Assembly: GCF_002854065.1 (NCBI RefSeq) | Contig: NZ_CP024147.1 | Length of the DNA: 64,000 nt | Strand: one strand, 5' to 3' | Source of the DNA: Escherichia coli | GTDB lineage: Bacteria > Pseudomonadota > Gammaproteobacteria > Enterobacterales > Enterobacteriaceae | In this document: piece by piece, positions 1 to 64,000 of the stretch | Layout: every line of letters starts with the position of its first letter | Numbering within the stretch: position 1 is the stretch's first letter | Position numbers and translations under genes: made by a program | The notes under the pieces: generated by a model | Seen by the model: only the letters and a program-made list of their open reading frames with translations | What the model was told of the DNA's origin: nothing | Database searches by the model: none

Positions 1-446
1 CTGAGCGTACCTGCGCCCCGGCAATCACCGCGCCGTAAATATGAATCGGGTAGCTTGGATTAGGCACCAGCACCGTGTCGCCGTGGTCCAGCGTCGCCAG
101 CATCAGATGCGCCAGCCCCTCTTTCGAGCCAATGGTGACGATGGCTTCTGATTCCGGGTCGATTTCAACGTCGTAGCGATCCTGATACCAACGGGAAATG
201 GCGCGACGTAGCCGCGGAATGCCGCGTGAAGTGGAGTAACCATGCGTGTCCGGGCGCTGGGCCACAGTACATAATTTTTCGACGATATGCGGCGGAGTCG
301 CACCGTCCGGGTTACCCATACTGAAATCGATAATATCTTCGCCGCGCCGACGCGCAGCCATTTTCAGTTCAGCGGTAATGTTAAAAACATAGGGCGGGAG
401 ACGATCAATGCGCGTAAAGCGACGTTCAGGGCGAGTGTCAGCCATA
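1..446 (-). CDS. alaC: Glutamate-pyruvate aminotransferase AlaC, N-terminal part; gene continues past window start
   Basis: Reverse-strand translation from ATG at 444-446 gives [48 protein letters not shown], recognised as AlaC/YfdZ N-terminus; SD-like GAGGAA upstream. Not in ORF track because truncated. Confidence 0.8.
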
Positions 447-821
447 ATTTCCTCAGATTAACGTTAGCGCCCGGACCGTCCGAGCGACGCTGCCACGATG
501 GTGGCTGTTTTGAAAATAGCCTGATTAATTTCTGTCTGTCCAGCGTTTTAGAACATTTTTATTAATGACGTTAAATGAGGAACTCTGCTTTAAAAACAGG
601 AAATTTATCTGCGCTAACAAGAAAATTACCACTCATTTTATTAACATAATAATTTCAATAAATTTACTAACCAGAAGTGCATTATCAAGAGATGCATTGC
701 TAATACACTACTTATCTATCAATCCCCTTTTAAAATTGTGGTTTTTCCTCAAAAACGGCCTGCTGGTCATCAGCCTTCAGGTTACCTATCATAGAGGTTT
801 AATCCTTATTCAGAGTCACCC

Positions 822-2519
822 GTGCACGAAATATTCAACATGCTGCTGGCGGTCTTCGATCGGGCAGCGTTAATGCTTATCTGCCTGTTCTTTCTCATCC
901 GTATCCGCCTGTTTCGCGAACTGTTGCACAAGTCGGCACACTCACCGAAAGAGTTGCTCGCCGTTACCGCCATTTTCTCGCTGTTCGCCCTGTTCAGCAC
1001 CTGGTCCGGCGTTCCCGTAGAAGGCTCGCTGGTGAACGTACGTATTATCGCGGTGATGTCAGGCGGGATTCTGTTTGGCCCGTGGGTGGGCATCATTACC
1101 GGCGTGATTGCGGGTATTCATCGTTATTTAATTGATATCGGCGGCGTGACGGCGATCCCCTGCTTTATCACCAGCATTCTGGCGGGTTGTATATCGGGCT
1201 GGATCAACCTGAAAATCCCCAAAGCACAGCGCTGGCGCGTCGGTATTCTCGGCGGCATGTTGTGTGAAACGTTGACCATGATTCTGGTGATTGTCTGGGC
1301 ACCAACTACCGCGTTGGGGATCGATATCGTCTCTAAAATCGGGATTCCAATGATCCTCGGCAGCGTCTGTATCGGCTTTATTGTGCTTCTGGTGCAAAGC
1401 GTTGAGGGCGAAAAAGAGGCCAGCGCCGCGCGGCAGGCCAAGTTGGCGCTGGATATCGCCAACAAAACGCTACCTCTGTTTCGCCATGTCAATAGCGAGT
1501 CATTACGCAAAGTTTGTGAAATTATTCGCGATGACATTCACGCCGATGCGGTGGCGATTACCAATACCGATCATGTGCTGGCCTATGTTGGCGTGGGTGA
1601 ACATAACTATCAGAATGGCGATGACTTCATTAGCCCGACTACCCGTCAGGCGATGAATTACGGAAAAATCATCATTAAAAACAATGATGAAGCCCACCGC
1701 ACACCAGAGATTCATTCCATGCTGGTGATCCCATTGTGGGAGAAAGGCGTTGTGACCGGAACGCTGAAAATTTACTACTGCCACGCGCATCAGATAACCT
1801 CGTCATTACAGGAAATGGCGGTTGGTCTGTCGCAAATCATCTCCACGCAACTGGAGGTTTCACGCGCCGAGCAGCTACGTGAAATGGCAAATAAGGCAGA
1901 GCTTCGCGCCCTGCAAAGCAAAATTAATCCCCATTTCCTGTTTAACGCTTTGAACGCTATTTCATCGTCAATCCGTCTGAATCCTGATACTGCTCGACAG
2001 CTGATCTTTAATCTGTCGCGTTATCTGCGCTATAACATTGAATTAAAAGACGATGAGCAAATCGATATCAAAAAAGAGCTGTATCAAATTAAAGACTATA
2101 TTGCCATTGAGCAGGCCCGCTTTGGCGACAAGCTCACGGTTATCTATGATATTGATGAAGAGGTGAATTGCTGCATTCCCAGCCTGCTGATCCAGCCGTT
2201 GGTGGAGAATGCCATTGTCCACGGTATCCAGCCTTGCAAAGGTAAAGGCGTTGTCACCATCAGCGTTGCAGAGTGCGGCAATCGGGTACGCATTGCGGTG
2301 CGGGATACCGGGCACGGCATCGATCCAAAGGTGATTGAGCGGGTCGAAGCGAATGAAATGCCGGGCAATAAAATTGGCCTGCTGAATGTTCATCATCGCG
2401 TGAAGTTATTGTATGGCGAGGGGCTGCATATCCGCCGCCTGGAACCAGGAACGGAAATTGCGTTTTACATTCCTAACCAACGCACCCCAGTCGCCTCACA
2501 GGCTACGTTATTGCTTTGA
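822..2519 (+). CDS. ypdA: LytS-type sensor histidine kinase YpdA
   Basis: 565-aa ORF with N-terminal multi-TM 5TM-LytS region, GAF-like middle, His-kinase HATPase C-terminus; matches K-12 YpdA length and position. Confidence 0.9.
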
Positions 2520-2533
2520 GCCGGAGTGATATT

Positions 2534-3268
2534 GTGAAAGTCATCATTGTTGAAGACGAATTCCTGGCACAACAGGAACTGAGCTGGCTAATTAAAGAGC
2601 ACAGCCAGATGGAGATTGTCGGCACCTTTGACGACGGTCTGGACGTGTTGAAGTTTTTGCAGCATAACCGCGTCGACGCCATTTTTCTGGATATCAATAT
2701 TCCGTCGCTGGATGGTGTGTTGCTGGCACAAAACATCAGCCAGTTCGCCCATAAACCGTTTATTGTGTTCATCACCGCGTGGAAAGAACATGCGGTAGAA
2801 GCGTTTGAACTGGAGGCGTTTGACTACATTCTCAAACCGTATCAGGAGTCTCGCATTACCGGGATGCTGCAAAAACTGGAAGCGGCCTGGCAGCAACAGC
2901 AGACCAGCAGTACGCCTGCCGCGACGGTAACGCGTGAGAATGACACCATTAATCTGGTGAAAGATGAGCGAATAATCGTCACCCCCATTAACGATATCTA
3001 TTACGCCGAAGCGCACGAGAAAATGACCTTTGTCTATACGCGGCGTGAATCCTACGTAATGCCGATGAACATTACCGAATTTTGCAGCAAACTGCCGCCG
3101 TCGCATTTTTTCCGCTGCCATCGCTCATTTTGTGTCAATCTGAACAAAATCCGCGAAATCGAACCGTGGTTTAATAACACCTATATTCTGCGGCTGAAAG
3201 ATCTGGATTTTGAAGTGCCAGTCAGCCGCAGCAAAGTAAAAGAATTTCGCCAGTTAATGCATCTTTAA
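2534..3268 (+). CDS. ypdB: LytTR-family response regulator YpdB
   Basis: GTG start at 2534 (VKVIIVEDE receiver start) gives 244 aa; ORF track opens at an upstream TTG; overlaps ypdA stop; LytTR C-terminal domain. Confidence 0.85.
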   Translation: MKVIIVEDEFLAQQELSWLIKEHSQMEIVGTFDDGLDVLKFLQHNRVDAIFLDINIPSLDGVLLAQNISQFAHKPFIVFITAWKEHAVEAFELEAFDYILKPYQESRITGMLQKLEAAWQQQQTSSTPAATVTRENDTINLVKDERIIVTPINDIYYAEAHEKMTFVYTRRESYVMPMNITEFCSKLPPSHFFRCHRSFCVNLNKIREIEPWFNNTYILRLKDLDFEVPVSRSKVKEFRQLMHL

Positions 3269-3280
3269 TCGGGAACTTTC

Positions 3281-4138
3281 ATGAAAGCACCAGGCTTGCC
3301 CGCCGATCAACAATTTTTCGCCGATCTGTTCAGCGGCCTGGTGCTTAACCCGCAACTACTGGGGCGCGTCTGGTTTGCCAGCCAGCCTGCCTCGTTGCCG
3401 GTGGGCAGTTTATGTATTGATTTTCCCCGTCTGGATATCGTGCTGCGCGGCGAATACGGCAATCTGCTGGAAGCAAAGCAGCAACGTTTGGTGGAAGGAG
3501 AAATGCTGTTTATTCCGGCGCGCGCGGCTAATTTACCGGTCAACAACAAACCGGTGATGCTGTTAAGCCTGGTGTTCGCTCCGACCTGGCTTGGGTTATC
3601 GTTTTACGATAGCCGCACCACGTCGTTGTTGCATCCTGCTCGCCAGATCCAGCTTCCCAGCCTGCAACGCGGTGAAGGTGAAGCGATGCTTACCGCCCTC
3701 ACCCATCTTAGCCGTTCGCCGCTGGAGCAAAATATCATTCAGCCGCTGGTGTTAAGTTTGCTGCATCTTTGCCGTAACGTGGTGAATATGCCGCCGGGCA
3801 ATTCGCAGCCGCGCGGCGATTTTCTCTATCACAGCATTTGTAACTGGGTTCAGGATAATTATGCCCAGCCGCTCACCCGCGAGAGCGTGGCGCAGTTTTT
3901 TAATATCACGCCCAATCATCTGTCAAAACTGTTTGCTCAGCATGGAACGATGCGTTTTATCGAGTATGTGCGTTGGGTGCGAATGGCGAAGGCGAGGATG
4001 ATTTTGCAGAAATATCATCTGTCAATTCATGAAGTGGCACAGAGTTGCGGTTTTCCGGATAGCGACTATTTTTGTCGCGTTTTCCGGCGTCAGTTTGGTC
4101 TGACGCCGGGAGAGTACAGCGCCCGTTTTCAGGGCTAA
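3281..4138 (+). CDS. ypdC: AraC-family transcriptional regulator YpdC
   Basis: 285 aa with C-terminal AraC HTH signature (HLSKLF...FPDSDYFCRVFRRQFGLTPGEY). Confidence 0.85.
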   Translation: MKAPGLPADQQFFADLFSGLVLNPQLLGRVWFASQPASLPVGSLCIDFPRLDIVLRGEYGNLLEAKQQRLVEGEMLFIPARAANLPVNNKPVMLLSLVFAPTWLGLSFYDSRTTSLLHPARQIQLPSLQRGEGEAMLTALTHLSRSPLEQNIIQPLVLSLLHLCRNVVNMPPGNSQPRGDFLYHSICNWVQDNYAQPLTRESVAQFFNITPNHLSKLFAQHGTMRFIEYVRWVRMAKARMILQKYHLSIHEVAQSCGFPDSDYFCRVFRRQFGLTPGEYSARFQG

Positions 4139-4140
4139 CG

Positions 4141-6636
4141 TCAGAAGGTTAATTCTGTTTCCAGCAGCGTCAGGATACTTTGTGCATCTTGCGCGGCAAA
4201 CAATGACTGGCGGAAGTTTTTATTCACCAGTTTACGCGCCAGCTGCGAGAAGACTTTCACATGATTCATCCCTTCGTTAGCACCCAGCGTCAGCATGATC
4301 ACCAGTTCGACTTCGCCCATTTCTGACTGCCAGTCAACCGGTTTCGCCAGCCGGGCAATGCTGATACTGGAATGACGGATCCACTGAGATTTGGTGTGCG
4401 GGATCGCCACGCCAAAACCAACGCCAGTGGTGACAATCTCTTCCCGCTGCCAGACATCCTCTTCCAGCTCGAACGGATGTTCAGTGCGCCCGTTAACGCC
4501 GAGGTTACCGCACAGGAACTGGATCGCCTGCTCTTTATTGCTAAAGGCCTGATCAACGAAGATATTCTCCAGCGCCAGCAGCGGGCGAACGTCTTCTTCC
4601 GGCGTAAAGGCGGTGAGTAACGCTTCAATTTCCTGCGCGCTGCGGCATTCACACGCCTGACGTGCCAGTTCCCGACACGCCTCGCTATCCAATTGACGAA
4701 GCTGGCTTTTCACCGCCGGAATGCGCGGGCTACTCATACTCAGCTCATCCAGGCCCAGCCCAAGCAGTAGCGGCAGATAACGGCTTTCACCGCCCAGTTC
4801 ACCGCAAATGCCTACCCATTTGCCCCGCTGATGCGCAGTGGTAACTATTTGCTGCAACATGCGCAGGAACGATGGCGTAATCGGGTTATATAGCGGCGAT
4901 ACGCGCGGGTTATTACGATCGACCGCATACAGATACTGGGTCATATCGTTGGAGCCGATACTGAAGAAATCGACCTCATCGCAGAAGTGATCGATGATGT
5001 AGCACACCGACGGCACTTCCACCATGATACCCAGCGTAATCGTCTCTGCATGACGCAGGCCATCGCGCTTAAGCTCAACGATCGCTTTTTGGATCTCGCC
5101 CTTCACCCATAAGATCTGATCGAGGCTGTGGACCATCGGGATCATCAACTGGGCGTTGCCGAAACTGGCGGCGCGCAAAATGGCCCGCAGTTGAGTGCGG
5201 AACAGGCCAGCAAATTCCGGGTAAATACGTACCGCGCGATAGCCGAGGAACGGGTTCTCTTCCTGGGGAATATTCAGATAAGGAATGCTTTTATCGCCTC
5301 CGATGTCCATTGTGCGGAAGATAATCGGCTTGTCGCCCGCTGCCAGTAGCACCTGCTGGTAGGCTTCAAATTGCTCCTGCTCGTCCGGCGCGCTGTCGCG
5401 ATCCATATAGAGCATTTCGGTACGGAACAGCCCGACGCCTTCCGCGCCGTTGGCAAACGCGCCAGGCGCTTCCAGAGCGGTGCCAATATTCGCCGCGATA
5501 TCAATACGCTTGTTATCACGGGAATAAGCCAGCTGCGCGGCAGCCTGCGCCTGTTGTTTTTGGCGTTTATCCGCCAGCGTCTGCGCGACCTGATAATAAC
5601 CGCTCACCGCGTCATTCGGGTTAATCGCCAGCACGCCGCACTGGGCGTCAAGCACTGCAGGTTGCCCGGCATAACGGGCAATCGCATCCAGCGGCAGGCC
5701 GCTCAGTACCGGGATCGCCGAGGCGCGGGCCAGAATCAGGGTATGCGAGGTGCGCCCGGTTTTCTCCAGAATCATACCCGCAAGATTTTTTAAATCCAGG
5801 CTTAAAAACTGGCTTGGGGTTAAATCCTCGGCCACCAGAATAGTCGGTTTTTCCAGCACCAGATTGTTGCGCGGCTTCAGTTCCGGCCAGGTAATATGCA
5901 GCAACTGTTCGCTAATATCGCGAATGTCGCTAACACGTTCGCGCAGATAATCGCTGGCAGAAGCAGAAAGTTTGGCGCAAACCTGCTCCATATTGCTGAT
6001 GATCGCCGCCCCCAGCCCCTGATGCTGTTCTGTCATCAGGCGACGGATATTGCCTGCAAATTCATCATCCTGAATCAGCGACAAATGGGCGCTGAGGATA
6101 GTTTTGCTTTCGCCGTCACGCTCACGCAATTGCTGGTTCAGTTGCTCGGCAAGCGTTGCCAGGCTGTGCTCCAGCCGGGTGGAATCTTGCGCACTGGCGG
6201 GGATTGCCCGATAACTGTCGAGGCTGTCGCTTTGTAACAGGGTCAGCGTACCCACGCCGACGCCGCTTGCCAGCACATTGCCGTACAGTAAATCCGGGTT
6301 AAGGCGGCTTAATGAACGCGGCAGCGGATGCGCCGTCAGTTCTGCCTGCGTAGGCTGAACGCTGTCGCTGTCGATAAAGCGCACCTGGATGTACTCTTCC
6401 AGCACGCGCCGCGCCTGCTCTTCATCGCTGCCGCTAATGTTCAGGCTGCAACTGTCATTAAATAGGGTGCCGGTGCCAATCAGCGCCAGCGAGCTTTTGG
6501 CATCGGCCTTTGCGTTCTGGCGATGGTTAATAAAAGTGATTTCGCTTTGCCACTGGCTGCACTGTTCTTTAAGTTCCCACGCCGGACGAGCATGTAGACC
6601 GTTAGGCAAAGGACAGAGAAATTGAATCGTTAACAT
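4141..6636 (-). CDS. fryA: PTS multiphosphoryl transfer protein FryA (HPr - enzyme I - IIA fusion)
   Basis: 831-aa ORF with N-terminal HPr-like domain (GLHARPA), enzyme I PEP-utilising core and C-terminal fructose-type IIA domain. Confidence 0.9.
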   Translation of the reverse strand: MLTIQFLCPLPNGLHARPAWELKEQCSQWQSEITFINHRQNAKADAKSSLALIGTGTLFNDSCSLNISGSDEEQARRVLEEYIQVRFIDSDSVQPTQAELTAHPLPRSLSRLNPDLLYGNVLASGVGVGTLTLLQSDSLDSYRAIPASAQDSTRLEHSLATLAEQLNQQLRERDGESKTILSAHLSLIQDDEFAGNIRRLMTEQHQGLGAAIISNMEQVCAKLSASASDYLRERVSDIRDISEQLLHITWPELKPRNNLVLEKPTILVAEDLTPSQFLSLDLKNLAGMILEKTGRTSHTLILARASAIPVLSGLPLDAIARYAGQPAVLDAQCGVLAINPNDAVSGYYQVAQTLADKRQKQQAQAAAQLAYSRDNKRIDIAANIGTALEAPGAFANGAEGVGLFRTEMLYMDRDSAPDEQEQFEAYQQVLLAAGDKPIIFRTMDIGGDKSIPYLNIPQEENPFLGYRAVRIYPEFAGLFRTQLRAILRAASFGNAQLMIPMVHSLDQILWVKGEIQKAIVELKRDGLRHAETITLGIMVEVPSVCYIIDHFCDEVDFFSIGSNDMTQYLYAVDRNNPRVSPLYNPITPSFLRMLQQIVTTAHQRGKWVGICGELGGESRYLPLLLGLGLDELSMSSPRIPAVKSQLRQLDSEACRELARQACECRSAQEIEALLTAFTPEEDVRPLLALENIFVDQAFSNKEQAIQFLCGNLGVNGRTEHPFELEEDVWQREEIVTTGVGFGVAIPHTKSQWIRHSSISIARLAKPVDWQSEMGEVELVIMLTLGANEGMNHVKVFSQLARKLVNKNFRQSLFAAQDAQSILTLLETELTF

Positions 6637-6660
6637 AACCGCTCCGGGTTAATCAGGAGA

Positions 6661-7698
6661 TCATCTGAAATCCGTCAGTTGAACAACCGTCTCACGCGTA
6701 AGACGTTGAATAAGGGCAGATAAAAGTTGCTCCATCTGCAAAATGTCGCGGCAATCGGCAATCGACGCGGCGCAATGTCCGTGGCGGGTGGCAGGCCCCA
6801 TCACCACTGTGGGTACGCCGGTACCGGTTAAGTGCACCGCTCCACCGTCCGTGCCGCCGTTACTGAACATATCCGCCTGTAACGGCACGCCAATTTCTGC
6901 CGCCACGGTTTCAATCCAGGCGGTGAGTTTTGGCGGCGCAATCAGTGACTTGTCGCTTAACACCAGCATCGGGCCGTTACCAATCTGGCGATGGTTAGCC
7001 GCGCCATAATCAAAGTTTTTCGCCCAGCAGGCGGTATCAAGGACAATGGCGACGTCCGGCGACACCGCGCGGGTGGCAGTTTGCCCGCCGCGTAACCCCA
7101 CCTCTTCGCTGGAACTGGCCACCAGCCACACTTCCGCAGGCAGTTCGGCGTCGTGCAGCTCACGTAGTAACGTCACCAGCAGATAGCAACCGAGGCGGTC
7201 ATCAAAGGCTTTCCCCATCACTCGCTGGTGGGGGAGAACCTGAAAAGTGGTATCGAACGTGACGCGATCGCCTGGACGAATTCCCGCCTGCATCACTTCG
7301 TCATACGAGCGCGCGCCAATATCCACGCGCATGGCGCTGACGTCATTCCCCTGCCGGTCGCCGTCAAGCAGGCCGGGAATTTTGCACTCTTCACGGGTGG
7401 TGATGCGCACCGGCTGCAGCTGGCGGGCAGCCATGCGTACGTTGCCAACCGGCAGTACATCAATCGCCCCTTCGCGGGAGATGCTGCGCACCATAAATCC
7501 CACTTCATCCATATGCGCACAGATCATCACCTTCGGACCTGTCGATTCATTGAGGCGGATCAGCACCGATCCCAGACCATCAAATCGCACTTCTTTTTGC
7601 AGGCGATCCGCTTCTTCCAGCAGGATCTGCCGTACTTCCTGTTCCGAGGAGGCGATCGCATCTGCCTCGCTCAACGCTTTTAATAGCGATAAATCCAT
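6661..7698 (-). CDS. ypdE: M42-family aminopeptidase YpdE
   Basis: 345 aa, position and length match K-12 ypdE inside fry operon. Confidence 0.85.
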
Positions 7699-8783
7699 TA
7701 TGCCTCTCCCGTGAGCAACACTGTTTTCGGCATGGCGTAGAGCACTTCTGCGCCTTGCGGGGTGACCAGCACAACATCTTCGATGCGCACGCCCCCTTGC
7801 CCTGGCAAATAAATCCCCGGCTCCACGGTCAGTAACATGCCTGGCTGTAGCGTCGTGGTGTCCCGCGGTGAAAAACGCGGATCTTCATGAACTTCAATGC
7901 CGATAGCATGACCGGTGTTATGACCGAAATAGTGGCTAAAACCTGCCTCGGTAATCACCCGACGCGCGGCTTCGTCAACCTGCTGGCAGCGCACGCCGGG
8001 GCGAATTGCAGAGATTGCTGCGAGCTGTGCCTGCAAAACAATCTGATAGACGTTAAACAGCGGGTGAGATTCGGCGCTCACCCCTTCGCCATTCACCAGC
8101 AAGGTGCGCGTCATATCAGAGCAGTAGCCCTGATAGAGCGCACCGAAATCGAGAGTGACAAACTCGCCCGCTGCAACAATCTTGTCGCTGGCTTTGCCGT
8201 GCGGCAGCGCCCCACGCCAGCCACTGGCGACAATGGTGTCAAAAGAGGTTTTTTCTGCGCCCTGCTGGCGCATAAACCACTCCAGTTCAGCGGCTATCTC
8301 GCGCTCGCTCATCCCCGCCTGAATAAAGCGGCGAATATGCTCTGCACCGCGATCGGCAATCCCACAGGCAAGGCGGATTTTCTCCACCTCCTCTGGCGTT
8401 TTGATTTGCCGCAGCACATCCGGCGTGGCGCTAACCAGTTTCGCATTGAGTTCAGACTGCCAGCGGTGCGCGGTTTCCCAACTCACCTGCTGGCCTTCAA
8501 AACCGAGCGTTTGCAACTGCTCATCGGCAATGATTTGCCTGGCGATGGTTGTAAGCGTGTGCGTCGCGTCAAGCAAATGCAGCTGGTAACCTTGCGTGCG
8601 GGCTTCTACATCCGCGTAATAGCGCGAGTCCACCAGAATGTGCGCACTTTCACGGCTAATCAGCACATAGCCTGATCCGGTGGAGATCCCCAGATGCGGC
8701 TGTTTGTTCTGCCGTGAGGAGAGAAGCACCGCATCCAGTTGTTGCGCCTTAAGCCAGTCACGCAGCGAAGCGAGTAATGTCAT
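7698..8783 (-). CDS. ypdF: Xaa-Pro aminopeptidase (M24) YpdF
   Basis: 361 aa with M24 pita-bread metal-binding motifs ([17 protein letters not shown]); start overlaps ypdE stop. Confidence 0.85.
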
Positions 8784-8797
8784 CTGGATTATCCTTC

Positions 8798-10045
8798 TTA
8801 CAGGCTATCGATTAACAATTTGCCTTTACGGAACATCATCAGACGCAGGAACACCACCATCAGCGCAGTAATGACTGCCCCCAGCGCGATCCCCGCCATG
8901 TAGACGCCGAGGTTAGTGACCAGTGGCCATGCCCAGATAGCGGACTCCGGGAACCATTGCACTGCGCCCAGCCAGACAGCTGCGGTTGAGCCGACAATCG
9001 CGCCAACCATATAGGACGGAATGGCGGTGATGGGGCTTTCCAGTGCAAACGGAATCGCACCCTCACTAATCCCCATAAACGCCAGGAACATAGCGGTTTT
9101 ACCCTGCGGATAAAGCTGAGCACTGAACAGACGTTTGCCGGTTAAACGGCGGTCGATAATGGTCGCCAGACCCAGACCAATCGGCGGAATAACAATAGCG
9201 ATAGAACGAGCGGTGACCGGTAATACGTGGTCAGTGGTAAAGCTGAAGGCAACGAAACCTGCGGCTTTGTTGATCGGGCCACCAAGGTCGATTGCTGTCG
9301 CCGCGGCGATCCCCATTGCGTACATCAGCGCGCCCTTCTCACCTGCGGCAGTCAGCACAGTACGGATACCGCCGTTGATCCAGCCCCCAAAGGGGGTGAT
9401 GACGTAGTACATCGCCAGCATGACAAAAATAGCGGAAAGAATCGGTAGCAAAAATGTGGTTTTGAACGCTAACAGGAAATCCGGTAACTGGATTTTCTGG
9501 TTCATCCATTTCACAAGGTAACCAGCAACGATAGATATAATCAGCGCACCAATGAAGGTGGACGGCACCGGCGAAGAGGTCGCCCATTGCATAGTGCTGG
9601 GATCGAAGTTCAGCAGTTGCGTCGGCTGGGTAGACATCAAGCCGCCGATAAAACCAGCCGGAAACGCCAGTTTGCCACCGATAGAGTTCGCAACAAAAGC
9701 AGCAAACATCGGAATGGCAAAACCAAACAACACGCCGCCGAAGGACTGCGACAACCAGGCAAATTTCAGTAAGGAGAGGTCGAAACCGGAGAATTTCCCG
9801 CTATTAAGAGCATCCATGATGCCGATCTCAGCAGGAATTTTAAGCCAGCTATAAGCAATCAGCTGGCTGAAAGCGAGGATCACACCGCCCATAATTAAGG
9901 TCGGCACCATGCGTGAAATCCCTGACATCACATGCTGCGGGAGTTCACCCCAGAAGCTGCTTTTAGAGGCCTGCGGATTCTTAACTGCCGCTGCCGCACC
10001 GGATGCGCCAGGCACAACGGTTGCACTGCGTTTTTTAATGGCCAT
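8798..10045 (-). CDS. fryC: PTS fructose-like IIC permease FryC
   Basis: 415-aa polytopic membrane protein, position in fry operon. Confidence 0.85.
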
Positions 10046-10066
10046 AACAATTATCCCTGTCGAATA

Positions 10067-10393
10067 TTACTGTTGTTCAGAGGCAATCATCTCTTCGATT
10101 TCTTTGATGATGCCCGCAGCGTTTTTAATTGCGTCCTGCAAAGTGATTTCATAAACGTCGCGTGATTCGAAACGTTCGTTATCTTCCGGGGTAACTGCCA
10201 CGGAATGGATGATGATGGTCGCTTCGGCGATATCCTGCGCCGTCAGGCGATTCTGGATACCGTCCGCGCCCTGGGTTTCAATTTTCACTTCATAACCGGC
10301 TTCTACCGCTGCTTCTTCCAGCGCCTGAGCGGCCATAAAGGTGTGAGCCAGGCCCATCGGGCAGGCACATAAGGCAATCAGTTTCTTACTCAT
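10067..10393 (-). CDS. fryB: PTS fructose-like IIB component FryB
   Basis: 108 aa from ATG at 10393 (MSKKLIALCACPMGLAHTFMAA, active-site Cys motif) preceded by GAGGAA SD; ORF track opens at an upstream in-frame Met. Confidence 0.85.
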   Translation of the reverse strand: MSKKLIALCACPMGLAHTFMAAQALEEAAVEAGYEVKIETQGADGIQNRLTAQDIAEATIIIHSVAVTPEDNERFESRDVYEITLQDAIKNAAGIIKEIEEMIASEQQ

Positions 10394-10611
10394 CGTTAAT
10401 TCCTCGTTCAGTGATAGTTGACGAGTGAAATTATGAACGTGCAAAACAAATCGCCGTTACCAGACAAATAATGCATTTACTGGAGAATTAATCCCGCTGT
10501 ACGGAAGTGTGACGCAGGTCGGCCTTGTGAGGGGACACAAAGAAAAATTGAATTAACTGTATGATTTAAAAGATTATCGGGAGAGTTACCTCCCGATATA
10601 ACAGGAAGGAT

Positions 10612-11577
10612 TTACAGAATGTGACCTAAGGTCTGGCGTAAATGTGCACCGGAACCGAGAAGACCTGGATTGTCATGGACGATGAGATACACCGGAATAT
10701 CATGGACATATTCTTTAAAGCGCCCTTTATCTTCAAATGCGGCACGGAAACCAGAGGCTTTGAAGAACTCAAGGAAGCGCGGCACGATACCGCCCGCAAT
10801 AAACACGCCGCCAAATGTCCCGAGATTGAGCGCCAGATTGCCGCCAAAACGGCCCATAATGACGCAAAACAGCGACAACGCACGGCGGCAATCGGTGCAG
10901 CTGTCAGCCAGCGCGCGTTCGGTAATATCTTTTGGCTTGAGATTTTCTGGCAGGCGGTTGTCGGCTTTCACAATTGCGCGATACAAATTCACCAGCCCAG
11001 GGCCAGAAAGCACACGTTCCGCCGAAACATGACCAATTTCCGCACGCAATATTTCGAGGATAATGGCCTCTTCTTCACTATTCGGCGCAAAATCAACGTG
11101 ACCGCCTTCGCCTGGCAAGCTTACCCAACGCTTATCGACATGGACCAGATGCGCAACCCCAAGCCCCGTTCCGGCACCGTAAACCGCAATAGGCTTACCT
11201 TCTACCGGTTCTGCGCCACCAAACTGAATCAGATGCTCTTTTTTCAGCATCGGGATCGCCATCGATACAGCGGTAAAATCGTTAATAATTTCCAGATGGC
11301 TAAAACCGAGATTCTTTTTCATTTCGGCAATTGAGAACGCCCAGGTATGGTTGGTCATTGCCACCCAGTCACCGGTAATTGGGCAAGCGATGGCAATACA
11401 GCCGTCTTTCACCTCGACCTTATGTTCTTCAAGATAAACGCGAATGACCGCTTCGAGGCTGGGGTAATCAAGCCCTGAATAGGTCTTAGCCTGCGAGATT
11501 TCACCACTGGCAATATCACACAGAGCAAGACGTGCGTTGGTGCCGCCCACATCACCGACTAATGCATACTTTGTCAT
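10612..11577 (-). CDS. glk: Glucokinase
   Basis: 321 aa, [24 protein letters not shown]-like ATP-binding N-terminus, recognised as E. coli Glk. Confidence 0.95.
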
Positions 11578-11780
11578 TCTTCAACTGCTCCGCTAAAGTC
11601 AAAATAATTCTTTCTCACACTGTAAATACCTGGGGGCATAACAACAACGCCGGAAAGGCAGGCTCCCTGTAAATATCGATCTGGGTCACACAATTACTTT
11701 ATCGTTTCAGCACCAATTGCAGCGATGCCTTTTTGCAAGCTGGGCAAACTAAGTATCTGACCCCGCATAAGGAATAGAAC

Positions 11781-13037
11781 ATGCTCCATCCGCGAGCCAG
11801 AACCATGTTGTTATTATCGCTCCCCGCCGTGGCAATTGGGATTGCGTCCAGTCTTATTCTGATTGTGGTGATGAAAATCGCCTCGGTATTACAGAATTTG
11901 CTCTGGCAACGACTGCCGGGAACTCTGGGGATAGCCCAGGATTCACCTTTCTGGATCATCGGTGTATTAACGCTAACGGGTATTGCGGTGGGGTTGGTTA
12001 TCCGTTTCAGCCAGGGTCATGCCGGACCAGACCCCGCCTGTGAACCGCTGATCGGCGCACCGGTTCCGCCCTTTGCGCTACCTGGACTTATCGTAGCATT
12101 AATTCTCGGTCTTGCTGGCGGCGTCAGCCTGGGGCCGGAACATCCGATCATGACCGTCAATATCGCCCTTGCGGTTGCCATTGGCGCTCGTCTGTTACCG
12201 CGCGTCAACCGAATGGAGTGGACTATTTTAGCCTCTGCCGGAACCATCGGCGCGCTGTTTGGTACACCTGTTGCGGCGGCGTTGATATTTTCGCAAACCT
12301 TAAATGGCAGTAGTGAAGTTCCGCTATGGGATCGTCTTTTTGCGCCGTTAATGGCGGCAGCAGCTGGTGCACTTACTACCGGATTATTTTTCCATCCCCA
12401 TTTTTCACTGCCCATTGCGCATTACGGACAGATGGAAATGACCGATATTCTCAGCGGTGCAATTGTCGCGGCGATTGCCATCGCAGCAGGGATGGTCGCC
12501 GTATGGTGCTTACCACGGTTGCACGCGATGATGCATCAAATGAAAAATCCGGTGCTCGTGCTGGGTATTGGCGGATTTATTCTCGGTATTCTGGGGGTTA
12601 TTGGTGGACCAGTTTCGCTGTTTAAAGGGCTGGATGAGATGCAGCAGATGGTGGCAAATCAGGCTTTCAGCACCAGCGATTACTTTTTGCTGGCGGTAAT
12701 TAAACTTGCCGCCCTGGTCGTTGCTGCCGCCAGTGGCTTTCGCGGTGGACGAATCTTCCCGGCAGTGTTTGTCGCCGTGGCATTAGGGTTGATGCTGCAT
12801 GAGCACGTTCCCGCCGTACCAGCGGCAATAACCGTTTCCTGCGCTATTCTCGGCATCGTGCTGGTGGTAACACGCGATGGCTGGTTAAGTCTTTTTATGG
12901 CGGCAGTCGTTGTACCCAATACCACATTGCTACCGCTGCTCTGTATCGTCATGCTTCCGGCATGGCTGTTATTAGCAGGTAAGCCGATGATGATGGTCAA
13001 TCGTCCGAAGCAACAGCCACCCCACGATAACGTTTAG
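11781..13037 (+). CDS. yfeO: Putative ion channel/transporter YfeO
   Basis: 418-aa polytopic membrane protein, position matches K-12 yfeO. Confidence 0.85.
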
Positions 13038-13151
13038 CAAAAAATGCTCTCCTTTATGATTTAAGAGTTATGGCGATGATACGGGGCTTTACCTCCCCGT
13101 AATATTGCGTTAACAGGCCGCTGACGGCTTCGATCGTGAAGGAGAATAACA

Positions 13152-13478
13152 ATGTTCAGGTCACTGTTTCTGGCGGCCGCCCTGATGGCATTTACCCCGC
13201 TTGCAGCAAACGCAGGCGAAATCACCCTACTGCCATCAATCAAATTACAAATTGGCGATCGCGATCATTACGGTAATTACTGGGACGGTGGTCACTGGCG
13301 CGACCGTGACTACTGGCATCGCAATTATGAATGGCGTAAAAACCGCTGGTGGCGTCATGATAATGGCTACCACCGTGGCTGGGATAAGCGTAAAGCGTAT
13401 GAGCGTGGCTATCGTGAAGGCTGGCGCGATCGTGACGATCATCGCGGAAAAGGCCGCGGACATGGACACCGCCATTAA
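13152..13478 (+). CDS. ypeC: Secreted repeat protein YpeC (DUF2502)
   Basis: 108 aa with signal peptide and W/R/D/H-rich repeats ([61 protein letters not shown]). Confidence 0.85.
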
Positions 13479-13500
13479 ACACATTCGCCAATGGAGCACA

Positions 13501-13595
<95 letters not shown>

Positions 13596-13618
13596 TGCCA
13601 GATGCGACGCTCATTCAA

Positions 13619-14866
<1,248 letters not shown>

Positions 14867-14869
14867 CTA

Positions 14870-14891
14870 AAACATAGCCTTTGCTATGTTT
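14870..14891. promoter_or_regulatory. MntR operator (perfect inverted repeat) in mntH leader
   Basis: AAACATAGC-CTTT-GCTATGTTT palindrome 13 bp upstream of the mntH start codon. Confidence 0.65.
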
Positions 14892-14906
14892 CATGCTATT
14901 CCAAAC

Positions 14907-14925
14907 GAGAATGATTATCAAATTC
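14907..14925. promoter_or_regulatory. Candidate Fur box upstream of mntH
   Basis: GAGAATGATTATCAAATTC, about 14/19 match to the Fur consensus GATAATGATAATCATTATC by eye. Confidence 0.45.
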
Positions 14926-15192
14926 ATTTAAATGGGTTGTGGTGATTTCTCTGATAGACCAGGATTATGACTACGAAAAGATTGATGACTTGAATGTTAT
15001 GGTTATGTTTAATGTTAGCACATTTACATAACTTTCAGCTTCCATACACAACATAGCAGAAATGTATGACAGCTCACTATTTTTGAAGCTTGTCACAGGA
15101 CGTCATTATAGTGTGTGTCAGATCTCGTTTTCCTTAACCATGTTACATAGAATGTGCACGGAAATTTAACCTGCCTCATATTTGGAGCAAAT

Positions 15193-16395
15193 ATGGACCG
15201 CGTCCTTCATTTTGTACTGGCACTTGCCGTTGTTGCGATTCTCGCACTGCTGGTAAGCAGCGACCGCAAAAAAATTCGTATCCGTTATGTTATTCAACTG
15301 CTTGTTATCGAAGTGTTACTGGCGTGGTTCTTCCTGAACTCCGACGTTGGTTTAGGCTTCGTGAAAGGCTTCTCCGAAATGTTCGAAAAACTGCTCGGAT
15401 TTGCCAACGAAGGGACTAACTTCGTCTTTGGTAGCATGAATGATCAAGGCCTGGCATTCTTCTTCCTGAAAGTGCTGTGCCCAATCGTCTTTATCTCTGC
15501 ACTGATCGGTATTCTCCAGCACATTCGCGTGTTGCCGGTGATTATCCGCGCAATTGGTTTCCTGCTCTCCAAAGTCAACGGCATGGGCAAACTGGAATCC
15601 TTTAACGCCGTCAGCTCCCTGATTCTGGGTCAGTCTGAAAACTTTATTGCCTATAAAGATATCCTCGGCAAAATCTCCCGTAATCGTATGTACACCATGG
15701 CTGCCACGGCAATGTCCACCGTGTCGATGTCCATCGTTGGTGCATACATGACCATGCTGGAACCAAAATACGTCGTTGCAGCGCTGGTACTGAACATGTT
15801 CAGCACCTTTATCGTGCTGTCGCTGATCAACCCTTACCGTGTTGATGCCAGTGAAGAAAACATTCAGATGTCCAACCTGCACGAAGGTCAGAGCTTCTTC
15901 GAAATGCTGGGTGAATACATTCTGGCAGGTTTCAAAGTTGCCATTATCGTTGCCGCGATGCTGATCGGCTTTATCGCCCTGATCGCCGCGCTGAACGCAC
16001 TGTTTGCCACCGTGACTGGCTGGTTTGGCTACAGCATCTCCTTCCAGGGCATCCTGGGCTACATCTTCTATCCGATTGCATGGGTGATGGGTGTTCCTTC
16101 CAGTGAAGCACTGCAAGTGGGCAGTATCATGGCGACCAAACTGGTTTCCAACGAGTTCGTTGCGATGATGGATCTGCAGAAAATTGCCTCTACACTCTCT
16201 CCGCGTGCTGAAGGCATCATCTCTGTGTTCCTGGTTTCCTTCGCTAACTTCTCTTCAATCGGAATTATTGCAGGTGCAGTTAAGGGCCTGAATGAAGAGC
16301 AAGGTAACGTGGTTTCTCGCTTCGGTCTGAAACTGGTTTACGGCTCTACCCTGGTGAGTGTGCTGTCTGCGTCAATCGCAGCACTGGTGCTGTAA
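15193..16395 (+). CDS. nupC: Nucleoside:H+ symporter NupC
   Basis: 400 aa from ATG 15193 ([17 protein letters not shown]); ORF track opens at an upstream in-frame Met. Confidence 0.9.
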
Positions 16396-16405
16396 GACCA
16401 TACAT

Positions 16406-16437
16406 AAAAAAGCCGGGGATAATTCCCCGGCTTTTTT
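16406..16437. terminator. Bidirectional rho-independent terminator between nupC and pdeA
   Basis: A-run, AGCCGGGG-ATAATT-CCCCGGCT hairpin, T-run. Confidence 0.8.
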
Positions 16438-16444
16438 ACGCCTG

Positions 16445-18634
16445 TTAATCAGCTAATGGCTGCGGGCGACCAATCAAATACCCTTGCAGATATTGCACCC
16501 CGAGCTTATGCAATAGCGCCTGCTGCTGTTGCGTCTCAACAAACTCCGCAACCACACTCAATGACTTCGCTTTCGCCAGATCGGTAATTGATCTCACAAT
16601 CATCGCATCCAGCGTATTCGTGACGATATCTTTCACAAAGACGCCATCAATTTTGATGATATCAGCCTGCAAACGCTTTAACCGTTCGTAGTTGGCATAT
16701 CCGGTGCCAAAGTCATCAATCGCAATCCGGAAACCAAACTTATGCAGCTGCTCGATGTTGTACATGCTGCTTTCTGCGTTCGAAAACGCCTGCTCCTCGG
16801 TGATCTCAAGAATGACCGCCTGCGGGGAGATGTGATAACGCTTAAATAGACGAATAATCCGCCCGGCAATATTCTTTTGCAGCAGCGTGAGCGGCATTAA
16901 ATTAACTGAAAAGCGCGGGCCTTTTTTGTCGCAAGGGTGTGTTGCCAGCCACTTCAACAAGGATTCCAGCACTTGCAAATCAAAACGCGCGCTAAGGTTA
17001 AACTGAGCAATAAGGGGCAGAAACTTATCCGGGGTCATAATGCCGCCGTCATATTTCAGTCGCGCGAGGATCTCATCATAACCTTCACCCTCTTTGTTGC
17101 GAATTGGCTGGGCGTAGAGCAGCAAATCCCCCTGATCTAACGCCGTGCGAATGGTATTCAGCAATAGCACTTGTTTAGTGGTCTGCCCGGAAACCATCTC
17201 CTCTCGGCTATCCAGCGCCAGCACATGATGATGTGCGCAGGATTGCTCCGCCAGCCAGCTTAACTGCCCCAACAAGGGTTGCAGGGTTTCCTGATTTCCA
17301 TCAAAACGCCCCCAGGCAGCACCATAGCCCATATCCAGCCCGGTATTGTTCCAGTGAATTTGCCGACTATTCAGGATGTTAACCATATGCTGGAGTCGCC
17401 CTTCCGTTTCCGGCCCGCTCAGCACTAACAGCAGTTCACTACCCGGCAATTGATATAACTTTTCGTTTTCCTGCATCAACGGCAGCAGCGTACGGTAGAT
17501 TGAGCGGATACAGTGAACGCGCATCATTAAGCCGTAATGACGACTCATAAACTCAAGATTATCAATGCGCAGGCAGCAAAAACTCTTGCCCGCCTCTTGC
17601 TCCGGCGCTTGTTCCAACGCACGAAAATTGGGTAGGAGCGTTAACGGATCGGTCAGCGCCTGCAAATGCCAGCGGCGATTAAGCCATTCACTGCGATGAT
17701 AAATGCGCACCATATAGAGCAGGCAAACGCTAAAGGAAATCAGCACCGCGAGAATAAATGCCAGCGAATATTCGGTTTCCACCCCTTGCAAAAAGTTCTG
17801 GTTGTAATTCAGCAGGCAAAGCGTTGAAACAGCCCAAGTGAGATTTAAAAACGGATAGCGAAGCTTACCGACCCCGAGGGTAAAGATGATGAAGAAAACG
17901 GGTACCAGGTAACCGGCAATAAAGTCGTTTTCATAAGGTGTGCACAACAGAAGTAGCAGCACGCTTAACGCTGCCAGCCAGCTTAAGGTAAATGCGCGTT
18001 TCTCTTTGCCCAACGACGGAGCGATATCCCTGCGCCACAATATCTGCGCAAAGTGGGGACTTACAATCATGCGAGTGAGATAGTAGAAAAGCATGTTGTA
18101 AATCAGAACAGCGGTGAAAAGGCTTAGCAAATCAACGACCGTGAAAATGGCATCCGCATCGCCGAAAAAGGTGGATATCTTTAGCGGGAAATCAAAGAAG
18201 CTCCCCACAAGATACATGCTGCATTTGATGCCGATCGGCGTCACCAAACCAAGCCAGAACAGACGTTGCCAGACATATCGGCTGGTCAATCCATAACGCC
18301 AACGCGTCCCCAGCTGCCAGCGTAATATTGCGCAGGCACACAACACGACAAACGTCTGGCTGCCGAGCATGACCGCAGTCTGTAAAAAAGAGAGATGAAA
18401 GTTCCACAGATTGGTGCAAAACATCCCGCATAAAACGGGAACGACACCGCGCCAGCCAAAGATAAACAAGATTGACAGCATTACGCACAGTGGCATCCAC
18501 GCCAGAAAGATATAACTGGAATGGATAATGGCAAGTGGCGAAATAAAACGGGATAGCTGAATAAGTACCACGGTGAGCGTAAACGCTAGTGTGAATATCT
18601 TGATATTTTTTATCAGGTTATGCTCCACAAACAT
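16445..18634 (-). CDS. pdeA: c-di-GMP phosphodiesterase PdeA (YfeA); membrane MASE-like N-terminus plus degenerate GGDEF and EAL domains
   Basis: 729 aa from ATG 18634 (MFVEHNLIKNIKIF); EAL motifs near C-terminus. Confidence 0.85.
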   Translation of the reverse strand: MFVEHNLIKNIKIFTLAFTLTVVLIQLSRFISPLAIIHSSYIFLAWMPLCVMLSILFIFGWRGVVPVLCGMFCTNLWNFHLSFLQTAVMLGSQTFVVLCACAILRWQLGTRWRYGLTSRYVWQRLFWLGLVTPIGIKCSMYLVGSFFDFPLKISTFFGDADAIFTVVDLLSLFTAVLIYNMLFYYLTRMIVSPHFAQILWRRDIAPSLGKEKRAFTLSWLAALSVLLLLLCTPYENDFIAGYLVPVFFIIFTLGVGKLRYPFLNLTWAVSTLCLLNYNQNFLQGVETEYSLAFILAVLISFSVCLLYMVRIYHRSEWLNRRWHLQALTDPLTLLPNFRALEQAPEQEAGKSFCCLRIDNLEFMSRHYGLMMRVHCIRSIYRTLLPLMQENEKLYQLPGSELLLVLSGPETEGRLQHMVNILNSRQIHWNNTGLDMGYGAAWGRFDGNQETLQPLLGQLSWLAEQSCAHHHVLALDSREEMVSGQTTKQVLLLNTIRTALDQGDLLLYAQPIRNKEGEGYDEILARLKYDGGIMTPDKFLPLIAQFNLSARFDLQVLESLLKWLATHPCDKKGPRFSVNLMPLTLLQKNIAGRIIRLFKRYHISPQAVILEITEEQAFSNAESSMYNIEQLHKFGFRIAIDDFGTGYANYERLKRLQADIIKIDGVFVKDIVTNTLDAMIVRSITDLAKAKSLSVVAEFVETQQQQALLHKLGVQYLQGYLIGRPQPLAD

Positions 18635-18841
18635 GAGTACACTACTCTCACTGATCGGGGTTTTCAGGCACACAAATAATAAGTTTATTCGCATCGCGAA
18701 GCAAACAGGGGCCAGCCTGTTGCCGATTTTTCATCCAATGATGCTTTCACCAGGCGGCGCTAACCCGGACGTAGACTGTATTACAAAAGCGGCAAAAAGC
18801 AGAGACAAAAAACCCCCGCTTTGCAGCGAGGGTTGGAAATT

Positions 18842-18917
<76 letters not shown>

Positions 18918-18956
18918 ACGATGCGTTTACGTACCAAATTTGCTGGGTGCAAAATT

Positions 18957-19032
<76 letters not shown>

Positions 19033-19267
19033 GTCACGTAAAGCTTGTCGAGTTGACGGGCGGCATCATATGAATTCCGCCCGAATGTGTCAACGGCAAA
19101 TTGCAGCGTGTAGTTTCAATCGCTGAAAAATCAGGCAAATGAACAATTTTGGAAAACCGCTCGCATTCAGTAGTTATTCATGTCACGGTTTCCTGTAAAG
19201 TGGTGTTATAAAATGAACTACTAATAGACCCACATACATTCAGGGAATTGTTATGTTCAAGGAGAGG

Positions 19268-19612
19268 ATGACGCCAGATGAACTTGCCAGACTGACCGGC
19301 TATAGCCGCCAGACCATTAATAAATGGGTACGCAAGGAAGGCTGGACGACGTCACCAAAACCAGGCGTCCAGGGTGGCAAAGCCCGACTGGTTCACGTCA
19401 ATGAACAGGTTCGTGAATATATTCGTAATGCTGAACGTCCAGAAGGTCAGGGAGAAGCGCCTGCCCTTTCTGGTGATGCGCCGCTTGAAGTATTGCTGGT
19501 GACACTGGTGAAAGAGATGACGCCAGTTGAACAAAAACAGTTTACATCCTTGCTTCTGCGGGAAGGGATTATCGGATTGTTACAACGCTTAGGGATTCGC
19601 GATAGCAAATAA
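19268..19612 (+). CDS. yfeC: YfeC, small HTH DNA-binding protein
   Basis: 114 aa from ATG 19268 (MTPDELARLTGYSRQTINKWVRKEGW); paralogous to adjacent yfeD. Confidence 0.85.
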   Translation: MTPDELARLTGYSRQTINKWVRKEGWTTSPKPGVQGGKARLVHVNEQVREYIRNAERPEGQGEAPALSGDAPLEVLLVTLVKEMTPVEQKQFTSLLLREGIIGLLQRLGIRDSK

Positions 19613-19613
19613 T

Positions 19614-20006
19614 ATGAAAAGATTACGCAATAAAATGACCACCGAAGAACTGGCTGAATGCCTCGGTGTGGCTAAACAAACTGTTAACCGTTGGATCAGA
19701 GAAAAAGGCTGGAAAACGGAAAAATTTCCCGGCGTGAAAGGCGGTCGTGCCAGACTTATTCTGGTCGATACGCAAGTTTGCGAGTTTATTCAGAACACGC
19801 CAGCCTTCCATAACACACCGATGCTTCTGGAAGCCGAAGAACCCCTTGCCGAATACGCACCGGGGATTCGCACTCCTGCTTATCGGCAAATCATAAGCGC
19901 AATAGACAACATGACTCACAGTGAGCAGGAAAAAGTTGCGCAATTTTTGTCACGCGAAGGAATTCGTAATTTCCTTGCTCGTCTCGACATAGATGAATCA
20001 GCTTGA
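19614..20006 (+). CDS. yfeD: YfeD, small HTH DNA-binding protein
   Basis: 130 aa (ELAECLGVAKQTVNRWIREKGW), tandem paralog of yfeC. Confidence 0.85.
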   Translation: MKRLRNKMTTEELAECLGVAKQTVNRWIREKGWKTEKFPGVKGGRARLILVDTQVCEFIQNTPAFHNTPMLLEAEEPLAEYAPGIRTPAYRQIISAIDNMTHSEQEKVAQFLSREGIRNFLARLDIDESA

Positions 20007-21754
20007 CATCCTCCACGCCCTGAATGACGAGGATCCCTGCTACGTTCAGGCTGTCGCCTGAATCATTTCGGTGGGTTCCTGCTTCAACGAGTGGCCTGAC
20101 TGCACCATCTCTCCACAGGCAAGAACGGCGTGCCCCGCCGCTAAAATGTTACGAGCGCCGTTTACATCGGCGTTCGCTGTATATCCACATACCTGGCATC
20201 TGAATTTACTTTGTGACAGGCGATTTTCTTTCGCTGTATGACCACAGCACGCGCAACGCTGGCTTGTGTACGCTGGCGGAACAGCAAGCACCTGACCGCC
20301 TCGCCAGAGCTGCTTGTACTCAAGCTGGCGGCGCATTTCATACCAGCCCTGATCCAGTATCGAACGGTTTAAACCTGATTTTGCCCGGACATTGCGCCCC
20401 GGCTGGCTGACCGTACCCGCTGCTGACTTTGACATGTTGCTGACCTTCAAATCCTCAATGACTATCATTGCGTGGTTTTTGCTGACGGTCGTTGTGACTT
20501 TGTGAAGGTAGTCTCTGCGGATATTTGCGGTACAGGAATGCAGTCGCTGTATTTTGCGTTTCTGCTTCTGCCAGTTATTGCTGAATTTGACCTTGCGGCT
20601 TAACTGTCGCTGAAGTCTCGCCAGCTTCTTCTGGTTTTTCTGAAAACTGTTTACAGGCTCAAAGACTGTGCCATCTGACAGCGTGGCGAGTTTAGCCACG
20701 CCAGCATCCAGTCCGACCATTGATGCTGAAGGGTGAACCGGAGTTGATACTTCACTTTCTGTCTGAATACTGATGTACCACTTACCGCAGGACTGGCTGA
20801 CAGTGACATTTTTCACAACACCCGTGACCTGACGGCTGTTCCGGTAGCGCATCCAGCCAAGTTTCGGCAGAAAAATACGGCTGTTTTCCTGATCGAGCTT
20901 AACGCCCTGCGGGTAGCGGAATGCATCATTCTGTCCCCGCTTTTTGAATCGGGGAAAAGCAGCCCGCTTCCGGAAGAAGTTTTTGTAAGCCCGCTCAAGG
21001 TCTTTCAGTGACTGTTGCAATGGCTGTGAGGGCGAATCTTTAAGCCATTGCGTTTCAGTGGCATTTTTCCACTCAACCAGCCAGGAAGCCATTTTCCCGT
21101 AAGGGATGTATTTATTACCGGCCTCATGATTCTCATTCTGACGTGCCAGAGCACGATTGAAAACGAAACGACATGCGCCTGCGAAGCGCCTCATTTCACG
21201 CTCCTGTTGACCAGCGGGTCTTAACTGGAATTTAAATGCCTGTAGTCGTTTCACAGGCCAAATGATACTTTGGTCTATGAATAAAGAAACCGATATCCGA
21301 CGGGGAAGGCATTGTGTTTTCCTGATGCATGTTCATCTGGTCTTTGTCACCAGATACCGACGTCAGATTTTTGACTATGACGCGACAGAAAAACTACGCA
21401 CTTACTTTTCAAATGTATGTGCTGATTTTGAAGCTGAACTGGTTGAAATGGATGGCGAACCAGATCACGTCCATTTGTTAATTAACTATCCTCCCAAACT
21501 GGCGATATCCAGTCTGGTAAACAGCCTCAAAGGCGTATCGGGTAGGTTACTGCGACGAGATCGACCAGATATTGCAGTCAGGTATTACTACAAAGGCGTT
21601 TTGTGGAGTCCTGGCTATTTTGCCAGTAGCTGCGGAGGTGCGCCAATATCCGTCATCCGCCAATACATTGAACAACAGCAAACACCTGGTCAGGTGGAAA
21701 ACCGCGCCTTATATCCCCGCCCTGAAGGACGGGGTTTTACGGCGCACCGGATAA
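20007..21754 (-). mobile_element. IS200/IS605-family insertion sequence (IS605-type divergent tnpA/tnpB; possibly IS609-like); boundaries approximate
   Basis: Divergent Y1/HUH tnpA and tnpB fill the yfeD-gltX gap; an 18-nt related motif (CGCCCTGAA-T/G-GACG-A/G-GG) occurs in the same orientation at both ends, as expected for IS200/IS605 subterminal hairpins; gltX terminator lies immediately outside. Confidence 0.7.
20046..21254 (-). CDS. tnpB: TnpB (OrfB) RuvC-like RNA-guided endonuclease family protein
   Basis: 402 aa, GTG start; RuvC-I GLDAGV, Ruv[11 protein letters not shown], zinc finger CACCGH...CQVCG, Ruv[14 protein letters not shown] all present. Confidence 0.85.
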
Positions 21755-21804
21755 ATAAAAAACGGCAGGGGTATCTCTCCTGCCGTTTATCTTTTATGCG
21801 CTAA
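21277..21804 (+). CDS. tnpA: IS200/IS605 TnpA (Y1 HUH transposase), C-terminally extended into flanking DNA
   Basis: HVHLVFVTRYRR (HUH motif) and catalytic-Tyr region VIRQYIEQQ; the ORF has no stop inside the element and reads through the gltX terminator to 21804. Confidence 0.7.
   Translation: MNKETDIRRGRHCVFLMHVHLVFVTRYRRQIFDYDATEKLRTYFSNVCADFEAELVEMDGEPDHVHLLINYPPKLAISSLVNSLKGVSGRLLRRDRPDIAVRYYYKGVLWSPGYFASSCGGAPISVIRQYIEQQQTPGQVENRALYPRPEGRGFTAHRINKKRQGYLSCRLSFMR
21755..21787 (-). terminator. gltX rho-independent terminator
   Basis: On minus strand AAACGGCAGG-AGAGATACC-CCTGCCGTTTTTT just downstream of the gltX stop. Confidence 0.7.
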
Positions 21805-23220
21805 TTACTGCTGATTTTCGCGTTCCGCAATAAAAGCCAGCGCTTTGTTGATACGCTCGATACTGCGGGTCTTACCGATTGCGTGAACGGTAACATCCAG
21901 TGCTGGAGACTGCCCCGCACCGGTTACGGCGACACGCAGCGGCATACCAACTTTACCCATACCCACTTCCAGCTCATCCGCCGTCGCCTGAATAGCGTGA
22001 TGAACGTTTTCAGCGGTCCAGTCAGTAATCGCGGCCAGTTTGTCACGAACCACTTCCAGCGGCTGACGCGCTACCGGACGCAGATGTTTTTTCGCCGCAT
22101 CGGCATCGAACTCAGCAAAATCTTCGTAGAAATAACGGCAGCTCTGTGCCATCTCTTTCAGCGTCTTGCAGCGTTCGCCCAGCAGTTTCACCAGATCAGC
22201 CAGCTGCGGGCCGTTACGGGTATCGATATTTTCCTGCTCAATGTGCCACTGTAAGTGAGTAGCAACATACTCCGGCGGCAGCGCGTTAATGTAGTGATGG
22301 TTCAGCCACAGCAGCTTGTCGGTGTTGAACGCACTGGCAGATTTGCTGACGGCATTCAAAGTGAAGTATTTGATCATCTCTTCACGAGTGAAGATTTCCT
22401 GATCGCCGTGGGACCAGCCCAGACGCACCAGATAGTTCAGCAGTGCTTCTGGCAAATAACCGTCATCACGATACTGCATTACGCTGACTGCCCCGTGACG
22501 TTTGGACAGTTTTTTGCCGTCATCGCCGTTGATCATAGAAACGTGCGCGTAAACCGGTACCGGCGCTTTCAGGGCTTTAAGAATATTGATCTGGCGTGGC
22601 GTGTTGTTGATATGGTCTTCGCCACGGATAACGTGGGTGATTTCCATATCCCAGTCATCGACAACCACACAGAAGTTATAGGTTGGGGAACCATCGGTAC
22701 GGCGGATAATAAGATCGTCCAGTTCCTGGTTGCTGAACTCGATCGGACCACGGATCTGATCGTCAAAAACAACAGAACCTTCCTGCGGGTTAGCAAAACG
22801 TACGACACACGGCTCATCATCAGCGTGATGCTCATGACTGTGGCGGCAGCGACCGTCATAACGCGGCTTCTCACCTTTCGCCATTTGCTCTTCGCGCAGC
22901 GCTTCCAGGCGCTCTTTAGAGCAATAGCATTTATAAGCAGTGCCCTCTTCCAGCATCTGATCGATCACCGCGTTGTAGCGATCAAAACGTTTGGTCTGGA
23001 AGTACGGACCTTCATCCCACTCCAGGCTCAGCCAGTTCATGCCATCCATAATGGCTTCGATAGCTTCCGGCGTGGAACGCTCAAGATCGGTGTCTTCAAT
23101 ACGCAGCACGAACTCACCGCCGTGATTACGTGCAAAAAGCCAGGAGTAAAGAGCAGTACGCGCGCCGCCAACGTGCAGATAGCCTGTTGGGCTTGGCGCG
23201 AAGCGAGTTTTGATTTTCAT
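21805..23220 (-). CDS. gltX: Glutamyl-tRNA synthetase
   Basis: 471 aa, [27 protein letters not shown] (HIGH-type motif) and KLSKR (KMSKS motif). Confidence 0.95.
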
Positions 23221-23478
23221 GAAATGGCCTTACGTTTAGAAAGATGCCGACAACCGGCAAATCCTGGAAAAATTGAGTGGGCGATATTCTATCACTCCCG
23301 CCTGATTCCTCAATGTAGTTCGGGTTGCAACCTTACGCATTATTGTTTTCGTTGACAAATTGCGCAACACGGTCTGTTTTGCGATCATCTTGCTTAAATT
23401 TACGACGAACGAACAATTTCTTTAGAAAATGCGTTGACTCATTTTGAACTCTCCCTATAATGCGACTCCACACAGCGG

Positions 23479-23554
23479 GGGTGATTAGCTCAGCTGGGAG
23501 AGCACCTCCCTTACAAGGAGGGGGTCGGCGGTTCGATCCCGTCATCACCCACCA
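23479..23554 (+). tRNA. valU: tRNA-Val (UAC)
   Basis: GGGTGATTAGCTCAGCTGGGAGAGCACCTCCCTTACAAGGAGGGGGTCGGCGGTTCGATCCCGTCATCACCCACCA. Confidence 0.95.
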
Positions 23555-23598
23555 ACTGCTTTATGTAGTCTCCGCCGTGTAGCAAGAAATTGAGAAGT

Positions 23599-23674
23599 GG
23601 GTGATTAGCTCAGCTGGGAGAGCACCTCCCTTACAAGGAGGGGGTCGGCGGTTCGATCCCGTCATCACCCACCA
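23599..23674 (+). tRNA. valX: tRNA-Val (UAC)
   Basis: Identical copy of valU. Confidence 0.95.
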
Positions 23675-23720
23675 CTTTCTCACCAGCTAAATTTCTTGTA
23701 AAAATGTGAAGTACCGAAGT

Positions 23721-23796
23721 GGGTGATTAGCTCAGCTGGGAGAGCACCTCCCTTACAAGGAGGGGGTCGGCGGTTCGATCCCGTCATCACCCACCA
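23721..23796 (+). tRNA. valY: tRNA-Val (UAC)
   Basis: Identical copy of valU. Confidence 0.95.
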
Positions 23797-23800
23797 CTTC

Positions 23801-23876
23801 GGGTCGTTAGCTCAGTTGGTAGAGCAGTTGACTTTTAATCAATTGGTCGCAGGTTCGAATCCTGCACGACCCACCA
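23801..23876 (+). tRNA. lysV: tRNA-Lys (UUU)
   Basis: GGGTCGTTAGCTCAGTTGGTAGAGCAGTTGACTTTTAATCAATTGGTCGCAGGTTCGAATCCTGCACGACCCACCA, 4 nt after valY. Confidence 0.95.
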
Positions 23877-23881
23877 ATGTA

Positions 23882-23907
23882 AAAAAGCGCCCTAAAGGCG
23901 CTTTTTT
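23882..23907 (+). terminator. Terminator of the val-lys tRNA operon
   Basis: GCGCC-CTAAA-GGCGC hairpin followed by TTTTTT. Confidence 0.8.
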
Positions 23908-23940
23908 GCTATCTGCGATTTGTATGATTGATTTTTCTTC

Positions 23941-23967
23941 TCAAGTTCCTTGTTCTTCTACCGATAT
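23941..23967 (+). promoter_or_regulatory. Candidate sigma28 (FliA) promoter for the FlxA-like gene
   Basis: TCAAGTTC-N11-ACCGATAT versus consensus TAAAGTTT-N11-GCCGATAA (6/8 and 6/8, correct spacing), 29 bp upstream of the ATG. Confidence 0.45.
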
Positions 23968-23995
23968 TACCTCGTACAGTGACGAGGACTGAACA

Positions 23996-24337
23996 ATGGC
24001 CACTATCTCTTCAACTTCAATTCCTTCCATACAAACACAGAGTAGTAACAGGGCATCACAAGGTAGCGATGTTGCTTCACAAATCGCGCGGATAAGTCAG
24101 CAAATCATCAAACTCACTCAACAAATTAAAGAGATTGTAGATACTAGCGGCAGTGCTGAAGACAAGCAAAAACAGGCCGAATTGATTCAACAGCAAATCA
24201 CCCTACTGGAAACACAACTGGCGCAGTTGCAGAGACAGCAGGCAGAAAAGGCGCAGGAGAAAGAGCAGCGTTTGTCTCTGAATGTATCCCTTCTAAATCC
24301 TGTTGAAAATACGACTCATATCGATATCTATATCTGA
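23996..24337 (+). CDS. FlxA-like coiled-coil protein
   Basis: 113 aa, Q-rich coiled coil, C-terminal THIDIYI resembling the FlxA family tail, N-terminal Ser/Thr-rich segment; convergent 10-nt overlap with yfeR. Confidence 0.6.
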
Positions 24338-25254
24338 TACAACGGATCCCCTTCCCGACCAGCCATTAGCGCATTGCCCTGGTCTCGTACCACGTCCCAT
24401 AACGCTTCAGCGGCGGTGGAAAGTGAACGGTTCTTCCTGCGCACCAGCATCAACTGGCGTTCAACAACCGGCGTAATGCGCTTTACCACCAGCGGGCTAC
24501 CTTCAGGCAATGGTAGCGCCAGTGCGGGAAGAATACTGATGCCGATGCCTGCGGCTACCATCGGGAACAGCGTCGCCGGATGTCCAATCTCCTGCACAAT
24601 ATTCGCCTGAATACCATTGCGCGCCAGCGCTGCGTCAATCAGCGGTCGGCTGCCTGACGCGTAATCCTGCAACACCAATTTCGCTCCCTGTAATGCCTGC
24701 CAGGGTACATAATCTTCCACGGTCAAAGCGCTATCGCGATGGCAAAGCAGAAAGAAAGGCTCGGAAAGAATCGCTTCACATTGCAGATCGCCCACTGGGC
24801 CTGGATCGATGACGATGCCAAAGTCGACATCTCCCTGGCGAATACTTTCCATCACCCACTGCTGCGGACGATCGTGCAGGACAAACTGAATATCTGGATA
24901 GCGGCGATGGCTTTCAGCAATGCATTGCGGAATAAGATGCGCGGAAATGGTCTGGCTGGCAGCGACCCGAACTTTTCCGCTCAGTTGTTGCCCCATACGC
25001 CCGGTATCGCGCAACGTGCTGTTAAGTTCATCCAGCAGTCGCTCAAGACGCAAAGCCAACTGCTGCCCTGCATCTGTAAGCACCACTTCACGCGTGGTTC
25101 TGTCCAGCAGGCGAACACCAGTATGATTTTCCAGCTCCTTCACACTGTGACTTACTGCCGACTGGCTCAGGCCGATACGCTCTCCTGCACGACTAAAACT
25201 TTTCTCCTGCGCTACTGTGACGAAAACCTTTAATTGTTTTAAAGAATAATTCAT
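24328..25254 (-). CDS. yfeR: LysR-family transcriptional regulator YfeR
   Basis: 308 aa, N-terminal LysR HTH ([23 protein letters not shown]). Confidence 0.85.
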
Positions 25255-25343
25255 CTGTTTTCTTCATGAATGGATGCAATAAATCAATTTTATTTCTCAA
25301 ACTGGAAGAAGCACAATAGAACCATCGATCATCTGGAGTCTTT

Positions 25344-26342
25344 ATGAAACTTTTTCGTATCCTCGATCCTTTCACCTTAACCCTGATCACGGTGGTGTTG
25401 CTGGCCTCTTTCTTTCCGGCCAGAGGCGATTTCGTCCCCTTCTTTGAAAATCTGACCACCGCAGCTATTGCCCTGCTGTTCTTTATGCACGGCGCGAAGT
25501 TGTCGCGTGAGGCGATTATTGCTGGCGGTGGTCACTGGCGACTGCATTTGTGGGTAATGTGCAGCACCTTCGTGCTGTTTCCGATTCTGGGTGTACTGTT
25601 TGCCTGGTGGAAACCGGTAAATGTCGACCCGATGCTCTACTCCGGTTTTCTCTACTTGTGCATTCTCCCGGCTACCGTGCAGTCTGCAATCGCCTTCACG
25701 TCAATGGCGGGCGGTAACGTCGCGGCGGCGGTTTGTTCTGCGTCAGCATCCAGCCTGCTGGGGATTTTCCTTTCACCATTGCTGGTTGGTCTGGTGATGA
25801 ATGTTCACGGTGCAGGGGGCAGCCTTGAGCAAGTCGGTAAAATTATGCTGCAACTGCTGCTGCCGTTTGTGTTGGGGCATCTTTCCCGGCCGTGGATTGG
25901 TGACTGGGTGTCGCGCAATAAAAAATGGATTGCGAAAACTGACCAGACGTCCATTCTGTTAGTGGTTTATACAGCGTTCAGCGAAGCCGTCGTTAATGGT
26001 ATCTGGCATAAAGTTGGCTGGGGATCATTGCTGTTTATCGTGGTGGTCAGCTGCGTTCTTCTGGCTATCGTGATTGTAGTTAACGTCTTTATGGCACGCC
26101 GACTGGGCTTCAATAAAGCAGATGAAATTACTATCGTCTTTTGTGGTTCGAAAAAGAGTCTGGCAAATGGCATCCCGATGGCAAACATTCTGTTCCCCAC
26201 ATCGGTGATCGGTATGATGGTGCTGCCCCTGATGATTTTCCATCAGATCCAATTGATGGTCTGTGCGGTGCTGGCGCGTCGATACAAACGCCAGACCGAA
26301 CAGTTACAGGCGCAGCAGGAAAGCAGCACCGATAAAGCTTAA
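25344..26342 (+). CDS. yfeH: Bile acid:sodium symporter family membrane protein YfeH
   Basis: 332-aa polytopic membrane protein, position matches K-12. Confidence 0.85.
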   Translation: MKLFRILDPFTLTLITVVLLASFFPARGDFVPFFENLTTAAIALLFFMHGAKLSREAIIAGGGHWRLHLWVMCSTFVLFPILGVLFAWWKPVNVDPMLYSGFLYLCILPATVQSAIAFTSMAGGNVAAAVCSASASSLLGIFLSPLLVGLVMNVHGAGGSLEQVGKIMLQLLLPFVLGHLSRPWIGDWVSRNKKWIAKTDQTSILLVVYTAFSEAVVNGIWHKVGWGSLLFIVVVSCVLLAIVIVVNVFMARRLGFNKADEITIVFCGSKKSLANGIPMANILFPTSVIGMMVLPLMIFHQIQLMVCAVLARRYKRQTEQLQAQQESSTDKA

Positions 26343-26557
26343 AGCGGACGCTTCAGGGGCTGGACCAGTTGCGTCAGCCCCTCGGTTTTAATCAGCAGCG
26401 TGATTTGCATTAGCTCACCGAGCTTCCCTGCCGGGAACTCATCTTTGCGGGCAAACCACAGCAGATACTCCTCCGGCAGGTCGATTAAGCGACGCCCTTT
26501 GTATTTGCCAAACGGCATTATCGTATTGGCTATTTCAATCAGCTGCTCTTTTTCCAT
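26339..26557 (-). CDS. ypeB: Small protein YpeB (DUF3820)
   Basis: 72 aa from ATG 26557 (MEKEQLIEIANTIMPFGKYKGRRLIDLPEEYLLWF); ORF track opens at an upstream Met overlapping ligA. Confidence 0.75.
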   Translation of the reverse strand: MEKEQLIEIANTIMPFGKYKGRRLIDLPEEYLLWFARKDEFPAGKLGELMQITLLIKTEGLTQLVQPLKRPL

Positions 26558-26558
26558 C

Positions 26559-28583
<2,025 letters not shown>

Positions 28584-28644
28584 TCAATGCTAAAAACCCC
28601 CGACAAGCGGGGGTTCGAAGAGGAGTTAATTTGCCTTAAGTGTA

Positions 28645-29643
28645 TCAGGCGTTGGCGTCTTTGACTTCGCGGATGATGTCCTGGTACTCACGCAATTTCT
28701 GCGGAGTCATCATACGGCGCTGATCGTCAAGCACGACACCGCCCACTTCATCGGCAATATGCTGCGCAGATTGCAGCATCAGCTTGAAGTTCTGCAGCTC
28801 GTCACCGTAAGACGGTACCTGCATAAAGATAGTGACACCCGGAGTAGTGAAATCCTTCATTTCAGGATCAAAGGTTCCCGGTTTCACCATATTCGCCAGG
28901 CTGAATAACGCCGGGCCGCTGCCATCCGGGCTAAGATGACGATGGTAAATATTCATATCGCCAAAAATGAAGCCCGCTTGTTGAATGCTGTTAAGAAGCA
29001 GTTCACCGTTTAGCTCGCTACCGTGATGCGCCGCGACGTTCATGATAATCACCGCTTCTTTGCGCTTCGGTTTATCCATAACTGGAGCCGGTTCCGCTAC
29101 AGGCTCAGGCTGTGGTGCCGCTACGGGTTCTGCAGGCTGGAAAGCCTGTTGTGCCGGTTGCGGTGCTGAATGCACTGGCTGCGGCGCTGGCGCGACCTGT
29201 GGCGAAACTGGCTGCTGCAACGGCTGTTCAGGCTGCGGCTGATAGGCAGGCTGCTGCACGGGTTGCTGCACCGGCTGCGCTGGACGCGGAGCATGTTGCG
29301 GCGGTACCTGCGCTTCAGGCGGCTGCTGGACCGGTTGACGCGGCTGCGCAGACGCATAAGGCGGTTGGTACTGGTGTTGCGGCGACGGACGAGCAGCCTC
29401 ATGCTCCTGGGCGTTAGCCGGGGCATGATTCACGCGGTGAACACGAACCTCACCAACGCCCTCATCATCTTCGACATCCTCGTCATAAGAATCGTCGTCA
29501 CGTTTTGACTTCATTCGTTTTAATGGCCGATCGCGGAACATAGAAGATCGTTCTTTACGGCTGGTCCAGAAACCATGTACCAGTAAAGCGATTATGGCGA
29601 TCGCGCCAACAATGATTAATATCAGACGCAAATCCTGCATCAT
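28645..29643 (-). CDS. zipA: Cell division protein ZipA
   Basis: 332 aa from [26 protein letters not shown]; N-terminal TM anchor, long P/Q-rich linker, C-terminal FtsZ-binding domain. Confidence 0.9.
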
Positions 29644-29872
29644 TATATTCTCTGTTGTTCTAACACCTTGCCACCACGGCAAACATTTACTCACTAAGAG
29701 TATTTGCCGATTACCTCAAGTGCAAGTGCACTATTAACTTTCACAGCACAAAGATAGATGAAATCGTGCTTTTTGCTGTTTTTTCGAACATATCCTAACT
29801 GTCCATTGCGCAATTACCCGGTAAAATACGCACAATTTTCCTGGGATTGGTCAAAAGGAGCTCATCCTGATT

Positions 29873-30634
29873 ATGGTTTCATCATTCACATCTGCCCCAC
29901 GCAGCGGTTTTTACTATTTTGCGCAAGGCTGGAAGCTCGTCTCGCAACCTGGGATTCGGCGTTTCGTTATTTTACCGCTGCTGGTCAATATTTTGTTGAT
30001 GGGGGGCGCATTCTGGTGGCTCTTTACGCAACTCGATGTCTGGATCCCGACTCTCATGAGTTATGTTCCGGACTGGTTACAATGGCTGAGCTATCTGTTG
30101 TGGCCTCTGGCTGTCATCTCTGTGCTGTTAGTGTTTGGCTATTTCTTCTCCACGATTGCTAACTGGATTGCCGCTCCGTTTAACGGTTTATTGGCTGAAC
30201 AACTGGAAGCACGATTGACTGGCGCTACACCGCCAGATACCGGGATTTTCGGTATCATGAAAGATGTGCCGCGAATCATGAAACGCGAATGGCAAAAATT
30301 TGCCTGGTATCTGCCGCGCGCAATTGTATTACTAATTCTTTACTTCATCCCTGGTATTGGGCAAACCGTCGCGCCGGTACTGTGGTTCCTGTTTAGCGCC
30401 TGGATGTTAGCCATCCAGTATTGCGATTACCCCTTCGATAACCACAAAGTGCCGTTTAAAGAGATGCGCACCGCCCTGCGCACACGCAAAATCACCAATA
30501 TGCAGTTTGGTGCTTTAACCAGCCTGTTTACGATGATCCCGCTGCTTAATCTGTTCATCATGCCCGTTGCCGTTTGTGGCGCGACGGCGATGTGGGTCGA
30601 TTGCTATCGCGATAAACACGCAATGTGGCGGTAA
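29873..30634 (+). CDS. cysZ: Sulfate transporter CysZ
   Basis: 253-aa membrane protein, position upstream of cysK. Confidence 0.9.
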
Positions 30635-30818
30635 CAATCTACCGGTTATTTTGTAAACCGTTTGTGTGAAACAGGGGTGGCTTATGCCGCCCCTTATTCC
30701 ATCTTGCATGTCATTATTTCCCTTCTGCATATAGATATGCTAAATCCTTACTTCCGCATATTCTCTGAGCGGGTATGCTACCTGTTGTATCCCAATTTCA
30801 TACAGTTAAGGACAGGCC

Positions 30819-31790
30819 ATGAGTAAGATTTTTGAAGATAACTCGCTGACTATCGGTCACACGCCGCTGGTTCGCCTGAATCGCATCGGTAACGGACGCA
30901 TTCTGGCAAAGGTGGAATCTCGTAACCCCAGCTTCAGCGTTAAGTGCCGTATCGGTGCCAACATGATTTGGGATGCCGAAAAGCGCGGCGTGCTGAAACC
31001 AGGCGTTGAACTGGTTGAACCGACCAGCGGTAATACCGGGATTGCACTGGCCTATGTCGCTGCCGCTCGCGGTTACAAACTCACCCTGACCATGCCAGAA
31101 ACCATGAGTATTGAACGCCGCAAGCTGCTGAAAGCGTTAGGTGCAAACCTGGTGCTGACCGAAGGTGCTAAAGGCATGAAAGGCGCAATCCAAAAAGCAG
31201 AAGAAATTGTCGCCAGCAATCCAGAGAAATACCTGCTGCTGCAACAATTCAGCAATCCGGCAAACCCTGAAATTCACGAAAAAACCACCGGTCCGGAGAT
31301 CTGGGAAGATACCGACGGTCAGGTTGATGTATTTATTGCTGGCGTTGGGACTGGCGGTACGCTGACTGGCGTCAGCCGCTACATTAAAGGCACCAAAGGC
31401 AAGACCGATCTTATCTCTGTCGCCGTTGAGCCAACCGATTCTCCAGTTATCGCCCAGGCGCTGGCAGGTGAAGAGATTAAACCTGGCCCGCATAAAATTC
31501 AGGGTATTGGCGCTGGTTTTATCCCGGCTAACCTCGATCTCAAGCTGGTCGATAAAGTCATTGGCATCACCAATGAAGAAGCCATTTCTACCGCCCGTCG
31601 TCTAATGGAAGAAGAAGGTATTCTTGCAGGTATCTCTTCTGGAGCAGCTGTTGCCGGGGCGTTGAAACTACAAGAAGATGAAATCTTTACCAACAAGAAT
31701 ATTGTGGTTATTCTACCATCATCGGGTGAGCGTTATTTAAGCACCGCATTGTTTGCCGATCTCTTCACTGAGAAAGAATTGCAACAGTAA
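30819..31790 (+). CDS. cysK: Cysteine synthase A (O-acetylserine sulfhydrylase A)
   Basis: 323 aa, PLP-binding SVKCRIG motif, [10 protein letters not shown]. Confidence 0.95.
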
Positions 31791-31812
31791 TGCCAGCTTG
31801 TTAAAAATGCGT

Positions 31813-31840
31813 AAAAAAGCACCTTTTCAGGTGCTTTTTT
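31813..31840 (+). terminator. cysK terminator
   Basis: GCACC-TTTTCA-GGTGC hairpin followed by TTTTTT. Confidence 0.75.
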
Positions 31841-32173
31841 GTGGCCTGCTTCAAACTTTCGCCCCTCCTGGCATTGATTCAGCCTGTCGGAACTGGTATT
31901 TAACCAGACTAATTATTTTGATGCGCGAAATTAATCGTTACAGGAAAAGCCAAAGCTGAATCGATTTTATGATTTGGTTCAATTCTTCCTTTAGCGGCAT
32001 AATGTTTAATGACGTACGAAACGTCAGCGGTCAACACCCGCCAGCAATGGACTGTATTGCGCTCTTCGTGCGTCGCGTCTGTTAAAAACTGGCGCTAACA
32101 ATACAGGCTAAAGTCGAACCGCCAGGCTAGACTTTAGTTCCACAACACTAAACCTATAAGTTGGGGAAATACA

Positions 32174-32431
32174 ATGTTCCAGCAAGAAGTTACCATTACC
32201 GCTCCGAACGGTCTGCACACCCGCCCTGCTGCCCAGTTTGTAAAAGAAGCTAAGGGCTTCACTTCTGAAATTACTGTGACTTCCAACGGCAAAAGCGCCA
32301 GCGCGAAAAGCCTGTTTAAACTGCAGACTCTGGGCCTGACTCAAGGTACCGTTGTGACTATCTCCGCAGAAGGCGAAGACGAGCAGAAAGCGGTTGAACA
32401 TCTGGTTAAACTGATGGCGGAACTCGAGTAA
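32174..32431 (+). CDS. ptsH: PTS phosphocarrier protein HPr
   Basis: 85 aa, [29 protein letters not shown] with active-site His15. Confidence 0.97.
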
Positions 32432-32475
32432 TTTCCCGGGTTCTTTTAAAAATCAGTCACAAGTAAGGTAGGGTT

Positions 32476-34203
32476 ATGATTTCAGGCATTTTAGCATCCC
32501 CGGGTATCGCTTTCGGTAAAGCTCTGCTTCTGAAAGAAGACGAAATTGTCATTGACCGGAAAAAAATTTCTGCCGACCAGGTTGATCAGGAAGTTGAACG
32601 TTTTCTGAGCGGTCGTGCCAAGGCATCAGCCCAGCTGGAAACGATCAAAACGAAAGCTGGTGAAACGTTCGGTGAAGAAAAAGAAGCCATCTTTGAAGGG
32701 CATATTATGCTGCTCGAAGATGAGGAGCTGGAGCAGGAAATCATAGCCCTGATTAAAGATAAACACATGACAGCTGACGCAGCTGCTCATGAAGTTATCG
32801 AAGGTCAGGCTTCTGCCCTGGAAGAGCTGGATGATGAATACCTGAAAGAACGTGCGGCTGACGTACGTGATATCGGTAAGCGCCTGCTGCGCAACATCCT
32901 GGGCCTGAAGATTATCGACCTGAGCGCCATTCAGGATGAAGTCATTCTGGTTGCCGCTGACCTGACGCCGTCCGAAACCGCACAGCTGAACCTGAAGAAG
33001 GTGCTGGGTTTCATCACCGACGCGGGTGGCCGTACTTCCCACACCTCTATCATGGCGCGTTCTCTGGAACTGCCTGCTATCGTGGGTACCGGTAGCGTCA
33101 CCTCTCAGGTGAAAAATGACGACTATCTGATTCTGGATGCCGTAAATAATCAGGTTTACGTCAATCCAACCAACGAAGTTATTGATAAAATGCGCGCTGT
33201 TCAGGAGCAAGTGGCTTCTGAAAAAGCAGAGCTTGCTAAACTGAAAGATCTGCCAGCTATTACGCTGGACGGTCACCAGGTAGAAGTGTGCGCTAACATT
33301 GGTACGGTTCGTGACGTTGAAGGTGCAGAGCGTAACGGCGCTGAAGGCGTTGGTCTGTATCGTACTGAGTTCCTGTTCATGGACCGCGACGCGCTGCCCA
33401 CTGAAGAAGAACAGTTTGCTGCTTACAAAGCAGTGGCTGAAGCGTGTGGCTCGCAGGCGGTTATCGTTCGTACCATGGACATCGGCGGCGACAAAGAGCT
33501 GCCATACATGAACTTCCCGAAAGAAGAGAACCCGTTCCTCGGCTGGCGCGCTATCCGTATCGCGATGGATCGTAAAGAGATCCTGCGCGATCAGCTCCGC
33601 GCTATCCTGCGTGCCTCGGCTTTCGGTAAATTGCGCATTATGTTCCCGATGATCATCTCTGTTGAAGAAGTGCGTGCACTGCGCAAAGAGATCGAAATTT
33701 ACAAACAGGAACTGCGCGACGAAGGTAAAGCGTTTGACGAGTCAATTGAAATCGGCGTAATGGTGGAAACACCGGCTGCCGCAACAATTGCACGTCATTT
33801 AGCCAAAGAAGTTGATTTCTTTAGTATCGGCACCAATGATTTAACGCAGTACACTCTGGCAGTTGACCGTGGTAATGATATGATTTCACACCTTTACCAG
33901 CCAATGTCACCGTCCGTGCTGAACTTGATCAAGCAAGTTATTGATGCTTCTCATGCTGAAGGCAAATGGACTGGCATGTGTGGTGAGCTTGCTGGCGATG
34001 AACGTGCTACACTTCTGTTGCTGGGGATGGGTCTGGACGAATTCTCTATGAGCGCCATTTCTATCCCGCGCATTAAGAAGATTATCCGTAACACGAACTT
34101 CGAAGATGCGAAGGTGTTAGCAGAGCAGGCTCTTGCTCAACCGACAACGGACGAGTTAATGACGCTGGTTAACAAGTTCATTGAAGAAAAAACAATCTGC
34201 TAA
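32476..34203 (+). CDS. ptsI: PTS enzyme I
   Basis: 575 aa, [40 protein letters not shown] phosphohistidine region. Confidence 0.97.
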
Positions 34204-34243
34204 TCCACGAGATGCGGCCCAATTTACTGCTTAGGAGAAGATC

Positions 34244-34753
34244 ATGGGTTTGTTCGATAAACTGAAATCTCTGGTTTCCGACGACAAGAAGGATACCGGA
34301 ACTATTGAGATCATTGCTCCGCTCTCTGGCGAGATCGTCAATATCGAAGACGTGCCGGATGTCGTTTTTGCGGAAAAAATCGTTGGTGATGGTATTGCTA
34401 TCAAACCAACGGGTAACAAAATGGTCGCGCCTGTAGACGGCACCATTGGTAAAATCTTTGAAACCAACCACGCATTCTCTATCGAATCTGATAGCGGCGT
34501 TGAACTGTTCGTCCACTTCGGTATCGACACCGTTGAACTGAAAGGCGAAGGCTTCAAGCGTATTGCTGAAGAAGGTCAGCGCGTGAAAGTTGGCGATACT
34601 GTCATTGAATTTGATCTGCCGCTGCTGGAAGAGAAAGCCAAGTCTACCCTGACTCCGGTTGTTATCTCCAACATGGACGAAATCAAAGAACTGATCAAAC
34701 TGTCCGGTAGCGTGACTGTGGGTGAAACCCCGGTTATCCGCATCAAGAAGTAA
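34244..34753 (+). CDS. crr: Glucose-specific PTS enzyme IIA (Crr)
   Basis: 169 aa, [50 protein letters not shown]. Confidence 0.97.
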
Positions 34754-34772
34754 TTCTTGCCGCAGTGAAAAA

Positions 34773-34797
34773 TGGCGCCCATCGGCGCCATTTTTTT
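34773..34797. terminator. Bidirectional terminator shared by crr and pdxK
   Basis: TGGCGCC-CATC-GGCGCCA hairpin, T7 run overlapping the pdxK stop codon. Confidence 0.8.
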
Positions 34798-35647
34798 ATG
34801 CTTCCGCCAGCGGCGGCAAAATCAATTCATCGCTCTCATGCTGCTGGGTGTAGCGCATCACTTCCAGTACGCGCAACCCCGCGCGGTGCACCGCATCGTT
34901 TAATGCCTTCCCTTTCAGCAAACCACTGATAAGCTGAGCACAAAACAGGTCGCCAGTCCCTTTCAGGTCGGTTTTTACCCGTGAATGGGAAATGACATTC
35001 ACGCTGTCGGCAGTGACCACCACAACCTGCATCTCCTGATTTTCTTCATTACCGGAGGCGCTGGTAATCACCACCCATTTTAATGTGTCTGAAAGCAGAC
35101 TTTTTGCGGCAGCAATGGCACTGTCGAGATCGCGGCAATTTTTACCGGTCAGGATTTCCAACTCAAAGATATTGGGGGTAATTCCCTGCGCCAGCGGCAG
35201 TAAATATTGTCGATACGCTTCGGGAAGGTCAGGTTTGACATAAATTCCGCTGTCAATATCGCCAATCACCGGATCGACCATGATCAATAGGTCAGGATGG
35301 TCTTTGCGTAGCGCAGTCAGCCACTCGGCAAGGATTTTGATTTGCGATGCCGTTCCCATATAGCCCGTGGTTACAGCACGAAGTTGGCGCAGCGCATCAC
35401 GCTCCTGAAGCGCACGCAAATAGCCGCTAAACCATTCGTCCGGAATCGCACCACCGTAGAAAGTGTCATAATGCGGCGTATTGCTCAGCAATACCGTCGG
35501 CACGGCAAAGACATTCAGGCCGTTCTGTTTGATAGCAGGCACGGCAATGCTGTTGCCTACGCTGCCGTACACTACCTGCGACTGCACGGCGACGATATCC
35601 GCCTGCAGTGCCCTGCTCTTATCGTTAAACAACAACAAACTACTCAT
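34796..35647 (-). CDS. pdxK: Pyridoxal/pyridoxine/pyridoxamine kinase PdxK
   Basis: 283 aa, ribokinase-like fold motifs (DPVIGD, GTGDLF). Confidence 0.9.
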
Positions 35648-35660
35648 TTAATTTTTTCTC

Positions 35661-36120
<460 letters not shown>

Positions 36121-36122
36121 TC

Positions 36123-37034
36123 TTAAATCCCCGCCCCCTGACTAAAATGCTCTTCCCCAAACACCCCGGTGGAAAGGTAGCGATCGCCACGATCGCAGAT
36201 GATCGCTACCACCACCGCACCAGGGTTAGCTTTTGCCACCCGCAGTGCTCCGGCAACCGCGCCGCCGGAGCTGACGCCACAGAATATTCCTTCCCGCACC
36301 GCCAGTTCGCGCATGGTGTTTTCCGCATCGCGCTGATGAATATCCAGCACCTCATCCACCAGAGAAGCGTTGAAAATCCCCGGCAGATATTCCGCAGGCC
36401 AGCGGCGAATGCCGGGAATGCTACTGCCCTCTTCCGGCTGCAGGCCAACAATGGTCACCGGTTTGGATTGTTCGCGCATAAAGCGTGAAACGCCGGTGAT
36501 AGTGCCGGTTGTTCCCATGCTGGAGACAAAATGGGTAATGCGCCCGCCAGTCTGCTGCCAGATTTCCGGCCCGGTAGTGGTGTAATGGGCGTAAGGGTTA
36601 TCGGGATTGTTGAACTGATCGAGCAGCTTTCCTTCACCACGATTCGCCATCTCCAGCGCCAGATCGCGCGCACCTTCCATGCCCTGCTCTTTGGTGACAA
36701 GAATCAGTTCCGCACCATAAGCACGCATCGCCGCACGGCGTTCCTGACTCATGTTGTCGGGCATCAGCAATTTCATGCGATAGCCTTTAAGCGCGGCAAT
36801 CATTGCCAGCGCAATGCCGGTGTTACCACTGGTGGCTTCGATTAACACATCACCCGGTTTAATTTCCCCGCGCTTTTCCGCCTCGACGATCATCCAAAGC
36901 GCAGCACGATCTTTCACCGAACCTGCCGGGTTATTGCCTTCCAGTTTTAACCACACTTCACTGCCGTTATTCGGCCCCATTCGCTGCAACTTCACCAGAG
37001 GCGTATTGCCTATTGTTTGTTCTAATGTACTCAC
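36123..37034 (-). CDS. cysM: Cysteine synthase B (O-acetylserine sulfhydrylase B)
   Basis: 303 aa from GTG 37034 (VSTLEQTIGNTPLVKLQRMG); ORF track opens at an upstream Met. Confidence 0.9.
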   Translation of the reverse strand: MSTLEQTIGNTPLVKLQRMGPNNGSEVWLKLEGNNPAGSVKDRAALWMIVEAEKRGEIKPGDVLIEATSGNTGIALAMIAALKGYRMKLLMPDNMSQERRAAMRAYGAELILVTKEQGMEGARDLALEMANRGEGKLLDQFNNPDNPYAHYTTTGPEIWQQTGGRITHFVSSMGTTGTITGVSRFMREQSKPVTIVGLQPEEGSSIPGIRRWPAEYLPGIFNASLVDEVLDIHQRDAENTMRELAVREGIFCGVSSGGAVAGALRVAKANPGAVVVAIICDRGDRYLSTGVFGEEHFSQGAGI

Positions 37035-37057
37035 GATCTCTGTCCATACGTGGTGTC

Positions 37058-37093
37058 GCCTGATGCGACGCTTGCGCGTCTTATCAGGCCTAC
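37058..37093. repeat. REP element between cysM and cysA
   Basis: GCCTGATGCGACGCTTGCGCGTCTTATCAGGCCTAC. Confidence 0.8.
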
Positions 37094-37167
37094 AGGTTAC
37101 AAACCTTGCCATTAAAAAACCCGGATCGCGGGAAGCGCCTCCGGGCGTTTAACATTCACTCAACCTA

Positions 37168-38265
37168 TCAGGCGCTTTGTGCGAGAGCAAGTTCCTCATC
37201 TCGGGTTTCGATACGCTCGTCGCCGTTATACAGCCGCGCATGTTGCAGACCAACGAATAAACGCTCGCCACGCTGCGGGGCATCGTCGCCATGCATCACG
37301 ACCGTCAGCGGTTCGTTGTACCACCCCAGCGGCTGCACCACTAATTGGGTGTAGTGACCTTTCGGGCTGGCTTCCAGTACCTGTACCGGCAGCGGCGAAT
37401 CGAGGCTGGTACGGCGGCTGATATCCACTTCCCACGGGCGCAGGAAGAGATCCACCGGCCCCTGATACGCAGGTGTGTAGCCCAGCGGCCAGCGATGTGC
37501 GCCAACATGGAACTGCCCGCCGCGAATGGTTCCCTGCAGGCGGTTCACTTCGCCCATAAATTCGAGCACAAAACGGGTCGCCGGTTCGCGCCATACCTGA
37601 TCCGGCGCGTCAGCCTGTTCAATATTGCCCTGGCTCATCACAACTACACGATCAGCTACTTCGGTCGCTTCTTCCTGATCGTGGGTCACAAAAACGCTGG
37701 TGAATTTTAGTTCTTCATGGAGTTGACGCAGCCAGCGACGCAGCTCTTTACGCACCTGCGCATCCAACGCGCCAAACGGTTCATCAAGCAGCAGAATTTG
37801 CGGTTCTACAGCAAGCGCACGCGCCAGCGCTACACGCTGTTTCTGGCCGCCGGAAAGCTGCGCCGGATAACGATCCGCCAGATGGGCAAGCTGGACCATT
37901 TCCAGCAATTTTGTCACTTTCGCTTTGATCGCCGCGGCATTCGGGCGCTCGCGACGCGGCAGCACCGTCAGGCCAAAAGCGATATTGTCGAATACCGTCA
38001 TATGGCGGAACAGCGCGTAATGCTGGAACACGAAACCGACTTTACGGTCGCGCGCATGCAGGCGGCTGACGTCGGTACCGTGGAAACGGATATGCCCGCT
38101 GGTTTGATGCTCCAGCCCGGCGATAATCCGCAGCAGCGTGGTTTTCCCGGAGCCGGAGGGCCCCAGCAACGCGACCATCTGACCAGAAGGAATATCCAGT
38201 GAGATATCGTTCAGCACCTGGGTGCGACCAAAAGACTTCTTAATATTGGCAATCTCAATGCTCAT
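37168..38265 (-). CDS. cysA: Sulfate/thiosulfate ABC transporter ATPase CysA
   Basis: 365 aa, Walker [13 protein letters not shown] signature [15 protein letters not shown]. Confidence 0.95.
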
Positions 38266-39130
38266 GATGCTCCTCCTGCTGCGCGCGTTTTTCCTGATTC
38301 TCCAGACGCCACTGCAACATACTCTTTAAAAACAGGGTGATAATCGCCATCAGCGTCAACAGCGCGGCGGCGGTAAAGGAGCCGACGGTGTTGTAGTCCT
38401 GCTCCAGCAATTCAATCTGTAACGGCAGCGAAAGTGTTTCGCCACGAATCGAGCCGGAAACCACCGACACCGCGCCAAACTCGCCAATCGCGCGGGCGTT
38501 GGTCAGCACCACGCCGTAAAGCAGCGCCCAGCGAATATTCGGTAATGTAACGCGACGGAACATCTGCCAGCCAGACGCGCCAAGCAAAATCGCCGCTTCG
38601 TCTTCCTGGCTGCCCTGGCTTAACATCACCGGCACCAGCTCGCGCACCACAAACGGACACGTCACAAAGATGGTGACCAGCACCATTCCCGGCCAGGAGA
38701 ACATGATTTGCAGATTATGTTCATCCAGCCAGCCGCCCAGCGGGCCGTTAGAGCCGTAGAACAGCAGATACACCAGACCGGCAACCACCGGCGATACGGC
38801 AAACGGAATGTCCAGTAGCGTCAGCAGTAACTGGCGTCCGGGGAAGTTAAAGCGCGTCACCAGCCAGGCCAGCAGAATGCCGAACACCAGGTTCACCGGT
38901 ACGGCAATCAGCGCAATCATCACCGTCAGCCAAATCGCGTGCAACATGTCCGGATCGGCCAGATTCTGTAAAACCGGCATCAGCCCCTTGCTGAATGCCT
39001 GCACGAAGATGTAAATCATCGGCACCAGCAGGATGAACGCCGAAACCAGCATCCCGATGCCAATCAGAAACCATTTGCCCCAGTTAATCGGGCGCGCGTC
39101 ATAACGCTTCAATTGGGTAACTTCCGCCAT
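38255..39130 (-). CDS. cysW: Sulfate/thiosulfate ABC transporter permease CysW
   Basis: 291-aa permease, overlaps cysA start. Confidence 0.9.
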
Positions 39131-39963
39131 TAATGACCTACCACACGCCGACCAAAGCGACTTTGCAGAGTGTTAATTGAGAACAGCAGCAGCAGAGATG
39201 CCGCGAGGATCACCGAAGCAATCGCGCTCGCCGCCGGGTAATCAAACTCCTGCAAGCGCACAAAAATCATCAGCGACGTCACTTCCGTCTTCCAGGCGAT
39301 GTTCCCGGCGATAAATATCACCGCGCCAAACTCACCAAGACTACGGGTAAACGACAGCGCCACGCCCGCCACCAGCGCCGGAGAAAGCTCCGGCAGCACC
39401 ACTTTGCAGAAACTTTGCCAGCGCGTTGCGCCAAGCGTTTCTGCCGCTTCTTCATATTCCGGGCCCAACTCTTCCAGCACCGGCTGCACGGTACGCACCA
39501 CAAACGGGATGCTGGTAAAGGCCATCGCCACCGCGATCCCAAGCCAGGTGTAGGTGACTTTGATATCAAACTTCGCCAGCCATTCACCGTAAAAACCGTT
39601 CACGGAAAAGAGCGAGGCCAGCGTTAAACCGGCGACTGCCGTTGGCAGCGCAAAGGGTAAATCCATCAGCGCATCAAGCAGCGTGCGGCCCGGAAAGCGA
39701 TAGCGGGTTAAGATCCACGCCATCAGCAGACCGAAAACGCCGTTAAAAATTGATGCCACAAACGCCGACAGCAGCGTCACTTTGTAGGCCGCGACCACCT
39801 GCGGGTTGGTGATCACCTCCCAGTACTGCGCCCAGCTCATCTCAGAGAGTTGCATAACCAGCGCAGAGAGCGGTAGCAGCAAAATCAGGCACACAAACAG
39901 CAGACTGGTGCCGAGGCTTAAGGTAAAGCCCGGCAGCACGCGTCTTGATGAAACTGCAAACAT
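39130..39963 (-). CDS. cysU: Sulfate/thiosulfate ABC transporter permease CysU (CysT)
   Basis: 277-aa permease, overlaps cysW. Confidence 0.9.
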   Translation of the reverse strand: MFAVSSRRVLPGFTLSLGTSLLFVCLILLLPLSALVMQLSEMSWAQYWEVITNPQVVAAYKVTLLSAFVASIFNGVFGLLMAWILTRYRFPGRTLLDALMDLPFALPTAVAGLTLASLFSVNGFYGEWLAKFDIKVTYTWLGIAVAMAFTSIPFVVRTVQPVLEELGPEYEEAAETLGATRWQSFCKVVLPELSPALVAGVALSFTRSLGEFGAVIFIAGNIAWKTEVTSLMIFVRLQEFDYPAASAIASVILAASLLLLFSINTLQSRFGRRVVGH

Positions 39964-40979
39964 TACTTACGCCCCGCCGCTAACAGCTTGTCTAACTCGC
40001 CGCCGCTGGTGAAATGGGTTTTCATCACTTCCAGCCAGGAGCCAAATTTGTCTTCCACGCGGAACAGCTCGGTCTGCGGGAATTTGTCTTTCAGTTTGTC
40101 CATGACTTCCGGGTTATTTACGCGGTAGTAATAGTCGGTGATGATGGTCTGCGCCTGCGGGCTGTAGAGCCAATTCAGATAGGCAATTGCTGCTTTTTCC
40201 GTACCGTTGTCCTGCACGTTTTTATCGACCCACGCCACCGGGAATTCCGCCAGAATGTTGGTTTTCGGAATCACCACTTCAAAGCCCTGCGCTTCATACT
40301 GTTTGCGGATGTTGTTCACTTCCGACTCGAAGCTGATCAGCACATCGCCCAGGCCGCGCTCGGCAAAAGTGGTGGTCGCGCCACGACCGCCAGTATCGAA
40401 CACTTCAACGTTTTTCAGGAACTGGGTCATAAACTGTTCGGTTTTGGCTTTATCGCCACCGTCAGCTTTGTCCGCTGCGCCCCATGCCGCCAGATAGGTG
40501 TAACGCGCGTTACCGGAGGTTTTTGGGTTCGGAAAAATTAGCTTCACATCGGAGCGCACCAGGTCGTTCCAGTCGTGGATATTTTTCGGGTTGCCCTTAC
40601 GCACCAGGAAGCCCATGGTGGAGTAGAACGGCGAGCTATTATTCGGCAGGCGCGACTGCCAGTCCGCCGGGATAAGCTTGCCTTTATCGTGCAGAATTTG
40701 TACGTCGGTCACCTGGTTATAAGTGACAACGTCGGCTTTTAAGCCCTGCAAAATTGCCAGCGCCTGTTTTGATGACCCGGCATGAGATTGTTTTATCGTC
40801 AGTTTGTCGCCGCCGTTATCTTTGGCCCATTGTTGCTCAAACGGCGGGTTCAGGGCGGCAAACAGCTCGCGGGAGACGTCATAAGAACTGTTCAGCAGTT
40901 CCGTTGCCTGTACATGGCCCGCCAGCAGCAGAGAAGCGACCAGCGCGAGTGAGTTCTTTTTCAGTAAGTTAACGGCCAT
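39963..40979 (-). CDS. cysP: Thiosulfate-binding periplasmic protein CysP
   Basis: 338 aa with signal peptide; first gene of the cysPUWAM operon. Confidence 0.9.
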
Positions 40980-41136
40980 TGCGCACCCTTATAAATTTAA
41001 TGACTTTCTAATAGCCATCATATTTATAACGGACGTGAAAGGAGTAACGGTTTTATATACCGTTTGGTGATTTGGAAGTTGAAAAGGGAATAAGACGAAA
41101 TCCTCCCCACACATGCAGGGAGGAAACAGAGGTGAA

Positions 41137-41928
41137 TCAGATACCGACGCTGACCGTCTCCGGCAGTGTGCTGCCGCCATCAATCACATTCTGTGTACCG
41201 GTTAAATAGCTGGATTCATCCGATGCAAGGAAGGCCGCCAGTTCGCCGACTTCCAGCGGATCGGCGAGGCGACGCAGCGGGATTGCTTTTGCCATATCAG
41301 TCAGCACCGACTCTGGATCTTCCGGGTTCGACTGGCGGGCAATGCTTTCCGCCATTGGCGTGCGGACGTATCCCGGGCAGATGGCGTTAACGCGAATACC
41401 GGATTGCGCGTACTCCACCGCCAGCGATTTTGTCAGGCCAACAATCGCCGCTTTCGTTAAGGCGTACGCCGTTTCACCCGGATCGGCCACCATATCACCA
41501 GTGACTGAAGACATCATCACAATGCGACCATCTTTGCGGGCAATCATCTCCGGCAGCACCGCCTTCGTGACGTTCCATACGCCTTTAATATTGATGTCAA
41601 TATGGAAATCGCGATCGTCATCGCTCATATCGAGGAAACTGCCCAGACGACAAACGCCTGCGTTATTCACCAGGATATCAATGCGCCCTTCTTTTTCCTT
41701 CGCGCGTTTGATAGCTGCGGCTACCGACGCCGGGTCACGCACATCGGCGACAACCGCCGTACAGCGATGACCACGACCACACAGTTCGTCCGCCAGCTTT
41801 TCGATCTCAGGGGAGATATCCAGCAAGATTAGGTTTGCGCCATGACGCGCAAAAGTTCTGGCAATTCCTTCGCCAATTCCCTGCAATGCGCCCGTAATCA
41901 GTGCTGTCTTGCCCGTGAGTTTACCCAT
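41137..41928 (-). CDS. ucpA: Short-chain dehydrogenase/reductase UcpA
   Basis: 263 aa from ATG 41928 (MGKLTGKTALITGALQGIGEGIA Rossmann motif); ORF track opens at an upstream Met. Confidence 0.85.
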   Translation of the reverse strand: MGKLTGKTALITGALQGIGEGIARTFARHGANLILLDISPEIEKLADELCGRGHRCTAVVADVRDPASVAAAIKRAKEKEGRIDILVNNAGVCRLGSFLDMSDDDRDFHIDINIKGVWNVTKAVLPEMIARKDGRIVMMSSVTGDMVADPGETAYALTKAAIVGLTKSLAVEYAQSGIRVNAICPGYVRTPMAESIARQSNPEDPESVLTDMAKAIPLRRLADPLEVGELAAFLASDESSYLTGTQNVIDGGSTLPETVSVGI

Positions 41929-42056
41929 TTTAATGCTCTCCTTGTTAATACAGAGCGTTACACTCCATTCCCTCTGAAAATACAGGATAAACAAAATATT
42001 GCTGCGGATCAGCTCACTAATTCAGGAAAATCTCAATCCAGTCGCTGCTTTATGCA

Positions 42057-42914
42057 TCATTTCAGGCGTTGTGTTAGCTCACTGCTGCGCTGAATCATTT
42101 TCAATGACTCCACATCATTGAGTTGCACAAGACCAACAAACAGTAAATCGGTAACAGAATTTTGCGCCGTGCGGGTAGACATCGACGAGCTACGCCATTC
42201 GGTTTCACCGGAAACGGTATCGAGCGTGAAATGCGCCAGCCGCCGCAGCGGAGAGTCAGCCAGAGAAGTAATGGCAATCACCGTTGCCCCCTGCTTTCGT
42301 GCCGCTTCTGCGCACAAGACAATCTCTTTTTTACTGCCGCTGTAAGAGATAGCGATTTGTACATCGCCTTTTTTCAACGCCTGGGAAACGGTAGCTTGTA
42401 CGTGCGTGTCGGCTTCGCAGGCCACGCGATAGCCAATTTTCATCAGTTTGAACGACAGATCGCGCCCCACCAGCGCCGATCCGCCCAGGCCCGTTATCTG
42501 GATAAACGGTGCTTTACTGATGACCTCAATGATTTTTTGCAGCCGCGCGTAGTCGAACAACGCGCAGGTTTGCTCCAGCGCCAGCTCTTTTTCGCGATTC
42601 AGTTTGCGGGCAATCACTTCCAGCGAATCATCACTGGTAATCGAACTGTGCAGGTGCAGCGCCGTGGCATTCGTTTTCTCCCGGCTGGCACAGTATTCGC
42701 CTATTAACGCCATACGCAATTCAGTAAATCCTTGTGCGCCGAGCTTCTGGGCAAACTTCACAATACTCGACTGGCTGATGCCGAGCTGTTTCGCCATCTT
42801 GCGCGAAGAGACGGATTTCAGCTCACTCACGTTGGCCCGCAGAAAGTCAGCAATTTTTTGCTCGTTCTCGGTAAATTCACTTTCCGCATTGCGTATTTTC
42901 GTCAGGTACAACAT
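42057..42914 (-). CDS. murR: RpiR/SIS-family repressor MurR
   Basis: 285 aa from ATG 42914 ([14 protein letters not shown]); HTH plus SIS domain; divergent from murQ. Confidence 0.85.
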
Positions 42915-43077
42915 CTTCCACTCTCCTGGGCTGGCAGCAAAAATTCCGCTTAAGTTCTTATGACGCTCTTCACACTCTGCGAGTGTAGACTCAATGATTC
43001 CTTTATGTCTGTCAATTCGGGATATATGATTCCATACATCTGCAATTATTTGATCGTAAATAGTAAGGTCACCACCG

Positions 43078-43974
43078 ATGCAACTTGAAAAGATGATTAC
43101 CGAAGGCTCGAACGCCGCCTCGGCTGAAATTGACCGCGTATCAACGCTGGAAATGTGCCGGATTGTCAACGATGAAGATAAAACCGTACCGCTTGCCGTT
43201 GAGCGCGTACTGCCGGATATCGCCGCGGCGATCGATGTTATCCACGCCCAGGTAAGCGGCGGCGGTCGTCTGATTTATCTCGGTGCGGGAACATCCGGTC
43301 GTCTGGGGATTCTGGATGCCAGCGAATGTCCGCCCACCTACGGCGTGAAACCGGGTTTGGTGGTTGGTTTGATTGCTGGAGGCGAATATGCCATTCAGCA
43401 CGCGGTGGAAGGCGCTGAAGATAGCCGGGAAGGTGGTGTTAACGATCTGAAAAATATTAATTTAACGGCACAGGATGTGGTGGTTGGTATTGCGGCCAGT
43501 GGTCGCACGCCGTATGTAATTGCCGGACTGGAATACGCACGCCAGCTCGGCTGCCGTACAGTGGGAATTTCCTGTAATCCGGGGAGTGCCGTTTCAACCA
43601 CCGCCGAGTTTGCCATTACACCGATTGTAGGTGCCGAAGTGGTTACCGGTTCTTCGCGAATGAAAGCAGGCACAGCGCAGAAACTGGTGCTCAATATGCT
43701 CTCCACCGGGCTGATGATTAAATCCGGCAAAGTGTTCGGCAACCTGATGGTCGATGTGGTCGCCACCAACGAAAAACTGCATGTGCGCCAGGTCAATATC
43801 GTTAAAAACGCTACCGGATGTAGCGCAGAGCAAGCGGAAGCGGCGTTAATTGCCTGCGAGCGCAACTGTAAAACGGCCATTGTGATGTTGCTGAAAAATC
43901 TCGATGCCGCAGAGGCTAAAAAACGCCTGGATCAACACGGCGGCTTTATTCGTCAGGTTTTAGACAAGGAATAA
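43078..43974 (+). CDS. murQ: N-acetylmuramic acid 6-phosphate etherase MurQ
   Basis: 298 aa, SIS domain. Confidence 0.9.
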
Positions 43975-43977
43975 CCC

Positions 43978-45402
<1,425 letters not shown>

Positions 45403-45406
45403 TATT

Positions 45407-46711
45407 ATGAAACGGACAATGCTCTATCTTTCTCTGCTGGCTGTCAGCTATAGCGTCAGCGCCGCAAAATACCCTGTTCTGACAGAAAGTTCGCCAGAGA
45501 AAGCAGGGTTCAACGTCGAACGGCTTAACCAGATGGATCGCTGGATTAGCCAGCAAGTGGACGCCGGTTATCCCGGCGTAAACCTGCTGATTATAAAAGA
45601 TAATCAGATTGTGTATCGCAAAGCCTGGGGAGCGGCGAAAAAGTACGATGGCAGCGTATTGATGGAACAGCCTGTCAAAGCCACCACCGGGACGCTGTAT
45701 GACCTGGCTTCCAATACCAAGATGTACGCCACTAACTTTGCTCTGCAAAAGCTAATGAGCGAAGGCAAGCTGCATCCTGACGATCGGATTGCGAAATATA
45801 TTCCGGGATTTGCCGATAGTCCAAATGACACCATCAAAGGCAAAAACACGCTGCGGATTTCTGACCTGCTGCATCACAGCGGCGGTTTCCCGGCGGACCC
45901 ACAATATCCGAATAAAGCGGTCGCGGGCGCGTTATATTCCCAGGATAAAGGCCAAACGCTGGAGATGATCAAGCGCACGCCGCTAGAGTATCAGCCCGGC
46001 AGCAAGCATATTTACAGTGATGTCGATTATATGCTGCTTGGATTTATCGTCGAGTCGGTCACCGGTCAGCCGCTTGACCGCTATGTTGAAGAGTCGATTT
46101 ATCGCCCGCTCGGCCTGAAACATACGGTATTTAACCCGTTGCTGAAAGGCTTTAAACCGCAGCAAATTGCCGCCACGGAATTGAACGGCAATACCCGCGA
46201 TGGAGTGATCCACTTCCCGAATATCCGCACCTCCACTCTCTGGGGTCAGGTGCACGATGAAAAAGCCTTTTATTCGATGGGCGGCGTTTCCGGGCACGCA
46301 GGTTTGTTTTCCAATACCGGCGATATTGCGGTGTTAATGCAAACGATGCTGAACGGCGGGGGCTATGGCGATGTGCAGCTGTTCAGTGCGGAAACGGTGA
46401 AGATGTTCACCACCAGCTCTAAGGAAGATGCCACTTTTGGCCTCGGCTGGCGCGTGAATGGTAATGCCACCATGACGCCGACGTTTGGCACGCTGGCAAG
46501 CCCGCAAACCTACGGTCACACTGGCTGGACCGGAACGGTGACCGTTATCGATCCGGTGAATCATATGGCGATTGTGATGTTAAGCAACAAGCCACATTCG
46601 CCAGTTGCCGATCCGCAAAAGAATCCCAATATGTTCGAAAGCGGTCAGTTACCGATTGCAACTTATGGTTGGGTGGTTGATCAGGTATATGCGGCGTTAA
46701 AGCAGAAATAA
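45407..46711 (+). CDS. yfeW: Penicillin-binding protein 4B-like serine hydrolase YfeW
   Basis: 434 aa from ATG 45407 with signal peptide; beta-lactamase-fold SxxK motif (SNTK). Confidence 0.85.
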   Translation: MKRTMLYLSLLAVSYSVSAAKYPVLTESSPEKAGFNVERLNQMDRWISQQVDAGYPGVNLLIIKDNQIVYRKAWGAAKKYDGSVLMEQPVKATTGTLYDLASNTKMYATNFALQKLMSEGKLHPDDRIAKYIPGFADSPNDTIKGKNTLRISDLLHHSGGFPADPQYPNKAVAGALYSQDKGQTLEMIKRTPLEYQPGSKHIYSDVDYMLLGFIVESVTGQPLDRYVEESIYRPLGLKHTVFNPLLKGFKPQQIAATELNGNTRDGVIHFPNIRTSTLWGQVHDEKAFYSMGGVSGHAGLFSNTGDIAVLMQTMLNGGGYGDVQLFSAETVKMFTTSSKEDATFGLGWRVNGNATMTPTFGTLASPQTYGHTGWTGTVTVIDPVNHMAIVMLSNKPHSPVADPQKNPNMFESGQLPIATYGWVVDQVYAALKQK

Positions 46712-46768
46712 TAAAAAGGCCAGTCAGTTGTGTTACTGGCTGGCCTTGAATCATCGAATCAGAAACGC

Positions 46769-47752
<984 letters not shown>

Positions 47753-47763
47753 TCAGACGCAAA

Positions 47764-48339
47764 TTAACGCCGCCAGATAATTTTACTGACTTTCCAGTTT
47801 TTCAGGGTATCGTCCGAAGGCATTAACCCTTCAGGACCACTCCATTCCCCGCTGAACTGGTAGCTAATATGTTGACTGCCTTCGGCTTTACATTCGACGG
47901 CACGATTATCATCACCATCAGCTTTTTGGCAATTGCCAAATGCTTTGCTGTAAAGGTCGCTAAACGGTGTACCGATTTTAACACCGGTGTCAGCAGGAAT
48001 ATCGCTATCCAGCACGTCAATGCGACTGATCGTGCCTTGATCGCCGTTAATCACCATCGCCACGTTGTCGCCCTTCATCACTTCAAAAAAGCGCACCACG
48101 TTGCCGTTCGCGGTTTTCATTCCGCTGCGCAGGCGATAATCGCCATCAAGCGCATCGGCAATGGCTTGTTCTTGCAGTGGTGTGGACGCCGTTAATTCAC
48201 CAACGCCCTGCTCGCTCACTTTGGTGGACGACCCAAACCAGTTCCACGGGTTAGCGGCAGACCAGTTAACTGACGACATCGTGGAACAGCCGGTCAGCAT
48301 CAATGGCATAGCGCATAACATTAAACGCAGCGATTTCAT
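47764..48339 (-). CDS. yfeY: Lipoprotein YfeY
   Basis: 191 aa with lipobox LTGCST. Confidence 0.8.
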   Translation of the reverse strand: MKSLRLMLCAMPLMLTGCSTMSSVNWSAANPWNWFGSSTKVSEQGVGELTASTPLQEQAIADALDGDYRLRSGMKTANGNVVRFFEVMKGDNVAMVINGDQGTISRIDVLDSDIPADTGVKIGTPFSDLYSKAFGNCQKADGDDNRAVECKAEGSQHISYQFSGEWSGPEGLMPSDDTLKNWKVSKIIWRR

Positions 48340-48399
48340 GTCACTTCCTTTGGTTATTCAATAACGTTGCTTGGAGTGCAAATTCACCAAAAAGTGCCG

Positions 48400-48849
48400 T
48401 TATTCTTTTACTTCATTAAAACAAGCGCGTAAACGTCGATTGGTCAGCAGCCAGATTAACGCCACAATATCCGCCACTACCAGCGCCAGACCGAAACCGC
48501 TAACGGATTCACCGTTCAGCCACAGCCACGGTTGCCAGCAAAGTAAAACCACCTGCGCCAACAGCAACAGAAAATAGAGTACACGCCAGGTGCGAGGAAA
48601 CGTAGCCCGCCGACCGCTCAACAAAAACGCCAGCACCGCCGGAATGCCAGGAATCAGCCCCAGCCAGAAATTATCGTGATCGGGATAAAACAGATTTAGC
48701 AGCGCAGTACCCTGCTCGCGCGACGCACCGGCAATGACAAACAGCACCCAGGTTCGCGCCTGAAGCAATAGCACAAGCCAGAAGAGCAAGGGTAAACGCA
48801 GGCGACCGTGCGCATCATAATGGACAGGATGAAACTCAGTACTCTTCAT
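48400..48849 (-). CDS. yfeZ: Inner membrane protein YfeZ
   Basis: About 149-aa hydrophobic protein; start chosen at the second Met. Confidence 0.75.
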
Positions 48850-49261
48850 CTTCAATCAAACGCTTACCCAGACTCAGCACGTCGGCGTGTTCATATCCCA
48901 GGCGTTCATACATTCCGAGCACCATGTCGTTATCTTCCGGCACGTTGATCTGAATTTTCGGGCAGCCGCGAGCAATCAGCTTTTTCTCCAGCCGGTTAAG
49001 CAACGCATTGGCAATCCCACGCCCACGAAACTCTGGATGCACGCCAAGATAATAAGCAGACCCGCGATGCCCGTCATAACCGCCCATCACCGTTCCGACC
49101 ACTTCACCGTTCACCTCAGCGACCAGAAACAAACTGACGTCATGGTTCATCTTACGCTCGATGTCCATTTCCGGATCGTTCCACGGACGCAGCAAGTCGC
49201 AACGCTCCCAAAGGGTGATGACCTCTTCGAAATCTTCCTGGCGAAATACGCGTATCTCCAT
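48836..49261 (-). CDS. ypeA: GNAT acetyltransferase YpeA
   Basis: 141 aa from [14 protein letters not shown]; GNAT motif [10 protein letters not shown]. Confidence 0.85.
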
Positions 49262-49474
49262 GGTATTCGTTACCTTTTTGCGGGTTAAAAGGCTGATTAT
49301 GGCGTGAACGGTCGAATTAGCCAATATCTGACGAAAATCGGTTGAAAAAGTGGCATAATGGGGAGTTGTCAACTATTGAAATGAAAAGTAAAACAATTCT
49401 CAACAGCAAACGGTCGTAACGGATTACGCGATACGATATAACATCTGGAACTTTATTATTACAACTCAGGCCGT

Positions 49475-50344
49475 ATGAGCACTTTTAAACCACTAAAAAC
49501 ACTCACTTCGCGCCGCCAGGTGCTGAAAGCCGGTTTGGCTGCCCTGACGTTGTCAGGAATGTCGCAAGCCATCGCCAAAGACGAACCTTTAAAAACCAGC
49601 AATGGACACAGCAAGCCGAAAGCTAAAAAATCTGGCGGCAAACGTGTCGTTGTTCTCGATCCAGGCCACGGCGGGATTGATACCGGAGCGATCGGGCGCA
49701 ACGGTTCGAAAGAAAAACATGTGGTGCTGGCGATTGCTAAAAACGTCCGTTCCATTTTGCGTAATCATGGGATTGATGCGCGTTTAACGCGTTCTGGCGA
49801 TACGTTTATCCCACTTTACGATCGCGTTGAAATCGCCCATAAACATGGCGCAGATCTGTTTATGTCAATTCATGCCGATGGCTTTACCAACCCGAAAGCT
49901 GCCGGTGCTTCGGTATTTGCCCTCTCTAACCGTGGGGCAAGTAGCGCAATGGCGAAATACCTGTCTGAACGCGAAAACCGCGCCGATGAAGTTGCCGGTA
50001 AAAAGGCGACTGACAAGGATCACCTATTGCAGCAAGTGCTGTTTGATCTGGTGCAAACCGATACTATTAAAAACAGCCTGACGCTTGGCTCGCATATTCT
50101 GAAAAAGATTAAGCCGGTGCATAAACTGCACAGCCGCAACACCGAACAAGCCGCGTTTGTGGTGTTGAAATCGCCGTCGGTTCCTTCGGTGCTGGTGGAA
50201 ACCTCGTTTATCACCAACCCGGAAGAAGAGCGGCTGTTAGGCACGGCGGCGTTTCGTCAGAAAATCGCCACAGCGATTGCTGAAGGCGTGATCAGTTATT
50301 TCCACTGGTTCGACAACCAGAAAGCACATTCGAAAAAGCGATAA
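49475..50344 (+). CDS. amiA: N-acetylmuramoyl-L-alanine amidase AmiA
   Basis: 289 aa, Tat signal (RRQVLKAGLAALTL), amidase_3 domain. Confidence 0.9.
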   Translation: MSTFKPLKTLTSRRQVLKAGLAALTLSGMSQAIAKDEPLKTSNGHSKPKAKKSGGKRVVVLDPGHGGIDTGAIGRNGSKEKHVVLAIAKNVRSILRNHGIDARLTRSGDTFIPLYDRVEIAHKHGADLFMSIHADGFTNPKAAGASVFALSNRGASSAMAKYLSERENRADEVAGKKATDKDHLLQQVLFDLVQTDTIKNSLTLGSHILKKIKPVHKLHSRNTEQAAFVVLKSPSVPSVLVETSFITNPEEERLLGTAAFRQKIATAIAEGVISYFHWFDNQKAHSKKR

Positions 50345-51247
<903 letters not shown>

Positions 51248-51252
51248 CTCCC

Positions 51253-52305
51253 TCACCCCCATTCCCGCATCCGCTGATGCAACGTCAACGACGGCTTCTC
51301 GGCAAACAGCTGCTGGTAATCCGTGGCAAATTGCCCCAGATGCCAGAATCCCCACTGCATGGCGGCGTCTTTTACCGTTGTGCTTTGCGACCACGGGCTT
51401 ATCAGTTCGCGGCGCACGGCGTTCAGGCGAATGCGTTTCAGCCACGCGTTTGGGCCAATGCCTAAAATAGCGTGAAACGCGTTTTGTAGCGTGCGGCGGC
51501 TGACATGCAGTTGATTACACAAATCCAGCACCGTCACCGGTTCGGACATGTTTTCCAGCACATATTCACGGGCGCGGGAAAGTAATCTACGGTAACTCTG
51601 ATGACTGATGCTTTCCGCCGTCACCATTGGCTGTGCTTCTTCCAGCATCGCCCCCATCGCCATTAGCAAATTATCCCCCAGCACTTTTCGCACTGCAGGC
51701 TGATGGAGATTTTCCGGGTTCTCGCAAAACGTCGCCAGCGCCTGTTGGACAAAGCCCCACAGCGCGGCTTTATGCTGCTCTTTCACTTCCAGCGCCGACT
51801 GGCTACGCAGCATATGTAATACCCGATCCGGATTATGCAAAAAGTTAGCCTGACGGGTGATGACATCTTCAGAAAGCACTACGCCCAGGATCGTGTAATC
51901 GTCCGGCGTACTTAATTCAAACTCGGTTCCACCGGGGCGCGTCGCTATTTCTGCGCTTCCCAGACATTGCGAACCGATAAATCCCTGCTCACCGCGCGTC
52001 GCCGGAATGCCAAACCAGAACGAGTTCGGCCAGACCAGGCACGACTGACGCAGCGCCAGACCGGTGTATTCACGAAAAACCTGAATATCATCGAGTAGAA
52101 TTTCCGTAAATTCACCATGAAACTTGCCCGGATGCAGCTGATCGTAAATCTGCTGCCAGGCGGTAATCGTTAAAGCATGTTCATAGACATCCGTTGTCTG
52201 TCGTTGATGAACATTATCCACTTCGACCTTCGGCGTGAGCTTCAGGTTTTCGGGTAAGGGTTCATGATAAAGATGGTGCAAATTGGCTGTACGGGTCTTT
52301 TTCAT
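51253..52305 (-). CDS. eutR: AraC-family activator of the eut operon EutR
   Basis: 350 aa, C-terminal AraC HTH. Confidence 0.9.
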
Positions 52306-52350
52306 GATGTTAATGCCGGGTGTTGTAGGACACCCGGCACCTCCGACAGG

Positions 52351-52854
52351 TTAATGGGGCTTGAGACGATAACGACTACTGCGTTTACGTAACGTCCCGG
52401 CAGAAAAGAGCTGTTCGAGCGCATTTCTGGCTTTTTCCAGCGGCCAGCCAAAGTGGGCAGCCACTTCTCCTGCCGTCATTCCCTGACGTACTGATGTTAA
52501 CAGCGCCAACAACTCGTCAGCAGATTCCGCGACGATAACTGGCGCGTCGGGTTCCTTTACGGGTTGCTTCGGCTGGCGGTTAAAGCCAGTAACCAGCCAC
52601 TGGGTGTCATCGTCTGGCCGACCGATCTCCTTACGGCTGATGACACGCCCGGTACGCATCGCGGCAGCACAACCTGCGTCCAGCGCAGCACGACACGCCG
52701 CCAGATCGCCTTCCACCACCAGCGTTAAGCGACCAGGGTCAAGCACTTCGTGACTGAGCAGACAAACGTTAGCTGCTTTGAGCATGGCCGCTGCATCTAT
52801 CGCAGCGGCCATGCCGTCCACTTCCAGCAATCCCAGTGCATTGATCATCGGCAA
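52351..52854 (-). CDS. eutK: Ethanolamine microcompartment shell protein EutK
   Basis: 167 aa, BMC domain N-terminus plus C-terminal helix-turn-helix-like extension. Confidence 0.85.
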   Translation of the reverse strand: MPMINALGLLEVDGMAAAIDAAAMLKAANVCLLSHEVLDPGRLTLVVEGDLAACRAALDAGCAAAMRTGRVISRKEIGRPDDDTQWLVTGFNRQPKQPVKEPDAPVIVAESADELLALLTSVRQGMTAGEVAAHFGWPLEKARNALEQLFSAGTLRKRSSRYRLKPH

Positions 52855-52860
52855 CCTCCA

Positions 52861-53520
52861 TTACGCACGCTGGATTGGATTACGCGCGATTTCCAGCACT
52901 GCATCGGTAAAGGCGTTACAGGCCGCTTTACACGCTGCCTGGCTACCGGTTAAAAATGCTGCCGAGTAGTTAGTTTCAGACGGTGGCGGGACATAGGTCA
53001 CCAGCTGTACGTCGGCAGATTTCAACGCTGCATCAATGCCGTAGGTCGCTTCCAGCGGCGGTGCCACCAGATACGCCATCGGATCGCCAAGCGTGATCCC
53101 GGCGGTTGATGAGAGATAAGAACCGGTACGCGAAACTACATGTGCCAGGAATGCCGTATCTTGCGCATCATTAGCCCACTGGAAAGCAGCGCCATTTTCA
53201 ATATGCGCAACCATCGCATCCAGACCGGCACGCACTTCCGCCGGGTTTGGCCCACCAAGCATAATCAGTACTTCACCGGCAGTCGGTGACGGGCCGTGTG
53301 CAGCGCCCGCATACAGCGAGCGGCCATACACCACTTCTACCATCGCTTGTTTGGTCGCTTCGTCAGCCGCAATGTAGGTTACGTCATCGGAATCAGCAGA
53401 AATCAGCCCGAGGCTACGAATATGCGGCGGCAATTTCAGTTCACGCGCAAAATCGGCGTTAACGGAGGCAATCACCCGCATAGCGGTGACAGACGGTCGA
53501 ATAAAATCTAAAGCTGGCAT
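52861..53520 (-). CDS. eutL: Ethanolamine microcompartment shell protein EutL (tandem BMC)
   Basis: 219 aa. Confidence 0.9.
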
Positions 53521-53529
53521 GATGCCTCC

Positions 53530-54417
53530 TTATCGGGTCATGTTGATGCCGGATGCTTTCTGCTCCAGCATACGTTTCGCCAAATCCACAATGACGGCTG
53601 CGGCTTCAACCGGCGGCGTGCCGCCCTGGTGAATGTTAGAGATACAGGTGCGATCGGCCTCAACGGTGGTCGCCATACGCGGCGAGTAAACGGCGTAGCA
53701 GGAGAGGCTTTCTGACTGACCCAACCCCGGACGTTCGCCCACCAGCAGGATCACTACTTTCGCGCCGAGGATCTCACCGATCTGATCTTCAATCTTCACG
53801 CGACCATAACGAACAAAGAATGGTGTACCGACTTTCAGCCCGGCCTGTTTCAGCCCCGCCATCAGCGGTGGCAGGATCTCTTCGTAGTTCACGGTGATCG
53901 CATCAGTTGACAGGCCATCAGAAATAACGACCTGTACGTCCGGATTAGCAACACACTGTGCTTTCAGCGCTTCAACAGCTTCTGCACACAGGCGGCGGCC
54001 CATATCCGGGCGAGTCAGGTAGAGATTTTTGTCGCTAATTTCAGAGCGTACTTCCAGCAAGCCCTGCGCTTTCACCCACTCTTCCGGCACTTCTTTAAGT
54101 ACGGTATCTTTCGAACGAGAGTGATCGGCCAGGAAACGCAGCAACGCCTGGGTACGCGGACGCGGACCGGCACGACCGGTACAAACGCGGGCCACGGTGC
54201 TGCGACGCAGTTCTGTTAACACATCCGCACGATGTGGGTTTTCAACACCAATCCACGCTTTTGCTTCCGCAGAACCTAAATCCAGCGCACAGCTTTCCGA
54301 GGTCACCGGTGCCGCACAGGTGGTAGTGGCGCACTTTGCTTCTGACGGCGCGGGGGCCGTTTGTCCCATTGACGCCATCACGCTGCGTACAATTTCTTCA
54401 ATCTGTTTTTGATCCAT
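53530..54417 (-). CDS. eutC: Ethanolamine ammonia-lyase small subunit EutC
   Basis: 295 aa. Confidence 0.9.
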
Positions 54418-54437
54418 GATGTGTTATCTCCGCGTCA

Positions 54438-55799
54438 TCAGAAGAACAGTGACGGATCGCCCGCCCGTTTGATCAAGCGACCGTTTGCCATAATGCCCAT
54501 GCTTTCCAGCCAGCGTTCAAACTCCGGTGACGGGCGCAGGTTGAGTAACTGACGCACAGTGGCAGTGTCGTGGAAGGCGGTGGTCTGGTAGTTGAGCATG
54601 ATGTCATCGCCCAACGGCATCCCCATGATGTAATTGCAGCCTGCGGTGGCGAGCAGGATCATCAGGTTTTCGTTGAGGTTCTGGTCAGCGTCAGCGTGGT
54701 TGGTGTAACAGCAGTCACAGCCCATAGAGATGCCGCTCAGCTTGCCCATAAAGTGATCTTCTAAGCCCGCACGGATAATCTGGCGGTCGTTGTAGAGATA
54801 CTCCGGCCCAATAAAGCCGACCACGGTGTTGACGATAAACGGATCGTAATGACGCGCCAGCCCATAGTTACGTGCTTCCATCGTCACCTGGTCTGCGCCG
54901 AAGTTAGCGCCAGCGGATAGCGCTGAACCTTGTCCGGTTTCGAAGTAGAGGCAGTTTTCCCCGGCGATACGGTTGAACTCTGCACCCACTGCGCGCGCTT
55001 CGTCGAGCATCGCCAGTTCCACGCCAAACTCTTTCAGCCCTTTTTCACTGCCACAGATACTCTGGAAAATCAGCCCGCCTGGTGCGCCACGACGAATCGC
55101 TTCGATCTGGGTGGTGACGTGCGCCAGTACGCAGCCCTGAGTTGGGATGTTGAATTTGTCGATCACGCCATAGATGGTGTCCAGCACGCGGCTTAAGTTT
55201 TCCACGTCGTCAGTCACCGGGTTAACGCCGATCACCGCATCGCCCACCCCGAAGGAAAGCCCTTCGTAGATTTGCGCGGCGATACTTTGCACGTCGTCAC
55301 GGGTGTCATTTGGCTGCAAACGGGCGCTGAAGGTGCCCGGAATACCGATGGTGGTATTGGCCTTTTTGATTACCGGCATTTTCTTCGCGCCGTAGATCAG
55401 GTCCGCGTTGGAGCAAATCTTCGCTATCGCCGCGACCACTTCCGAGGTCAGCCCTTTGCGGGTAAAGGTAATGTCGTCCACGCTGGTTTCATCGCTCAGC
55501 ACATACTCACGCAGTTCGCTGATGCTCCAGTTTTTAATCTGGTTGTAGGCCGTTTCGTTAACATCGTCCTGAATCAGCCGCGTCACGCAGTCATCTTCAT
55601 AGGCAATCACCGGATTATTGCGGATGTCCGCTACGGTCATTTCCGACAACACCTGCTTTGCCGCCACGCGCTCCTGTGAACTTGCCGCTGCAACGCCTGC
55701 CAGCACATCCCCCGAACGCAGTTCGTTGGCTTTAGCCAGCACCTCTTTTACATCCTTAAACTGATATACATTGCCGAACAATGTGGTCTTTAGTTTCAT
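54438..55799 (-). CDS. eutB: Ethanolamine ammonia-lyase large subunit EutB
   Basis: 453 aa, MKLKTTLFGNVYQFKDVKEVLAKANELRSGD. Confidence 0.95.
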   Translation of the reverse strand: MKLKTTLFGNVYQFKDVKEVLAKANELRSGDVLAGVAAASSQERVAAKQVLSEMTVADIRNNPVIAYEDDCVTRLIQDDVNETAYNQIKNWSISELREYVLSDETSVDDITFTRKGLTSEVVAAIAKICSNADLIYGAKKMPVIKKANTTIGIPGTFSARLQPNDTRDDVQSIAAQIYEGLSFGVGDAVIGVNPVTDDVENLSRVLDTIYGVIDKFNIPTQGCVLAHVTTQIEAIRRGAPGGLIFQSICGSEKGLKEFGVELAMLDEARAVGAEFNRIAGENCLYFETGQGSALSAGANFGADQVTMEARNYGLARHYDPFIVNTVVGFIGPEYLYNDRQIIRAGLEDHFMGKLSGISMGCDCCYTNHADADQNLNENLMILLATAGCNYIMGMPLGDDIMLNYQTTAFHDTATVRQLLNLRPSPEFERWLESMGIMANGRLIKRAGDPSLFF

Positions 55800-55986
55800 A
55801 AGTCGTTCCCTCAGGAAGAAGTGATGAGTAACATTTCTTCCAGCATTCGAACAATTCTATTTCATCGTTAGCCCTTGTCCTGTAAGGTAATTGTCTTAAC
55901 ACGCCCGTTATTCATCATGCCGAACGCAACCGAACGCGCCGGATACATGATCGGGTTTATCCAGTCGTTATGTCGAGGTATCCGGT

Positions 55987-57192
55987 TTGAGCAAGACACC
56001 ACTCACAGCAAAGGCCATCGCAGCCGCGCAGCCAAAAGACAAGCCCTATAAACTCACCGATTCACTGACGCCAGGACTGTTTTTGCTGGTGCATCCCAAC
56101 GGCAGCAAATACTGGCGATTCAGGTATTGGTTGAATAAACGAGAGTTTTTGCAGGCCATTGGTGTTTACCCGCTAATCACACTCAAAGAAGCACGCAGAC
56201 GCGCCACAGAGAGCCGATCTCTGATTGCTAATGGAATTAATCCAGTGGAAGAAGCACGCAAGGAAAAAGCCATTGATGCGCTCAACATGGCGGCAGGTTT
56301 TAAGACGGTAGCGGAGGACTGGCTGGCTACCAGGGTCAGCGGGTGGTCAGAGTCCTACACGAAACAGGTTAGATCGGCACTGGAAAAAGATGTTTACCCC
56401 GTGCTGGGGAAGCGGTCAATTGTCGATATAACGGCCCGTGACGTGCTGGAATTGCTTCAGAAGAAAGAGCGTACCGCACCGGAACAAGCCAGGAAGCTAC
56501 GCCAGCGTATCGGGGAGATCTTCAAATTTGCCGTTATCACCGAACTGGTGGCAAGAAATCCGGTTGCAGATCTGAACACAGCACTAAAAGCCCGCCGTCC
56601 GGGCCACAACGCATGGCTGCAAATTAACGAAATTCAGGCGTTCTATGAAGCACTTGAGAGAGCCGGGAGCGTCCAGATTCAGACGGCAATACGTTTGCTC
56701 ATATTGAGCGCTCTAAGGACGGTGGAACTGCGTAAAATGCGCTGGGAATGGGTTAACCTGGAAGACGCGATCATCACCCTACCCGCTGAAGTCATGAAGG
56801 CCCGTCGCCCGCATGTGGTCCCGCTATCACGGCAGGCGGTAGAGCTATTGCAGGACCAGTTTACTCGCACCGGATACAGCGCTTTCGTCTTCCCTGGTCG
56901 ATTCATGGATAAGCCCTTGTCTGCCAGCGCGATACTGAAAGCCCTGGAGCGTATCGGATACAAGTCGATAGCCACAGCACACGGCTGGCGTACAACGTTC
57001 AGCACGACGCTTAACGAGTCCGGCAGGTACTCACCAGACTGGATTGAAATCCAATTGGCCCACGTCCCGAAGGGTGTACGCGGTGTATATAACCAGGCGG
57101 CCTATCTCAAACAGCGCCGTCAAATGCTTCAGGACTACGCCGACGCCATTGATTCAATACTGGCTGGTGAAGGTAATCCGCTGGAACCGTGA
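55987..57192 (+). CDS. intZ: P4-type tyrosine integrase (IntZ-like, CPZ-55-type prophage)
   Basis: 401 aa, apparent TTG start; catalytic R (LRTVELRKMRWEWV), HxxR (HGWRTTFST) and Tyr (GVYNQAAY) regions. Confidence 0.85.
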   Translation: MSKTPLTAKAIAAAQPKDKPYKLTDSLTPGLFLLVHPNGSKYWRFRYWLNKREFLQAIGVYPLITLKEARRRATESRSLIANGINPVEEARKEKAIDALNMAAGFKTVAEDWLATRVSGWSESYTKQVRSALEKDVYPVLGKRSIVDITARDVLELLQKKERTAPEQARKLRQRIGEIFKFAVITELVARNPVADLNTALKARRPGHNAWLQINEIQAFYEALERAGSVQIQTAIRLLILSALRTVELRKMRWEWVNLEDAIITLPAEVMKARRPHVVPLSRQAVELLQDQFTRTGYSAFVFPGRFMDKPLSASAILKALERIGYKSIATAHGWRTTFSTTLNESGRYSPDWIEIQLAHVPKGVRGVYNQAAYLKQRRQMLQDYADAIDSILAGEGNPLEP

Positions 57193-57198
57193 ACTATA

Positions 57199-57224
57199 AG
57201 GCCGGATTCGTCCGGCTTTTCTTT
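57199..57224 (+). terminator. Terminator after integrase
   Basis: GGCCGGA-TTCG-TCCGGC hairpin followed by TTTTCTTT. Confidence 0.7.
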
Positions 57225-57231
57225 CGCTAAT

Positions 57232-57259
57232 TATTCCACTATTCCAATTAAGTGGAATA
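57232..57259. promoter_or_regulatory. Inverted repeat (candidate operator) between int and the 255-aa gene
   Basis: TATTCCACT-ATTCCAATTA-AGTGGAATA, perfect 9-bp arms. Confidence 0.4.
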
Positions 57260-57418
57260 AATTATTCAATATCAAAAACTTACATCAATATTGCAACAAT
57301 AAAAACGGTGGCTTATGATCAGATCATGATTTTCGGTATGTGAACAGCAAAAACAAGAAGCCCGGAAAGGCGGCAACCAATCCGGGCGATATGGGAAAAG
57401 AGATTAGGAGGTTTCCCC

Positions 57419-58186
57419 ATGCGTAATAGTTTAGCAGTTCGCTTTAGCTTGCAGCAAGGCGAAGAATTATCACAGGAATATCAATTCATCAAATACGAAG
57501 AAGCGCCGGAACAGGTGCAAATAGCTTTTGATGATCAGCACTACGGCAACACTATCCGCTACGACGGTAAAAAATGGTTTCTCAATCCGGTAACAAATGC
57601 CATTCACGTATGTCAAATCATTACGCCAGTAAATAACAGCGCGGATAACGATTCGGCTATTGACGCTGAACTGGTGACAGAACCACTACCGCCACCGCCG
57701 CCAGTACAAGAAAGCGATGTAAAACCCGACGCCATCGATCTGACAGCAGAAGCCAGAGAGCGCAAACAACCGAAGCCGGAACAACCGCAAGCCAAGGATA
57801 ACAAACAGTGGCACGGTAACACGGCGTATCTGAATACGTTTGCTTGTCATCTTCATGAAGTGCTACCACAGGCCATCTATAGCACATGGTGCGACAAACA
57901 AACGGCGGCACACTTCCACCTGCTTTACGCGCTTTGCTACCTGGCAAGCTACGAAAACAAAGATGAAGGTATCGAGCTTGGCGAGGTGTTATATGGTGCT
58001 GAAAAGATCACAAAGGGCGGCGTAGTACCTGGTTTCCATATGGCCCGATCAACGTTCGATATCAAGATTAACGAGCTTGAACAGTGGGGATTAATCAAGG
58101 TAACACGAGGTAAGAAACGTAAGGACGGGCAAGGCAACTTGCCGAACAGTATCAAACTGAACTTTAAGCCGTACAGTTTAAAATAA
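57419..58186 (+). CDS. Prophage hypothetical protein with Pro-rich linker and possible C-terminal winged-helix DNA-binding domain
   Basis: 255 aa; AGGAGG SD 8 nt upstream; N-terminal domain, LPPPPPVQ...PKPEQPQ linker, C-terminal STFDIKINELEQWGLIKVTRGKKRK. Confidence 0.6.
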   Translation: MRNSLAVRFSLQQGEELSQEYQFIKYEEAPEQVQIAFDDQHYGNTIRYDGKKWFLNPVTNAIHVCQIITPVNNSADNDSAIDAELVTEPLPPPPPVQESDVKPDAIDLTAEARERKQPKPEQPQAKDNKQWHGNTAYLNTFACHLHEVLPQAIYSTWCDKQTAAHFHLLYALCYLASYENKDEGIELGEVLYGAEKITKGGVVPGFHMARSTFDIKINELEQWGLIKVTRGKKRKDGQGNLPNSIKLNFKPYSLK

Positions 58187-58194
58187 TCACACTA

Positions 58195-58220
58195 GGCGGG
58201 CAATGTTCCCGCCTTTTCTT
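58195..58220 (+). terminator. Terminator after the 255-aa gene
   Basis: GGCGGG-CAATGTT-CCCGCC followed by TTTTCTTT. Confidence 0.7.
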
Positions 58221-58243
58221 TGCCTCAATCCTATAAAATTCAC

Positions 58244-58282
58244 ATCCCGAAAATCGGTATCTGGGTATCCCGAAAATCGGTA
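58244..58282. repeat. Two tandem 16-bp direct repeats, each internally palindromic
   Basis: ATCCCGAAAATCGGTA at 58244-58259 and 58267-58282 (core CCGA-AAA-TCGG), 23-bp spacing. Confidence 0.7.
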
Positions 58283-58289
58283 AGTAATA

Positions 58290-59400
58290 ATAAGTATTAT
58301 CCTTAAAGGTAAAAACCATATAAGTAAGATCTATCTCTTCAAGAATGTATATATTCACTACGTTCATATATACATGAGAAGTTTCCCTTTCATGCAGTCA
58401 AAACTACATTCATCAGCATCGCTTTCTGCGCTCTCCTTCCCAGCAAGCTGGAAAGGCCCATTCACTCACGCACAACCTGCAAACCAGACCAACATACCAT
58501 CATGGCGATTCGTTCATGGGTAGCGCGGGTATATCTCAAAGGGTGATTTCTTCTTGGTGGACCTTCGGAAGACTTCGAGCAATCGCCAGCTCAAAAGACG
58601 GTCTGGCAGTGATGGTTATCATCGACAGCATTGAGCGCTACCGCGCCAACTTACAGCAGCAGGATAACTACCGAAGGAAAACCCACGCCGAAAGGGATTG
58701 ACTCACTGCAAAGCCAATGGGTTTTATCAGCGTATACAGACCAGACAGGAAACAGCAGCAAAGCAGCGTATAGCCAGGTGCAGACAGTACCATCACACAA
58801 CGCACAGCAGGCTGAGGTGAACACTCAAACAGGTTTATCCCCGCAGCCGACCAACGCAAACCATCCTGACCGTGCCAAATTCGAACGGAATGGTGCCTGT
58901 AACGCGATGAACACATATAACCGCTTACTTGCTTACCTGAAAACTTCACGTCGCCACAGAGCGATTTAGACGCATTATAATTGATGCGATTTCATTAAAT
59001 TTTCACCAGACACCGGAACAACGCCGATTAATCCAGGAATGGATTCATCGACATGCGCCGCTTTCCCCGCAGAACAGTCTCGCCTGAATAGTCTCACCAA
59101 CCAGATTTCAGATTGTCCAATCAGGCACGTCTCATTAAACGACAGAATGCGGCCTACAACGCCATCGCTGCCGATCTCGTTTGAGCAAGGTGCTGAGACT
59201 GAATGACGGACGCCCACTCCTCAGAGCTGAGGAATCGCCACACAGAACGCTGAGATCTGATATTACCGCCGCACCATTCCACGCCAGACGAATCAATCTA
59301 ATCACACCTGAGCAAATGCATTGCCAAAAATTAAGGCCGTCAGAATGCGTTATATTGCGTTTAAACGGCATCTAATTTTAATTAGTTTTGATGTGGTGAT
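58290..59400. other. ORF-poor prophage segment with only short overlapping ORFs; possible gene remnants or noncoding RNA
   Basis: No ORF over 112 aa on either strand across about 1.1 kb; the largest is S/T/Q-rich and of low complexity; contains an AT-rich 10-bp inverted repeat ATGTATATAT/ATATATACAT (58345-58375). Confidence 0.4.
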
Positions 59401-59668
59401 TGCAGGCAAAAAAAATCCCGCCGGAGAGAGCGGGGAAGTGAAATCAATCGTTGTAGTTATAGATCACATTTTGAGTAAGGGTTACCAGCCCTTGAGTAAT
59501 ATTATCCCTGTATTACGTGAGATGCGCAATTATTTTTTGCTAATTAAAAGTTTTGTAAACATTACAGAATATCCCCTTTCCCTATATGGTAAAAGATGTG
59601 AAACAGGGACATGAGGAATATAATATTAAGTATCAACAGTAATGTTGGTCTTTAATTTCATTCAGGGC

Positions 59669-59710
59669 GCGGTGAGGGTTTTCCCATATTTTTCCTCACC
59701 GCTACTTTTT
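59669..59710 (+). promoter_or_regulatory. Hairpin plus T-run directly upstream of the alpA-like gene ribosome-binding site
   Basis: GCGGTGAGG-16 nt loop-CCTCACCGC followed by TACTTTTT and then GAGGTGAGAACATG. Confidence 0.45.
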
Positions 59711-59721
59711 GAGGTGAGAAC

Positions 59722-59913
59722 ATGAATGATAGCGAATTAATGACGGTGAGCGAGGTAGCCGCTTTATTCGGCGTTACCCGACGCACTATATTCCGCTGGC
59801 TGAACAAGATTAAAGGTTGGCCCGTTCCGGTTACTCCGGTCGGTGCACGAATTAAGTTTATCCGATCTGAGATTTTGGAATTCTATAAAAACAAAGGCGC
59901 TCGCCACCAATGA
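59722..59913 (+). CDS. AlpA/Xis-family small HTH DNA-binding protein (prophage regulator or excisionase-like)
   Basis: 63 aa, LMTVSEVAALFGVTRRTIFRWL HTH; SD GAGGTGAG. Confidence 0.7.
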   Translation: MNDSELMTVSEVAALFGVTRRTIFRWLNKIKGWPVPVTPVGARIKFIRSEILEFYKNKGARHQ

Positions 59914-59989
59914 AAACAGCTACTGAGATTATCAAATAACCTATTGATTTAATAAGCTAGCTACCGCAATTTCTGAAGGAATAGGCAGC

Positions 59990-60316
59990 ATGAAAATCAA
60001 AGCAAACACAATTAAAGAAATAACATCAATCAAAGTAAAAGGAGCAGATGCCATGCATTCATTAGACAGTTATTTTCAGCGCACGACAGCCCCTAAATCA
60101 GCCGCCCAGGAACGCCGTGAGGAATTCCAGGAAAAAGTGATGCGTTCTGCTGATTATATTGCGGACAAGTTCGTGGAAACGGTTCGGCCACTTGTTGATG
60201 AAGTAGCTGATAAACTTCAGTCTGAAATGCCGGAAGACATGGAAGGCACTGCAAAGGCGCGACTCCTTTTTGAATTAAGTCGTCGTTTCGGCGTGTCAAT
60301 AAGCACTTTTAAATAA
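59990..60316 (+). CDS. Hypothetical prophage protein
   Basis: 108-aa ORF, AAGGA SD, co-directional tight spacing with neighbours. Confidence 0.5.
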   Translation: MKIKANTIKEITSIKVKGADAMHSLDSYFQRTTAPKSAAQERREEFQEKVMRSADYIADKFVETVRPLVDEVADKLQSEMPEDMEGTAKARLLFELSRRFGVSISTFK

Positions 60317-60333
60317 TCGGAGGAGAAAAGACA

Positions 60334-60876
60334 ATGGACGCATTTGATGTACTGACAAACAAAGGCGATGAACTGGTAGCACAGCGTGATAAAACCGCCA
60401 ACGAAGGGGAACGCGCACTGTTAAATAAGCAGATTAAAGCGATCCGTATGGCCCAGTTTAAATTAATCAGCAATGAAGTTATCGAAATAATTAAACCGCA
60501 GATCCCACAAATCGTTGCTGACGCTATTAAAGCCGCCGGACTGGAGAAACGCATTGCCGGGCTGAAAACGAACGCAGAGAAAATGGAGATGCACAAACAG
60601 AGCGGTGCTCCGACTCCGGATGAGTACTTCTCACCGGATGCTGAGTTTATGGCGCAGGTTGAGGAACGTCTGGGTAGCTGTCTCACCGAGGAACAGCGTC
60701 GCTATTTTGATGGAGTGGATAGTTCGGCAGGTATTGACCTGAACTCGTGTTTCGGTCGTGAAATTGAGCATTTTGATGCCGCCCCGTCTATGCCGGAGCC
60801 AGAACCAGAAATGGCCGCCGATCCTGAAGCTGAGCAACGGAAACGCGTATTCAATGCGATAGGGATTCGGTACTGA
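60334..60876 (+). CDS. Hypothetical prophage protein (acidic C-terminus)
   Basis: 180-aa ORF with strong GGAGG SD 8 nt upstream. Confidence 0.6.
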   Translation: MDAFDVLTNKGDELVAQRDKTANEGERALLNKQIKAIRMAQFKLISNEVIEIIKPQIPQIVADAIKAAGLEKRIAGLKTNAEKMEMHKQSGAPTPDEYFSPDAEFMAQVEERLGSCLTEEQRRYFDGVDSSAGIDLNSCFGREIEHFDAAPSMPEPEPEMAADPEAEQRKRVFNAIGIRY

Positions 60877-60927
60877 TCGGATAAAAGAAAGCCGGGAATT
60901 ACCCCGGCTGACTTAACAATGTGACCA

Positions 60928-61302
60928 ATGAACAAATCGGACAAGACAAACAGGATAAGCAGTCTCGAAACAATGTTCGGGAACTATATTAGCACAAGTC
61001 CGGAGAAAATCATCATGTTGGCACTACGCATCATGCAGGGCATCGCTAAGACCCTCGCAGAACATGTCTTAGACCTGAAACATTCGCCACTGAGCAAACA
61101 GGCCATGAAGCGCCAAACGCTTCGTCTGTGGGCTGAATATTCGCTTGGAACTATCAATAAAATCATCGACATGAAATCGGGGCCGAGCAACCAGAGCGCG
61201 GAGGAAATGGAGTTCATCAGGCGTTTAATTCTCATTCGCAGAGATATTCATAGCCAGTTACACAGCGTGGGAATCGATATTAATGATGGGACGGGCGATT
61301 AA
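60928..61302 (+). CDS. Hypothetical prophage protein
   Basis: 124-aa ORF; weak SD, start uncertain. Confidence 0.45.
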   Translation: MNKSDKTNRISSLETMFGNYISTSPEKIIMLALRIMQGIAKTLAEHVLDLKHSPLSKQAMKRQTLRLWAEYSLGTINKIIDMKSGPSNQSAEEMEFIRRLILIRRDIHSQLHSVGIDINDGTGD

Positions 61303-61340
61303 TTTTCGGACAAGTACAATGCGCGCGCGAGGAGCTGAAC

Positions 61341-61571
61341 ATGAAGCAAGATATTGCAGACAGGCTGGAGATACTCGAAGGCCAGCGGGCAGAAGCGAAA
61401 CAACTACGTAAGCAGGCCAGAAGAGCGCACAGGAACTACGAAGCAGAATCACTGACCGCTTTCATCAACTTCACAAACCGTTGCATCCAGGAGTGTTACA
61501 GGGAGGATGCAGAAAACTGGCTGGATTCATTGCCAGAACAGACTCTGCATGAACTGAACGGCGACCAGTAA
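61341..61571 (+). CDS. Hypothetical prophage protein
   Basis: 76-aa ORF with GAGGAG SD. Confidence 0.5.
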   Translation: MKQDIADRLEILEGQRAEAKQLRKQARRAHRNYEAESLTAFINFTNRCIQECYREDAENWLDSLPEQTLHELNGDQ

Positions 61572-61859
61572 ATAAATCCAGTACGTTTCCCGCAGTGCGC
61601 ATAACGTACATTATGTGAAAAACGATATGGATGTATATCAGTATTGATTTCATTGAGAAAACTGGGTTTTCAGTGGCACAGACAAAGAAGCATAGCTGAT
61701 ACAGCTTTATAAGCCATTGATTCTATTAAGTGATGTTTTTTGTGATTGGTTGAAGCAAACCAAAACACGATGCCACTGAAGCGTTAATAAACTGTTTCAA
61801 TGTGAAATTATTAGAGTAAAGAACAATTTGGAGGGTCCGCAAACGCGGATAACAATATC

Positions 61860-64000
61860 ATGAGTGGAAATCTCGGGACCATATACTACGAGGTCGATGC
61901 CCGCACTGGGAAACTTCTTATCGCGCAACAGCAGGCGGAAGAGGCGTTCGATCGCATTGAACGAGGAGCGCGGAAGGCTGATAGCGGCGTCAAAAAGTTA
62001 AATACGCAGATGACTAAAACATCAGCCGCAGTCAAAACCAACCTTTCCCCGGCAATCCGTAACGCATCATACCAGATCGCAGACCTTGCCACTCAATTGC
62101 AGATGGGCGGTAATGCGCTTCAGGCGTTCGCTGTGCAGGGTGCGCAGTTATTAGCTGGCTTTGGCACGATGGGCGCGGTAGCTGGCGCGGTGCTGGCTAT
62201 CGCTGGCGCTATGGGTGGAAGCCTGGCACAAGGCGCTGATAGTGCAGCCGGATCGGTTGAGTATCTGGACAAGGCGATCACCAAACTGAACGAGGTCATA
62301 GCTGTAAATGAACAGGGCGTGACGGTGATGAGTGATAGTTACGCCAGACTTTCTAAGGTTAACGCTGAAGTAGCGAAACAGATGCGGAACATGGCTGAAA
62401 TTCAGGCAATTGCAGCACTGCGTGACCTGAAAGAACAGGCAAGCCAGGCACAGGGGGAAATGTCGTCATTCTGGCGCAGCTTGCAGGGTGGTAAAGCTGA
62501 CGCAGCAGCAGCAGCACAGGCACTTGATGATCTTGGAATCACAACCAACGACTACAAAGAGGCGATAGCCATACTGAACGCCAATCAGCCGGATACACAG
62601 GCGCAAATGGCAACGCTAGCCAAATCCGTGATGTATGTTGGAGAGCAATATGATCTGACCAACCAGCAAGCATACGAATTTATACGCGCACTAAATAAGG
62701 CCGCGACAACGAAAACGCCGGAAGCCATGCAGGAGCTATCTGGCTTCATGCAGGTTTTGCTTCAGGATACCGAAAACGGTAACGAGGCATTCCGTGAACT
62801 GGCTATCAAATTCGTCGATGCACAAACCAAAGGCGCAATGTTGGAGGACCAACTAAACCGACTGAAAGGCGCTATTAGTGACGCAGCCACAGAAGCCAGA
62901 AACGCAAACTTTACCACTATGCTCAACACCGTCGCCGCACGCCTGGCAACCATTGAGCAAGGTTGGGAGGCAGGCGTTAGGATGCAGATGAAAGCCCAGG
63001 GCTACACTGAAGAGCAGATCGATGAATATGTGAACATGGAAACGGCGTACCGTGATGCAAAAGCCGCTTTGGACGAGAAGAACAAGGCCGACCGTGAAGC
63101 TATTGCGCTATCCAAACGCCAGGCCGCAGAAGCAGCCCGCAAGGCAAAACAGGAAGAAGCTGAAGCACAACGCAAGGCCAAACAGTTAGCCGCGCAGAAG
63201 GAGCAGGCAGGACGCTTTACGCAGCAAGTAATGACGGAATACCTGACGACCGTAGATCCGGCAACAGGCAAGGCGTTTAACCCTGCCGCACAAGTAGAAA
63301 TGCAGGAGCAGCAGAAGAAAGCGGCGCTGGATAAATACAGACAGTTGGGCGTCCTGGATGAACAGCAGTACCAGAACACGCTAACCGCCATCCAGAAAAC
63401 CGCGTCAATGCGCCGCCAGCAAATCATCAAAGACGAGGCCGACACGTTATTCAACAATCAGCAACAGTTGATCGGCACATTTGGCGATTTCTTCGGTGAA
63501 CTGTCTGGAGTCATAGCAGACGGTGCAGGTGAGCAAAACGCGGCATATCAAGCGCTATTTGCTGTGCAGAAGGGTTTTGTATTGGCATCAGCAGCTTTAA
63601 GCCTTCAGAAAGCGCTTGCTGAGGCAAACGCCTTGCCTTTCCCGGCTAATCTTCCGGCCTATGCGCAAGCTATGTCAGCAGGTACGCAGATCATTTCAGC
63701 TATTCGTGGAATAGCTTTCGGTGGCGGACGCTACAACGGCGGCGCGGTTGGTGCTGGCAACCTGTACCGCGTGGGTGAACACGGTAAGCCTGAGATATTC
63801 AAGGCGAACAATGGCAGCCAGTACATGATCCCAGGTGATAACGGTCGCGTGATAAGTAATCGTGACATTGGCGGCGGTGGCGGCGTAACAATCAACAGCC
63901 CGATCACCATTAACACTACGAATGGCTTCAGTGATGAAGACTCAAGGCGTCTTGAGGAAGCGATGAAGCGCGTAGCTATGGGCGTTTGCAGGCAGGAGTC
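61860..64000 (+). CDS. Phage tail tape measure protein, 5' part; ORF runs off window end
   Basis: Open frame from ATG 61860 to the window end (over 700 codons; absent from the ORF track because no stop); hydrophobic Gly/Ala-rich segment, long A/Q/K-rich coiled coils, GNLYRVGEHGKPEIF motif resembling lambda gpH. Confidence 0.65.
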   Translation, partial: MSGNLGTIYYEVDARTGKLLIAQQQAEEAFDRIERGARKADSGVKKLNTQMTKTSAAVKTNLSPAIRNASYQIADLATQLQMGGNALQAFAVQGAQLLAGFGTMGAVAGAVLAIAGAMGGSLAQGADSAAGSVEYLDKAITKLNEVIAVNEQGVTVMSDSYARLSKVNAEVAKQMRNMAEIQAIAALRDLKEQASQAQGEMSSFWRSLQGGKADAAAAAQALDDLGITTNDYKEAIAILNANQPDTQAQMATLAKSVMYVGEQYDLTNQQAYEFIRALNKAATTKTPEAMQELSGFMQVLLQDTENGNEAFRELAIKFVDAQTKGAMLEDQLNRLKGAISDAATEARNANFTTMLNTVAARLATIEQGWEAGVRMQMKAQGYTEEQIDEYVNMETAYRDAKAALDEKNKADREAIALSKRQAAEAARKAKQEEAEAQRKAKQLAAQKEQAGRFTQQVMTEYLTTVDPATGKAFNPAAQVEMQEQQKKAALDKYRQLGVLDEQQYQNTLTAIQKTASMRRQQIIKDEADTLFNNQQQLIGTFGDFFGELSGVIADGAGEQNAAYQALFAVQKGFVLASAALSLQKALAEANALPFPANLPAYAQAMSAGTQIISAIRGIAFGGGRYNGGAVGAGNLYRVGEHGKPEIFKANNGSQYMIPGDNGRVISNRDIGGGGGVTINSPITINTTNGFSDEDSRRLEEAMKRVAMGVCRQE

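What the first reader, a model, noticed from the sequence alone, without database searches (positions are those of the whole stretch)
58290..59400. About 1.1 kb of ORF-poor DNA inside the island
Bacterial and phage DNA is normally densely coding, yet no ORF over 112 aa occurs here on either strand, and the longest ones are low-complexity and mutually overlapping. The stretch could hold frameshift-decayed genes or one or more noncoding RNAs. The AT-rich inverted repeat ATGTATATAT-N11-ATATATACAT at 58345-58375 could be a promoter or origin element.
Basis: seen in the sequence. Interest (0 to 1): 0.45.

Follow-up and report, generated by a model that had tools for sequence, protein, structure and literature searches.

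The report
Island's noncoding origin and control region
The gene-free 1.5 kb is real and looks like non-coding DNA rather than decayed genes: it appears to hold the replication origin of a small plasmid-like E. coli island (the CPZ-55 family), two conserved DNA blocks of unknown role, and, at its right edge, a predicted new small RNA and a terminator guarding the island's regulator gene.

Summary
58187-59721 has no credible gene, and 58187-60308 is by far the longest stretch of the window without an ORF of at least 113 aa. The window is E. coli. The island is a CPZ-55-type element inserted between eutB and eutA.

The gap is not decayed coding DNA:
- Variable sites show no codon periodicity.
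- Close relatives differ by 1-nt indels.
- No ORF translation matches PHROGs or NCBIfam.

The same gap of 1.1-1.8 kb recurs in every relative examined that keeps both flanking modules, including free circular 8-9.7 kb plasmids.

Its parts:
1. Iteron sequence changes with the type of upstream winged-helix protein.
2. Blocks A, B and C around a variable cargo slot. B and C are about 85% identical to a plasmid whose regulator protein is only 54% identical. They are unstructured, and their function is unresolved.
3. Just beyond 59400, a candidate ~87-nt minus-strand sRNA with a conserved promoter and two covarying hairpins.
4. A covarying intrinsic terminator immediately 5' of the HTH gene.

Nothing matches Rfam. 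There are no expression data, so every RNA and promoter call is a prediction. Moderately interesting.

The parts
57419..58186 (+). Context: 255-aa protein with a C-terminal winged-helix domain, the putative replication initiator
   Evidence: ORF. It aligns with YffL and other 'HTH domain' proteins at the same position. 6 of 12 members match Pfam HTH_36, but the window protein itself matches nothing. The AF2 model has pLDDT 62.7 with a helical/winged-helix C-terminal part. Only generic winged-helix fold hits were found, E>=0.2.
58194..58214 (+). Intrinsic terminator of the 255-aa gene
   Evidence: AGGCGGGCAATGTTCCCGCCT followed by TTTCTTT. Conserved in K-12, L005, L011 and L018.
58244..58282 (.). 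Two 16-nt iterons, ATCCCGAAAATCGGTA, start-to-start spacing 23 bp
   Evidence: A metagenome relative has three copies of the same 23-bp unit (L062). Relatives with other initiator types have 3-6 different iterons at the same place.
58283..58400 (.). AT-rich stretch (30-31% GC), the candidate DNA-unwinding element; contains the inverted repeat 58345-58354/58366-58375 and one GATC
   Evidence: Composition, repeat. 98-99% conserved in the five full-length relatives with the same initiator type, and 91% in the partial L062.
58428..58620 (.). Block A: conserved non-coding DNA shared with K-12 CPZ-55, where it lies upstream of yffM
   Evidence: 86-90% identical across K-12, L005, L018 and L044 (89.7% in K-12). 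1-nt indels between variants around 58585-58590. Function unknown.
58557..59005 (.). Block B: conserved non-coding DNA, core 58717-58912. Nearly invariant motifs include GTGCCAAATTCGAACGGAATG and GATGCGATTTCATTAAATTTT
   Evidence: Present in 194 of 5426 E. coli genomes. 85% identical to plasmid CP057168.1. No codon periodicity and 1-nt indels. Fold z-scores -1.07 (+) and +0.24 (-). Alifold gives only -17 kcal/mol over 316 nt. The hairpin at 58971-58988 is not kept in 4 of 8 variants. Absent from some relatives (L060, L062, K-12).
59006..59237 (.). Variable slot between blocks B and C; empty here
   Evidence: The length between B and C ranges from 42 bp to about 900 bp among relatives. It holds + strand cargo ORFs in L005, L007/L017 and L018.
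59243..59407 (.). Block C: conserved non-coding DNA with a 53-nt nearly invariant core, CAGAACGCTGAGATCTGATATTACCGCCGCACCATTCCACGCCAGACGAATCAA
   Evidence: Present in 213 of 5426 genomes. 84% identical to plasmid CP057168.1. No structure: alifold -4.3 kcal/mol with 0 compensatory pairs. The minus-strand ORF over it has stops or frameshifts in 5 of 14 variants and no codon bias (14:19:19). That ORF family has only 6 tiny clusters and no Pfam domain.
59408..59494 (-). Candidate ~87-nt small RNA: 5' hairpin 59493-59477, conserved single-stranded middle 59476-59435, terminator hairpin 59434-59417 followed by U8
   Evidence: Terminator. The same architecture appears in 11 variants with at least 6 different 5' stems. 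Covariance model R1 finds it in 28 loci, 14 of them distinct. 91.3% of cells are paired against 84.7% in shuffles (0/500), and 4 pairs change on both sides. No Rfam family: the only hit is GcvB at E=0.55, driven by the terminator. The 5' end is predicted, not mapped.
59501..59529 (-). Predicted promoter of the small RNA: -35 TTGCGC (59529-59524), 17-nt spacer, -10 GATAAT (59506-59501)
   Evidence: -10 is invariant, -35 is TTGCnn or TTTCGC, and the spacer is exactly 17 nt in all 11 variants although the spacer sequence differs. The PWM score of 7.5 is not by itself above shuffles.
59596..59624 (+). Predicted promoter of the HTH operon: -10 TATAAT at 59619-59624, weak -35
   Evidence: A TAtAAT or TAaAAT hexamer is kept at the same aligned position in all variants. 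PWM score 9.3, not above shuffles.
59669..59710 (+). Intrinsic terminator (attenuator) between that promoter and the HTH gene's ribosome-binding site: GCGGTGAGG...CCTCACCGC, then a U-run
   Evidence: A hairpin plus U-run ends 5-12 nt before the start codon in 10 distinct variants. There are at least 5 different stem sequences, and z-scores run from -2.0 to -4.5. Also present in plasmid NZ_CP062859.1.
59722..59913 (+). Context: 63-aa HTH_17 / excisionase-AlpA-type DNA-binding protein, first gene of the rightward operon
   Evidence: Pfam HTH_17 at 3.9e-8. PHROG 66 'excisionase and transcriptional regulator' at 1.5e-8. TIGR01764 'excise' scores 25.6 bits, below its cut-off of 28.8.

Best explanation
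The ORF-poor stretch is the non-coding control region of a CPZ-55-type integrative element that is organised like a small iteron plasmid. Reading left to right:

(i) Origin. Together they form a vegetative origin (inferred).

(ii) Blocks A, B and C. These conserved non-coding blocks flank a slot where relatives carry cargo genes. They act as DNA or as unstructured untranslated RNA. I take them to be cis-regulatory or leader sequence of the rightward operon. This step is the weakest and no mechanism is shown.

(iii) Right edge. A back-to-back promoter pair makes a ~87-nt terminated RNA leftwards and a short leader rightwards. The leader ends in an intrinsic terminator just before the HTH gene. 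Expression of the island's main operon would therefore need read-through or antitermination (inferred from anatomy).

Shown here: the sequence features, their conservation and their covariation. Inferred: replication, transcription and regulation.
For: Non-coding status:
- Variable sites fall 57:49:61 over the three phases in block B and 14:19:19 in block C.
- Variants that are 85-99% identical differ by 1-nt indels and an A-run of variable length.
- No ORF in the gap matches PHROGs or NCBIfam.
- tblastn of all gap peptides against 60+ related loci finds only collinear homology, in all six frames.

A family feature:
- Every relative examined that keeps both modules, whether chromosomal island or free plasmid, has 1.1-1.8 kb essentially without annotated genes between the first gene module and the HTH gene; only short hypothetical ORFs or cargo genes are called in it.

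Origin:
- 3-6 direct repeats of 16-24 bp, spaced 23/24/33 bp, lie directly 3' of the winged-helix gene in all eight related loci tested, representing four other initiator types.
- Their sequence changes with the protein type.
- The window has 2 copies and L062 has 3.
- GC falls to 30% right after the iterons.
- Plasmid relatives add consensus DnaA boxes (TTATCCACA/TGTGGATAA) beside the iterons: two flanking the array in NZ_CP062859.1, one each in CP057350.1 and CP057168.1.
- The module occurs on circular 8-9.7 kb E. coli plasmids with no other recognisable replicon.

Constraint on B and C:
- They are about 85% identical to CP057168.1, whose HTH protein is only 54% identical and whose other genes are below blastn detection.

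sRNA and attenuator:
-.
Against: - The window's own origin is minimal: two iterons, and no DnaA box within one mismatch.
- The 255-aa protein matches no Pfam or NCBIfam family, and its model finds only generic winged-helix folds. 'Initiator' therefore rests on context.
- An iteron-like operator in the gene's own promoter is seen in only 2 of 9 variants.
- Promoter calls are not above shuffled sequence on score alone.
- There are no transcription data.
- Blocks B and C have no repeats, no structure, and no motif shared with the rest of the island, so 'regulatory' is an assignment by exclusion.
- Block B is missing from some relatives.
- High identity of B and C to the plasmid could reflect recent recombination in a mosaic element rather than selection.
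- No convincing target for the sRNA was found within the island.
Confidence: 0.6

Rival explanations
1. The stretch is the wreck of one or more protein genes, inactivated by frameshifts and stops. Examples would be a leftward repressor-type gene across C and the variable slot, or a rightward gene across B.
For: - Stop-free runs of 90-99 codons occur in one + frame of block B in 9 of 15 variants, and 72-97 codons in a minus frame in several.
- A minus-strand ORF starting at 59371 keeps its frame in most variants. It is intact in L006, L013 and L014 (133 aa annotated in L006).
- The + strand A-richness resembles that of the island's coding regions.
Against: - There is no third-position excess in any frame.
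- 1-nt indels separate variants that are 98.7% identical.
- No family hits.
- The minus-strand ORF family has 6 tiny clusters of 74-120 aa with no domain among 5.8 billion proteins.
- A neutral pseudogene should not stay about 85% identical where the neighbouring regulator protein has dropped to 54%.
- The long open frames are expected from low T on the + strand and low A on the minus strand. My estimate is about 4% stop codons per codon.
Confidence: 0.08
2. Blocks B and/or C are genes for one or more long, largely unstructured non-coding RNAs, or a long untranslated leader of about 700 nt read rightwards into the HTH operon. The minus-strand small RNA would then act on it as a cis-antisense regulator.
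For: - The persistent strand asymmetry over 58350-59350 (+ strand C>G and A>T) flips exactly where the minus-strand sRNA gene starts.
- A TAnAnT hexamer at 58976-58981, with GTCACA/GCCACA 17 nt upstream, is kept in 15 variants even where the overlapping hairpin is lost.
- All cargo ORFs in the slot are on the + strand.
- The geometry of antisense RNA plus downstream terminator resembles countertranscript attenuation.
Against: - No conserved secondary structure or covariation in B or C.
- No Rfam match.
- The candidate promoter scores low in the window itself and none exceeds shuffles.
- No antiterminator alternative to the attenuator could be identified.
- A C-rich, G-poor untranslated RNA would be expected, from general knowledge, to be terminated by Rho.
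- No expression data.
Confidence: 0.2
3. Blocks B and C are DNA sites used by another element. Candidates are a cos/pac packaging site recognised by a helper phage's terminase (some relatives carry an HNH endonuclease next to the HTH gene), an oriT, or recombination sites for an invertible or exchangeable cassette.
For: - Sequence conservation without structure or coding fits a protein-binding DNA site.
- HNH endonuclease genes follow the HTH gene in L009, L015, L018 and L019.
- The HTH protein has weak similarity to small-terminase N-termini, E 1.7e-4 to 1.6e-3.
- The plasmid relatives encode a serine recombinase.
- The slot between B and C is hypervariable.
Against: - No similarity to any of 50,697 phage records, even at E<=10 with the cores alone.
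- No viral-contig match.
- Only two plasmid records match, both relatives or K-12-derived DNA.
- The 10-nt B/C inverted repeat (58887-58896 / 59271-59280) is not co-conserved in other variants.
- Two independent records of one plasmid are identical, with no inverted segment.
- There are no repeated motifs.
Confidence: 0.07

Closest known systems
Iteron-controlled theta replicons (pSC101, F/RepE, R6K/pi, P1/RepA) and the rep-then-iteron origins of phage-inducible chromosomal islands (SaPI type)
   Same: The initiator gene is followed by tandem 16-24-bp direct repeats at about two helical turns, then an AT-rich stretch. Iteron sequence is specific to the initiator variant. Iteron copy number varies. 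DnaA boxes flank the array in the plasmid relatives.
   Different: The protein is not recognisably a Rep_3 / RepA-type initiator; it has only a generic winged helix. The window copy has just two iterons and no good DnaA box. Autoregulatory inverted iterons are not general. Replication is untested.
E. coli K-12 cryptic prophage CPZ-55 (intZ-yffLMNOPQRS, between eutB and eutA)
   Same: Same insertion site and same integrase (86% nt identity). Homologous block A. The YffL protein occupies the position of the 255-aa protein and has its own four iterons.
   Different: K-12 has lost everything from about 58620 to inside the 124-aa gene: blocks B and C, the small RNA, the HTH gene and two more ORFs. 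yffM is a fusion ORF created by that deletion.
Satellite phage P4 immunity region (untranslated leader of the alpha operon, processed CI RNA, premature termination). This comparison is from memory, not tested.
   Same: A small integrative or plasmid-capable element in which a long untranslated region precedes the main operon, and where termination before the first gene plus a small RNA appear to be the control points.
   Different: There is no sequence or Rfam similarity to C4/CI-type RNAs. The small RNA here has its own divergent promoter rather than being cut from the leader. No seqA/seqC-type complementarity was found. There is no alpha-type primase.
Promoter-proximal terminators overcome by Q-type antiterminators (lambda pR'-tR' with Q; Pseudomonas aeruginosa AlpA at alpB). 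This comparison is from memory.
   Same: A promoter is followed within about 80 nt by a strong intrinsic terminator placed before the operon it controls. An AlpA/Xis-type small HTH protein is encoded by the element.
   Different: Here the terminator precedes the HTH gene itself. The protein matches HTH_17 rather than Phage_AlpA. No binding element or antitermination has been shown.
Countertranscript-driven attenuation of rep genes in pT181 / pIP501 / pAMbeta1. This comparison is from memory.
   Same: A small terminated antisense-strand RNA lies upstream of an intrinsic terminator that sits just 5' of the regulated gene's ribosome-binding site.
   Different: The small RNA would overlap the regulated mRNA only if a promoter upstream of 59408 exists, which is unproven. 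No alternative antiterminator pairing was found. The regulated gene is not the initiator.

Membership tests
Iteron-type plasmid/satellite replication origin | Tandem direct repeats of about 17-24 bp at helical-repeat spacing next to the initiator gene | tested here: met
   2 x 16 nt at 23-bp spacing at 58244-58282. All eight related loci tested have 3-6 repeats at 23/24/33 bp.
Iteron-type plasmid/satellite replication origin | Repeat sequence specific to the cognate initiator (co-variation of protein type and iteron) | tested here: met
   Five protein types have five unrelated iteron sequences, and the same type has the same iteron (K-12, L011, L018; L008, L009, L012; L013, L014).
Iteron-type plasmid/satellite replication origin | Adjacent AT-rich unwinding region | tested here: met
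   30-31% GC at 58250-58400 against 45-50% around it. An A/T-rich stretch follows the iterons in L019, L065 and L066.
Iteron-type plasmid/satellite replication origin | DnaA box(es) near the iterons | tested here: not met
   The window has no TTATCCACA within one mismatch near 58187-58420; the best is TTATCCTTA, two mismatches. The feature is met in plasmid relatives L019, L065 and L066.
Iteron-type plasmid/satellite replication origin | Initiator belongs to a known Rep family | tested here: inconclusive
   The window protein has no Pfam or NCBIfam hit. 6 of 12 relatives match HTH_36. RepL and RP-C appear only at E about 0.05-0.07. Fold search gives generic winged helix with E>=0.2.
Iteron-type plasmid/satellite replication origin | Supports autonomous replication | not testable with these tools
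   Indirect only: the module sits on circular 8-9.7 kb plasmids without another recognisable replicon.
Any described RNA family (Rfam 15) | Covariance-model score at or above the family's gathering threshold | tested here: not met
   Scan of 55800-64000 at E<=1 gave only GcvB at 19.9 bits against a threshold of 42, E=0.55, aligned mainly on the terminator.
Pseudogene (decayed protein-coding gene) | Alignable to an intact homologue or protein family across frameshifts, with a residual codon-position bias | tested here: not met
Terminator-ended bacterial small RNA gene | Own promoter, conserved in position and spacing | tested here: met
   TTGCnn - 17 nt - GATAAT in all 11 variants despite divergent spacers. 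This is a prediction from conservation; the score alone is not significant.
Terminator-ended bacterial small RNA gene | Intrinsic terminator and other helices maintained by compensatory change | tested here: met
   14 distinct sequences. 91.3% paired against 84.7% shuffled (0/500). 4 pairs changed on both sides (7/500). Slid controls give 36-55%. The alignment was fitted to the model, which favours the structure.
Terminator-ended bacterial small RNA gene | Detectable transcript of the predicted size; identified target | not testable with these tools
   No expression data. Duplex prediction against island mRNAs was not better than shuffles.
Transcription attenuator / promoter-proximal terminator | GC-rich hairpin plus U-run between promoter and start codon, conserved by covariation | tested here: met
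   10 distinct variants, at least 5 stem sequences, z -2.0 to -4.5.
Transcription attenuator / promoter-proximal terminator | Regulated read-through (alternative structure, antiterminator protein or RNA) | not testable with these tools
   I did not see an alternative pairing. Reporter fusions would be needed.
Phage satellite (PICI / P4-like) | Integrase plus AlpA-type regulator plus replication module plus functions that hijack a helper phage's particles | tested here: inconclusive
   Integrase, HTH_17 protein and the iteron module are present, and all genes are on one strand. There is a 726-aa tape-measure-like protein (PHROG 1538, 9e-103) but no capsid, terminase or known interference genes. 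No match in IMG/VR.

The most novel reading that the evidence does not exclude
Blocks B and C, the ~87-nt divergent small RNA and the promoter-proximal terminator together form a previously undescribed non-coding switch. This switch decides whether a widespread but unstudied family of small E. coli elements stays silent or turns on. The family includes CPZ-55-type islands and their free 8-10 kb plasmid forms. B and C would be kept at about 85% identity across lineages because they are read by a conserved host or helper-phage factor.
Probability: 0.3. Interest if true: 0.6.

Novelty: new variant of a known kind. Interest (0 to 1): 0.4.

Why it matters
CPZ-55 is one of the nine cryptic prophages of E. 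coli K-12, and its y-genes have no assigned function.

If this reading is right, the family is not a degraded phage. It is an integrative, plasmid-like (possibly satellite) element with an iteron replicon. YffL would then be a replication initiator, and K-12 would carry a deletion derivative that has lost the control region.

About 4% of complete E. coli genomes carry the intact control region. It contains a cargo slot that holds toxin-antitoxin and other accessory genes in relatives.

The region offers three cleanly testable items: a predicted new small RNA, a promoter-proximal terminator in front of an Xis/AlpA-type regulator, and two strongly conserved non-coding blocks with no known counterpart. 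None of this overturns current understanding. It fills in an unannotated corner and corrects at least one likely spurious RefSeq gene call.

Tried and rejected
- **Rfam.** Scan of the island found nothing.
- **tRNA/tmRNA and tandem repeats.** None found.
- **Coding tests.** Periodicity, stops and indels. PHROGs and NCBIfam on ten gap ORFs. A 5.8-billion-protein search with the longest intact minus-strand ORF gave 6 tiny clusters. tblastn of all gap peptides against all loci gave only collinear DNA homology.
- **Structured RNA in B or C.** Rejected on fold z-scores and alifold.
- **Terminator at the end of block B (58971-58988).** It folds well in the window (z -2.97), but the hairpin is lost in L007, L008, L009 and L011. 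I do not call it a terminator.
- **Promoter prediction.** Neither the consensus scan nor my own rough PWM (frequencies recalled from memory) exceeded shuffles. Promoters are proposed only where position and spacing are conserved.
- **cos/pac or phage-derived site.** No phage or viral-contig similarity.
- **Invertible switch driven by the plasmids' serine recombinase.** This was suggested by inverted B-core-like motifs in CP057350.1. I rejected it because the window's B/C inverted repeat is not co-conserved, and two records of that plasmid are identical with no inversion.
- **sRNA targets inside the island.** Not better than shuffles.
- **Motifs shared between B/C and the rest of the island.** At chance level.
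- **Autoregulatory iteron in the initiator's promoter.** One 12/16 inverted match at 57324-57339 in the window and one direct match in L011. It is not general.
- **Other species.** My first scans of species-representative genomes and of viral contigs used a pattern that was one base out of register. This was my error, found. The corrected pattern also found nothing in species-representative genomes or in viral contigs.
- **Metagenome scan with a block-C 17-mer.** Gave 45 loci, of which 22 were true relatives and the rest chance matches.
- **Literature.** Searches for CPZ-55, intZ/yffL and yffM gave nothing on this region.
Full report
**Where we are.** The window is Escherichia coli. eutB ends at 55799 on the minus strand. 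A P4-type tyrosine integrase (intZ) runs 55987-57192 on the plus strand. It is followed, all on the plus strand, by:
- a 255-aa ORF (57419-58186);
- a gap;
- a 63-aa helix-turn-helix gene (59722-59913);
- several small ORFs;
- a long ORF that runs off the window.

RefSeq genomes that are 99.9% identical show the element sitting between eutB and eutA/maeB. This is the site of the K-12 cryptic prophage CPZ-55.

**Checking the observation.** No ORF above 112 aa overlaps 58290-59400. Over the whole window, the longest stretch not covered by any ORF of at least 113 aa is 58187-60308 (2122 bp), and the next longest is 685 bp. The real gap is 58187-59721.

**Is it decayed coding sequence?** I collected the homologous region from these sources:
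- 18 complete E. coli genomes;
- 4 plasmid records, representing 3 distinct plasmids;
- 22 metagenome contigs.

The evidence is against decayed coding sequence:
- Variable alignment columns fall evenly over the three phases: 57:49:61 in block B, and 14:19:19 in the frame of the best minus-strand ORF over block C.
- Variants as close as 98.7% differ by single-base indels, and an A-run varies from 7 to 11 bases.
- Stops interrupt every candidate frame in some variants.
- Ten gap ORFs hit nothing in PHROGs or NCBIfam. The one exception is a match at E=0.03 to an unknown-function family.
- The only ORF that is intact in some relatives has six tiny homologue clusters among 5.8 billion proteins and no domain.
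- Peptides from all six frames match related loci only at the collinear position, and equally in all frames. That is what DNA-level homology gives.

The plus strand is poor in T and G across 58350-59350.

**A family feature.** In every relative examined that keeps both flanking modules, the order is:
1. recombinase;
2. a 170-260-aa winged-helix protein (or, in L007/L017, a toxin-antitoxin pair instead);
3. 1.1-1.8 kb essentially without annotated genes, apart from short hypothetical ORFs and, in some relatives, cargo genes;
4. the small HTH gene.

This order holds in the free circular plasmids CP057168.1 (9.0 kb), CP057350.1/CP057337.1 (9.65 kb) and NZ_CP062859.1 (8.0 kb). These plasmids carry a serine recombinase instead of IntZ.

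The gap is a mosaic:
- a left part that changes with the upstream protein;
- block A (58428-58620, also in K-12);
- block B (58557-59005);
- a hypervariable slot (59006-59237 here, 42 to about 900 bp elsewhere, sometimes holding plus-strand cargo genes);
- block C (59243-59407);
- the region in front of the HTH gene.

**The left part is an origin (inferred, strong).**
- Directly after the terminator of the 255-aa gene lie two copies of ATCCCGAAAATCGGTA, 23 bp apart.
- A metagenome relative has three copies.
- Every other protein type has its own array at the same place:
  - four GGTGGGTCAAAAGTTGCCG after K-12 yffL;
  - four to six ACGTGTGACATTTGGGATACAGG;
  - three ACCCTACCCCAAAATGACCTACC;
  - four CCATTGCGTATAGATTCTATAC in the plasmid.
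- The arrays are followed by A/T-rich DNA.
- Consensus DnaA boxes lie beside the arrays in the plasmid relatives: two flank the array in NZ_CP062859.1, and CP057350.1 and CP057168.1 each have one.

This is the anatomy of an iteron replicon, and the existence of free plasmids argues that it works. There are caveats:
- The window copy has only two iterons and no DnaA box within one mismatch.
- The protein is not assignable to a Rep family.
- An iteron-like operator in its promoter is not general.

**Blocks B and C (function unresolved).** B occurs in 194 and C in 213 of 5426 complete E. coli genomes, essentially once per genome. Neither occurs in phage records or viral contigs, nor, as far as an exact-pattern scan with the B core could show, in 100,044 species-representative genomes. 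The only plasmid with B and C is the family's own CP057168.1; the other plasmid hit carries only K-12-type DNA (terminator region and block A).

Against plasmid CP057168.1 they are 85% and 84% identical. The adjacent HTH proteins are only 54% identical, and the other genes fall below blastn detection. So either these blocks are under strong selection as nucleotides or they were exchanged recently.

What the blocks lack:
- Repeats or shared motifs.
- Conserved RNA structure on either strand. z-scores are -1.07 and +0.24, and alifold gives -17 and -4 kcal/mol with almost no covariation.
- Any phage similarity, even at E<=10.

The hairpin at the end of B looks like a terminator in the window but is lost in four of eight variants. 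A TAnAnT hexamer in its loop, with GTCACA/GCCACA 17 nt upstream, is kept in all 15 variants. That hints at a rightward promoter reading into the cargo slot. The score in the window is low, and no predicted promoter in the gap beats shuffled sequence. B is absent from some relatives.

I considered an invertible switch because the plasmids encode a serine recombinase and carry inverted B-like motifs. I dropped the idea because the window's 10-nt B/C inverted repeat is not co-conserved, and two records of one plasmid show no inversion.

My working assignment is cis-regulatory DNA or an unstructured untranslated leader. This is by exclusion.

**The right edge: a small RNA and an attenuator (predicted, well supported as sequence features).**

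*The small RNA.* On the minus strand, a perfect intrinsic terminator (stem 59434-59417, then eight T) is preceded by a 42-nt nearly invariant unpaired stretch and a 5' hairpin (59493-59477). Upstream of that are GATAAT (59506-59501) and TTGCGC (59529-59524), separated by exactly 17 nt.
- Eleven variants keep the -10, the -35 type and the spacing, while the spacer and the 5' stem differ. There are at least six stem sequences.
- A covariance model finds the unit in 28 loci, 14 of them distinct.
- 91.3% of cells pair against 84.7% in shuffles (0/500). Four pairs change on both sides (7/500). Slid controls pair at 36-55%. The caveat is that the alignment was fitted to the model.
- Rfam has nothing for it.
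- I found no convincing target inside the island.

*The attenuator.* On the plus strand, a TATAAT/TAAAAT hexamer is kept at 59619-59624. About 45 nt further on, a GC-rich hairpin plus U-run (59669-59710) ends 12 nt before the HTH start codon. Ten distinct variants, including plasmid NZ_CP062859.1, keep this hairpin with at least five different stems, and z-scores run from -2.0 to -4.5. The anatomy implies that the operon is expressed only by read-through. What triggers read-through is unknown.

**Comparison with what is known.** The origin works like classical iteron replicons and like the rep-ori modules of chromosomal island satellites. Membership is met on repeats, specificity and the AT-rich region. 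It is not met on DnaA boxes in this copy, and it is open on the protein family. The right-edge circuitry recalls three systems: P4 immunity, Q/AlpA-type antitermination and countertranscript attenuation. These are resemblances recalled from memory, with no homology. The island is a fuller relative of K-12 CPZ-55, which has lost the region from about 58620 to inside the fourth downstream gene.

**Verdict.** The finding is real, and the stretch is neither an artefact nor a pseudogene. It is the non-coding origin-and-control region of an uncharacterised but fairly common E. coli element.
- Origin reading: confidence about 0.8.
- Non-coding status: about 0.85.
- Existence of the small RNA and the attenuator as functional units: about 0.6-0.7.
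- Regulatory role for B and C: about 0.4.
- Overall interest is moderate.

Noticed in passing
L004 (E. coli K-12 DHB4) 4763-4858, just 3' of yffL (4070-4711): K-12 yffL, a gene of unknown function, is followed by four 23-24-bp direct repeats (GGTGGGTCAAAAGTTGCCG core) and 2 x TAAGAATTCTA. This suggests that YffL is the replication initiator of CPZ-55.
   Followed up: partly
L004 5181-5426 (yffM) versus window 58611-58620 and about 61100-61302: K-12 yffM looks like a fusion ORF. Its start (GTGATGGTTATC) lies in non-coding block A/B, and its C-terminus resembles the end of the window's 124-aa ORF. A deletion of about 2.5 kb probably created it.
   Followed up: partly
L019 (CP057168.1), L066/L067 (CP057350.1/CP057337.1), L065 (NZ_CP062859.1): Free 8-9.7 kb 'non-mobilizable' E. 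coli plasmids share the island's gene order and rep-iteron module. CP057168.1 also shares blocks B and C. They carry a ~205-aa serine recombinase instead of the tyrosine integrase. The family therefore exists in both integrated and episomal forms.
   Followed up: partly
window 61860 to beyond 64000 (+); L002 11157-13337: A ~726-aa protein in this ~10-kb element matches tail tape-measure protein families (PHROG 1538, E 9e-103). No capsid, terminase or other tail genes are present, which is odd for so small an element.
   Followed up: no
window 59345-59614 (+): RefSeq annotates an 89-aa hypothetical protein (WP_001268866.1) here. It runs antisense across the predicted small RNA gene and through an A-run whose length varies from 7 to 11 among close relatives. 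It is probably a spurious call.
   Followed up: partly
L007/L017 1950-3299; L005 about 8642 onward; L009, L015, L018, L019 next to the HTH gene: Accessory cargo differs between copies. There is a YafO-type toxin-antitoxin pair in place of the initiator gene, an AIPR (abortive-infection-type) protein downstream, and HNH endonucleases after the HTH gene. The element has several cargo slots.
   Followed up: no
L006, L013, L014 (next to ychJ/purU and tyrT): Truncated copies of the same module (initiator-type gene, iterons, block B, part of block C) sit at a second chromosomal site beside ychJ. They lie among IS remnants and lack the small RNA and the HTH gene.
   Followed up: no
window 57291-57339: Upstream of the 255-aa gene there is a reasonable promoter (TTGCAA - 17 nt - TATGAT). 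It is followed by TCATGATTTTCGGTAT, a 12/16 inverted match to the iteron, which could be an autoregulatory operator. An equivalent is seen only in L011.
   Followed up: partly
window 58350-59350: There is a sustained strand asymmetry: the plus strand has C>G (skew down to -0.48) and A>T (up to +0.48). It reverses at about 59300-59400, where the minus-strand small RNA gene begins. A plus-strand transcript would be C-rich, G-poor and unstructured, like a Rho loading region.
   Followed up: no
window 59694-59721 and equivalents: In all variants the U-run of the attenuator can also pair with the Shine-Dalgarno region of the HTH gene, forming a small second hairpin in the folds. This hints at an additional translational block.
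   Followed up: no

What the first reader, a model, noticed from the sequence alone, without database searches (positions are those of the whole stretch)
59405..59721. Regulatory region upstream of alpA with a plus-strand terminator-like hairpin and a minus-strand terminator
A 9-bp stem (GCGGTGAGG/CCTCACCGC) followed by a T-run sits about 20 nt before the alpA-like ATG and may attenuate or insulate it. On the opposite strand a GC hairpin followed by T8 at 59405-59435 would terminate a leftward transcript of 260 nt or less that has no ORF beyond about 16 codons. The layout resembles a phage immunity or excision switch with a small RNA or leader peptide.
Basis: inference. Interest (0 to 1): 0.4.

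Follow-up and report, generated by a model that had tools for sequence, protein, structure and literature searches.

The report
Island small RNA gene beside alpA leader
Both hairpins are real: the leftward one ends a conserved, undescribed ~120-base small RNA gene of E. coli CPZ-55-type islands that, in sister islands, is complementary to the ribosome-binding region of a nuclease gene missing here. The rightward one is a conserved terminator-like hairpin in the leader of the alpA-like operon.

Summary
The window is E. coli chromosome, and the finding lies in a CPZ-55-type (intZ) island inserted next to eutB.

**Minus strand.** The hairpin plus U8 (59434-59408) is unremarkable on its own. It is, however, the 3' end of a ~115-124-nt element (59408-59531):
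- It is found in all 29 related loci, and in diverged form on a 9-kb circular E. coli element.
- It has a promoter-like site just upstream, a covarying internal hairpin and three conserved boxes.
- It matches no Rfam family, has no phage match and no conserved ORF.

**Likely target.** In sister islands, two boxes are complementary to the Shine-Dalgarno region (-23..-7) and codons ~11-18 of an HNH-endonuclease gene just after the alpA-like gene. This points to a trans-acting antisense translational repressor. The window's island, and its near-identical genome, lack that gene, so here the RNA has no identified target.

**Plus strand.** The hairpin (59669-59702), U-run and SD recur in every leader variant, with different stem sequences. 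It is most likely an intrinsic terminator acting as an attenuator in the 5' UTR of the alpA-like operon. The small RNA shows no complementarity to it above chance.

No expression data were available. I rate it a new member of a known kind, of moderate interest.

The parts
59408..59531 (-). Candidate small RNA gene (full covariance-model match). The likely transcript runs from about 59522-59526 to about 59408, roughly 115-120 nt.
   Evidence: Model R1 scores 124.6 bits, E = 6e-20. The same element is present in all 29 related loci and on L218. On 19 distinct sequences, 86.8% of cells are paired, against 31-51% when partners are slid.
59532..59559 (-). Sigma-70-like promoter of the small RNA: -35 TTTACA (59559-59554), 16-nt spacer, -10 AAAAAT (59537-59532).
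   Evidence: It is the only promoter-like site found in 58000-61000. In all promoter sequence classes but two, the best -10-like hexamer ends 0-3 nt from the start of the conserved RNA block.
59509..59531 (-). Variable 5' region of the RNA (hairpin HP1 in some variants). It may lie partly upstream of the true 5' end.
   Evidence: Per-sequence folds. The hairpin register differs between variants and is absent in some. The 5' end is not mapped.
59497..59508 (-). Box A (RNA GGGAUAAUAUUA), a conserved unpaired stretch.
   Evidence: GATAATA-T is invariant in the alignments. In sister islands it is complementary to gene2 codons ~11-18.
59477..59493 (-). Hairpin HP2 (AAGGG / CUGGUAA / CCCUU).
   Evidence: The stem sequence differs among variants while pairing is kept. 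Pair 40-56 is GC in 11 and AU in 7; pair 44-52 is GC in 6 and AU in 5.
59462..59476 (-). Box B (RNA ACUCAAAAUGUGAUC here; CCUCAAAAUGUGAUC in most variants), an anti-Shine-Dalgarno-like stretch.
   Evidence: It is conserved. It is complementary to ATCACATTTGAGG at the SD of gene2 in sister islands. No second copy exists in the window.
59447..59460 (-). Box C (RNA AUAACUACAACGAU), conserved, with no partner found.
   Evidence: Nearly invariant in 18 of 19 distinct sequences. There is no complementary site in the window above chance.
59408..59434 (-). Intrinsic terminator of the small RNA: stem-loop 59434-59417, then A and U8 (59415-59408).
   Evidence: It is conserved in all loci. Pair 107-122 is CG in 16 and AU in 3, a compensatory change.
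59619..59624 (+). TATAAT, a candidate -10 of the alpA-operon promoter with a weak -35. It would place the hairpin inside the 5' UTR.
   Evidence: Read from the sequence. TATAAT or TAAAAT occurs at the aligned place in the other variants. It was not reported by the consensus scan. Inference.
59669..59702 (+). Leader hairpin (9-10 bp GC-rich stem, 14-16-nt loop).
   Evidence: -19.6 kcal/mol, z = -3.68. All 15 leader variants, plus L212 and L218, have a hairpin here with different stems. On A6, 87.6% of cells are paired and 4 pairs show compensatory changes.
59703..59710 (+). U-rich tract (UACUUUUU) directly after the hairpin.
   Evidence: A run of at least 4 T follows the hairpin in every variant.
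59711..59719 (+). Shine-Dalgarno region GAGGUGAGA of the alpA-like gene.
   Evidence: Read from the sequence.
59722..59913 (+). alpA-like gene: a 63-aa excisionase/MerR-type HTH protein, first gene of the rightward operon.
   Evidence: HTH_17 PF12728 at 34.2 bits (cut-off 27). PHROG 66 'excisionase and transcriptional regulator', E = 1.5e-8.

Best explanation
The region is the control region of a CPZ-55-type (intZ) island. It holds two separate RNA-level elements, transcribed in opposite directions.

(1) Leftward small RNA.
- A sigma-70-like promoter (59559-59532) drives a ~115-120-nt non-coding RNA.
- Its layout is: variable 5' end, Box A, hairpin HP2, Box B (an anti-SD-like CCUC/ACUC...AUGUGAUC stretch), Box C, then an intrinsic terminator with U8 (59434-59408).
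- In sister islands, Box B pairs with the Shine-Dalgarno region of the HNH-endonuclease gene ('gene2') that follows the alpA-like gene. Box A pairs with that gene's codons ~11-18.
- The RNA would therefore bracket the start codon and block translation of the nuclease. Inferred consequences are mRNA decay and polarity on downstream genes.
- In this window, gene2 has been replaced by ~113 nt of unrelated sequence. The near-identical genome also lacks gene2. Here the RNA gene looks intact but has no identified target. It may act on something not yet found, on incoming related elements, or be a leftover.

(2) Rightward leader hairpin.
- The alpA-like operon appears to start at a promoter near 59619-59624.
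- Its 5' UTR runs through a GC-rich hairpin plus U-tract (59669-59710) that abuts the SD.
- This would work as an intrinsic terminator/attenuator that keeps the operon low until something lets RNA polymerase through.

Shown: the sequence features, their conservation, the covariation and the complementarity.

Inferred: transcription, the RNA ends, repression and attenuation.
For: Context:
- The locus is E. coli, with intZ beside eutB.

Small RNA:
- It is present and collinear in 11 chromosomal variants and 18 metagenome contigs at 72-139 bits. A diverged copy sits on a 9-kb circular element at 93 bits.
- The HP2 and terminator stems change sequence but keep pairing. 86.8% of cells are paired, against 31-51% when slid. 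The covariation score is 0.181 against 0.103 +/- 0.014, with 0 of 500 shuffles as high.
- The -10-like hexamer ends 0-3 nt before the conserved block in most promoter classes.
- No ORF is conserved on either strand.

Target:
- Every gene2-bearing locus with enough flanking sequence carries a Box B-complementary site at the gene2 SD. All but L008 also carry a Box A-complementary site at about +31..+55.
- These are the top-ranked duplexes in those loci: -15 to -20 kcal/mol for Box B and -21.6 for Box A.
- Z-scores against shuffled RNA segments are -2.3 to -5.6 for Box B and -2.5 to -5.3 for Box A in most loci.

Leader hairpin:
- Fifteen distinct leaders all fold into a 7-12-bp hairpin followed by a U-run and the SD. 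Z-scores are -2 to -5.2 in 10 of 11 variants tested.
- Compensatory changes occur at 4 of 10 pairs.
- The same design appears in the rssA-site island L212 and the circular element L218.
Against: - No transcript data exist. The promoter, 5' end and termination are all predictions.
- The window and most small-RNA-bearing genomes lack gene2: the region occurs in 188 genomes, gene2 in 59, and at least one gene2 copy lies in an island without the RNA. Gene2 therefore cannot explain why the RNA is kept here.
- Complementarity is weak in some gene2 islands: L005 for both boxes, L007 and L008 for Box A.
- No trans-compensatory changes were seen between the RNA and its target.
- The gene2 boxes also occur in L212, which has no small RNA. 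They are thus partly intrinsic to the gene.
- Sequences are closely related and mosaic, and alignment A5 was fitted to the model, so the covariation statistics are inflated to an unknown degree.
- The leader hairpin loop (14-16 nt here, 25-45 nt in some variants) is long for an efficient intrinsic terminator.
- Plus- and minus-strand folds of the leader hairpin are nearly equal in energy (-209.7 against -202.5 kcal/mol summed over 12 variants).
Confidence: 0.6

Rival explanations
1. There is no functional small RNA. The minus-strand hairpin is only a terminator or insulator, for example ending stray leftward transcription. The conserved boxes would then be DNA sites (operators for the AlpA-like protein, integrase/excisionase or host factors) that recur at the gene2 start.
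For: - Boxes B and A occur as direct repeats on the plus strand at two places about 470 bp apart. The gene2 copy exists even in an island without the element.
- As a single sequence, the terminator is at chance level.
Against: - A promoter-like site, a covarying internal hairpin and a U8 terminator are arranged in register on one strand in all 29 loci.
- The spacing between the two boxes differs: about 20 nt in the RNA gene against about 39 nt at gene2. RNA pairing tolerates this better than a fixed protein footprint would.
- The gene2 sites sit exactly on the SD and the early codons.
Confidence: 0.15
2. The plus-strand inverted repeat works as DNA. It would be an operator for a dimeric regulator, possibly the AlpA-like protein itself, overlapping a promoter whose -10 (CATATT) lies in the 'loop'. 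It would not be an RNA terminator.
For: - The loop sequence TTTTCC(N)CATATTT and an upstream TTCAGG box are conserved in leader types 1-4.
- Arm sequences differ between variants that also differ in their HTH protein.
- Plus- and minus-strand fold energies are similar.
- The loops are long for a terminator.
Against: - The TTCAGG-to-CATATT spacing varies from 15 to 19 nt, counted from the sequences. That is poor for a fixed promoter.
- The fifth leader type has a 25-45-nt CT-rich loop with no such motif.
- A T-run always follows on the plus strand only.
- G.U pairs occur in 10 of 12 variants on the plus-strand RNA.
- The stems are GC-rich and 9-12 bp long, as in terminators.
Confidence: 0.15
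3. P4/P1-style immunity loop. The small RNA would pair with the nascent alpA leader and force termination at the leader hairpin, or mask the alpA SD. The two hairpins of the finding would then be parts of one switch.
For: - The layout resembles phage immunity regions.
- Duplex searches in the window and in L004 gave hits of the RNA on the leader hairpin.
- Box B (CUCAAAA) can pair with UUUUGAG at the alpA SD, as read from the sequence.
Against: - Cognate RNA-leader duplex energies match non-cognate and shuffled controls: Box A -16.5 against -14.8 and -14.7 +/- 3.8; Box B -10.1 against -9.7 and -9.5.
- L010 shares the window's leader but carries a different HP1/HP2 variant of the RNA, so the two do not co-vary.
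Confidence: 0.07
4. The region encodes a protein: the plus-strand ORF 59345-59614 (89 aa), which PGAP annotates in the near-identical genome.
For: It is annotated as hypothetical protein WP_001268866.1 in NZ_CP182139.1. The frame is open for 100 codons in the window.
Against: - The frame is broken by 1- and 4-nt indels and stops in most other variants. The longest open stretch there is 68 codons or fewer, except in L008.
- It has no Pfam or PHROG match.
- It is not annotated in most related genomes.
Confidence: 0.03

Closest known systems
c4 antisense RNA of phages P1/P7 and CI RNA of satellite phage P4 (Rfam C4 family)
   Same: Each is a small RNA of a mobile element with two short segments complementary to two sites in a target operon. 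One site covers a ribosome-binding site, and pairing keeps a lytic or mobilisation function silent. This rests on established knowledge; the review PMC12197685 covers c4.
   Different: - c4 and CI are processed out of the same-strand leader transcript of the operon they control. This RNA has its own promoter and terminator on the opposite strand.
- No Rfam model matches, even at E up to 10.
- There is no complementarity to the leader of its own operon.
Trans-encoded type I toxin-antitoxin pairs: RalR/RalA of the rac prophage, TisB/IstR-1, ZorO/OrzO
   Same: The small RNA gene lies next to its target operon and is transcribed divergently from it. It has short, imperfect complementarity to the translation-initiation region. 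In RalR/RalA the target is a prophage nuclease. This comparison rests on my own knowledge.
   Different: - The target here is a 131-aa HNH_3 endonuclease, second gene of an operon about 470 nt away, and its toxicity is unknown.
- There is no sequence or Rfam relationship.
- The RNA persists in many islands that lack the target.
Sar RNA of phage P22 (antisense to the ant RBS)
   Same: It is a short phage-encoded RNA that blocks translation by covering the SD of a gene in the immunity region.
   Different: Sar is cis-encoded and fully complementary. This RNA acts in trans with two interrupted pairings.
Leader intrinsic terminators (attenuators) of phage and island early operons
   Same: A GC-rich hairpin plus U-tract lies between the promoter and the first SD.
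   Different: - The loop is unusually long: 14-16 nt here and up to about 45 nt in relatives.
- No antiterminator or alternative structure has been identified.
- The hairpin directly abuts the SD.

Membership tests
Rfam C4 antisense RNA family (P1/P7 c4, P4 CI) | Match to the family covariance model at or above its gathering score. | tested here: not met
   There was no C4 hit at the gathering threshold, nor at E up to 10 in 57200-60400 or 59300-59800.
Rfam C4 antisense RNA family (P1/P7 c4, P4 CI) | Processed from the same-strand leader transcript of the operon it represses. | tested here: not met
   The element lies on the strand opposite the alpA operon, with its own promoter-like site and terminator.
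Rfam C4 antisense RNA family (P1/P7 c4, P4 CI) | Two short segments complementary to two target sites, one covering an RBS. | tested here: inconclusive
   Met in sister islands, on the gene2 SD and codons ~11-18. Not met in the window, which lacks gene2.
Intrinsic (Rho-independent) terminator, minus strand 59434-59408 | GC-rich stem, loop of 3-8 nt, and a U-tract immediately 3'. | tested here: met
   It has 6 pairs (5 G-C), a 6-nt loop and U8. It is conserved with a compensatory pair. Termination itself was not tested.
Intrinsic (Rho-independent) terminator, plus strand 59669-59710 | GC-rich stem and a U-tract immediately 3'. | tested here: met
   It has a 9-10-bp stem at -19.6 kcal/mol, followed by UACUUUUU. 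It is conserved in all leader variants.
Intrinsic (Rho-independent) terminator, plus strand 59669-59710 | Short loop (typically 3-8 nt). | tested here: not met
   The loop is 14-16 nt here and 25-45 nt in other leader types. The site was not called by the consensus scan.
Trans-encoded type I toxin-antitoxin system | Antitoxin small RNA with partial complementarity to the toxin's translation-initiation region. | tested here: inconclusive
   Complementarity to the gene2 initiation region is seen in sister islands. No such gene exists in the window.
Trans-encoded type I toxin-antitoxin system | The target protein is toxic when the RNA is absent. | not testable with these tools
   Gene2 is an HNH_3 endonuclease (PF13392, 37.4 bits). 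Its toxicity is unknown.
AlpA family (Pfam Phage_AlpA, PF05930) for the downstream gene | Match to PF05930 above its cut-off. | tested here: not met
   The best Pfam hit is HTH_17 (PF12728, 34.2 bits). PF05930 is not among hits at E up to 0.01. PHROG 66 'excisionase and transcriptional regulator' does match.
Hfq-dependent small RNA | Intrinsic terminator with a long U tail, plus Hfq binding. | not testable with these tools
   The U8 tail is present. Binding cannot be assessed.

The most novel reading that the evidence does not exclude
The small RNA is an immunity or exclusion factor of a family of small mobilisable E. coli elements (CPZ-55-type islands and a 9-kb circular relative). By silencing the HNH nuclease of the packaging or mobilisation module, it would hold the resident element quiescent. 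Kept in islands that have lost the nuclease, it would act in trans against incoming or co-resident related elements. That would be RNA-based cross-immunity between satellite-like elements, combined with a separately controlled leader attenuator.
Probability: 0.15. Interest if true: 0.65.

Novelty: new member of a known kind. Interest (0 to 1): 0.45.

Why it matters
CPZ-55 is one of the nine cryptic prophages of E. coli K-12, yet its fuller relatives are almost unstudied. This analysis gives that island family:
- a defined control region;
- a candidate regulatory RNA with a concrete, testable target (an HNH endonuclease gene);
- a conserved leader attenuator.

If confirmed, it adds an undescribed small RNA family to E. 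coli. It would also be an RNA-level control layer for a nuclease or packaging gene in satellite-like islands, testable in the common strain ATCC 8739. It further corrects a likely spurious 'hypothetical protein' annotation that overlaps the RNA gene.

Tried and rejected
- **Rfam, gathering and E up to 10.** Only sub-threshold, terminator-driven hits appeared: GcvB 19.9 bits, STnc430 25.8 and LhrC 23.6. I rejected them as chance.
- **Homologues outside E. coli.**
  - An exact-box scan found nothing in viral contigs or GTDB species representatives.
  - A degenerate pattern gave 79 hits in unrelated genomes, mostly AT-rich and none enterobacterial; the four I tested with the model were negative.
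  - There was no match among phage records.
  - The K-12 CPZ-55 prophage has no copy.
- **Small RNA pairing with the alpA leader or its hairpin.** The energies were no better than non-cognate or shuffled controls, so I rejected this.
- **HP2 co-varying with the leader hairpin arm.** L010 shares the window's leader but has a different HP2, so I rejected this.
- **Another in-island target in the window.** I tested the initiation regions of ORF87, ORF180, ORF95, ORF76 and the large ORF. There was no consistent signal. duplexfold on long inputs is noisy.
- **A promoter inside the leader hairpin (TTCAGG...CATATT).** The spacing varies from 15 to 19 nt and the motif is absent from leader type 5. I judged it unlikely.
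- **A conserved leader peptide or small ORF on either strand.** None was found.
- **Relatives of the HTH protein in viral contigs.** Only five distant hits came back, which were not informative.
- **Literature searches.** Searches on CPZ-55 with small RNA or satellite, alpA/PICI with small RNA, and HNH with antisense RNA found no description of this element.

Full report
**Context**

The window is E. coli chromosome. Region 58200-59950 is 99.9% identical to strain CUWW06 and occurs, in variants, in 223 of 5426 complete E. coli genomes, always on the chromosome. Annotation of the matching genomes shows an island inserted beside eutB:
- It starts with the tyrosine integrase intZ (window 55987-57192). 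This is the site and integrase of the K-12 cryptic prophage CPZ-55.
- Next comes a 255-aa ORF, then about 1.5 kb with no credible gene.
- Then follows a rightward operon that begins with a 63-aa HTH gene (59722-59913).

That gene matches HTH_17 and PHROG 66 'excisionase and transcriptional regulator'. It does not match Pfam Phage_AlpA, so 'alpA-like' is only loosely apt.

**Checking the observation**

- The plus-strand stem is GCGGTGAGG/CCTCACCGC (59669-59677 and 59694-59702). It is followed by UACUUUUU, the SD and the ATG 19 nt after the stem. It folds at -19.6 kcal/mol with z = -3.68.
- The minus-strand hairpin (59434-59417) plus U8 is a textbook terminator in form. It is not exceptional by itself, with z = -1.69. 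Terminator-like sites in this 3 kb occur at the shuffle rate, 4 against 3.2.

Single-sequence evidence is therefore weak, and the case rests on comparison.

**The minus-strand element is a conserved RNA-like gene**

Hits to 59300-59760 fall into many mosaic island variants. Some share only the left ~180-250 nt, that is the terminator side, and not the alpA gene. I aligned 11 chromosomal variants. A fixed architecture appears on the minus strand:
- a promoter-like region;
- a variable 5' part;
- Box A (GAUAAUAUUA);
- a hairpin, HP2, whose stem differs between variants: AAGGG/CCCUU, GAGGAU/AUCCUC, AAGGAUU/AAUCCUU, CGAGGG/CCCUCG, GUAAGG/CCUUAC and UGAGG/CCUCA;
- Box B (CCUCAAAAUGUGAUC; ACUC... 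in the window);
- Box C (AUAACUACAACGAU);
- the terminator and U-run.

A covariance model built from these behaves as follows:
- It scores the window at 124.6 bits.
- It finds the element in 18 further metagenome contigs.
- It finds a diverged copy on a 9-kb circular E. coli 'plasmid' (93 bits).
- It finds nothing in K-12 CPZ-55 or in a related island at the rssA site.

BLAST finds no match in phage records, and pattern scans find no copy in GTDB species representatives.

On 19 distinct sequences:
- 86.8% of cells pair, against 31-51% when partners are slid.
- Compensatory changes occur at HP2 pairs 40-56 (GC 11, AU 7) and 44-52 (GC 6, AU 5), and at terminator pair 107-122 (CG 16, AU 3).
- No shuffle reaches the observed covariation score.

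The sequences are related, and the alignment was fitted to the model, so these figures overstate independence.

Further points support a non-coding RNA gene:
- The only consensus promoter match in 58000-61000 is on the minus strand at 59559-59532.
- In most promoter sequence classes the best -10 ends 0-3 nt before the conserved block. This predicts a 5' end near 59522-59526 and an RNA of about 115-120 nt.
- No reading frame is conserved. The 100-codon plus-strand frame that PGAP calls a hypothetical protein is specific to the window lineage and has no family match.
- No Rfam family matches; there are only weak terminator-driven hits.
- Literature searches found no description of the element.

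**What the RNA most likely does**

In every locus that carries an HNH-endonuclease gene ('gene2'; HNH_3) directly after the alpA-like gene, the plus strand holds two sites:
- ATCACATT(T)(T)GAGG lies on the SD of gene2.
- In all but one locus, GCTGATATTATGCGCCGC lies at about +31 to +55.

These are complementary to Box B and to Box A with its 5' flank.

They are the best duplexes found in those loci: about -15 to -20 and -21.6 kcal/mol. They stand at z = -2.3 to -5.6 and -2.5 to -5.3 against shuffled RNA segments in most loci. They are weaker in L005, L007 and L008.

The sequence between the two sites differs. It is a covarying hairpin in the RNA gene, but the start codon and ten codons in gene2. 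So this is not a simple duplicated gene fragment.

The natural reading is a trans-acting antisense RNA that brackets the start codon of the nuclease gene and blocks its translation.

**The window is the target-less case**

The window has no second copy of either box.
- Homology to gene2-bearing islands resumes only at the last ~12 nt of gene2 (window 60027), ahead of the next gene.
- Gene2 occurs in 59 genomes, none of them the window-like genome.
- The RNA region occurs in 188 genomes.

Most carriers therefore lack the only target I could identify. At least one gene2 copy, in L212, sits in an island without the RNA yet keeps box-like sequences.

Searches for another target inside the island gave nothing consistent. 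In this window the RNA's function is open. It may have another target, act in trans on related elements, or be a leftover. Its Box B differs by one base (C to A) and the flank of Box A differs from the gene2-matching variants.

**The plus-strand hairpin**

Fifteen distinct leader sequences, plus L212 and L218, all place a 7-12-bp GC-rich hairpin, a U-run and then the SD directly before the HTH gene. The stems are quite different: GCGGUGAGG, GGCGGCUGG, GCGGCGGUUG, CCGCCUCCAGG, CCGCCUCACGG and others.
- Ten of 11 variants tested fold with z between -2 and -5.2.
- On an alignment of ten, 87.6% of cells pair and four pairs show compensatory changes.
- A -10-like TATAAT/TAAAAT lies upstream (59619-59624 here), which puts the hairpin in the 5' UTR.

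I read it as an intrinsic terminator/attenuator. Several caveats apply:
- The loops are long, 14-16 nt here and up to about 45 nt in relatives.
- A DNA-operator reading is not excluded.
- What relieves attenuation is unknown.
- The small RNA is not complementary to this leader above controls, so the two hairpins of the finding are not two halves of a P4-like loop.

**Comparison and verdict**

In function, the RNA resembles the c4/CI immunity RNAs and the trans-encoded type I antitoxins such as RalA. By model match and gene organisation it is a member of none of them. I file it as an undescribed small RNA family of a known kind, next to a conserved leader terminator. Everything about expression and effect is inferred from sequence.

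Noticed in passing
window 59310-59400: A ~90-130-nt plus-strand block (GCAAATGCATTGCCAAAAATTAAGGCCGTCAGAATGCGTTATATTGCGTTTAAACGGCATC.AATTTTAAT) lies just beyond the small RNA's terminator. It is conserved in all island variants even where the upstream genes differ, and in some it starts right after a plus-strand terminator. Its middle carries indel polymorphisms. No promoter, ORF or structure could be assigned.
   Followed up: partly
L218 (CP057168.1, whole record; small RNA copy at 3137-3255): A 9,003-bp circular E. coli 'plasmid' carries the same module: a diverged small RNA, the leader hairpin, the HTH gene, an HNH gene and the downstream small genes. It has a 'recombinase family protein' instead of intZ. 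This suggests the island family also exists as, or derives from, a small circular element.
   Followed up: partly
L212 (NZ_CP024245.1) 2099-8416: A sister island at a different site (beside rssA), with a different integrase, has the same leader hairpin design, the HTH gene, gene2 and the downstream genes. It has no small RNA homologue. It also holds a second, interrupted alpA-like reading frame upstream.
   Followed up: partly
window 58215-59300: About 1.1 kb has no credible ORF, lying between a plus-strand terminator (58194-58214, after the 255-aa ORF) and the conserved block. Other variants carry different genes here (YafO-family toxin, HTH proteins), so it is probably a decayed variable region.
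   Followed up: no
window 59990-60316: The 108-aa ORF after the HTH gene probably starts at the internal ATG at 60053. That start has the SD AAGGAG 8 nt upstream. Orthologues in sister islands are annotated at 264 bp, and homology to them begins just upstream of that ATG.
   Followed up: partly
L001 (NZ_CP182139.1) 17768-20872, beyond the window's right end: In the window-like genome the island is followed by an IS1B element and then maeB. The eutA-side half of the eut operon appears to have been deleted next to the island.
   Followed up: no
window 59632-59649: A small plus-strand hairpin (AUCAACA/GUAA/UGUUGGU) is followed by a U-rich stretch, early in the putative alpA leader. It is present only in the window-type leaders and absent from TOK-001-type ones. 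It produced the weak STnc430 and LhrC Rfam hits.
   Followed up: partly
window 18842-19032 and 23479-23876: There are two tRNA clusters far from the finding: two tRNA-Ala(GGC) genes on the minus strand, and three tRNA-Val(TAC) genes plus one tRNA-Lys(TTT) on the plus strand.
   Followed up: no
L007, L009, L011, L093, L133, L161 (start of the 180-aa ORF; window equivalent 60334): A second, shorter Box B-complementary site (ACGCATTTGAGG) sits at codons 2-5 of the 180-aa ORF in gene2-bearing islands. Duplex energy is about -17.6 kcal/mol in L009. In the window the sequence is GCATTTGATG, which pairs poorly.
   Followed up: partly

What the first reader, a model, noticed from the sequence alone, without database searches (positions are those of the whole stretch)
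59722..61571. Operon of an AlpA-like regulator plus four small unknown proteins
Five co-directional, tightly spaced genes (63, 108, 180, 124 and 76 aa), several with strong Shine-Dalgarno sequences, lie between the regulatory region and the tape measure gene. I recognise none of the four downstream products. Short, unannotated prophage early genes like these commonly encode superinfection-exclusion, anti-defence or host-takeover functions, so this is the most plausible place in the window for an undescribed function.
Basis: inference. Interest (0 to 1): 0.5.

Follow-up and report, generated by a model that had tools for sequence, protein, structure and literature searches.

The report
Core operon of a CPZ-55-type satellite-like element
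The five small genes are real, but they are not ordinary prophage early genes: they are the regulator-led operon of a small E. coli mobile element (the CPZ-55 "cryptic prophage" family), which also occurs as 8-10 kb plasmids and usually carries a phage DNA-packaging gene, so it looks like an undescribed kind of phage hitch-hiker.

Summary
The five co-directional ORFs exist. Homologue alignments and Shine-Dalgarno positions show that two are over-extended: gene 2 is most likely 87 aa rather than 108, and gene 4 is 95 aa rather than 124. Spacing is 17-139 nt, so it is not uniformly tight.

Gene 1 is an HTH_17 (excisionase/Vis/AlpA-superfamily) protein. The other four match nothing in Pfam, PHROGs, NCBIfam, PADLOC, PDB sequences, 50,697 phage records or IMG/VR. 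A search of 1.84 billion representative proteins returned only 43 hits, all relatives.

The region is not a prophage. It is a ~10 kb island at the eutB/eutA site of E. coli, the site of K-12's CPZ-55. Genes 2, 3 and 4 (families A, B and C; C is YffM) are syntenic core genes of a mosaic element family. The usual order is HTH, [HNH], A, B, C, small terminase (YffO), YffP. The family occurs as islands with different integrases and as circular 8-10 kb plasmids with a resolvase. A terminator-like hairpin sits directly before the HTH gene in all 11 elements examined.

The window's variant has lost HNH, TerS and YffP. It has a lineage-specific 76-aa gene and a full tape-measure gene.

Best reading, by inference: this is a phage-responsive, helper-exploitation operon of a satellite-like element. 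Biochemical functions remain unknown.

The parts
55811..55818 (.). Left junction of the island: TCAGGAAG next to the 13-bp TAAGTCGTTCCCT spacer after eutB.
   Evidence: Sequence found at 55799-55818. PMC6379469 reports the same 8-bp target duplication and 13-bp spacer for CPZ-55.
55987..57192 (+). IntZ-type tyrosine integrase (401 aa).
   Evidence: 92.8% identical to K-12 IntZ. PHROG 1 integrase at 1e-65. RefSeq names it intZ.
57419..58186 (+). 255-aa YffL-like protein, a candidate regulator or replication protein. It is flanked by copies of a 16-nt motif (ATCCCGAAAATCGGTA) at 57312-57344 (inverted) and at 58244-58259 and 58267-58282 (direct).
   Evidence: 28% identical to YffL over 134 aa, E 7e-10. 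Repeats. No Pfam, PHROG or NCBIfam hit. The functional role is inference only.
58187..59668 (+). About 1.5 kb without a convincing gene. The sequence is mosaic, and a 194-nt block (58428-58620) is 90% identical to the DNA upstream of K-12 yffM.
   Evidence: blastn against other variants. No Rfam family; only a sub-threshold GcvB-like hit. RefSeq calls an 89-aa hypothetical at 59345-59614 in one genome only.
59669..59712 (+). Leader hairpin: stem GCGGTGAGGG/CCTCACCGC, 14-nt loop, then TACTTTTTG. It ends 10 nt before the HTH start codon and is terminator-like.
   Evidence: Fold of -24.1 kcal/mol, z -3.6. An equivalent hairpin plus U-tract is present before the HTH gene in 11 of 11 elements examined, with different stem sequences.
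59722..59913 (+). Gene 1: 63-aa HTH_17 (MerR-type winged helix; excisionase/Vis/AlpA superfamily) regulator.
   Evidence: Pfam HTH_17 at 6.3e-6. PHROG 66. TIGR01764 'excise' at 25.6 bits, just under its 28.8 cut-off. P4 Vis at 14.9 bits. Also conserved in plasmid forms that have no integrase.
60053..60316 (+). Gene 2: family A, most likely 87 aa (the ORF extends to 59990, giving 108 aa). Acidic and predicted helical.
   Evidence: Homologues start at Met22. 87-aa annotation in ATCC 8739. SD AAGGAG lies 8 nt upstream. Family A is present in every variant.
60334..60876 (+). Gene 3: family B, 180 aa. The N-terminal ~90 residues form long helices. The rest is an acidic, low-confidence half carrying repeated D/E-x-YF motifs and a basic C-terminal helix (RKRVFNAIGIRY).
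   Evidence: AlphaFold pLDDT above 90 for residues 1-80 and below 70 beyond. Alignment A1. pI 4.2 for the C-terminal half. Split into two genes in some variants.
60890..60909 (.). 8-bp GC-rich hairpin between genes 3 and 4. The T-run follows it only on the minus strand.
61015..61302 (+). Gene 4: family C, the YffM family, 95 aa (not 124). A confident three-helix bundle.
   Evidence: 35% identical to K-12 YffM. 191 clusters at 90% identity, nearly all E. coli, 91-104 aa. AlphaFold pLDDT 90.6, pTM 0.80.
61341..61571 (+). Gene 5: 76-aa acidic helical ORF found only in this variant of the island. It sits where other variants carry TerS and YffP.
   Evidence: Singleton in clustering. Only relatives of about 65% identity or more among the 1.84e9 representatives, most above 80%. 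Strong SD GAGGAG. Only synonymous differences among close relatives.
61860..64000 (+). Tape-measure protein gene, running off the window end (713 codons are open).
   Evidence: 99.9% identical to the 726-aa protein of L003. TIGR02675 at 68.8 bits on the L002 allele; 32-36% identity of the L003/window allele to siphovirus TMPs.

Best explanation
The five genes form the regulator-led operon of a small mobile element of the CPZ-55 family, not of a prophage.

Shown:
- The island sits at the CPZ-55 site (eutB/eutA) behind an IntZ integrase.
- Gene 1 is an AlpA/Vis-type HTH.
- Genes 2, 3 and 4 (families A, B and C; C is YffM) are unrelated to each other. They keep a fixed order in every member of the family: HTH, [HNH], A, B, C, [0-2 small genes], small terminase (YffO), YffP.
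- Members exist as chromosomal islands with at least three different integrases or sites, and as circular 8-10 kb plasmids with a serine recombinase.
- A terminator-like hairpin immediately precedes the HTH gene in all of them.

Inferred:
- The family is a phage satellite or hitch-hiker. It carries its own small terminase, and often an HNH nuclease, so that a helper phage's capsids package its DNA.
- The operon is kept silent by the leader terminator and is switched on during phage development, by read-through or antitermination and then by the AlpA-like activator.
- A, B and C are element-specific proteins that act on the helper. Possible roles are redirecting packaging or capsid assembly, blocking the helper's own terminase, or derepressing the helper.
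- B looks like an elongated oligomeric adaptor or scaffold-type protein: a helical N-terminal half, an acidic disordered half with YF motifs, and a basic C-terminal helix. C is a small three-helix-bundle binding module.
- The window's variant has lost HNH, TerS and YffP. It carries a lineage-specific 76-aa gene and a tape-measure gene instead. It is either a packaging-defective derivative or uses the helper in a different way.
For: Context:
- The window matches E. coli chromosomes at the eutB/eutA site.
- The integrase is 93% identical to IntZ. The 255-aa protein resembles YffL, and gene 4 resembles YffM.
- The CPZ-55 junction sequence is present.

Core status of A, B and C:
- The same gene order is seen in L005, L006, L007, L010, L011 and the Citrobacter locus L014.
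- It is also seen in the plasmid forms L018, L021, L023 and L024.

Packaging genes:
- PF20901 Sf6_terminase is recorded on the TerS genes.
- K-12 YffO hits it at 1e-7.
- The TerS is about 32% identical to phage small terminases.
- HNH_3 genes are present in many variants.

Plasmid form:
- The 8,750-bp contig L018 is circularly permuted relative to L020 from another sample.
- PLSDB holds pRHB34-C15_2, a 9,003-bp circular, non-mobilizable plasmid.
- Plasmid forms lack an integrase yet keep the HTH gene. It is therefore more than an excisionase.

Leader hairpin: present in 11 of 11 elements, z -1.2 to -4.8 (at or below -2 in 10 of 11).

Mobility:
- The same module occurs at a second chromosomal site with a different integrase.
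- Alleles of neighbouring genes do not co-vary.

Not phage genes: there is no tblastn hit in 50,697 phage records and none in IMG/VR.

Purifying selection.

Analogy, from the P4 annotation: P4's Vis (AlpA-like) gene is followed by small helper-directed genes such as epsilon. PICIs are defined by integrase, AlpA-type regulator, terS and related components (PMC10085698).
Against: - No helper phage, induction, excision, packaging or transfer has been shown for any member. K-12 CPZ-55 excises only at less than 1e-5 per cell (PMC3105296), and no activity was seen in mobilome sequencing.
- The window's own variant has no TerS, HNH or YffP. The satellite argument therefore rests on relatives.
- A, B, C and the 76-aa protein have no detectable similarity to any characterised hijack protein. 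The P4 proteins were tested directly.
- Their folds are generic helical bundles.
- A short-motif search for the B C-terminus in phages found nothing.
- A TerS-like HTH protein could have been co-opted as a plain DNA-binding regulator.
- The leader hairpin could merely terminate upstream transcription.
Confidence: 0.45

Rival explanations
1. Element housekeeping. A, B and C serve the element's own maintenance rather than a helper phage. Possible roles are replication initiation or recruitment of host replisome parts, copy-number control, partition, or cofactors for recombination directionality.
For: - The genes are core in both plasmid and island forms.
- Most members have no recognisable primase or replicase. 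Only weak HTH_36/DnaD_N hits appear on upstream genes.
- B's acidic tail with aromatic motifs resembles, by inference only, the short linear motifs used to dock on host replication proteins.
Against: - The genes lie inside an operon that also holds HNH and TerS and that is shut off by a leader terminator. That is an odd arrangement for functions needed in every generation.
- The plasmid forms have a separate Rep-like gene pair and a ~1.2-1.6 kb non-coding stretch upstream that can account for replication.
- K-12 CPZ-55 keeps C but has lost A and B.
Confidence: 0.2
2. The small proteins are accessory anti-phage, anti-defence, superinfection-exclusion or host-takeover factors carried as cargo.
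For: - They are small, fast-evolving ORFans on a mobile element.
- Alleles are highly diversified within one species: 191 clusters for family C at 38-77% identity. They are shuffled independently, as expected for arms-race genes.
- Satellites are known to carry tail-assembly inhibitors and other defences (PMC11364771).
Against: - Cargo in this family sits elsewhere: between the integrase and the HTH gene, and after YffP or the TMP. Those positions vary in gene content.
- A, B and C never vary in presence or order.
- There are no PADLOC hits.
- There are no relatives in phages, where Tai-type systems mostly reside.
Confidence: 0.15
3. Decay products. In this TerS-less variant the operon is a non-functional remnant of a once-active element, and the 76-aa ORF is a chance or junction ORF.
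For: - The variant lacks HNH, TerS and YffP.
- Gene 4 is frameshifted in strain ES9.
- A fusion of the 76-aa N-terminus to the TMP C-terminus exists (P0046).
- In one genome the island's right end is removed by IS1.
- The 76-aa ORF has no diverged homologues.
Against: - The module is intact in about 165 of 5,426 complete genomes.
- Substitutions are biased to synonymous sites.
- All five starts keep good Shine-Dalgarno sequences.
- The same variant has moved to a second site with another integrase.
Confidence: 0.12
4. Tail-related helpers. One or more of the small proteins, especially the 76-aa one just upstream, act as chaperones or partners of the island's tape-measure protein.
For: In siphoviruses the genes just upstream of the TMP encode its chaperones (general phage knowledge). 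The 76-aa gene occurs only in the variant in which it is the gene preceding the TMP.
Against: - A, B and C are equally present in the many members with no TMP.
- There is a 288-nt gap and no frameshift-type G/GT gene pair before the TMP.
- There is no structural or sequence similarity to tail chaperones.
Confidence: 0.05

Closest known systems
Cryptic prophage CPZ-55 of E. coli K-12 (intZ, yffL-yffS)
   Same: - Same integration site and junction sequence.
- 93% identical integrase.
- YffL resembles the 255-aa protein, and YffM resembles gene 4.
- Sister islands (L003) end with a YffS gene.
   Different: - K-12's copy lacks the HTH gene, families A and B, and the tape-measure gene.
- It keeps yffN, the small terminase YffO and YffP, which the window's variant lacks.
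- In the papers found, CPZ-55 is treated only as a cryptic or 'grounded' prophage, with no function given for these genes.
Phage-inducible chromosomal islands (PICIs) of Gram-negative bacteria
   Same: - Small integrase island.
- AlpA-type regulator at the head of a co-directional operon.
- Own small terminase in most family members.
- Absence of capsid and lysis genes.
   Different: - No primase-replicase and no recognisable capsid-morphogenesis gene.
- The window variant has no terS and carries a tail gene (TMP), which PICIs typically do not.
- Plasmid forms exist.
Satellite phage P4, left operon (Vis/ORF88, epsilon, orf151, orf106, alpha)
   Same: - P4-type integrase.
- A small Vis/AlpA-like HTH followed by several small proteins of about 90-150 aa.
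- P4 can also live as a plasmid. The operon layout is; the plasmid state is general knowledge.
   Different: No sequence similarity of A, B, C or the 76-aa protein to any P4 protein (all under 7 bits). No alpha primase and no sid-delta-psu.
Satellite-plasmids (PISP, cf-PISP) of Vibrio, and PICMIs
   Same: Minimal gene content, an AlpA-type regulator, and for the PISPs an episomal state combined with phage-derived packaging or capsid genes (PMC13230959, PMC10803314).
   Different: - Those elements are restricted to Vibrionaceae.
- They carry capsid genes and parA/repA (PISPs) or integrate next to fis (PICMIs).
- Nothing here is homologous to them as far as tested.
- The E. coli family has TerS, HNH and the A-B-C set instead.

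Membership tests
AlpA family regulator (Pfam PF05930 Phage_AlpA) | Sequence match to the Phage_AlpA model. | tested here: not met
   The Pfam scan of the window protein lists HTH_17, HTH_23, YfeC-like, MerR and others, but not PF05930. A more distant family member (L010) carries both PF05930 and PF12728, and one RefSeq orthologue is named AlpA family.
AlpA family regulator (Pfam PF05930 Phage_AlpA) | Small (about 60-90 aa) MerR-type winged-helix protein of the excisionase/Vis superfamily, encoded on an integrase island. | tested here: met
   HTH_17 at 6.3e-6. PHROG 66 'excisionase and transcriptional regulator' at 1.5e-8. P4 Vis at 14.9 bits. The IntZ integrase lies 2.5 kb upstream.
AlpA family regulator (Pfam PF05930 Phage_AlpA) | Activates integrase, excision or the downstream operon. 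| not testable with these tools
   Needs expression experiments. Its conservation in integrase-less plasmid forms argues for a role beyond excision.
PICI (definition of PMC10085698) | Integrase. | tested here: met
   401-aa IntZ-type tyrosine recombinase.
PICI (definition of PMC10085698) | Regulator homologous to AlpA, MerR or Stl. | tested here: met
   HTH_17/MerR-type gene 1.
PICI (definition of PMC10085698) | Primase-replicase module. | tested here: not met
   No primase or replicase hit for any island protein in Pfam, NCBIfam or PHROGs. Only one distant relative has a DUF5906 gene.
PICI (definition of PMC10085698) | Capsid-morphogenesis gene. | tested here: inconclusive
   No hit to any known capsid or size-redirection family. 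A, B or C could be analogues, but nothing shows it.
PICI (definition of PMC10085698) | Small terminase. | tested here: not met
   Absent from the window variant and its close relatives. Present in most other family members.
PICI (definition of PMC10085698) | No other phage structural genes. | tested here: not met
   A full tape-measure gene follows the operon.
P4-like satellite | Psu, Delta, Sid, epsilon and alpha homologues. | tested here: not met
   Profiles of A, B and C, and the 76-aa protein, searched against all P4 proteins: best score 6.6 bits. No such hits for the other island proteins.
PICMI | Integration next to fis in Vibrionaceae; three core proteins for excision and replication. 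| tested here: not met
   The host is Escherichia or Citrobacter. The sites are eutB/eutA, rssA-ychJ and others. The definition is taken from the abstract of PMC10803314.
Known anti-phage defence or Tai-type tail-assembly inhibitors | Match to a PADLOC model, or for Tai, homologues mainly in phage genomes. | tested here: not met
   No PADLOC hit below E 0.04 for the four proteins. No tblastn hit in 50,697 phage records. Tai sequences themselves were not compared.
CPZ-55-type element (family as defined here) | HTH_17 gene preceded by a hairpin plus U-tract, followed in order by family A, B and C genes. | tested here: met

The most novel reading that the evidence does not exclude
The operon is the phage-responsive hijack module of an undescribed family of E. 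coli and Citrobacter phage satellites. On this reading:
- The family includes K-12's 'cryptic prophage' CPZ-55.
- It lives either as an integrase island or as an 8-10 kb 'non-mobilizable' plasmid, that is, a satellite-plasmid.
- It brings its own small terminase, and sometimes its own tape measure.
- It is gated by an antitermination-type switch in the leader.
- Families A, B and C are three new helper-manipulating proteins with no relatives among known satellite or phage proteins.
Probability: 0.35. Interest if true: 0.75.

Novelty: new variant of a known kind. Interest (0 to 1): 0.55.

Why it matters
If the inference holds, three things follow.

1. One of the nine 'cryptic prophages' of E. 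coli K-12 is a decayed member of a live family of phage hitch-hikers, not a phage remnant.
2. A set of small E. coli plasmids now classed as non-mobilizable would have a transfer route through phage capsids. [quoted passage not shown]
3. Families A, B and C would be new proteins for manipulating phage assembly or packaging. They are small, soluble and easy to test.

The material is accessible. The module is present in the common laboratory strain ATCC 8739 and in sequenced plasmids.

If the inference fails, the genes remain conserved ORFans of a small mobile element, of modest interest.

Tried and rejected
**Library searches for the four unknown proteins**
- PHROGs, NCBIfam and PADLOC gave nothing significant.
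- Pfam, run on the four proteins concatenated into one query, also gave nothing. The weak kleA_kleC hit (E 0.066) was rejected as noise.
- PDB sequence searches used profiles of A, B and C and the single 76-aa protein. They returned only chance hits. The apparent 1e-9 hits of family A to designed PPR repeat proteins have no individual matching stretch and are a repeat artefact.

**Homologue and phage searches**
- A full HMMER scan of 1.84 billion representatives, with the four proteins concatenated, returned 43 hits, all family members or fragments.
- tblastn of the four against 50,697 phage records found no match.
- tblastn of the B C-terminal motif alone found no match either, so the idea that it mimics a helper scaffold C-terminus gained no support.
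- IMG/VR was scanned with the family C profile and gave none.
- The GTDB species representatives gave only one extra locus, in a Citrobacter MAG.

**Structure**
- Family B is confident only in its N-terminal helices and has no meaningful match.

**Comparisons and other tests**
- hhalign among A, B and C shows they are unrelated to each other.
- Comparison with all P4 proteins found no similarity, apart from gene 1 to Vis.
- Rfam over the island found nothing above threshold.
- A search for an RNA partner complementary to the conserved leader loop gave only chance-level hits.
- Allele co-variation between modules, tried as a hint of physical partners, showed none.
- Pairwise dN/dS among close relatives rests on too few substitutions for a firm test.
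- Literature searches for yffM, yffO, CPZ-55 and satellites with tape-measure genes found no functional information.
Full report
**1. What is in the sequence**

The window holds five + strand ORFs at exactly the stated coordinates. Each has a GGAG-type ribosome-binding site 7-9 nt before a start codon. Two of them are shorter than the longest ORF suggests.

- Gene 4. Every homologue found is 91-104 aa and aligns from residue 30 of the 124-aa ORF. RefSeq annotates 95 aa. A GGAGAA lies before the ATG at 61015, and nothing comparable lies before 60928.
- Gene 2. All homologues start near Met22. In E. coli ATCC 8739 the gene is annotated as 87 aa directly after an HNH gene. The 21 upstream codons are not conserved in strain ES9.

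The gene set is therefore 63, about 87, 180, 95 and 76 aa. The gaps are 139, 17, 138 and 38 nt, followed by 288 nt before the next gene.

That next gene is a real tape-measure homologue. TIGR02675 scores 68.8 bits on the L002 allele of the island's tape-measure gene. The window's own allele, represented by the 99.9% identical L003 protein, is 32-36% identical to siphovirus TMPs. The ORF is open for 713 codons to the window end.

**2. Where it is**

The region matches E. coli chromosomes at 95-100% identity in 234-235 of 5,426 complete genomes. It is always single copy and never on a plasmid.

It lies in a ~10 kb island between eutB and eutA. This is the site of the K-12 'cryptic prophage' CPZ-55. 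The shared features are:
- The integrase is 93% identical to IntZ.
- The 255-aa protein after the integrase is a distant YffL.
- Gene 4 is a YffM homologue.
- The junction sequence reported for CPZ-55 is present at 55799-55818.

The full island, as seen in L002 and L003, runs: intZ; the YffL-like gene; about 1.5 kb of non-coding DNA; the five genes; the TMP; two small, variable genes; and a YffS-type HTH protein. There are no capsid, portal, large terminase, other tail or lysis genes. This is not a prophage early region.

The best-matching complete genome (CUWW06) has the right end removed by IS1. The window's TMP ORF continues past that truncation point, so the window need not come from that strain.

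**3. The four unknown proteins**

None has a significant hit in PHROGs, NCBIfam, PADLOC or Pfam, or among PDB sequences. tblastn against 50,697 phage records found nothing. IMG/VR has no relative of family C.

A full HMMER scan of 1.84 billion representative proteins returned 43 hits, all members or fragments of the same families. The gene 3 protein has homologues only in Escherichia and Shigella, apart from a single 106-aa partial fragment labelled Salmonella enterica. Family C (gene 4) has 191 clusters at 90% identity, almost all E. coli, plus one Citrobacter locus.

The three conserved families are unrelated to each other.

AlphaFold gives a confident three-helix bundle for family C (pLDDT 90.6). 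For family B, only the first ~80-90 residues are confident. They form long helices and are followed by an acidic, poorly ordered half with a pI of 4.2. That half carries repeated D/E-x-YF motifs and, in some alleles, a basic C-terminal helix. Fold searches give only generic helical matches.

All the proteins are soluble, and none has a signal peptide or a hydrophobic segment.

**4. The decisive evidence is comparative**

Looking up where diverged homologues are encoded shows one fixed gene order in every case: an HTH_17 gene, an optional HNH endonuclease, family A, family B (sometimes split into two genes), family C, zero to two small genes, a small terminase of the Sf6 type (PF20901), and a YffP-like gene.

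K-12's yffO is this terminase, and yffP follows it. K-12 has lost the HTH gene, A, B and the TMP.

The Citrobacter example is a 6.3 kb island made of little more than an integrase, a YffS-like protein and this operon.

The same module also occurs at a different chromosomal site with a different integrase (strain ES9).

Many family C genes sit on 8-12 kb contigs. One such contig (L018, 8,750 bp) is circularly permuted relative to a contig from another sample. PLSDB contains complete circular plasmids of 8.0-9.7 kb, typed non-mobilizable, that carry the whole operon. These have a Rep-like gene pair and a serine recombinase instead of an integrase. Profile searches confirm HTH, A, B and C in all four plasmid-form elements, and TerS and YffP in most of them.

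Alleles of adjacent genes do not co-vary between elements. The order is fixed, but the alleles are shuffled.

Families A, B and C are therefore core genes of a mosaic family of small mobile elements. They are not variable cargo. Cargo positions lie elsewhere: between the integrase and the HTH gene, and after YffP or the TMP.

**5. Control region**

In all 11 elements whose family-type HTH gene was examined, a GC-rich hairpin followed by a U-tract ends within about 15 nt of the start codon. The stems differ in sequence. In the window it lies at 59669-59712 (-24.1 kcal/mol, z -3.6).

There is no room for a promoter between this hairpin and the ribosome-binding site. The consensus scan finds no sigma-70 promoter on the + strand anywhere in the 1.5 kb upstream. 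Transcripts of the operon must therefore either read through this structure or start inside it.

Five variants keep the loop sequence UCCAUAUUU while their stems differ. I could not explain this.

**6. Most likely mechanism (inference)**

This explanation rests on four features:
- A 6-10 kb element that carries its own small terminase, often with an HNH nuclease.
- An AlpA/Vis-type regulator at the head of the operon.
- No capsid genes.
- Either an integrase or a plasmid replicon.

These are best explained as a phage satellite or hitch-hiker that gets its DNA packaged into a helper's capsids.

The operon would be silent in the resting state because of the leader terminator. It would be switched on during helper development. 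The HTH protein would act as activator, since its retention in integrase-less plasmids shows it is more than an excisionase.

By position and co-transcription with HNH and TerS, families A, B and C would act on the helper. They might redirect packaging or capsid assembly, block the helper's terminase, or derepress the helper. P4's epsilon, SaPI Ppi and Cpm, and PICI Rpp do such things in known satellites; the SaPI and Rpp examples are from general knowledge and were not tested here. Family B has the look of an elongated oligomeric adaptor or scaffold-type protein. Family C looks like a small binding module. Nothing more specific can be claimed.

The window's variant lacks HNH, TerS and YffP. 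It has a lineage-specific 76-aa gene and a TMP. It may be a packaging-defective derivative, or it may exploit a helper differently.

**7. Against this reading**

- No member has been shown to be induced, packaged or transferred.
- K-12 CPZ-55 excises at less than 1e-5 per cell and showed no activity in a mobilome study.
- The proteins resemble no characterised hijack protein. P4 was tested directly.

**8. Comparison with known systems**

- The element fails the PICI definition of PMC10085698 on primase-replicase, on terS in this variant, and on the absence of structural genes.
- It fails the P4-like definition on all hijack genes.
- It is not a PICMI, because site and host differ.
- The plasmid forms fit the recent 'satellite-plasmid' concept described only for Vibrio, but they share no marker genes with those elements.
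- In the literature library, CPZ-55 is treated only as a cryptic or grounded prophage. No function is reported for yffM, yffO or the genes studied here.

I therefore class the finding as a new variant of a known kind, the phage satellites, with the caveat that satellite behaviour is inferred.

**9. Verdict**

Interest is moderate (0.55). The four proteins remain functionally opaque. Their context, however, turns a list of ORFans into a testable hypothesis about a neglected K-12 element and about how small 'non-mobilizable' E. coli plasmids might move.

Noticed in passing
window 59669-59712; equivalent positions in L005, L006, L007, L010, L011, L014, L018, L021, L023, L024: A hairpin plus U-tract immediately precedes the HTH gene in every element examined. 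The stems differ, but five variants keep the 13-17 nt loop sequence UCCAUAUUU. That conservation is not expected of a plain terminator.
   Followed up: partly
L018 (8,750 bp), L021, L023 = CP057168.1 (9,003 bp, circular), L024 = NZ_CP062904.1: The same operon occurs on small circular E. coli plasmids typed as non-mobilizable. They carry a Rep-like gene pair and a serine recombinase instead of an integrase. L018 is circularly permuted relative to L020 from an independent sample.
   Followed up: yes
L004 (K-12) 6112-6528 (yffO) and 6525-7118 (yffP): K-12 YffO is a small terminase of the Sf6 type (PF20901, 1e-7). Together with YffM and YffP, this marks CPZ-55 as a decayed member of this element family rather than a phage remnant.
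   Followed up: yes
window 61860-64000; L002 22267-24465; L003 22261-24441; L005 12470-14665: A full-length tape-measure gene sits in a ~10 kb island that has no other tail gene. Two allelic types share only the first ~75 and the last ~200 residues. In L005 it is translationally coupled to the YffP-like gene. Its role in a satellite-like element is unexplained.
   Followed up: partly
window 57312-57344, 58244-58259, 58267-58282: A 16-nt motif (ATCCCGAAAATCGGTA) occurs as two exact direct copies just after the 255-aa YffL-like gene and as imperfect inverted copies just before it. These are probably operator or iteron sites.
   Followed up: no
L015 (E. coli ES9) 5297-9304: The HTH-HNH-A-B-C-76 module, about 95% identical, lies at a different chromosomal site (rssA/ychJ) behind a different integrase. 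Gene 4 is frameshifted there.
   Followed up: partly
window 58428-58620 and L004 5189-5380: A 194-nt non-coding block is 90% identical between this island and K-12 CPZ-55, where it lies just upstream of yffM. The rest of the 1.5 kb non-coding stretch is a mosaic shared piecewise with other variants. No Rfam family matches.
   Followed up: partly
window 60890-60909: An 8-bp GC-rich hairpin lies between genes 3 and 4. Its T-run follows it only on the minus strand, so it is not an obvious terminator for the operon.
   Followed up: no
protein P0046 (119 aa): A natural fusion of the first ~48 residues of the 76-aa protein to the C-terminal ~70 residues of the tape-measure protein. This indicates a deletion derivative of the island in some strain.
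   Followed up: no
all loci of the family: Pairwise identities of HTH, A, B, C, TerS and YffP do not correlate between elements (Spearman rho from -0.25 to 0.40). Gene order is fixed while alleles are exchanged independently.
   Followed up: partly
window 55811 onward; L001 24368-25065: The island splits eutB from eutA. In strain CUWW06 an IS1 has removed the island's right end together with eutA-eutS, so the ethanolamine operon is broken in that strain.
   Followed up: no

What the first reader, a model, noticed from the sequence alone, without database searches (positions are those of the whole stretch)
61572..64000. Tail tape measure gene right after regulatory genes, preceded by a 290-bp gap
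The open frame from 61860 has the typical tape-measure build: a Gly/Ala-rich hydrophobic segment, long coiled coils and a GNLYRVGEHGKPEIF motif like that of lambda gpH. No major tail or head genes precede it. The two upstream small ORFs (124 and 76 aa) might be tail-assembly chaperones of the G/GT type, but I saw no obvious slippery sequence, and the start has only a weak ribosome-binding site.
Basis: partly seen in the sequence, partly recalled or inferred. Interest (0 to 1): 0.4.

Follow-up and report, generated by a model that had tools for sequence, protein, structure and literature searches.

The report
Tape-measure gene on a satellite-like island
The open frame is a real, intact phage tail tape-measure gene, but it sits alone at the end of a 10-kb mobile island (the E. 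coli "CPZ-55" family) that looks like a phage-parasitising satellite rather than a prophage, which suggests these islands supply their own tail ruler when they hijack a helper phage.

Summary
Window 61860-64000 encodes the first 713 of 726 residues of a true tape measure protein (PHROG 1538, E=9e-103; PDB 9occ_M), after a 288-bp non-coding leader, with no head or tail genes nearby. The upstream ORFs are not tail-assembly chaperones, and no tail operon follows: in a 97%-identical genome the next genes are yffQ/R/S-like, then eutA.

The gene ends a ~10-kb CPZ-55-type island, integrated by IntZ at an 8-bp core (TCAGGAAG) between eutB and eutA. Relatives keep one backbone: an AlpA/Xis-like HTH, small conserved proteins, often an HNH, usually a small terminase and a YffP-like protein, then a 726-732 aa TMP. 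At least four TMP alleles exist. They evolve under strong purifying selection (dN/dS 0.05-0.13 at dS ~0.4).

Relatives also occur as free 9-11 kb circles, and one contig carries the attP junction of an excised IntZ-type island. The K-12 CPZ-55 element and one 9-kb plasmid lack the TMP.

Best reading (~0.55): a PICI-like satellite family whose TMP replaces the helper's during tail assembly, as in Vibrio PLEs. The window copy lacks the terminase and may be partly decayed. No helper phage was identified and no packaging is shown.

The parts
55811..55818 (.). attL core TCAGGAAG, the left boundary of the island, 12 nt upstream of the eutB start codon (eutB is 54438-55799 on the - strand)
   Evidence: The same 8-mer lies at the right junction, overlapping the eutA stop, in L002 29845-29852. 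In contig L109 it joins the island's right end directly to its left end, an attP junction. It matches the K-12 annotation of where CPZ-55 starts.
55987..57192 (+). intZ, a tyrosine integrase (401 aa)
   Evidence: 93% identical to K-12 IntZ. RefSeq annotates it as intZ in the 100%-identical genome.
57419..58186 (+). 255-aa protein, a distant YffL relative; possibly a replication-initiator-type winged-helix protein (inferred)
   Evidence: 28% identical to K-12 YffL over 134 aa. YffL is 25% identical to the HTH_36 protein of L086, which hits PHROG replication-initiation families at 1e-9. The 255-aa protein itself has no direct profile hit. A terminator-like hairpin follows at 58194-58214.
58187..59721 (.). 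1.5 kb without a convincing gene. It holds two patches conserved at the DNA level in otherwise divergent relatives (about 58797-59034 and 59239-59475) and the last 32 codons of a decayed 150-aa gene (59283-59378).
   Evidence: blastn to L006, L090 and L093 gives 78-88% identity; tblastn of a150/d150 finds the remnant. No Rfam family reaches threshold; GcvB scores 19.9 bits against a gathering score of 42. Function unknown; an origin or regulatory region is a guess.
59722..59913 (+). 63-aa HTH_17 protein (MerR-superfamily, AlpA/excisionase type)
   Evidence: Pfam HTH_17 34.2 bits against a cut-off of 27; PHROG 66 'excisionase and transcriptional regulator' 1.5e-8; TIGR01764 'excise' 25.6 bits against 28.8. 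Present in all relatives.
59990..60316 (+). 108-aa conserved backbone protein, function unknown
   Evidence: 47-49% identical to the 88-aa proteins of L006 and L091. No profile hits.
60334..60876 (+). 180-aa conserved backbone protein, function unknown
   Evidence: 33-41% identical to a231/g231 and f80. No significant profile hits.
61015..61302 (+).
   Evidence: 35-49% identical to K-12 YffM and its counterparts in L006, L086 and L093. AlphaFold2 gives a three-helix bundle, pLDDT 85.7. Foldseek against PDB finds only generic bundles, none at E<=0.001.
61341..61571 (+). 76-aa ORF, a variable cassette specific to this island subtype, occupying the place of the small terminase and YffP-like genes of relatives
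   Evidence: No homologue in L006, L086, L090, L093 or K-12. Present in L003, L004, L096 and L097. No profile hit.
61572..61859 (+). Conserved non-coding leader of the TMP gene (the '290-bp gap'). It contains GGAGGG at 61830-61835, a hairpin at 61835-61850, then 9 nt to the ATG.
   Evidence: The last ~70 nt are nearly invariant in all ten variants aligned. A further ~200 nt are shared by window, L003, L004, L093, L095, L097 and L098 whatever gene lies upstream. The hairpin appears in both the MFE and the centroid fold; the whole-leader z-score is -2.26. No sigma-70-like promoter on the + strand.
61860..64000 (+). Tape measure protein gene, the first 713 of 726 codons (cut by the window end)
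   Evidence: Full length comes from L002 24974-27154, which differs from the window at one of 713 codons. dN/dS 0.13 overall and about 0.05 in the middle.
62139..62234 (+). Hydrophobic Gly/Ala-rich segment of the TMP (residues 94-125)
   Evidence: Kyte-Doolittle 19-residue windows >1.4. Aligns with the hydrophobic region of lambda gpH at 36% identity.
63717..64000 (+). C-terminal TMP module, including GNLYRVGEHGKPEIF at 63756-63800. It is exchanged between different island TMP types and is related to the C-terminus of the phage mEp013 TMP.
   Evidence: 98.5% nt identity to the 3' end of the otherwise unrelated 732-aa TMP of the island in NZ_CP024289. 72-74% aa identity to the mEp013 TMP C-terminus.

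Best explanation
What is shown:
- The ORF is an intact, selectively maintained siphovirus-type tape measure gene.
- It is the last core gene of a ~10-kb CPZ-55-family island, integrated by the IntZ recombinase at the core TCAGGAAG between eutB and eutA.
- The island family also exists as free 9-11 kb circles and can excise. It has a PICI-like gene set: a recombinase; a replication-initiator-like or primase-like protein; an AlpA/Xis-type HTH; often an HNH; usually a small terminase; and usually one 726-732 aa TMP.
- It has no capsid, portal, large terminase, tail tube, tail tip or lysis genes.

What is inferred: the family are phage satellites of temperate siphoviruses. When a helper is induced or infects, the island excises and replicates. 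Its DNA is packaged into helper capsids, redirected by the island's own small terminase where it has one. The island TMP takes the helper TMP's place inside the growing tail, docking through N- and C-terminal regions that resemble those of helper-type phage TMPs. The result is a chimeric tail, as shown experimentally for Vibrio cholerae PLEs.

Speculative pay-offs are escaping defences or superinfection exclusion aimed at the helper's TMP, and lowering helper yield.

The window copy belongs to a subtype that has swapped the terminase and YffP-like genes for a 76-aa ORF and carries a decayed stretch, so it may be only partly functional.
For: TMP identity: PHROG 1538 E=9e-103, PHROG 1107 E=1.7e-57; PDB 9occ_M TMP E=3.5e-11.

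Not a prophage. Full islands in L002, L003, L004, L086, L100 and L105 run eutB-intZ-...-TMP-(0 to 4 small genes)-eutA, with no other virion genes apart from one borderline HK97-gp10-like protein in L100.

Selection. dN/dS is 0.13 overall and ~0.05 in the middle at dS 0.36-0.44. All 120 listed protein clusters, bar two shorter ones (689 and 718 aa), are 725-729 aa at 89-98% identity. The gene covers >=80% of its length in 60 of 5426 complete E. coli genomes.

Recurrence of the TMP:
- Four TMP alleles sit at the same position: window type; L086 type, 732 aa with Pfam TMP_3 at 1e-52; L100 type, 729 aa; P0121 type, 729 aa and 49% identical.
- The alleles show internal mosaicism. The island genes upstream of the TMP are ~99-100% identical between window-type copies, while the TMP middle and C-terminus differ at dS 0.4-1.2.

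Satellite-type partners in relatives:
- Sf6-type small terminase above the Pfam cut-off in L086, L100 and L101, and listed among the precomputed Pfam hits in L006, L090, L093, L105, L107 and L109.
- K-12 YffO is 52% identical to the L086 terminase.
- DUF5906/primase-like 529-aa protein in the L090 circle.
- HNH endonuclease.

Mobility:
- L090 and L091 are rotations of one 10,291-bp circle with 3 mismatches; L092 is a 99.2%-identical rotation, so three independent samples carry it.
- L093 and L006 have 127-bp terminal overlaps.
- A complete 9,003-bp non-mobilizable plasmid, pRHB34-C15_2, is a family member.
- L109 carries the attP junction, right end-TCAGGAAG-left end, of an IntZ island with terminase and a 726-aa TMP.
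- The same backbone is found with a tyrosine integrase, with a serine recombinase, or with none.

Link to real phages:
- The L086 TMP is 52% identical over its whole length to the mEp013 TMP (732 vs 735 aa).
- The window TMP shares 44% identity over the N-terminal 75 aa and 72-74% over the C-terminal 80-93 aa with mEp013, with an unrelated middle.
- The only coliphages with any similarity to the island terminase are the mEp immunity-I group (PMC11893012).
- A 727-aa relative is the TMP of a complete lambda-tail-type prophage.

Precedent. PLEs encode a TMP that is incorporated into PLE virions and is needed for efficient transduction (PMC11838301). EPIP satellites also carry a TMP (10.64898/2025.12.02.691453).

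Why it could have been missed. SatelliteFinder treats tail profiles as forbidden components for PICI and cfPICI (PMC10085698).
Against: - No helper is identified, and induction, packaging and transfer are not shown.
- The element is absent from IMG/VR viral contigs. Its non-TMP part has no nucleotide similarity to any of 50,697 phage records.
- The 35 E. coli genomes with an mEp013-like head module do not overlap the ~45 island-bearing genomes I could list. The chance expectation is only ~0.5, so this is uninformative.
- The window subtype has no recognisable small terminase, HNH or primase, and has a decayed 1.1-kb stretch.
- Two family members, the K-12 CPZ-55 element and pRHB34-C15_2, lack a TMP altogether, so the gene is accessory to the family.
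- A circular contig shows an extrachromosomal form, not a packaged one.
Confidence: 0.55

Rival explanations
1. Anti-phage interference. The island TMP is a decoy that enters or blocks the tail assembly of infecting or induced siphoviruses, for example by forming mixed TMP trimers or by titrating tail-tip proteins or chaperones. This lowers phage yield and benefits the host or island whether or not the island itself is transferred.
For: Purifying selection and intactness persist even in the terminase-less window subtype. The termini resemble phage TMPs while the middle is unrelated. The variable regions of the islands carry defence-type or toxin cargo, a YafO toxin and an AIPR protein. Tail-assembly interference is a known defence strategy, as with the Tai systems (PMC11364771) and PLE11 Rta (PMC11838301).
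Against: No PADLOC model matches any island protein except the generic HTH. A decoy has no need to keep the full 726-732 aa length across four divergent alleles, nor a complete hydrophobic segment and C-terminal module. In most relatives the gene lies directly after a small terminase, which is a transfer function. This reading is also not exclusive of the satellite reading.
Confidence: 0.2
2. The classical view: a cryptic, decaying prophage (CPZ-55) in which the tape measure gene is simply the last surviving piece of a lost tail operon, with no present function.
For: K-12 annotates the locus as 'cryptic prophage CPZ-55'. The window copy has a decayed region and lacks the terminase. One genome has the gene truncated by IS1. 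K-12 itself has lost the gene.
Against: dN/dS of 0.05-0.13 at dS ~0.4 is incompatible with neutral decay. Dozens of alleles keep 725-732 aa. None of the ~20 variants examined carries tail-tube, tail-tip, capsid or lysis genes or remnants of them; the only other tail-related gene is one borderline HK97-gp10-like protein in L100. All are 9-12 kb. The family exists as circles and as an excised attP form.
Confidence: 0.1
3. One reading: the start of a normal prophage tail module (chaperones G/GT, then the tape measure, then distal tail genes beyond the window).
For: The gene is a bona fide TMP, and two small ORFs do precede it.
Against: In the near-identical genome the gene is followed by yffQ/R/S-like genes and eutA, not by tail genes. 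The upstream ORFs have no chaperone homology and no frameshift site.
Confidence: 0.02
4. A small plasmid or integrative element that uses a TMP-derived membrane and coiled-coil protein for something unrelated to virions, for example DNA entry or exclusion at the inner membrane, or plasmid maintenance.
For: Free circular forms, and one record typed as a non-mobilizable plasmid. The TMP has a membrane-type hydrophobic segment.
Against: Its consistent partners are a small terminase and an HNH endonuclease, which are packaging functions. The C-terminal module stays 72-74% identical to a phage TMP's tail-tip-proximal end.
Confidence: 0.05

Closest known systems
[quoted passage not shown]
   Same: A small island without capsid or tail-tube genes that nevertheless encodes its own tape measure protein. 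In PLEs that protein is incorporated into satellite virions in place of the helper's and is needed for efficient transduction.
   Different: There is no sequence relationship that I tested. The host is different and the presumed helper type is different (temperate siphovirus versus the lytic myovirus ICP1). PLEs also encode a tail-assembly chaperone and often a baseplate hub; none was found here. Here the TMP is about the same length as related phage TMPs (726-732 vs 727-735 aa), not shorter. Nothing is experimentally shown for this family.
Gram-negative PICIs such as EcCICFT073 (PMC6092414; definition in PMC10085698)
   Same: About 10 kb. An integrase at the left end with all genes co-oriented; an AlpA-type small HTH; a replication protein; a small terminase in most relatives; accessory or defence cargo next to the integrase; no lysis genes.
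   Different: PICIs by definition carry no tail genes, and tail profiles are 'forbidden' in SatelliteFinder. No capsid-morphogenesis gene is recognised here. The window copy lacks the terminase and a primase. The HTH hits HTH_17 rather than the Phage_AlpA model. Some members are integrase-less circles.
Cryptic prophage CPZ-55 of E. coli K-12 (intZ, yffL-yffS)
   Same: Same integration site and integrase (93% identity). YffM, YffQ and YffS have clear counterparts; YffL has a distant one.
   Different: K-12 has yffO (a small-terminase-like gene) and yffP but no TMP and no remnant of one. The window element has the TMP but not yffO or yffP. The K-12 arrangement is confined to the K-12 laboratory lineage among complete genomes.
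Tape measure proteins of temperate siphoviruses of the mEp immunity-I / ES18 / Oslo type (PP180002 mEp013; PMC11893012)
   Same: Same PHROG family, similar length, N- and C-terminal similarity, and a hydrophobic segment.
   Different: In those phages the gene lies inside a complete tail module: major tail, chaperone-like gene, then M, L, K, I, J. Here it stands alone. The middle 550 residues of the window protein are not alignable to mEp013 by BLAST.
EPIP satellites of Mycolicibacterium (10.64898/2025.12.02.691453)
   Same: A satellite class noted for carrying a TMP.
   Different: EPIPs also carry capsid, scaffold and head-tail joining genes and a serine integrase. They are from an unrelated host, and I made no sequence comparison.

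Membership tests
Phage tail tape measure protein | Significant sequence homology to established TMP families | tested here: met
   PHROG 1538 E=9e-103 and PHROG 1107 E=1.7e-57; PDB 9occ_M 'Tail tape measure protein gp18' E=3.5e-11. Pfam TMP_2 is sub-threshold at 19.5 vs 30.2 bits.
Phage tail tape measure protein | Hydrophobic or transmembrane-like segment and a conserved C-terminal module | tested here: met
   Residues 94-125 are hydrophobic. The C-terminal 80-93 aa are 72-74% identical to the mEp013 TMP.
Phage tail tape measure protein | Encoded between a G/GT-type chaperone pair with a -1 frameshift and the distal tail genes | tested here: not met
   No chaperone homology, no slippery heptamer in the upstream ORFs, and no tail genes downstream in L002.
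Phage tail tape measure protein | Present in virions and sets tail length | not testable with these tools
   Needs particle proteomics and electron microscopy.
PICI (phage-inducible chromosomal island) | Integrase and a specific att site | tested here: met
   IntZ at 55987-57192. The core TCAGGAAG is found at attL, at attR and in an attP junction.
PICI (phage-inducible chromosomal island) | Regulator of the alpA / merR / stl type | tested here: inconclusive
   The HTH_17 / excisionase-type 63-aa protein passes the Pfam cut-off, but equivalence to AlpA was not established.
PICI (phage-inducible chromosomal island) | Primase-replicase module | tested here: inconclusive
   The window has only a weak YffL-like protein, 28% identical to YffL. 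Relatives have HTH_36 replication-initiator-like proteins or a DUF5906/primase-like protein.
PICI (phage-inducible chromosomal island) | Small terminase or another packaging-redirection gene | tested here: not met
   None is recognisable in the window. An Sf6-type terminase is present in most relatives and in K-12 YffO.
PICI (phage-inducible chromosomal island) | No tail, holin or other virion structural genes | tested here: not met
   A full-length TMP is present. SatelliteFinder would treat this as forbidden.
PICI (phage-inducible chromosomal island) | Induction by, and packaging by, a helper phage | not testable with these tools
   Only excised or circular DNA forms were seen. There is no virome evidence.
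TMP-encoding satellites of the PLE type | The satellite's own TMP, plus a cognate tail-assembly chaperone | tested here: inconclusive
   The TMP is there. No chaperone is detectable by profile or by fold in the window or in relatives.
CPZ-55 element family | IntZ-mediated insertion between eutB and eutA, with yffM and yffS-type genes | tested here: met

The most novel reading that the evidence does not exclude
The CPZ-55 family, including the K-12 'cryptic prophage', is an undescribed family of E. coli phage satellites that live either integrated at eutA/eutB or as 9-11 kb circles. They carry a small terminase and, unusually, their own tape measure protein, which replaces the helper's to build chimeric tails. 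They have been overlooked because satellite finders exclude islands with tail genes and because RefSeq labels the TMP 'hypothetical'.
Probability: 0.45. Interest if true: 0.75.

Novelty: new variant of a known kind. Interest (0 to 1): 0.6.

Why it matters
Satellites were long thought to steal whole tails from their helpers. The only experimentally supported exception in the searched literature is the Vibrio PLE family (2025 preprint); a second preprint describes Mycolicibacterium satellites that carry a TMP but does not show its role.

A second, unrelated family in E. coli would make tail remodelling by satellites a general theme. It would also put it in a genetically tractable host. This family keeps a 726-732 aa TMP under strong selection, swaps TMP modules by recombination, and exists both integrated and as circles.

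It would also reinterpret a textbook K-12 'cryptic prophage' as a degenerate satellite. And it points to a blind spot in current satellite detection, where tail genes are used as exclusion criteria.

Separately, the island splits the eut operon exactly at the eutA stop and eutB ribosome-binding site. Excision could therefore matter for ethanolamine use.

Tried and rejected
Chaperone hypothesis for the upstream ORFs:
- Pfam, PHROGs, NCBIfam and PADLOC scans gave nothing.
- The slippery-heptamer scan found none inside the ORFs.
- The AlphaFold2 model of the 95-aa protein plus Foldseek against PDB found only generic three-helix bundles.

The 288-bp gap:
- No Rfam family and no + strand sigma-70-like promoter.
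- The fold z-score is only -2.26.
- The sequences are too similar for covariation analysis.

Direct evidence of packaging:
- IMG/VR has no close relative.
- Six metagenome contigs added variants but carry no virome label.

Helper identification by co-residence: 35 genomes have an mEp013-like head module and none overlaps the island genomes I could list. The expected overlap is ~0.5, so this is uninformative.

Other searches:
- A species-representative genome scan with the YffM alignment found only one Citrobacter contig, which ends before any TMP.
- The non-TMP island DNA has no similarity to phages.
- The lambda gpH comparison gave only weak, local similarity.
- att repeats were not found by the repeat finder with an 11-nt seed. 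The 8-bp core came from the attP contig instead.
- One literature query (intZ + satellite) returned only irrelevant papers. No paper in the library links CPZ-55 or yffO/yffP to satellites.


Full report
**1. The observation.** Window 61860-64000 is one open frame of 713 codons that runs off the window.
- An in-frame stop at 61812 and the lack of any start codon before 61860 fix the start. The N-terminus aligns residue for residue with the start of a phage TMP.
- The protein is a genuine tape measure protein: PHROG 1538 E=9e-103 (residues 1-455), PHROG 1107 E=1.7e-57 (residues 412-725), PDB 9occ_M 'Tail tape measure protein gp18' E=3.5e-11, and 3762 relatives in the 50%-representative library.
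- Pfam TMP_2 is sub-threshold and NCBIfam has nothing, which is why RefSeq calls it 'hypothetical protein'.
The likeness to lambda gpH is real but slight.
- The gap is 288 bp. No slippery heptamer lies inside either upstream ORF.
- The Shine-Dalgarno-like GGAGGG is 24 nt from the ATG, with a small hairpin in between.

**2. Where it sits.** The window ends in E. coli DNA.
- eutB (54438-55799, - strand) is followed by intZ (55987-57192) and a string of small co-oriented genes.
- In NZ_CP019256 (97% identical over the region, one amino-acid difference in the TMP) the TMP is 726 aa and ends 40 nt beyond the window. It is followed by yffQ-, yffR- and yffS-like genes and then eutA.
- The whole insert is about 10 kb and has no capsid, portal, large terminase, tail tube, tail tip or lysis gene. 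It is a relative of the K-12 'cryptic prophage CPZ-55'.
- G+C drops to 43-47% in the regulatory part and returns to 52-53% in the TMP gene.

**3. The upstream ORFs are not chaperones.**
- The '124-aa' ORF is most likely 95 aa (61015-61302). It belongs to the YffM family, which is present in every variant.
- Its AlphaFold2 model is a confident three-helix bundle, and only generic bundles match it.
- The 76-aa ORF has no homologue outside this subtype. In relatives its place is taken by an Sf6-type small terminase plus a YffP-like protein.
- One metagenome contig (L098) has a 98%-identical copy of the window's 180-aa gene followed by YffM-like, terminase, YffP-like and TMP genes. The window subtype therefore looks like a derived replacement.
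- The YffP-like protein, the other chaperone candidate, has no significant structural neighbour.

**4. The family.** I examined about twenty variants: complete E. coli genomes (L001-L004, L086, L100), draft assemblies and metagenomes (L006, L089-L099, L105-L109), K-12 (L087) and a plasmid record (L101).
- They share the order: recombinase or none; a replication-initiator-like (HTH_36) or primase-like (DUF5906) protein; variable cargo (YafO toxin, AIPR); an HTH_17 AlpA/Xis-type protein; often an HNH; three or four small conserved proteins; YffM-like; small terminase; YffP-like; TMP; and a few small genes.
- Modules are shuffled freely between variants.
- At least four TMP alleles occupy the same slot: the window type, the L086 type (732 aa, Pfam TMP_3 1e-52), the L100 type (729 aa) and the P0121 type (729 aa, 49% identical). 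Lengths are all 726-732 aa.
- L100 additionally has a borderline HK97-gp10-like protein, a tail-completion type (21.1 bits against a cut-off of 21.4).
- Two members have no TMP: K-12 CPZ-55, which has no remnant and whose arrangement is confined to the K-12 lineage, and the plasmid pRHB34-C15_2. The TMP is therefore frequent but accessory.

**5. The gene is maintained, not decaying.**
- Pairwise Nei-Gojobori estimates give dN/dS 0.13 overall and about 0.05 in the middle 470 codons, at dS 0.36-0.44. The C-terminal part gives 0.24 at a saturated dS.
- In the protein database, all 120 listed clusters but two (689 and 718 aa) are 725-729 aa at 89-98% identity.
- Sixty of 5426 complete E. coli genomes carry at least 80% of the gene.
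- Between window-type islands, the genes upstream of the TMP are 99-100% identical while the TMP middle and C-terminus differ at dS 0.4-1.2. The last 324 nt are 98.5% identical to the end of the otherwise unrelated L086-type TMP. The TMP is thus a recombination mosaic, as expected for a gene under changing pressure.

**6. The elements are mobile and can be extrachromosomal.**
- Two Logan contigs (ERR13033388, SRR15373010) are rotations of one 10,291-bp circle with 3 mismatches and k-1 terminal overlaps. An ENA metagenome scaffold is a 99.2%-identical rotation.
- Two NCBI draft-assembly contigs (GCA_907172595.1 and GCA_958412445.1) have 127-bp terminal overlaps.
- A finished 9,003-bp 'non-mobilizable plasmid' is a family member.
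- Contig L109 (SRR23253227) carries intZ, HNH, terminase, a YffP-like gene and a 726-aa TMP but no chromosomal gene. In it the island's right end is joined to its left end through TCAGGAAG. The same 8-mer is at attL in the window (55811-55818) and at attR over the eutA stop. That is the attP junction expected after IntZ-mediated excision.

**7. Links to real phages.**
- The L086-type TMP is 52% identical over its full length to the TMP of the temperate siphovirus mEp013 (732 vs 735 aa).
- The window TMP shares only the N-terminal 75 residues (44%) and the C-terminal 80-93 residues (72-74%) with mEp013.
- The island terminases and HNH weakly resemble those of the same phage group. No other coliphages match the terminase.
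- That group, mEp immunity-I, consists of gut-prevalent temperate siphoviruses (PMC11893012). A 727-aa relative is the TMP of a complete lambda-tail-type prophage.
- This names a plausible helper type but does not prove it. The co-residence test was uninformative.

**8. Mechanism.**
- Shown: TMP identity, island context, selection, modular exchange, circular and excised forms, and packaging-type partners in relatives.
- Inferred: the family are satellites, and the TMP is used in helper tail assembly to give chimeric tails. The experimental precedent is the PLEs, where the satellite TMP is in the particles and its deletion cuts transduction by 96-99% (PMC11838301).
- Conserved termini with a free middle fit a protein that must dock at both ends of a helper tail.
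- Speculative benefits are escape from TMP-targeted exclusion or defence, and interference with the helper.
- The main rival is a pure interference role. Neutral decay is contradicted by the selection data, and the ordinary-prophage reading is contradicted.

**9. The leader.** The last ~70 nt before the ATG, including the GGAGG-hairpin-ATG arrangement, are nearly invariant in all ten variants aligned. A further ~200 nt travel with the TMP gene whatever gene lies upstream. No promoter consensus or known RNA family was found. I read it as a dedicated regulatory and translation-initiation region. The hairpin would bring the Shine-Dalgarno sequence to about 9-10 nt from the start codon. That is an inference, not a test.

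**10. Novelty.**
- No paper in the searchable library connects CPZ-55, yffO/yffP or this TMP with satellites.
- PICI definitions exclude tail genes, and SatelliteFinder forbids them (PMC10085698).
- Satellite-encoded TMPs are known only from PLEs and, descriptively, from EPIPs.
- I therefore rate this a new variant of a known kind.
- Interest is moderate to high, tempered by the absence of any functional evidence and by the possibly defective state of the window copy.

Noticed in passing
L001 28068-28765 (NZ_CP182139, 100% identical to the window up to 63951): In strain CUWW06 an IS1 cuts the TMP gene 49 nt before the window end. Everything from there to maeB, meaning the rest of the island and eutA through eutS, is deleted.
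   Followed up: partly
window 55811-55818; L002 29845-29852: The island is inserted exactly between the eutA stop codon and the eutB ribosome-binding region, duplicating TCAGGAAG. It therefore splits the eut operon, and excision would restore it.
   Followed up: partly
L087 (K-12 MG1655 2558691-2565480): K-12 YffO is a small-terminase-like protein: 52% identical to an island terminase that passes the Pfam Sf6_terminase cut-off. YffM and YffP belong to conserved island families. K-12 has no TMP and no remnant of one, and this arrangement is confined to K-12 laboratory strains among 5426 genomes.
   Followed up: yes
L090, L091, L092, L093, L006; L101 (CP057168.1): Family members occur as free circles of 9.0-11.1 kb in isolate assemblies, SRA assemblies, a metagenome and one finished plasmid record. 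Some have no integrase at all.
   Followed up: yes
L002 27426-27465 and 29731-29770: A 40-nt sequence with a terminator-like hairpin occurs both ~270 nt after the TMP stop and at the island's right end. The yffQ/R/S block may therefore be a separately acquired tandem module. L004 and L105 lack it, and there the TMP is the last gene before eutA.
   Followed up: partly
window 58187-59721: A 1.5-kb stretch without a convincing ORF. It holds two DNA patches conserved at 78-88% in otherwise very divergent relatives, plus the last 32 codons of a decayed 150-aa gene (59283-59378). A weak GcvB-like Rfam hit on the - strand at 59408-59617 (19.9 bits against a gathering score of 42) is probably chance.
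   Followed up: partly
L004 7845-8694; L100 8916-9395; genomes H21-H23: The variable region between intZ and the HTH gene carries different cargo in different strains: a YafO-family toxin with a small partner, an AIPR-family protein, or YffL. This resembles the defence and accessory hotspots of known satellites.
   Followed up: no
L100 13874-14320 (NZ_CP103974): One island variant carries, between the YffP-like gene and its TMP, a 148-aa protein that RefSeq annotates as HK97 gp10 family (a tail-completion type). Pfam gives 21.1 bits against a cut-off of 21.4.
   Followed up: partly
L005 (mEp013) 14526-15091 and 17480-21291; L102 5146-9940: In the related real phages the TMP gene is separated from the major-tail and chaperone genes, and from the tail-tip genes, by blocks of small, often reverse-oriented moron-like genes. 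An isolated-looking TMP gene is therefore not unusual in this phage lineage.
   Followed up: no
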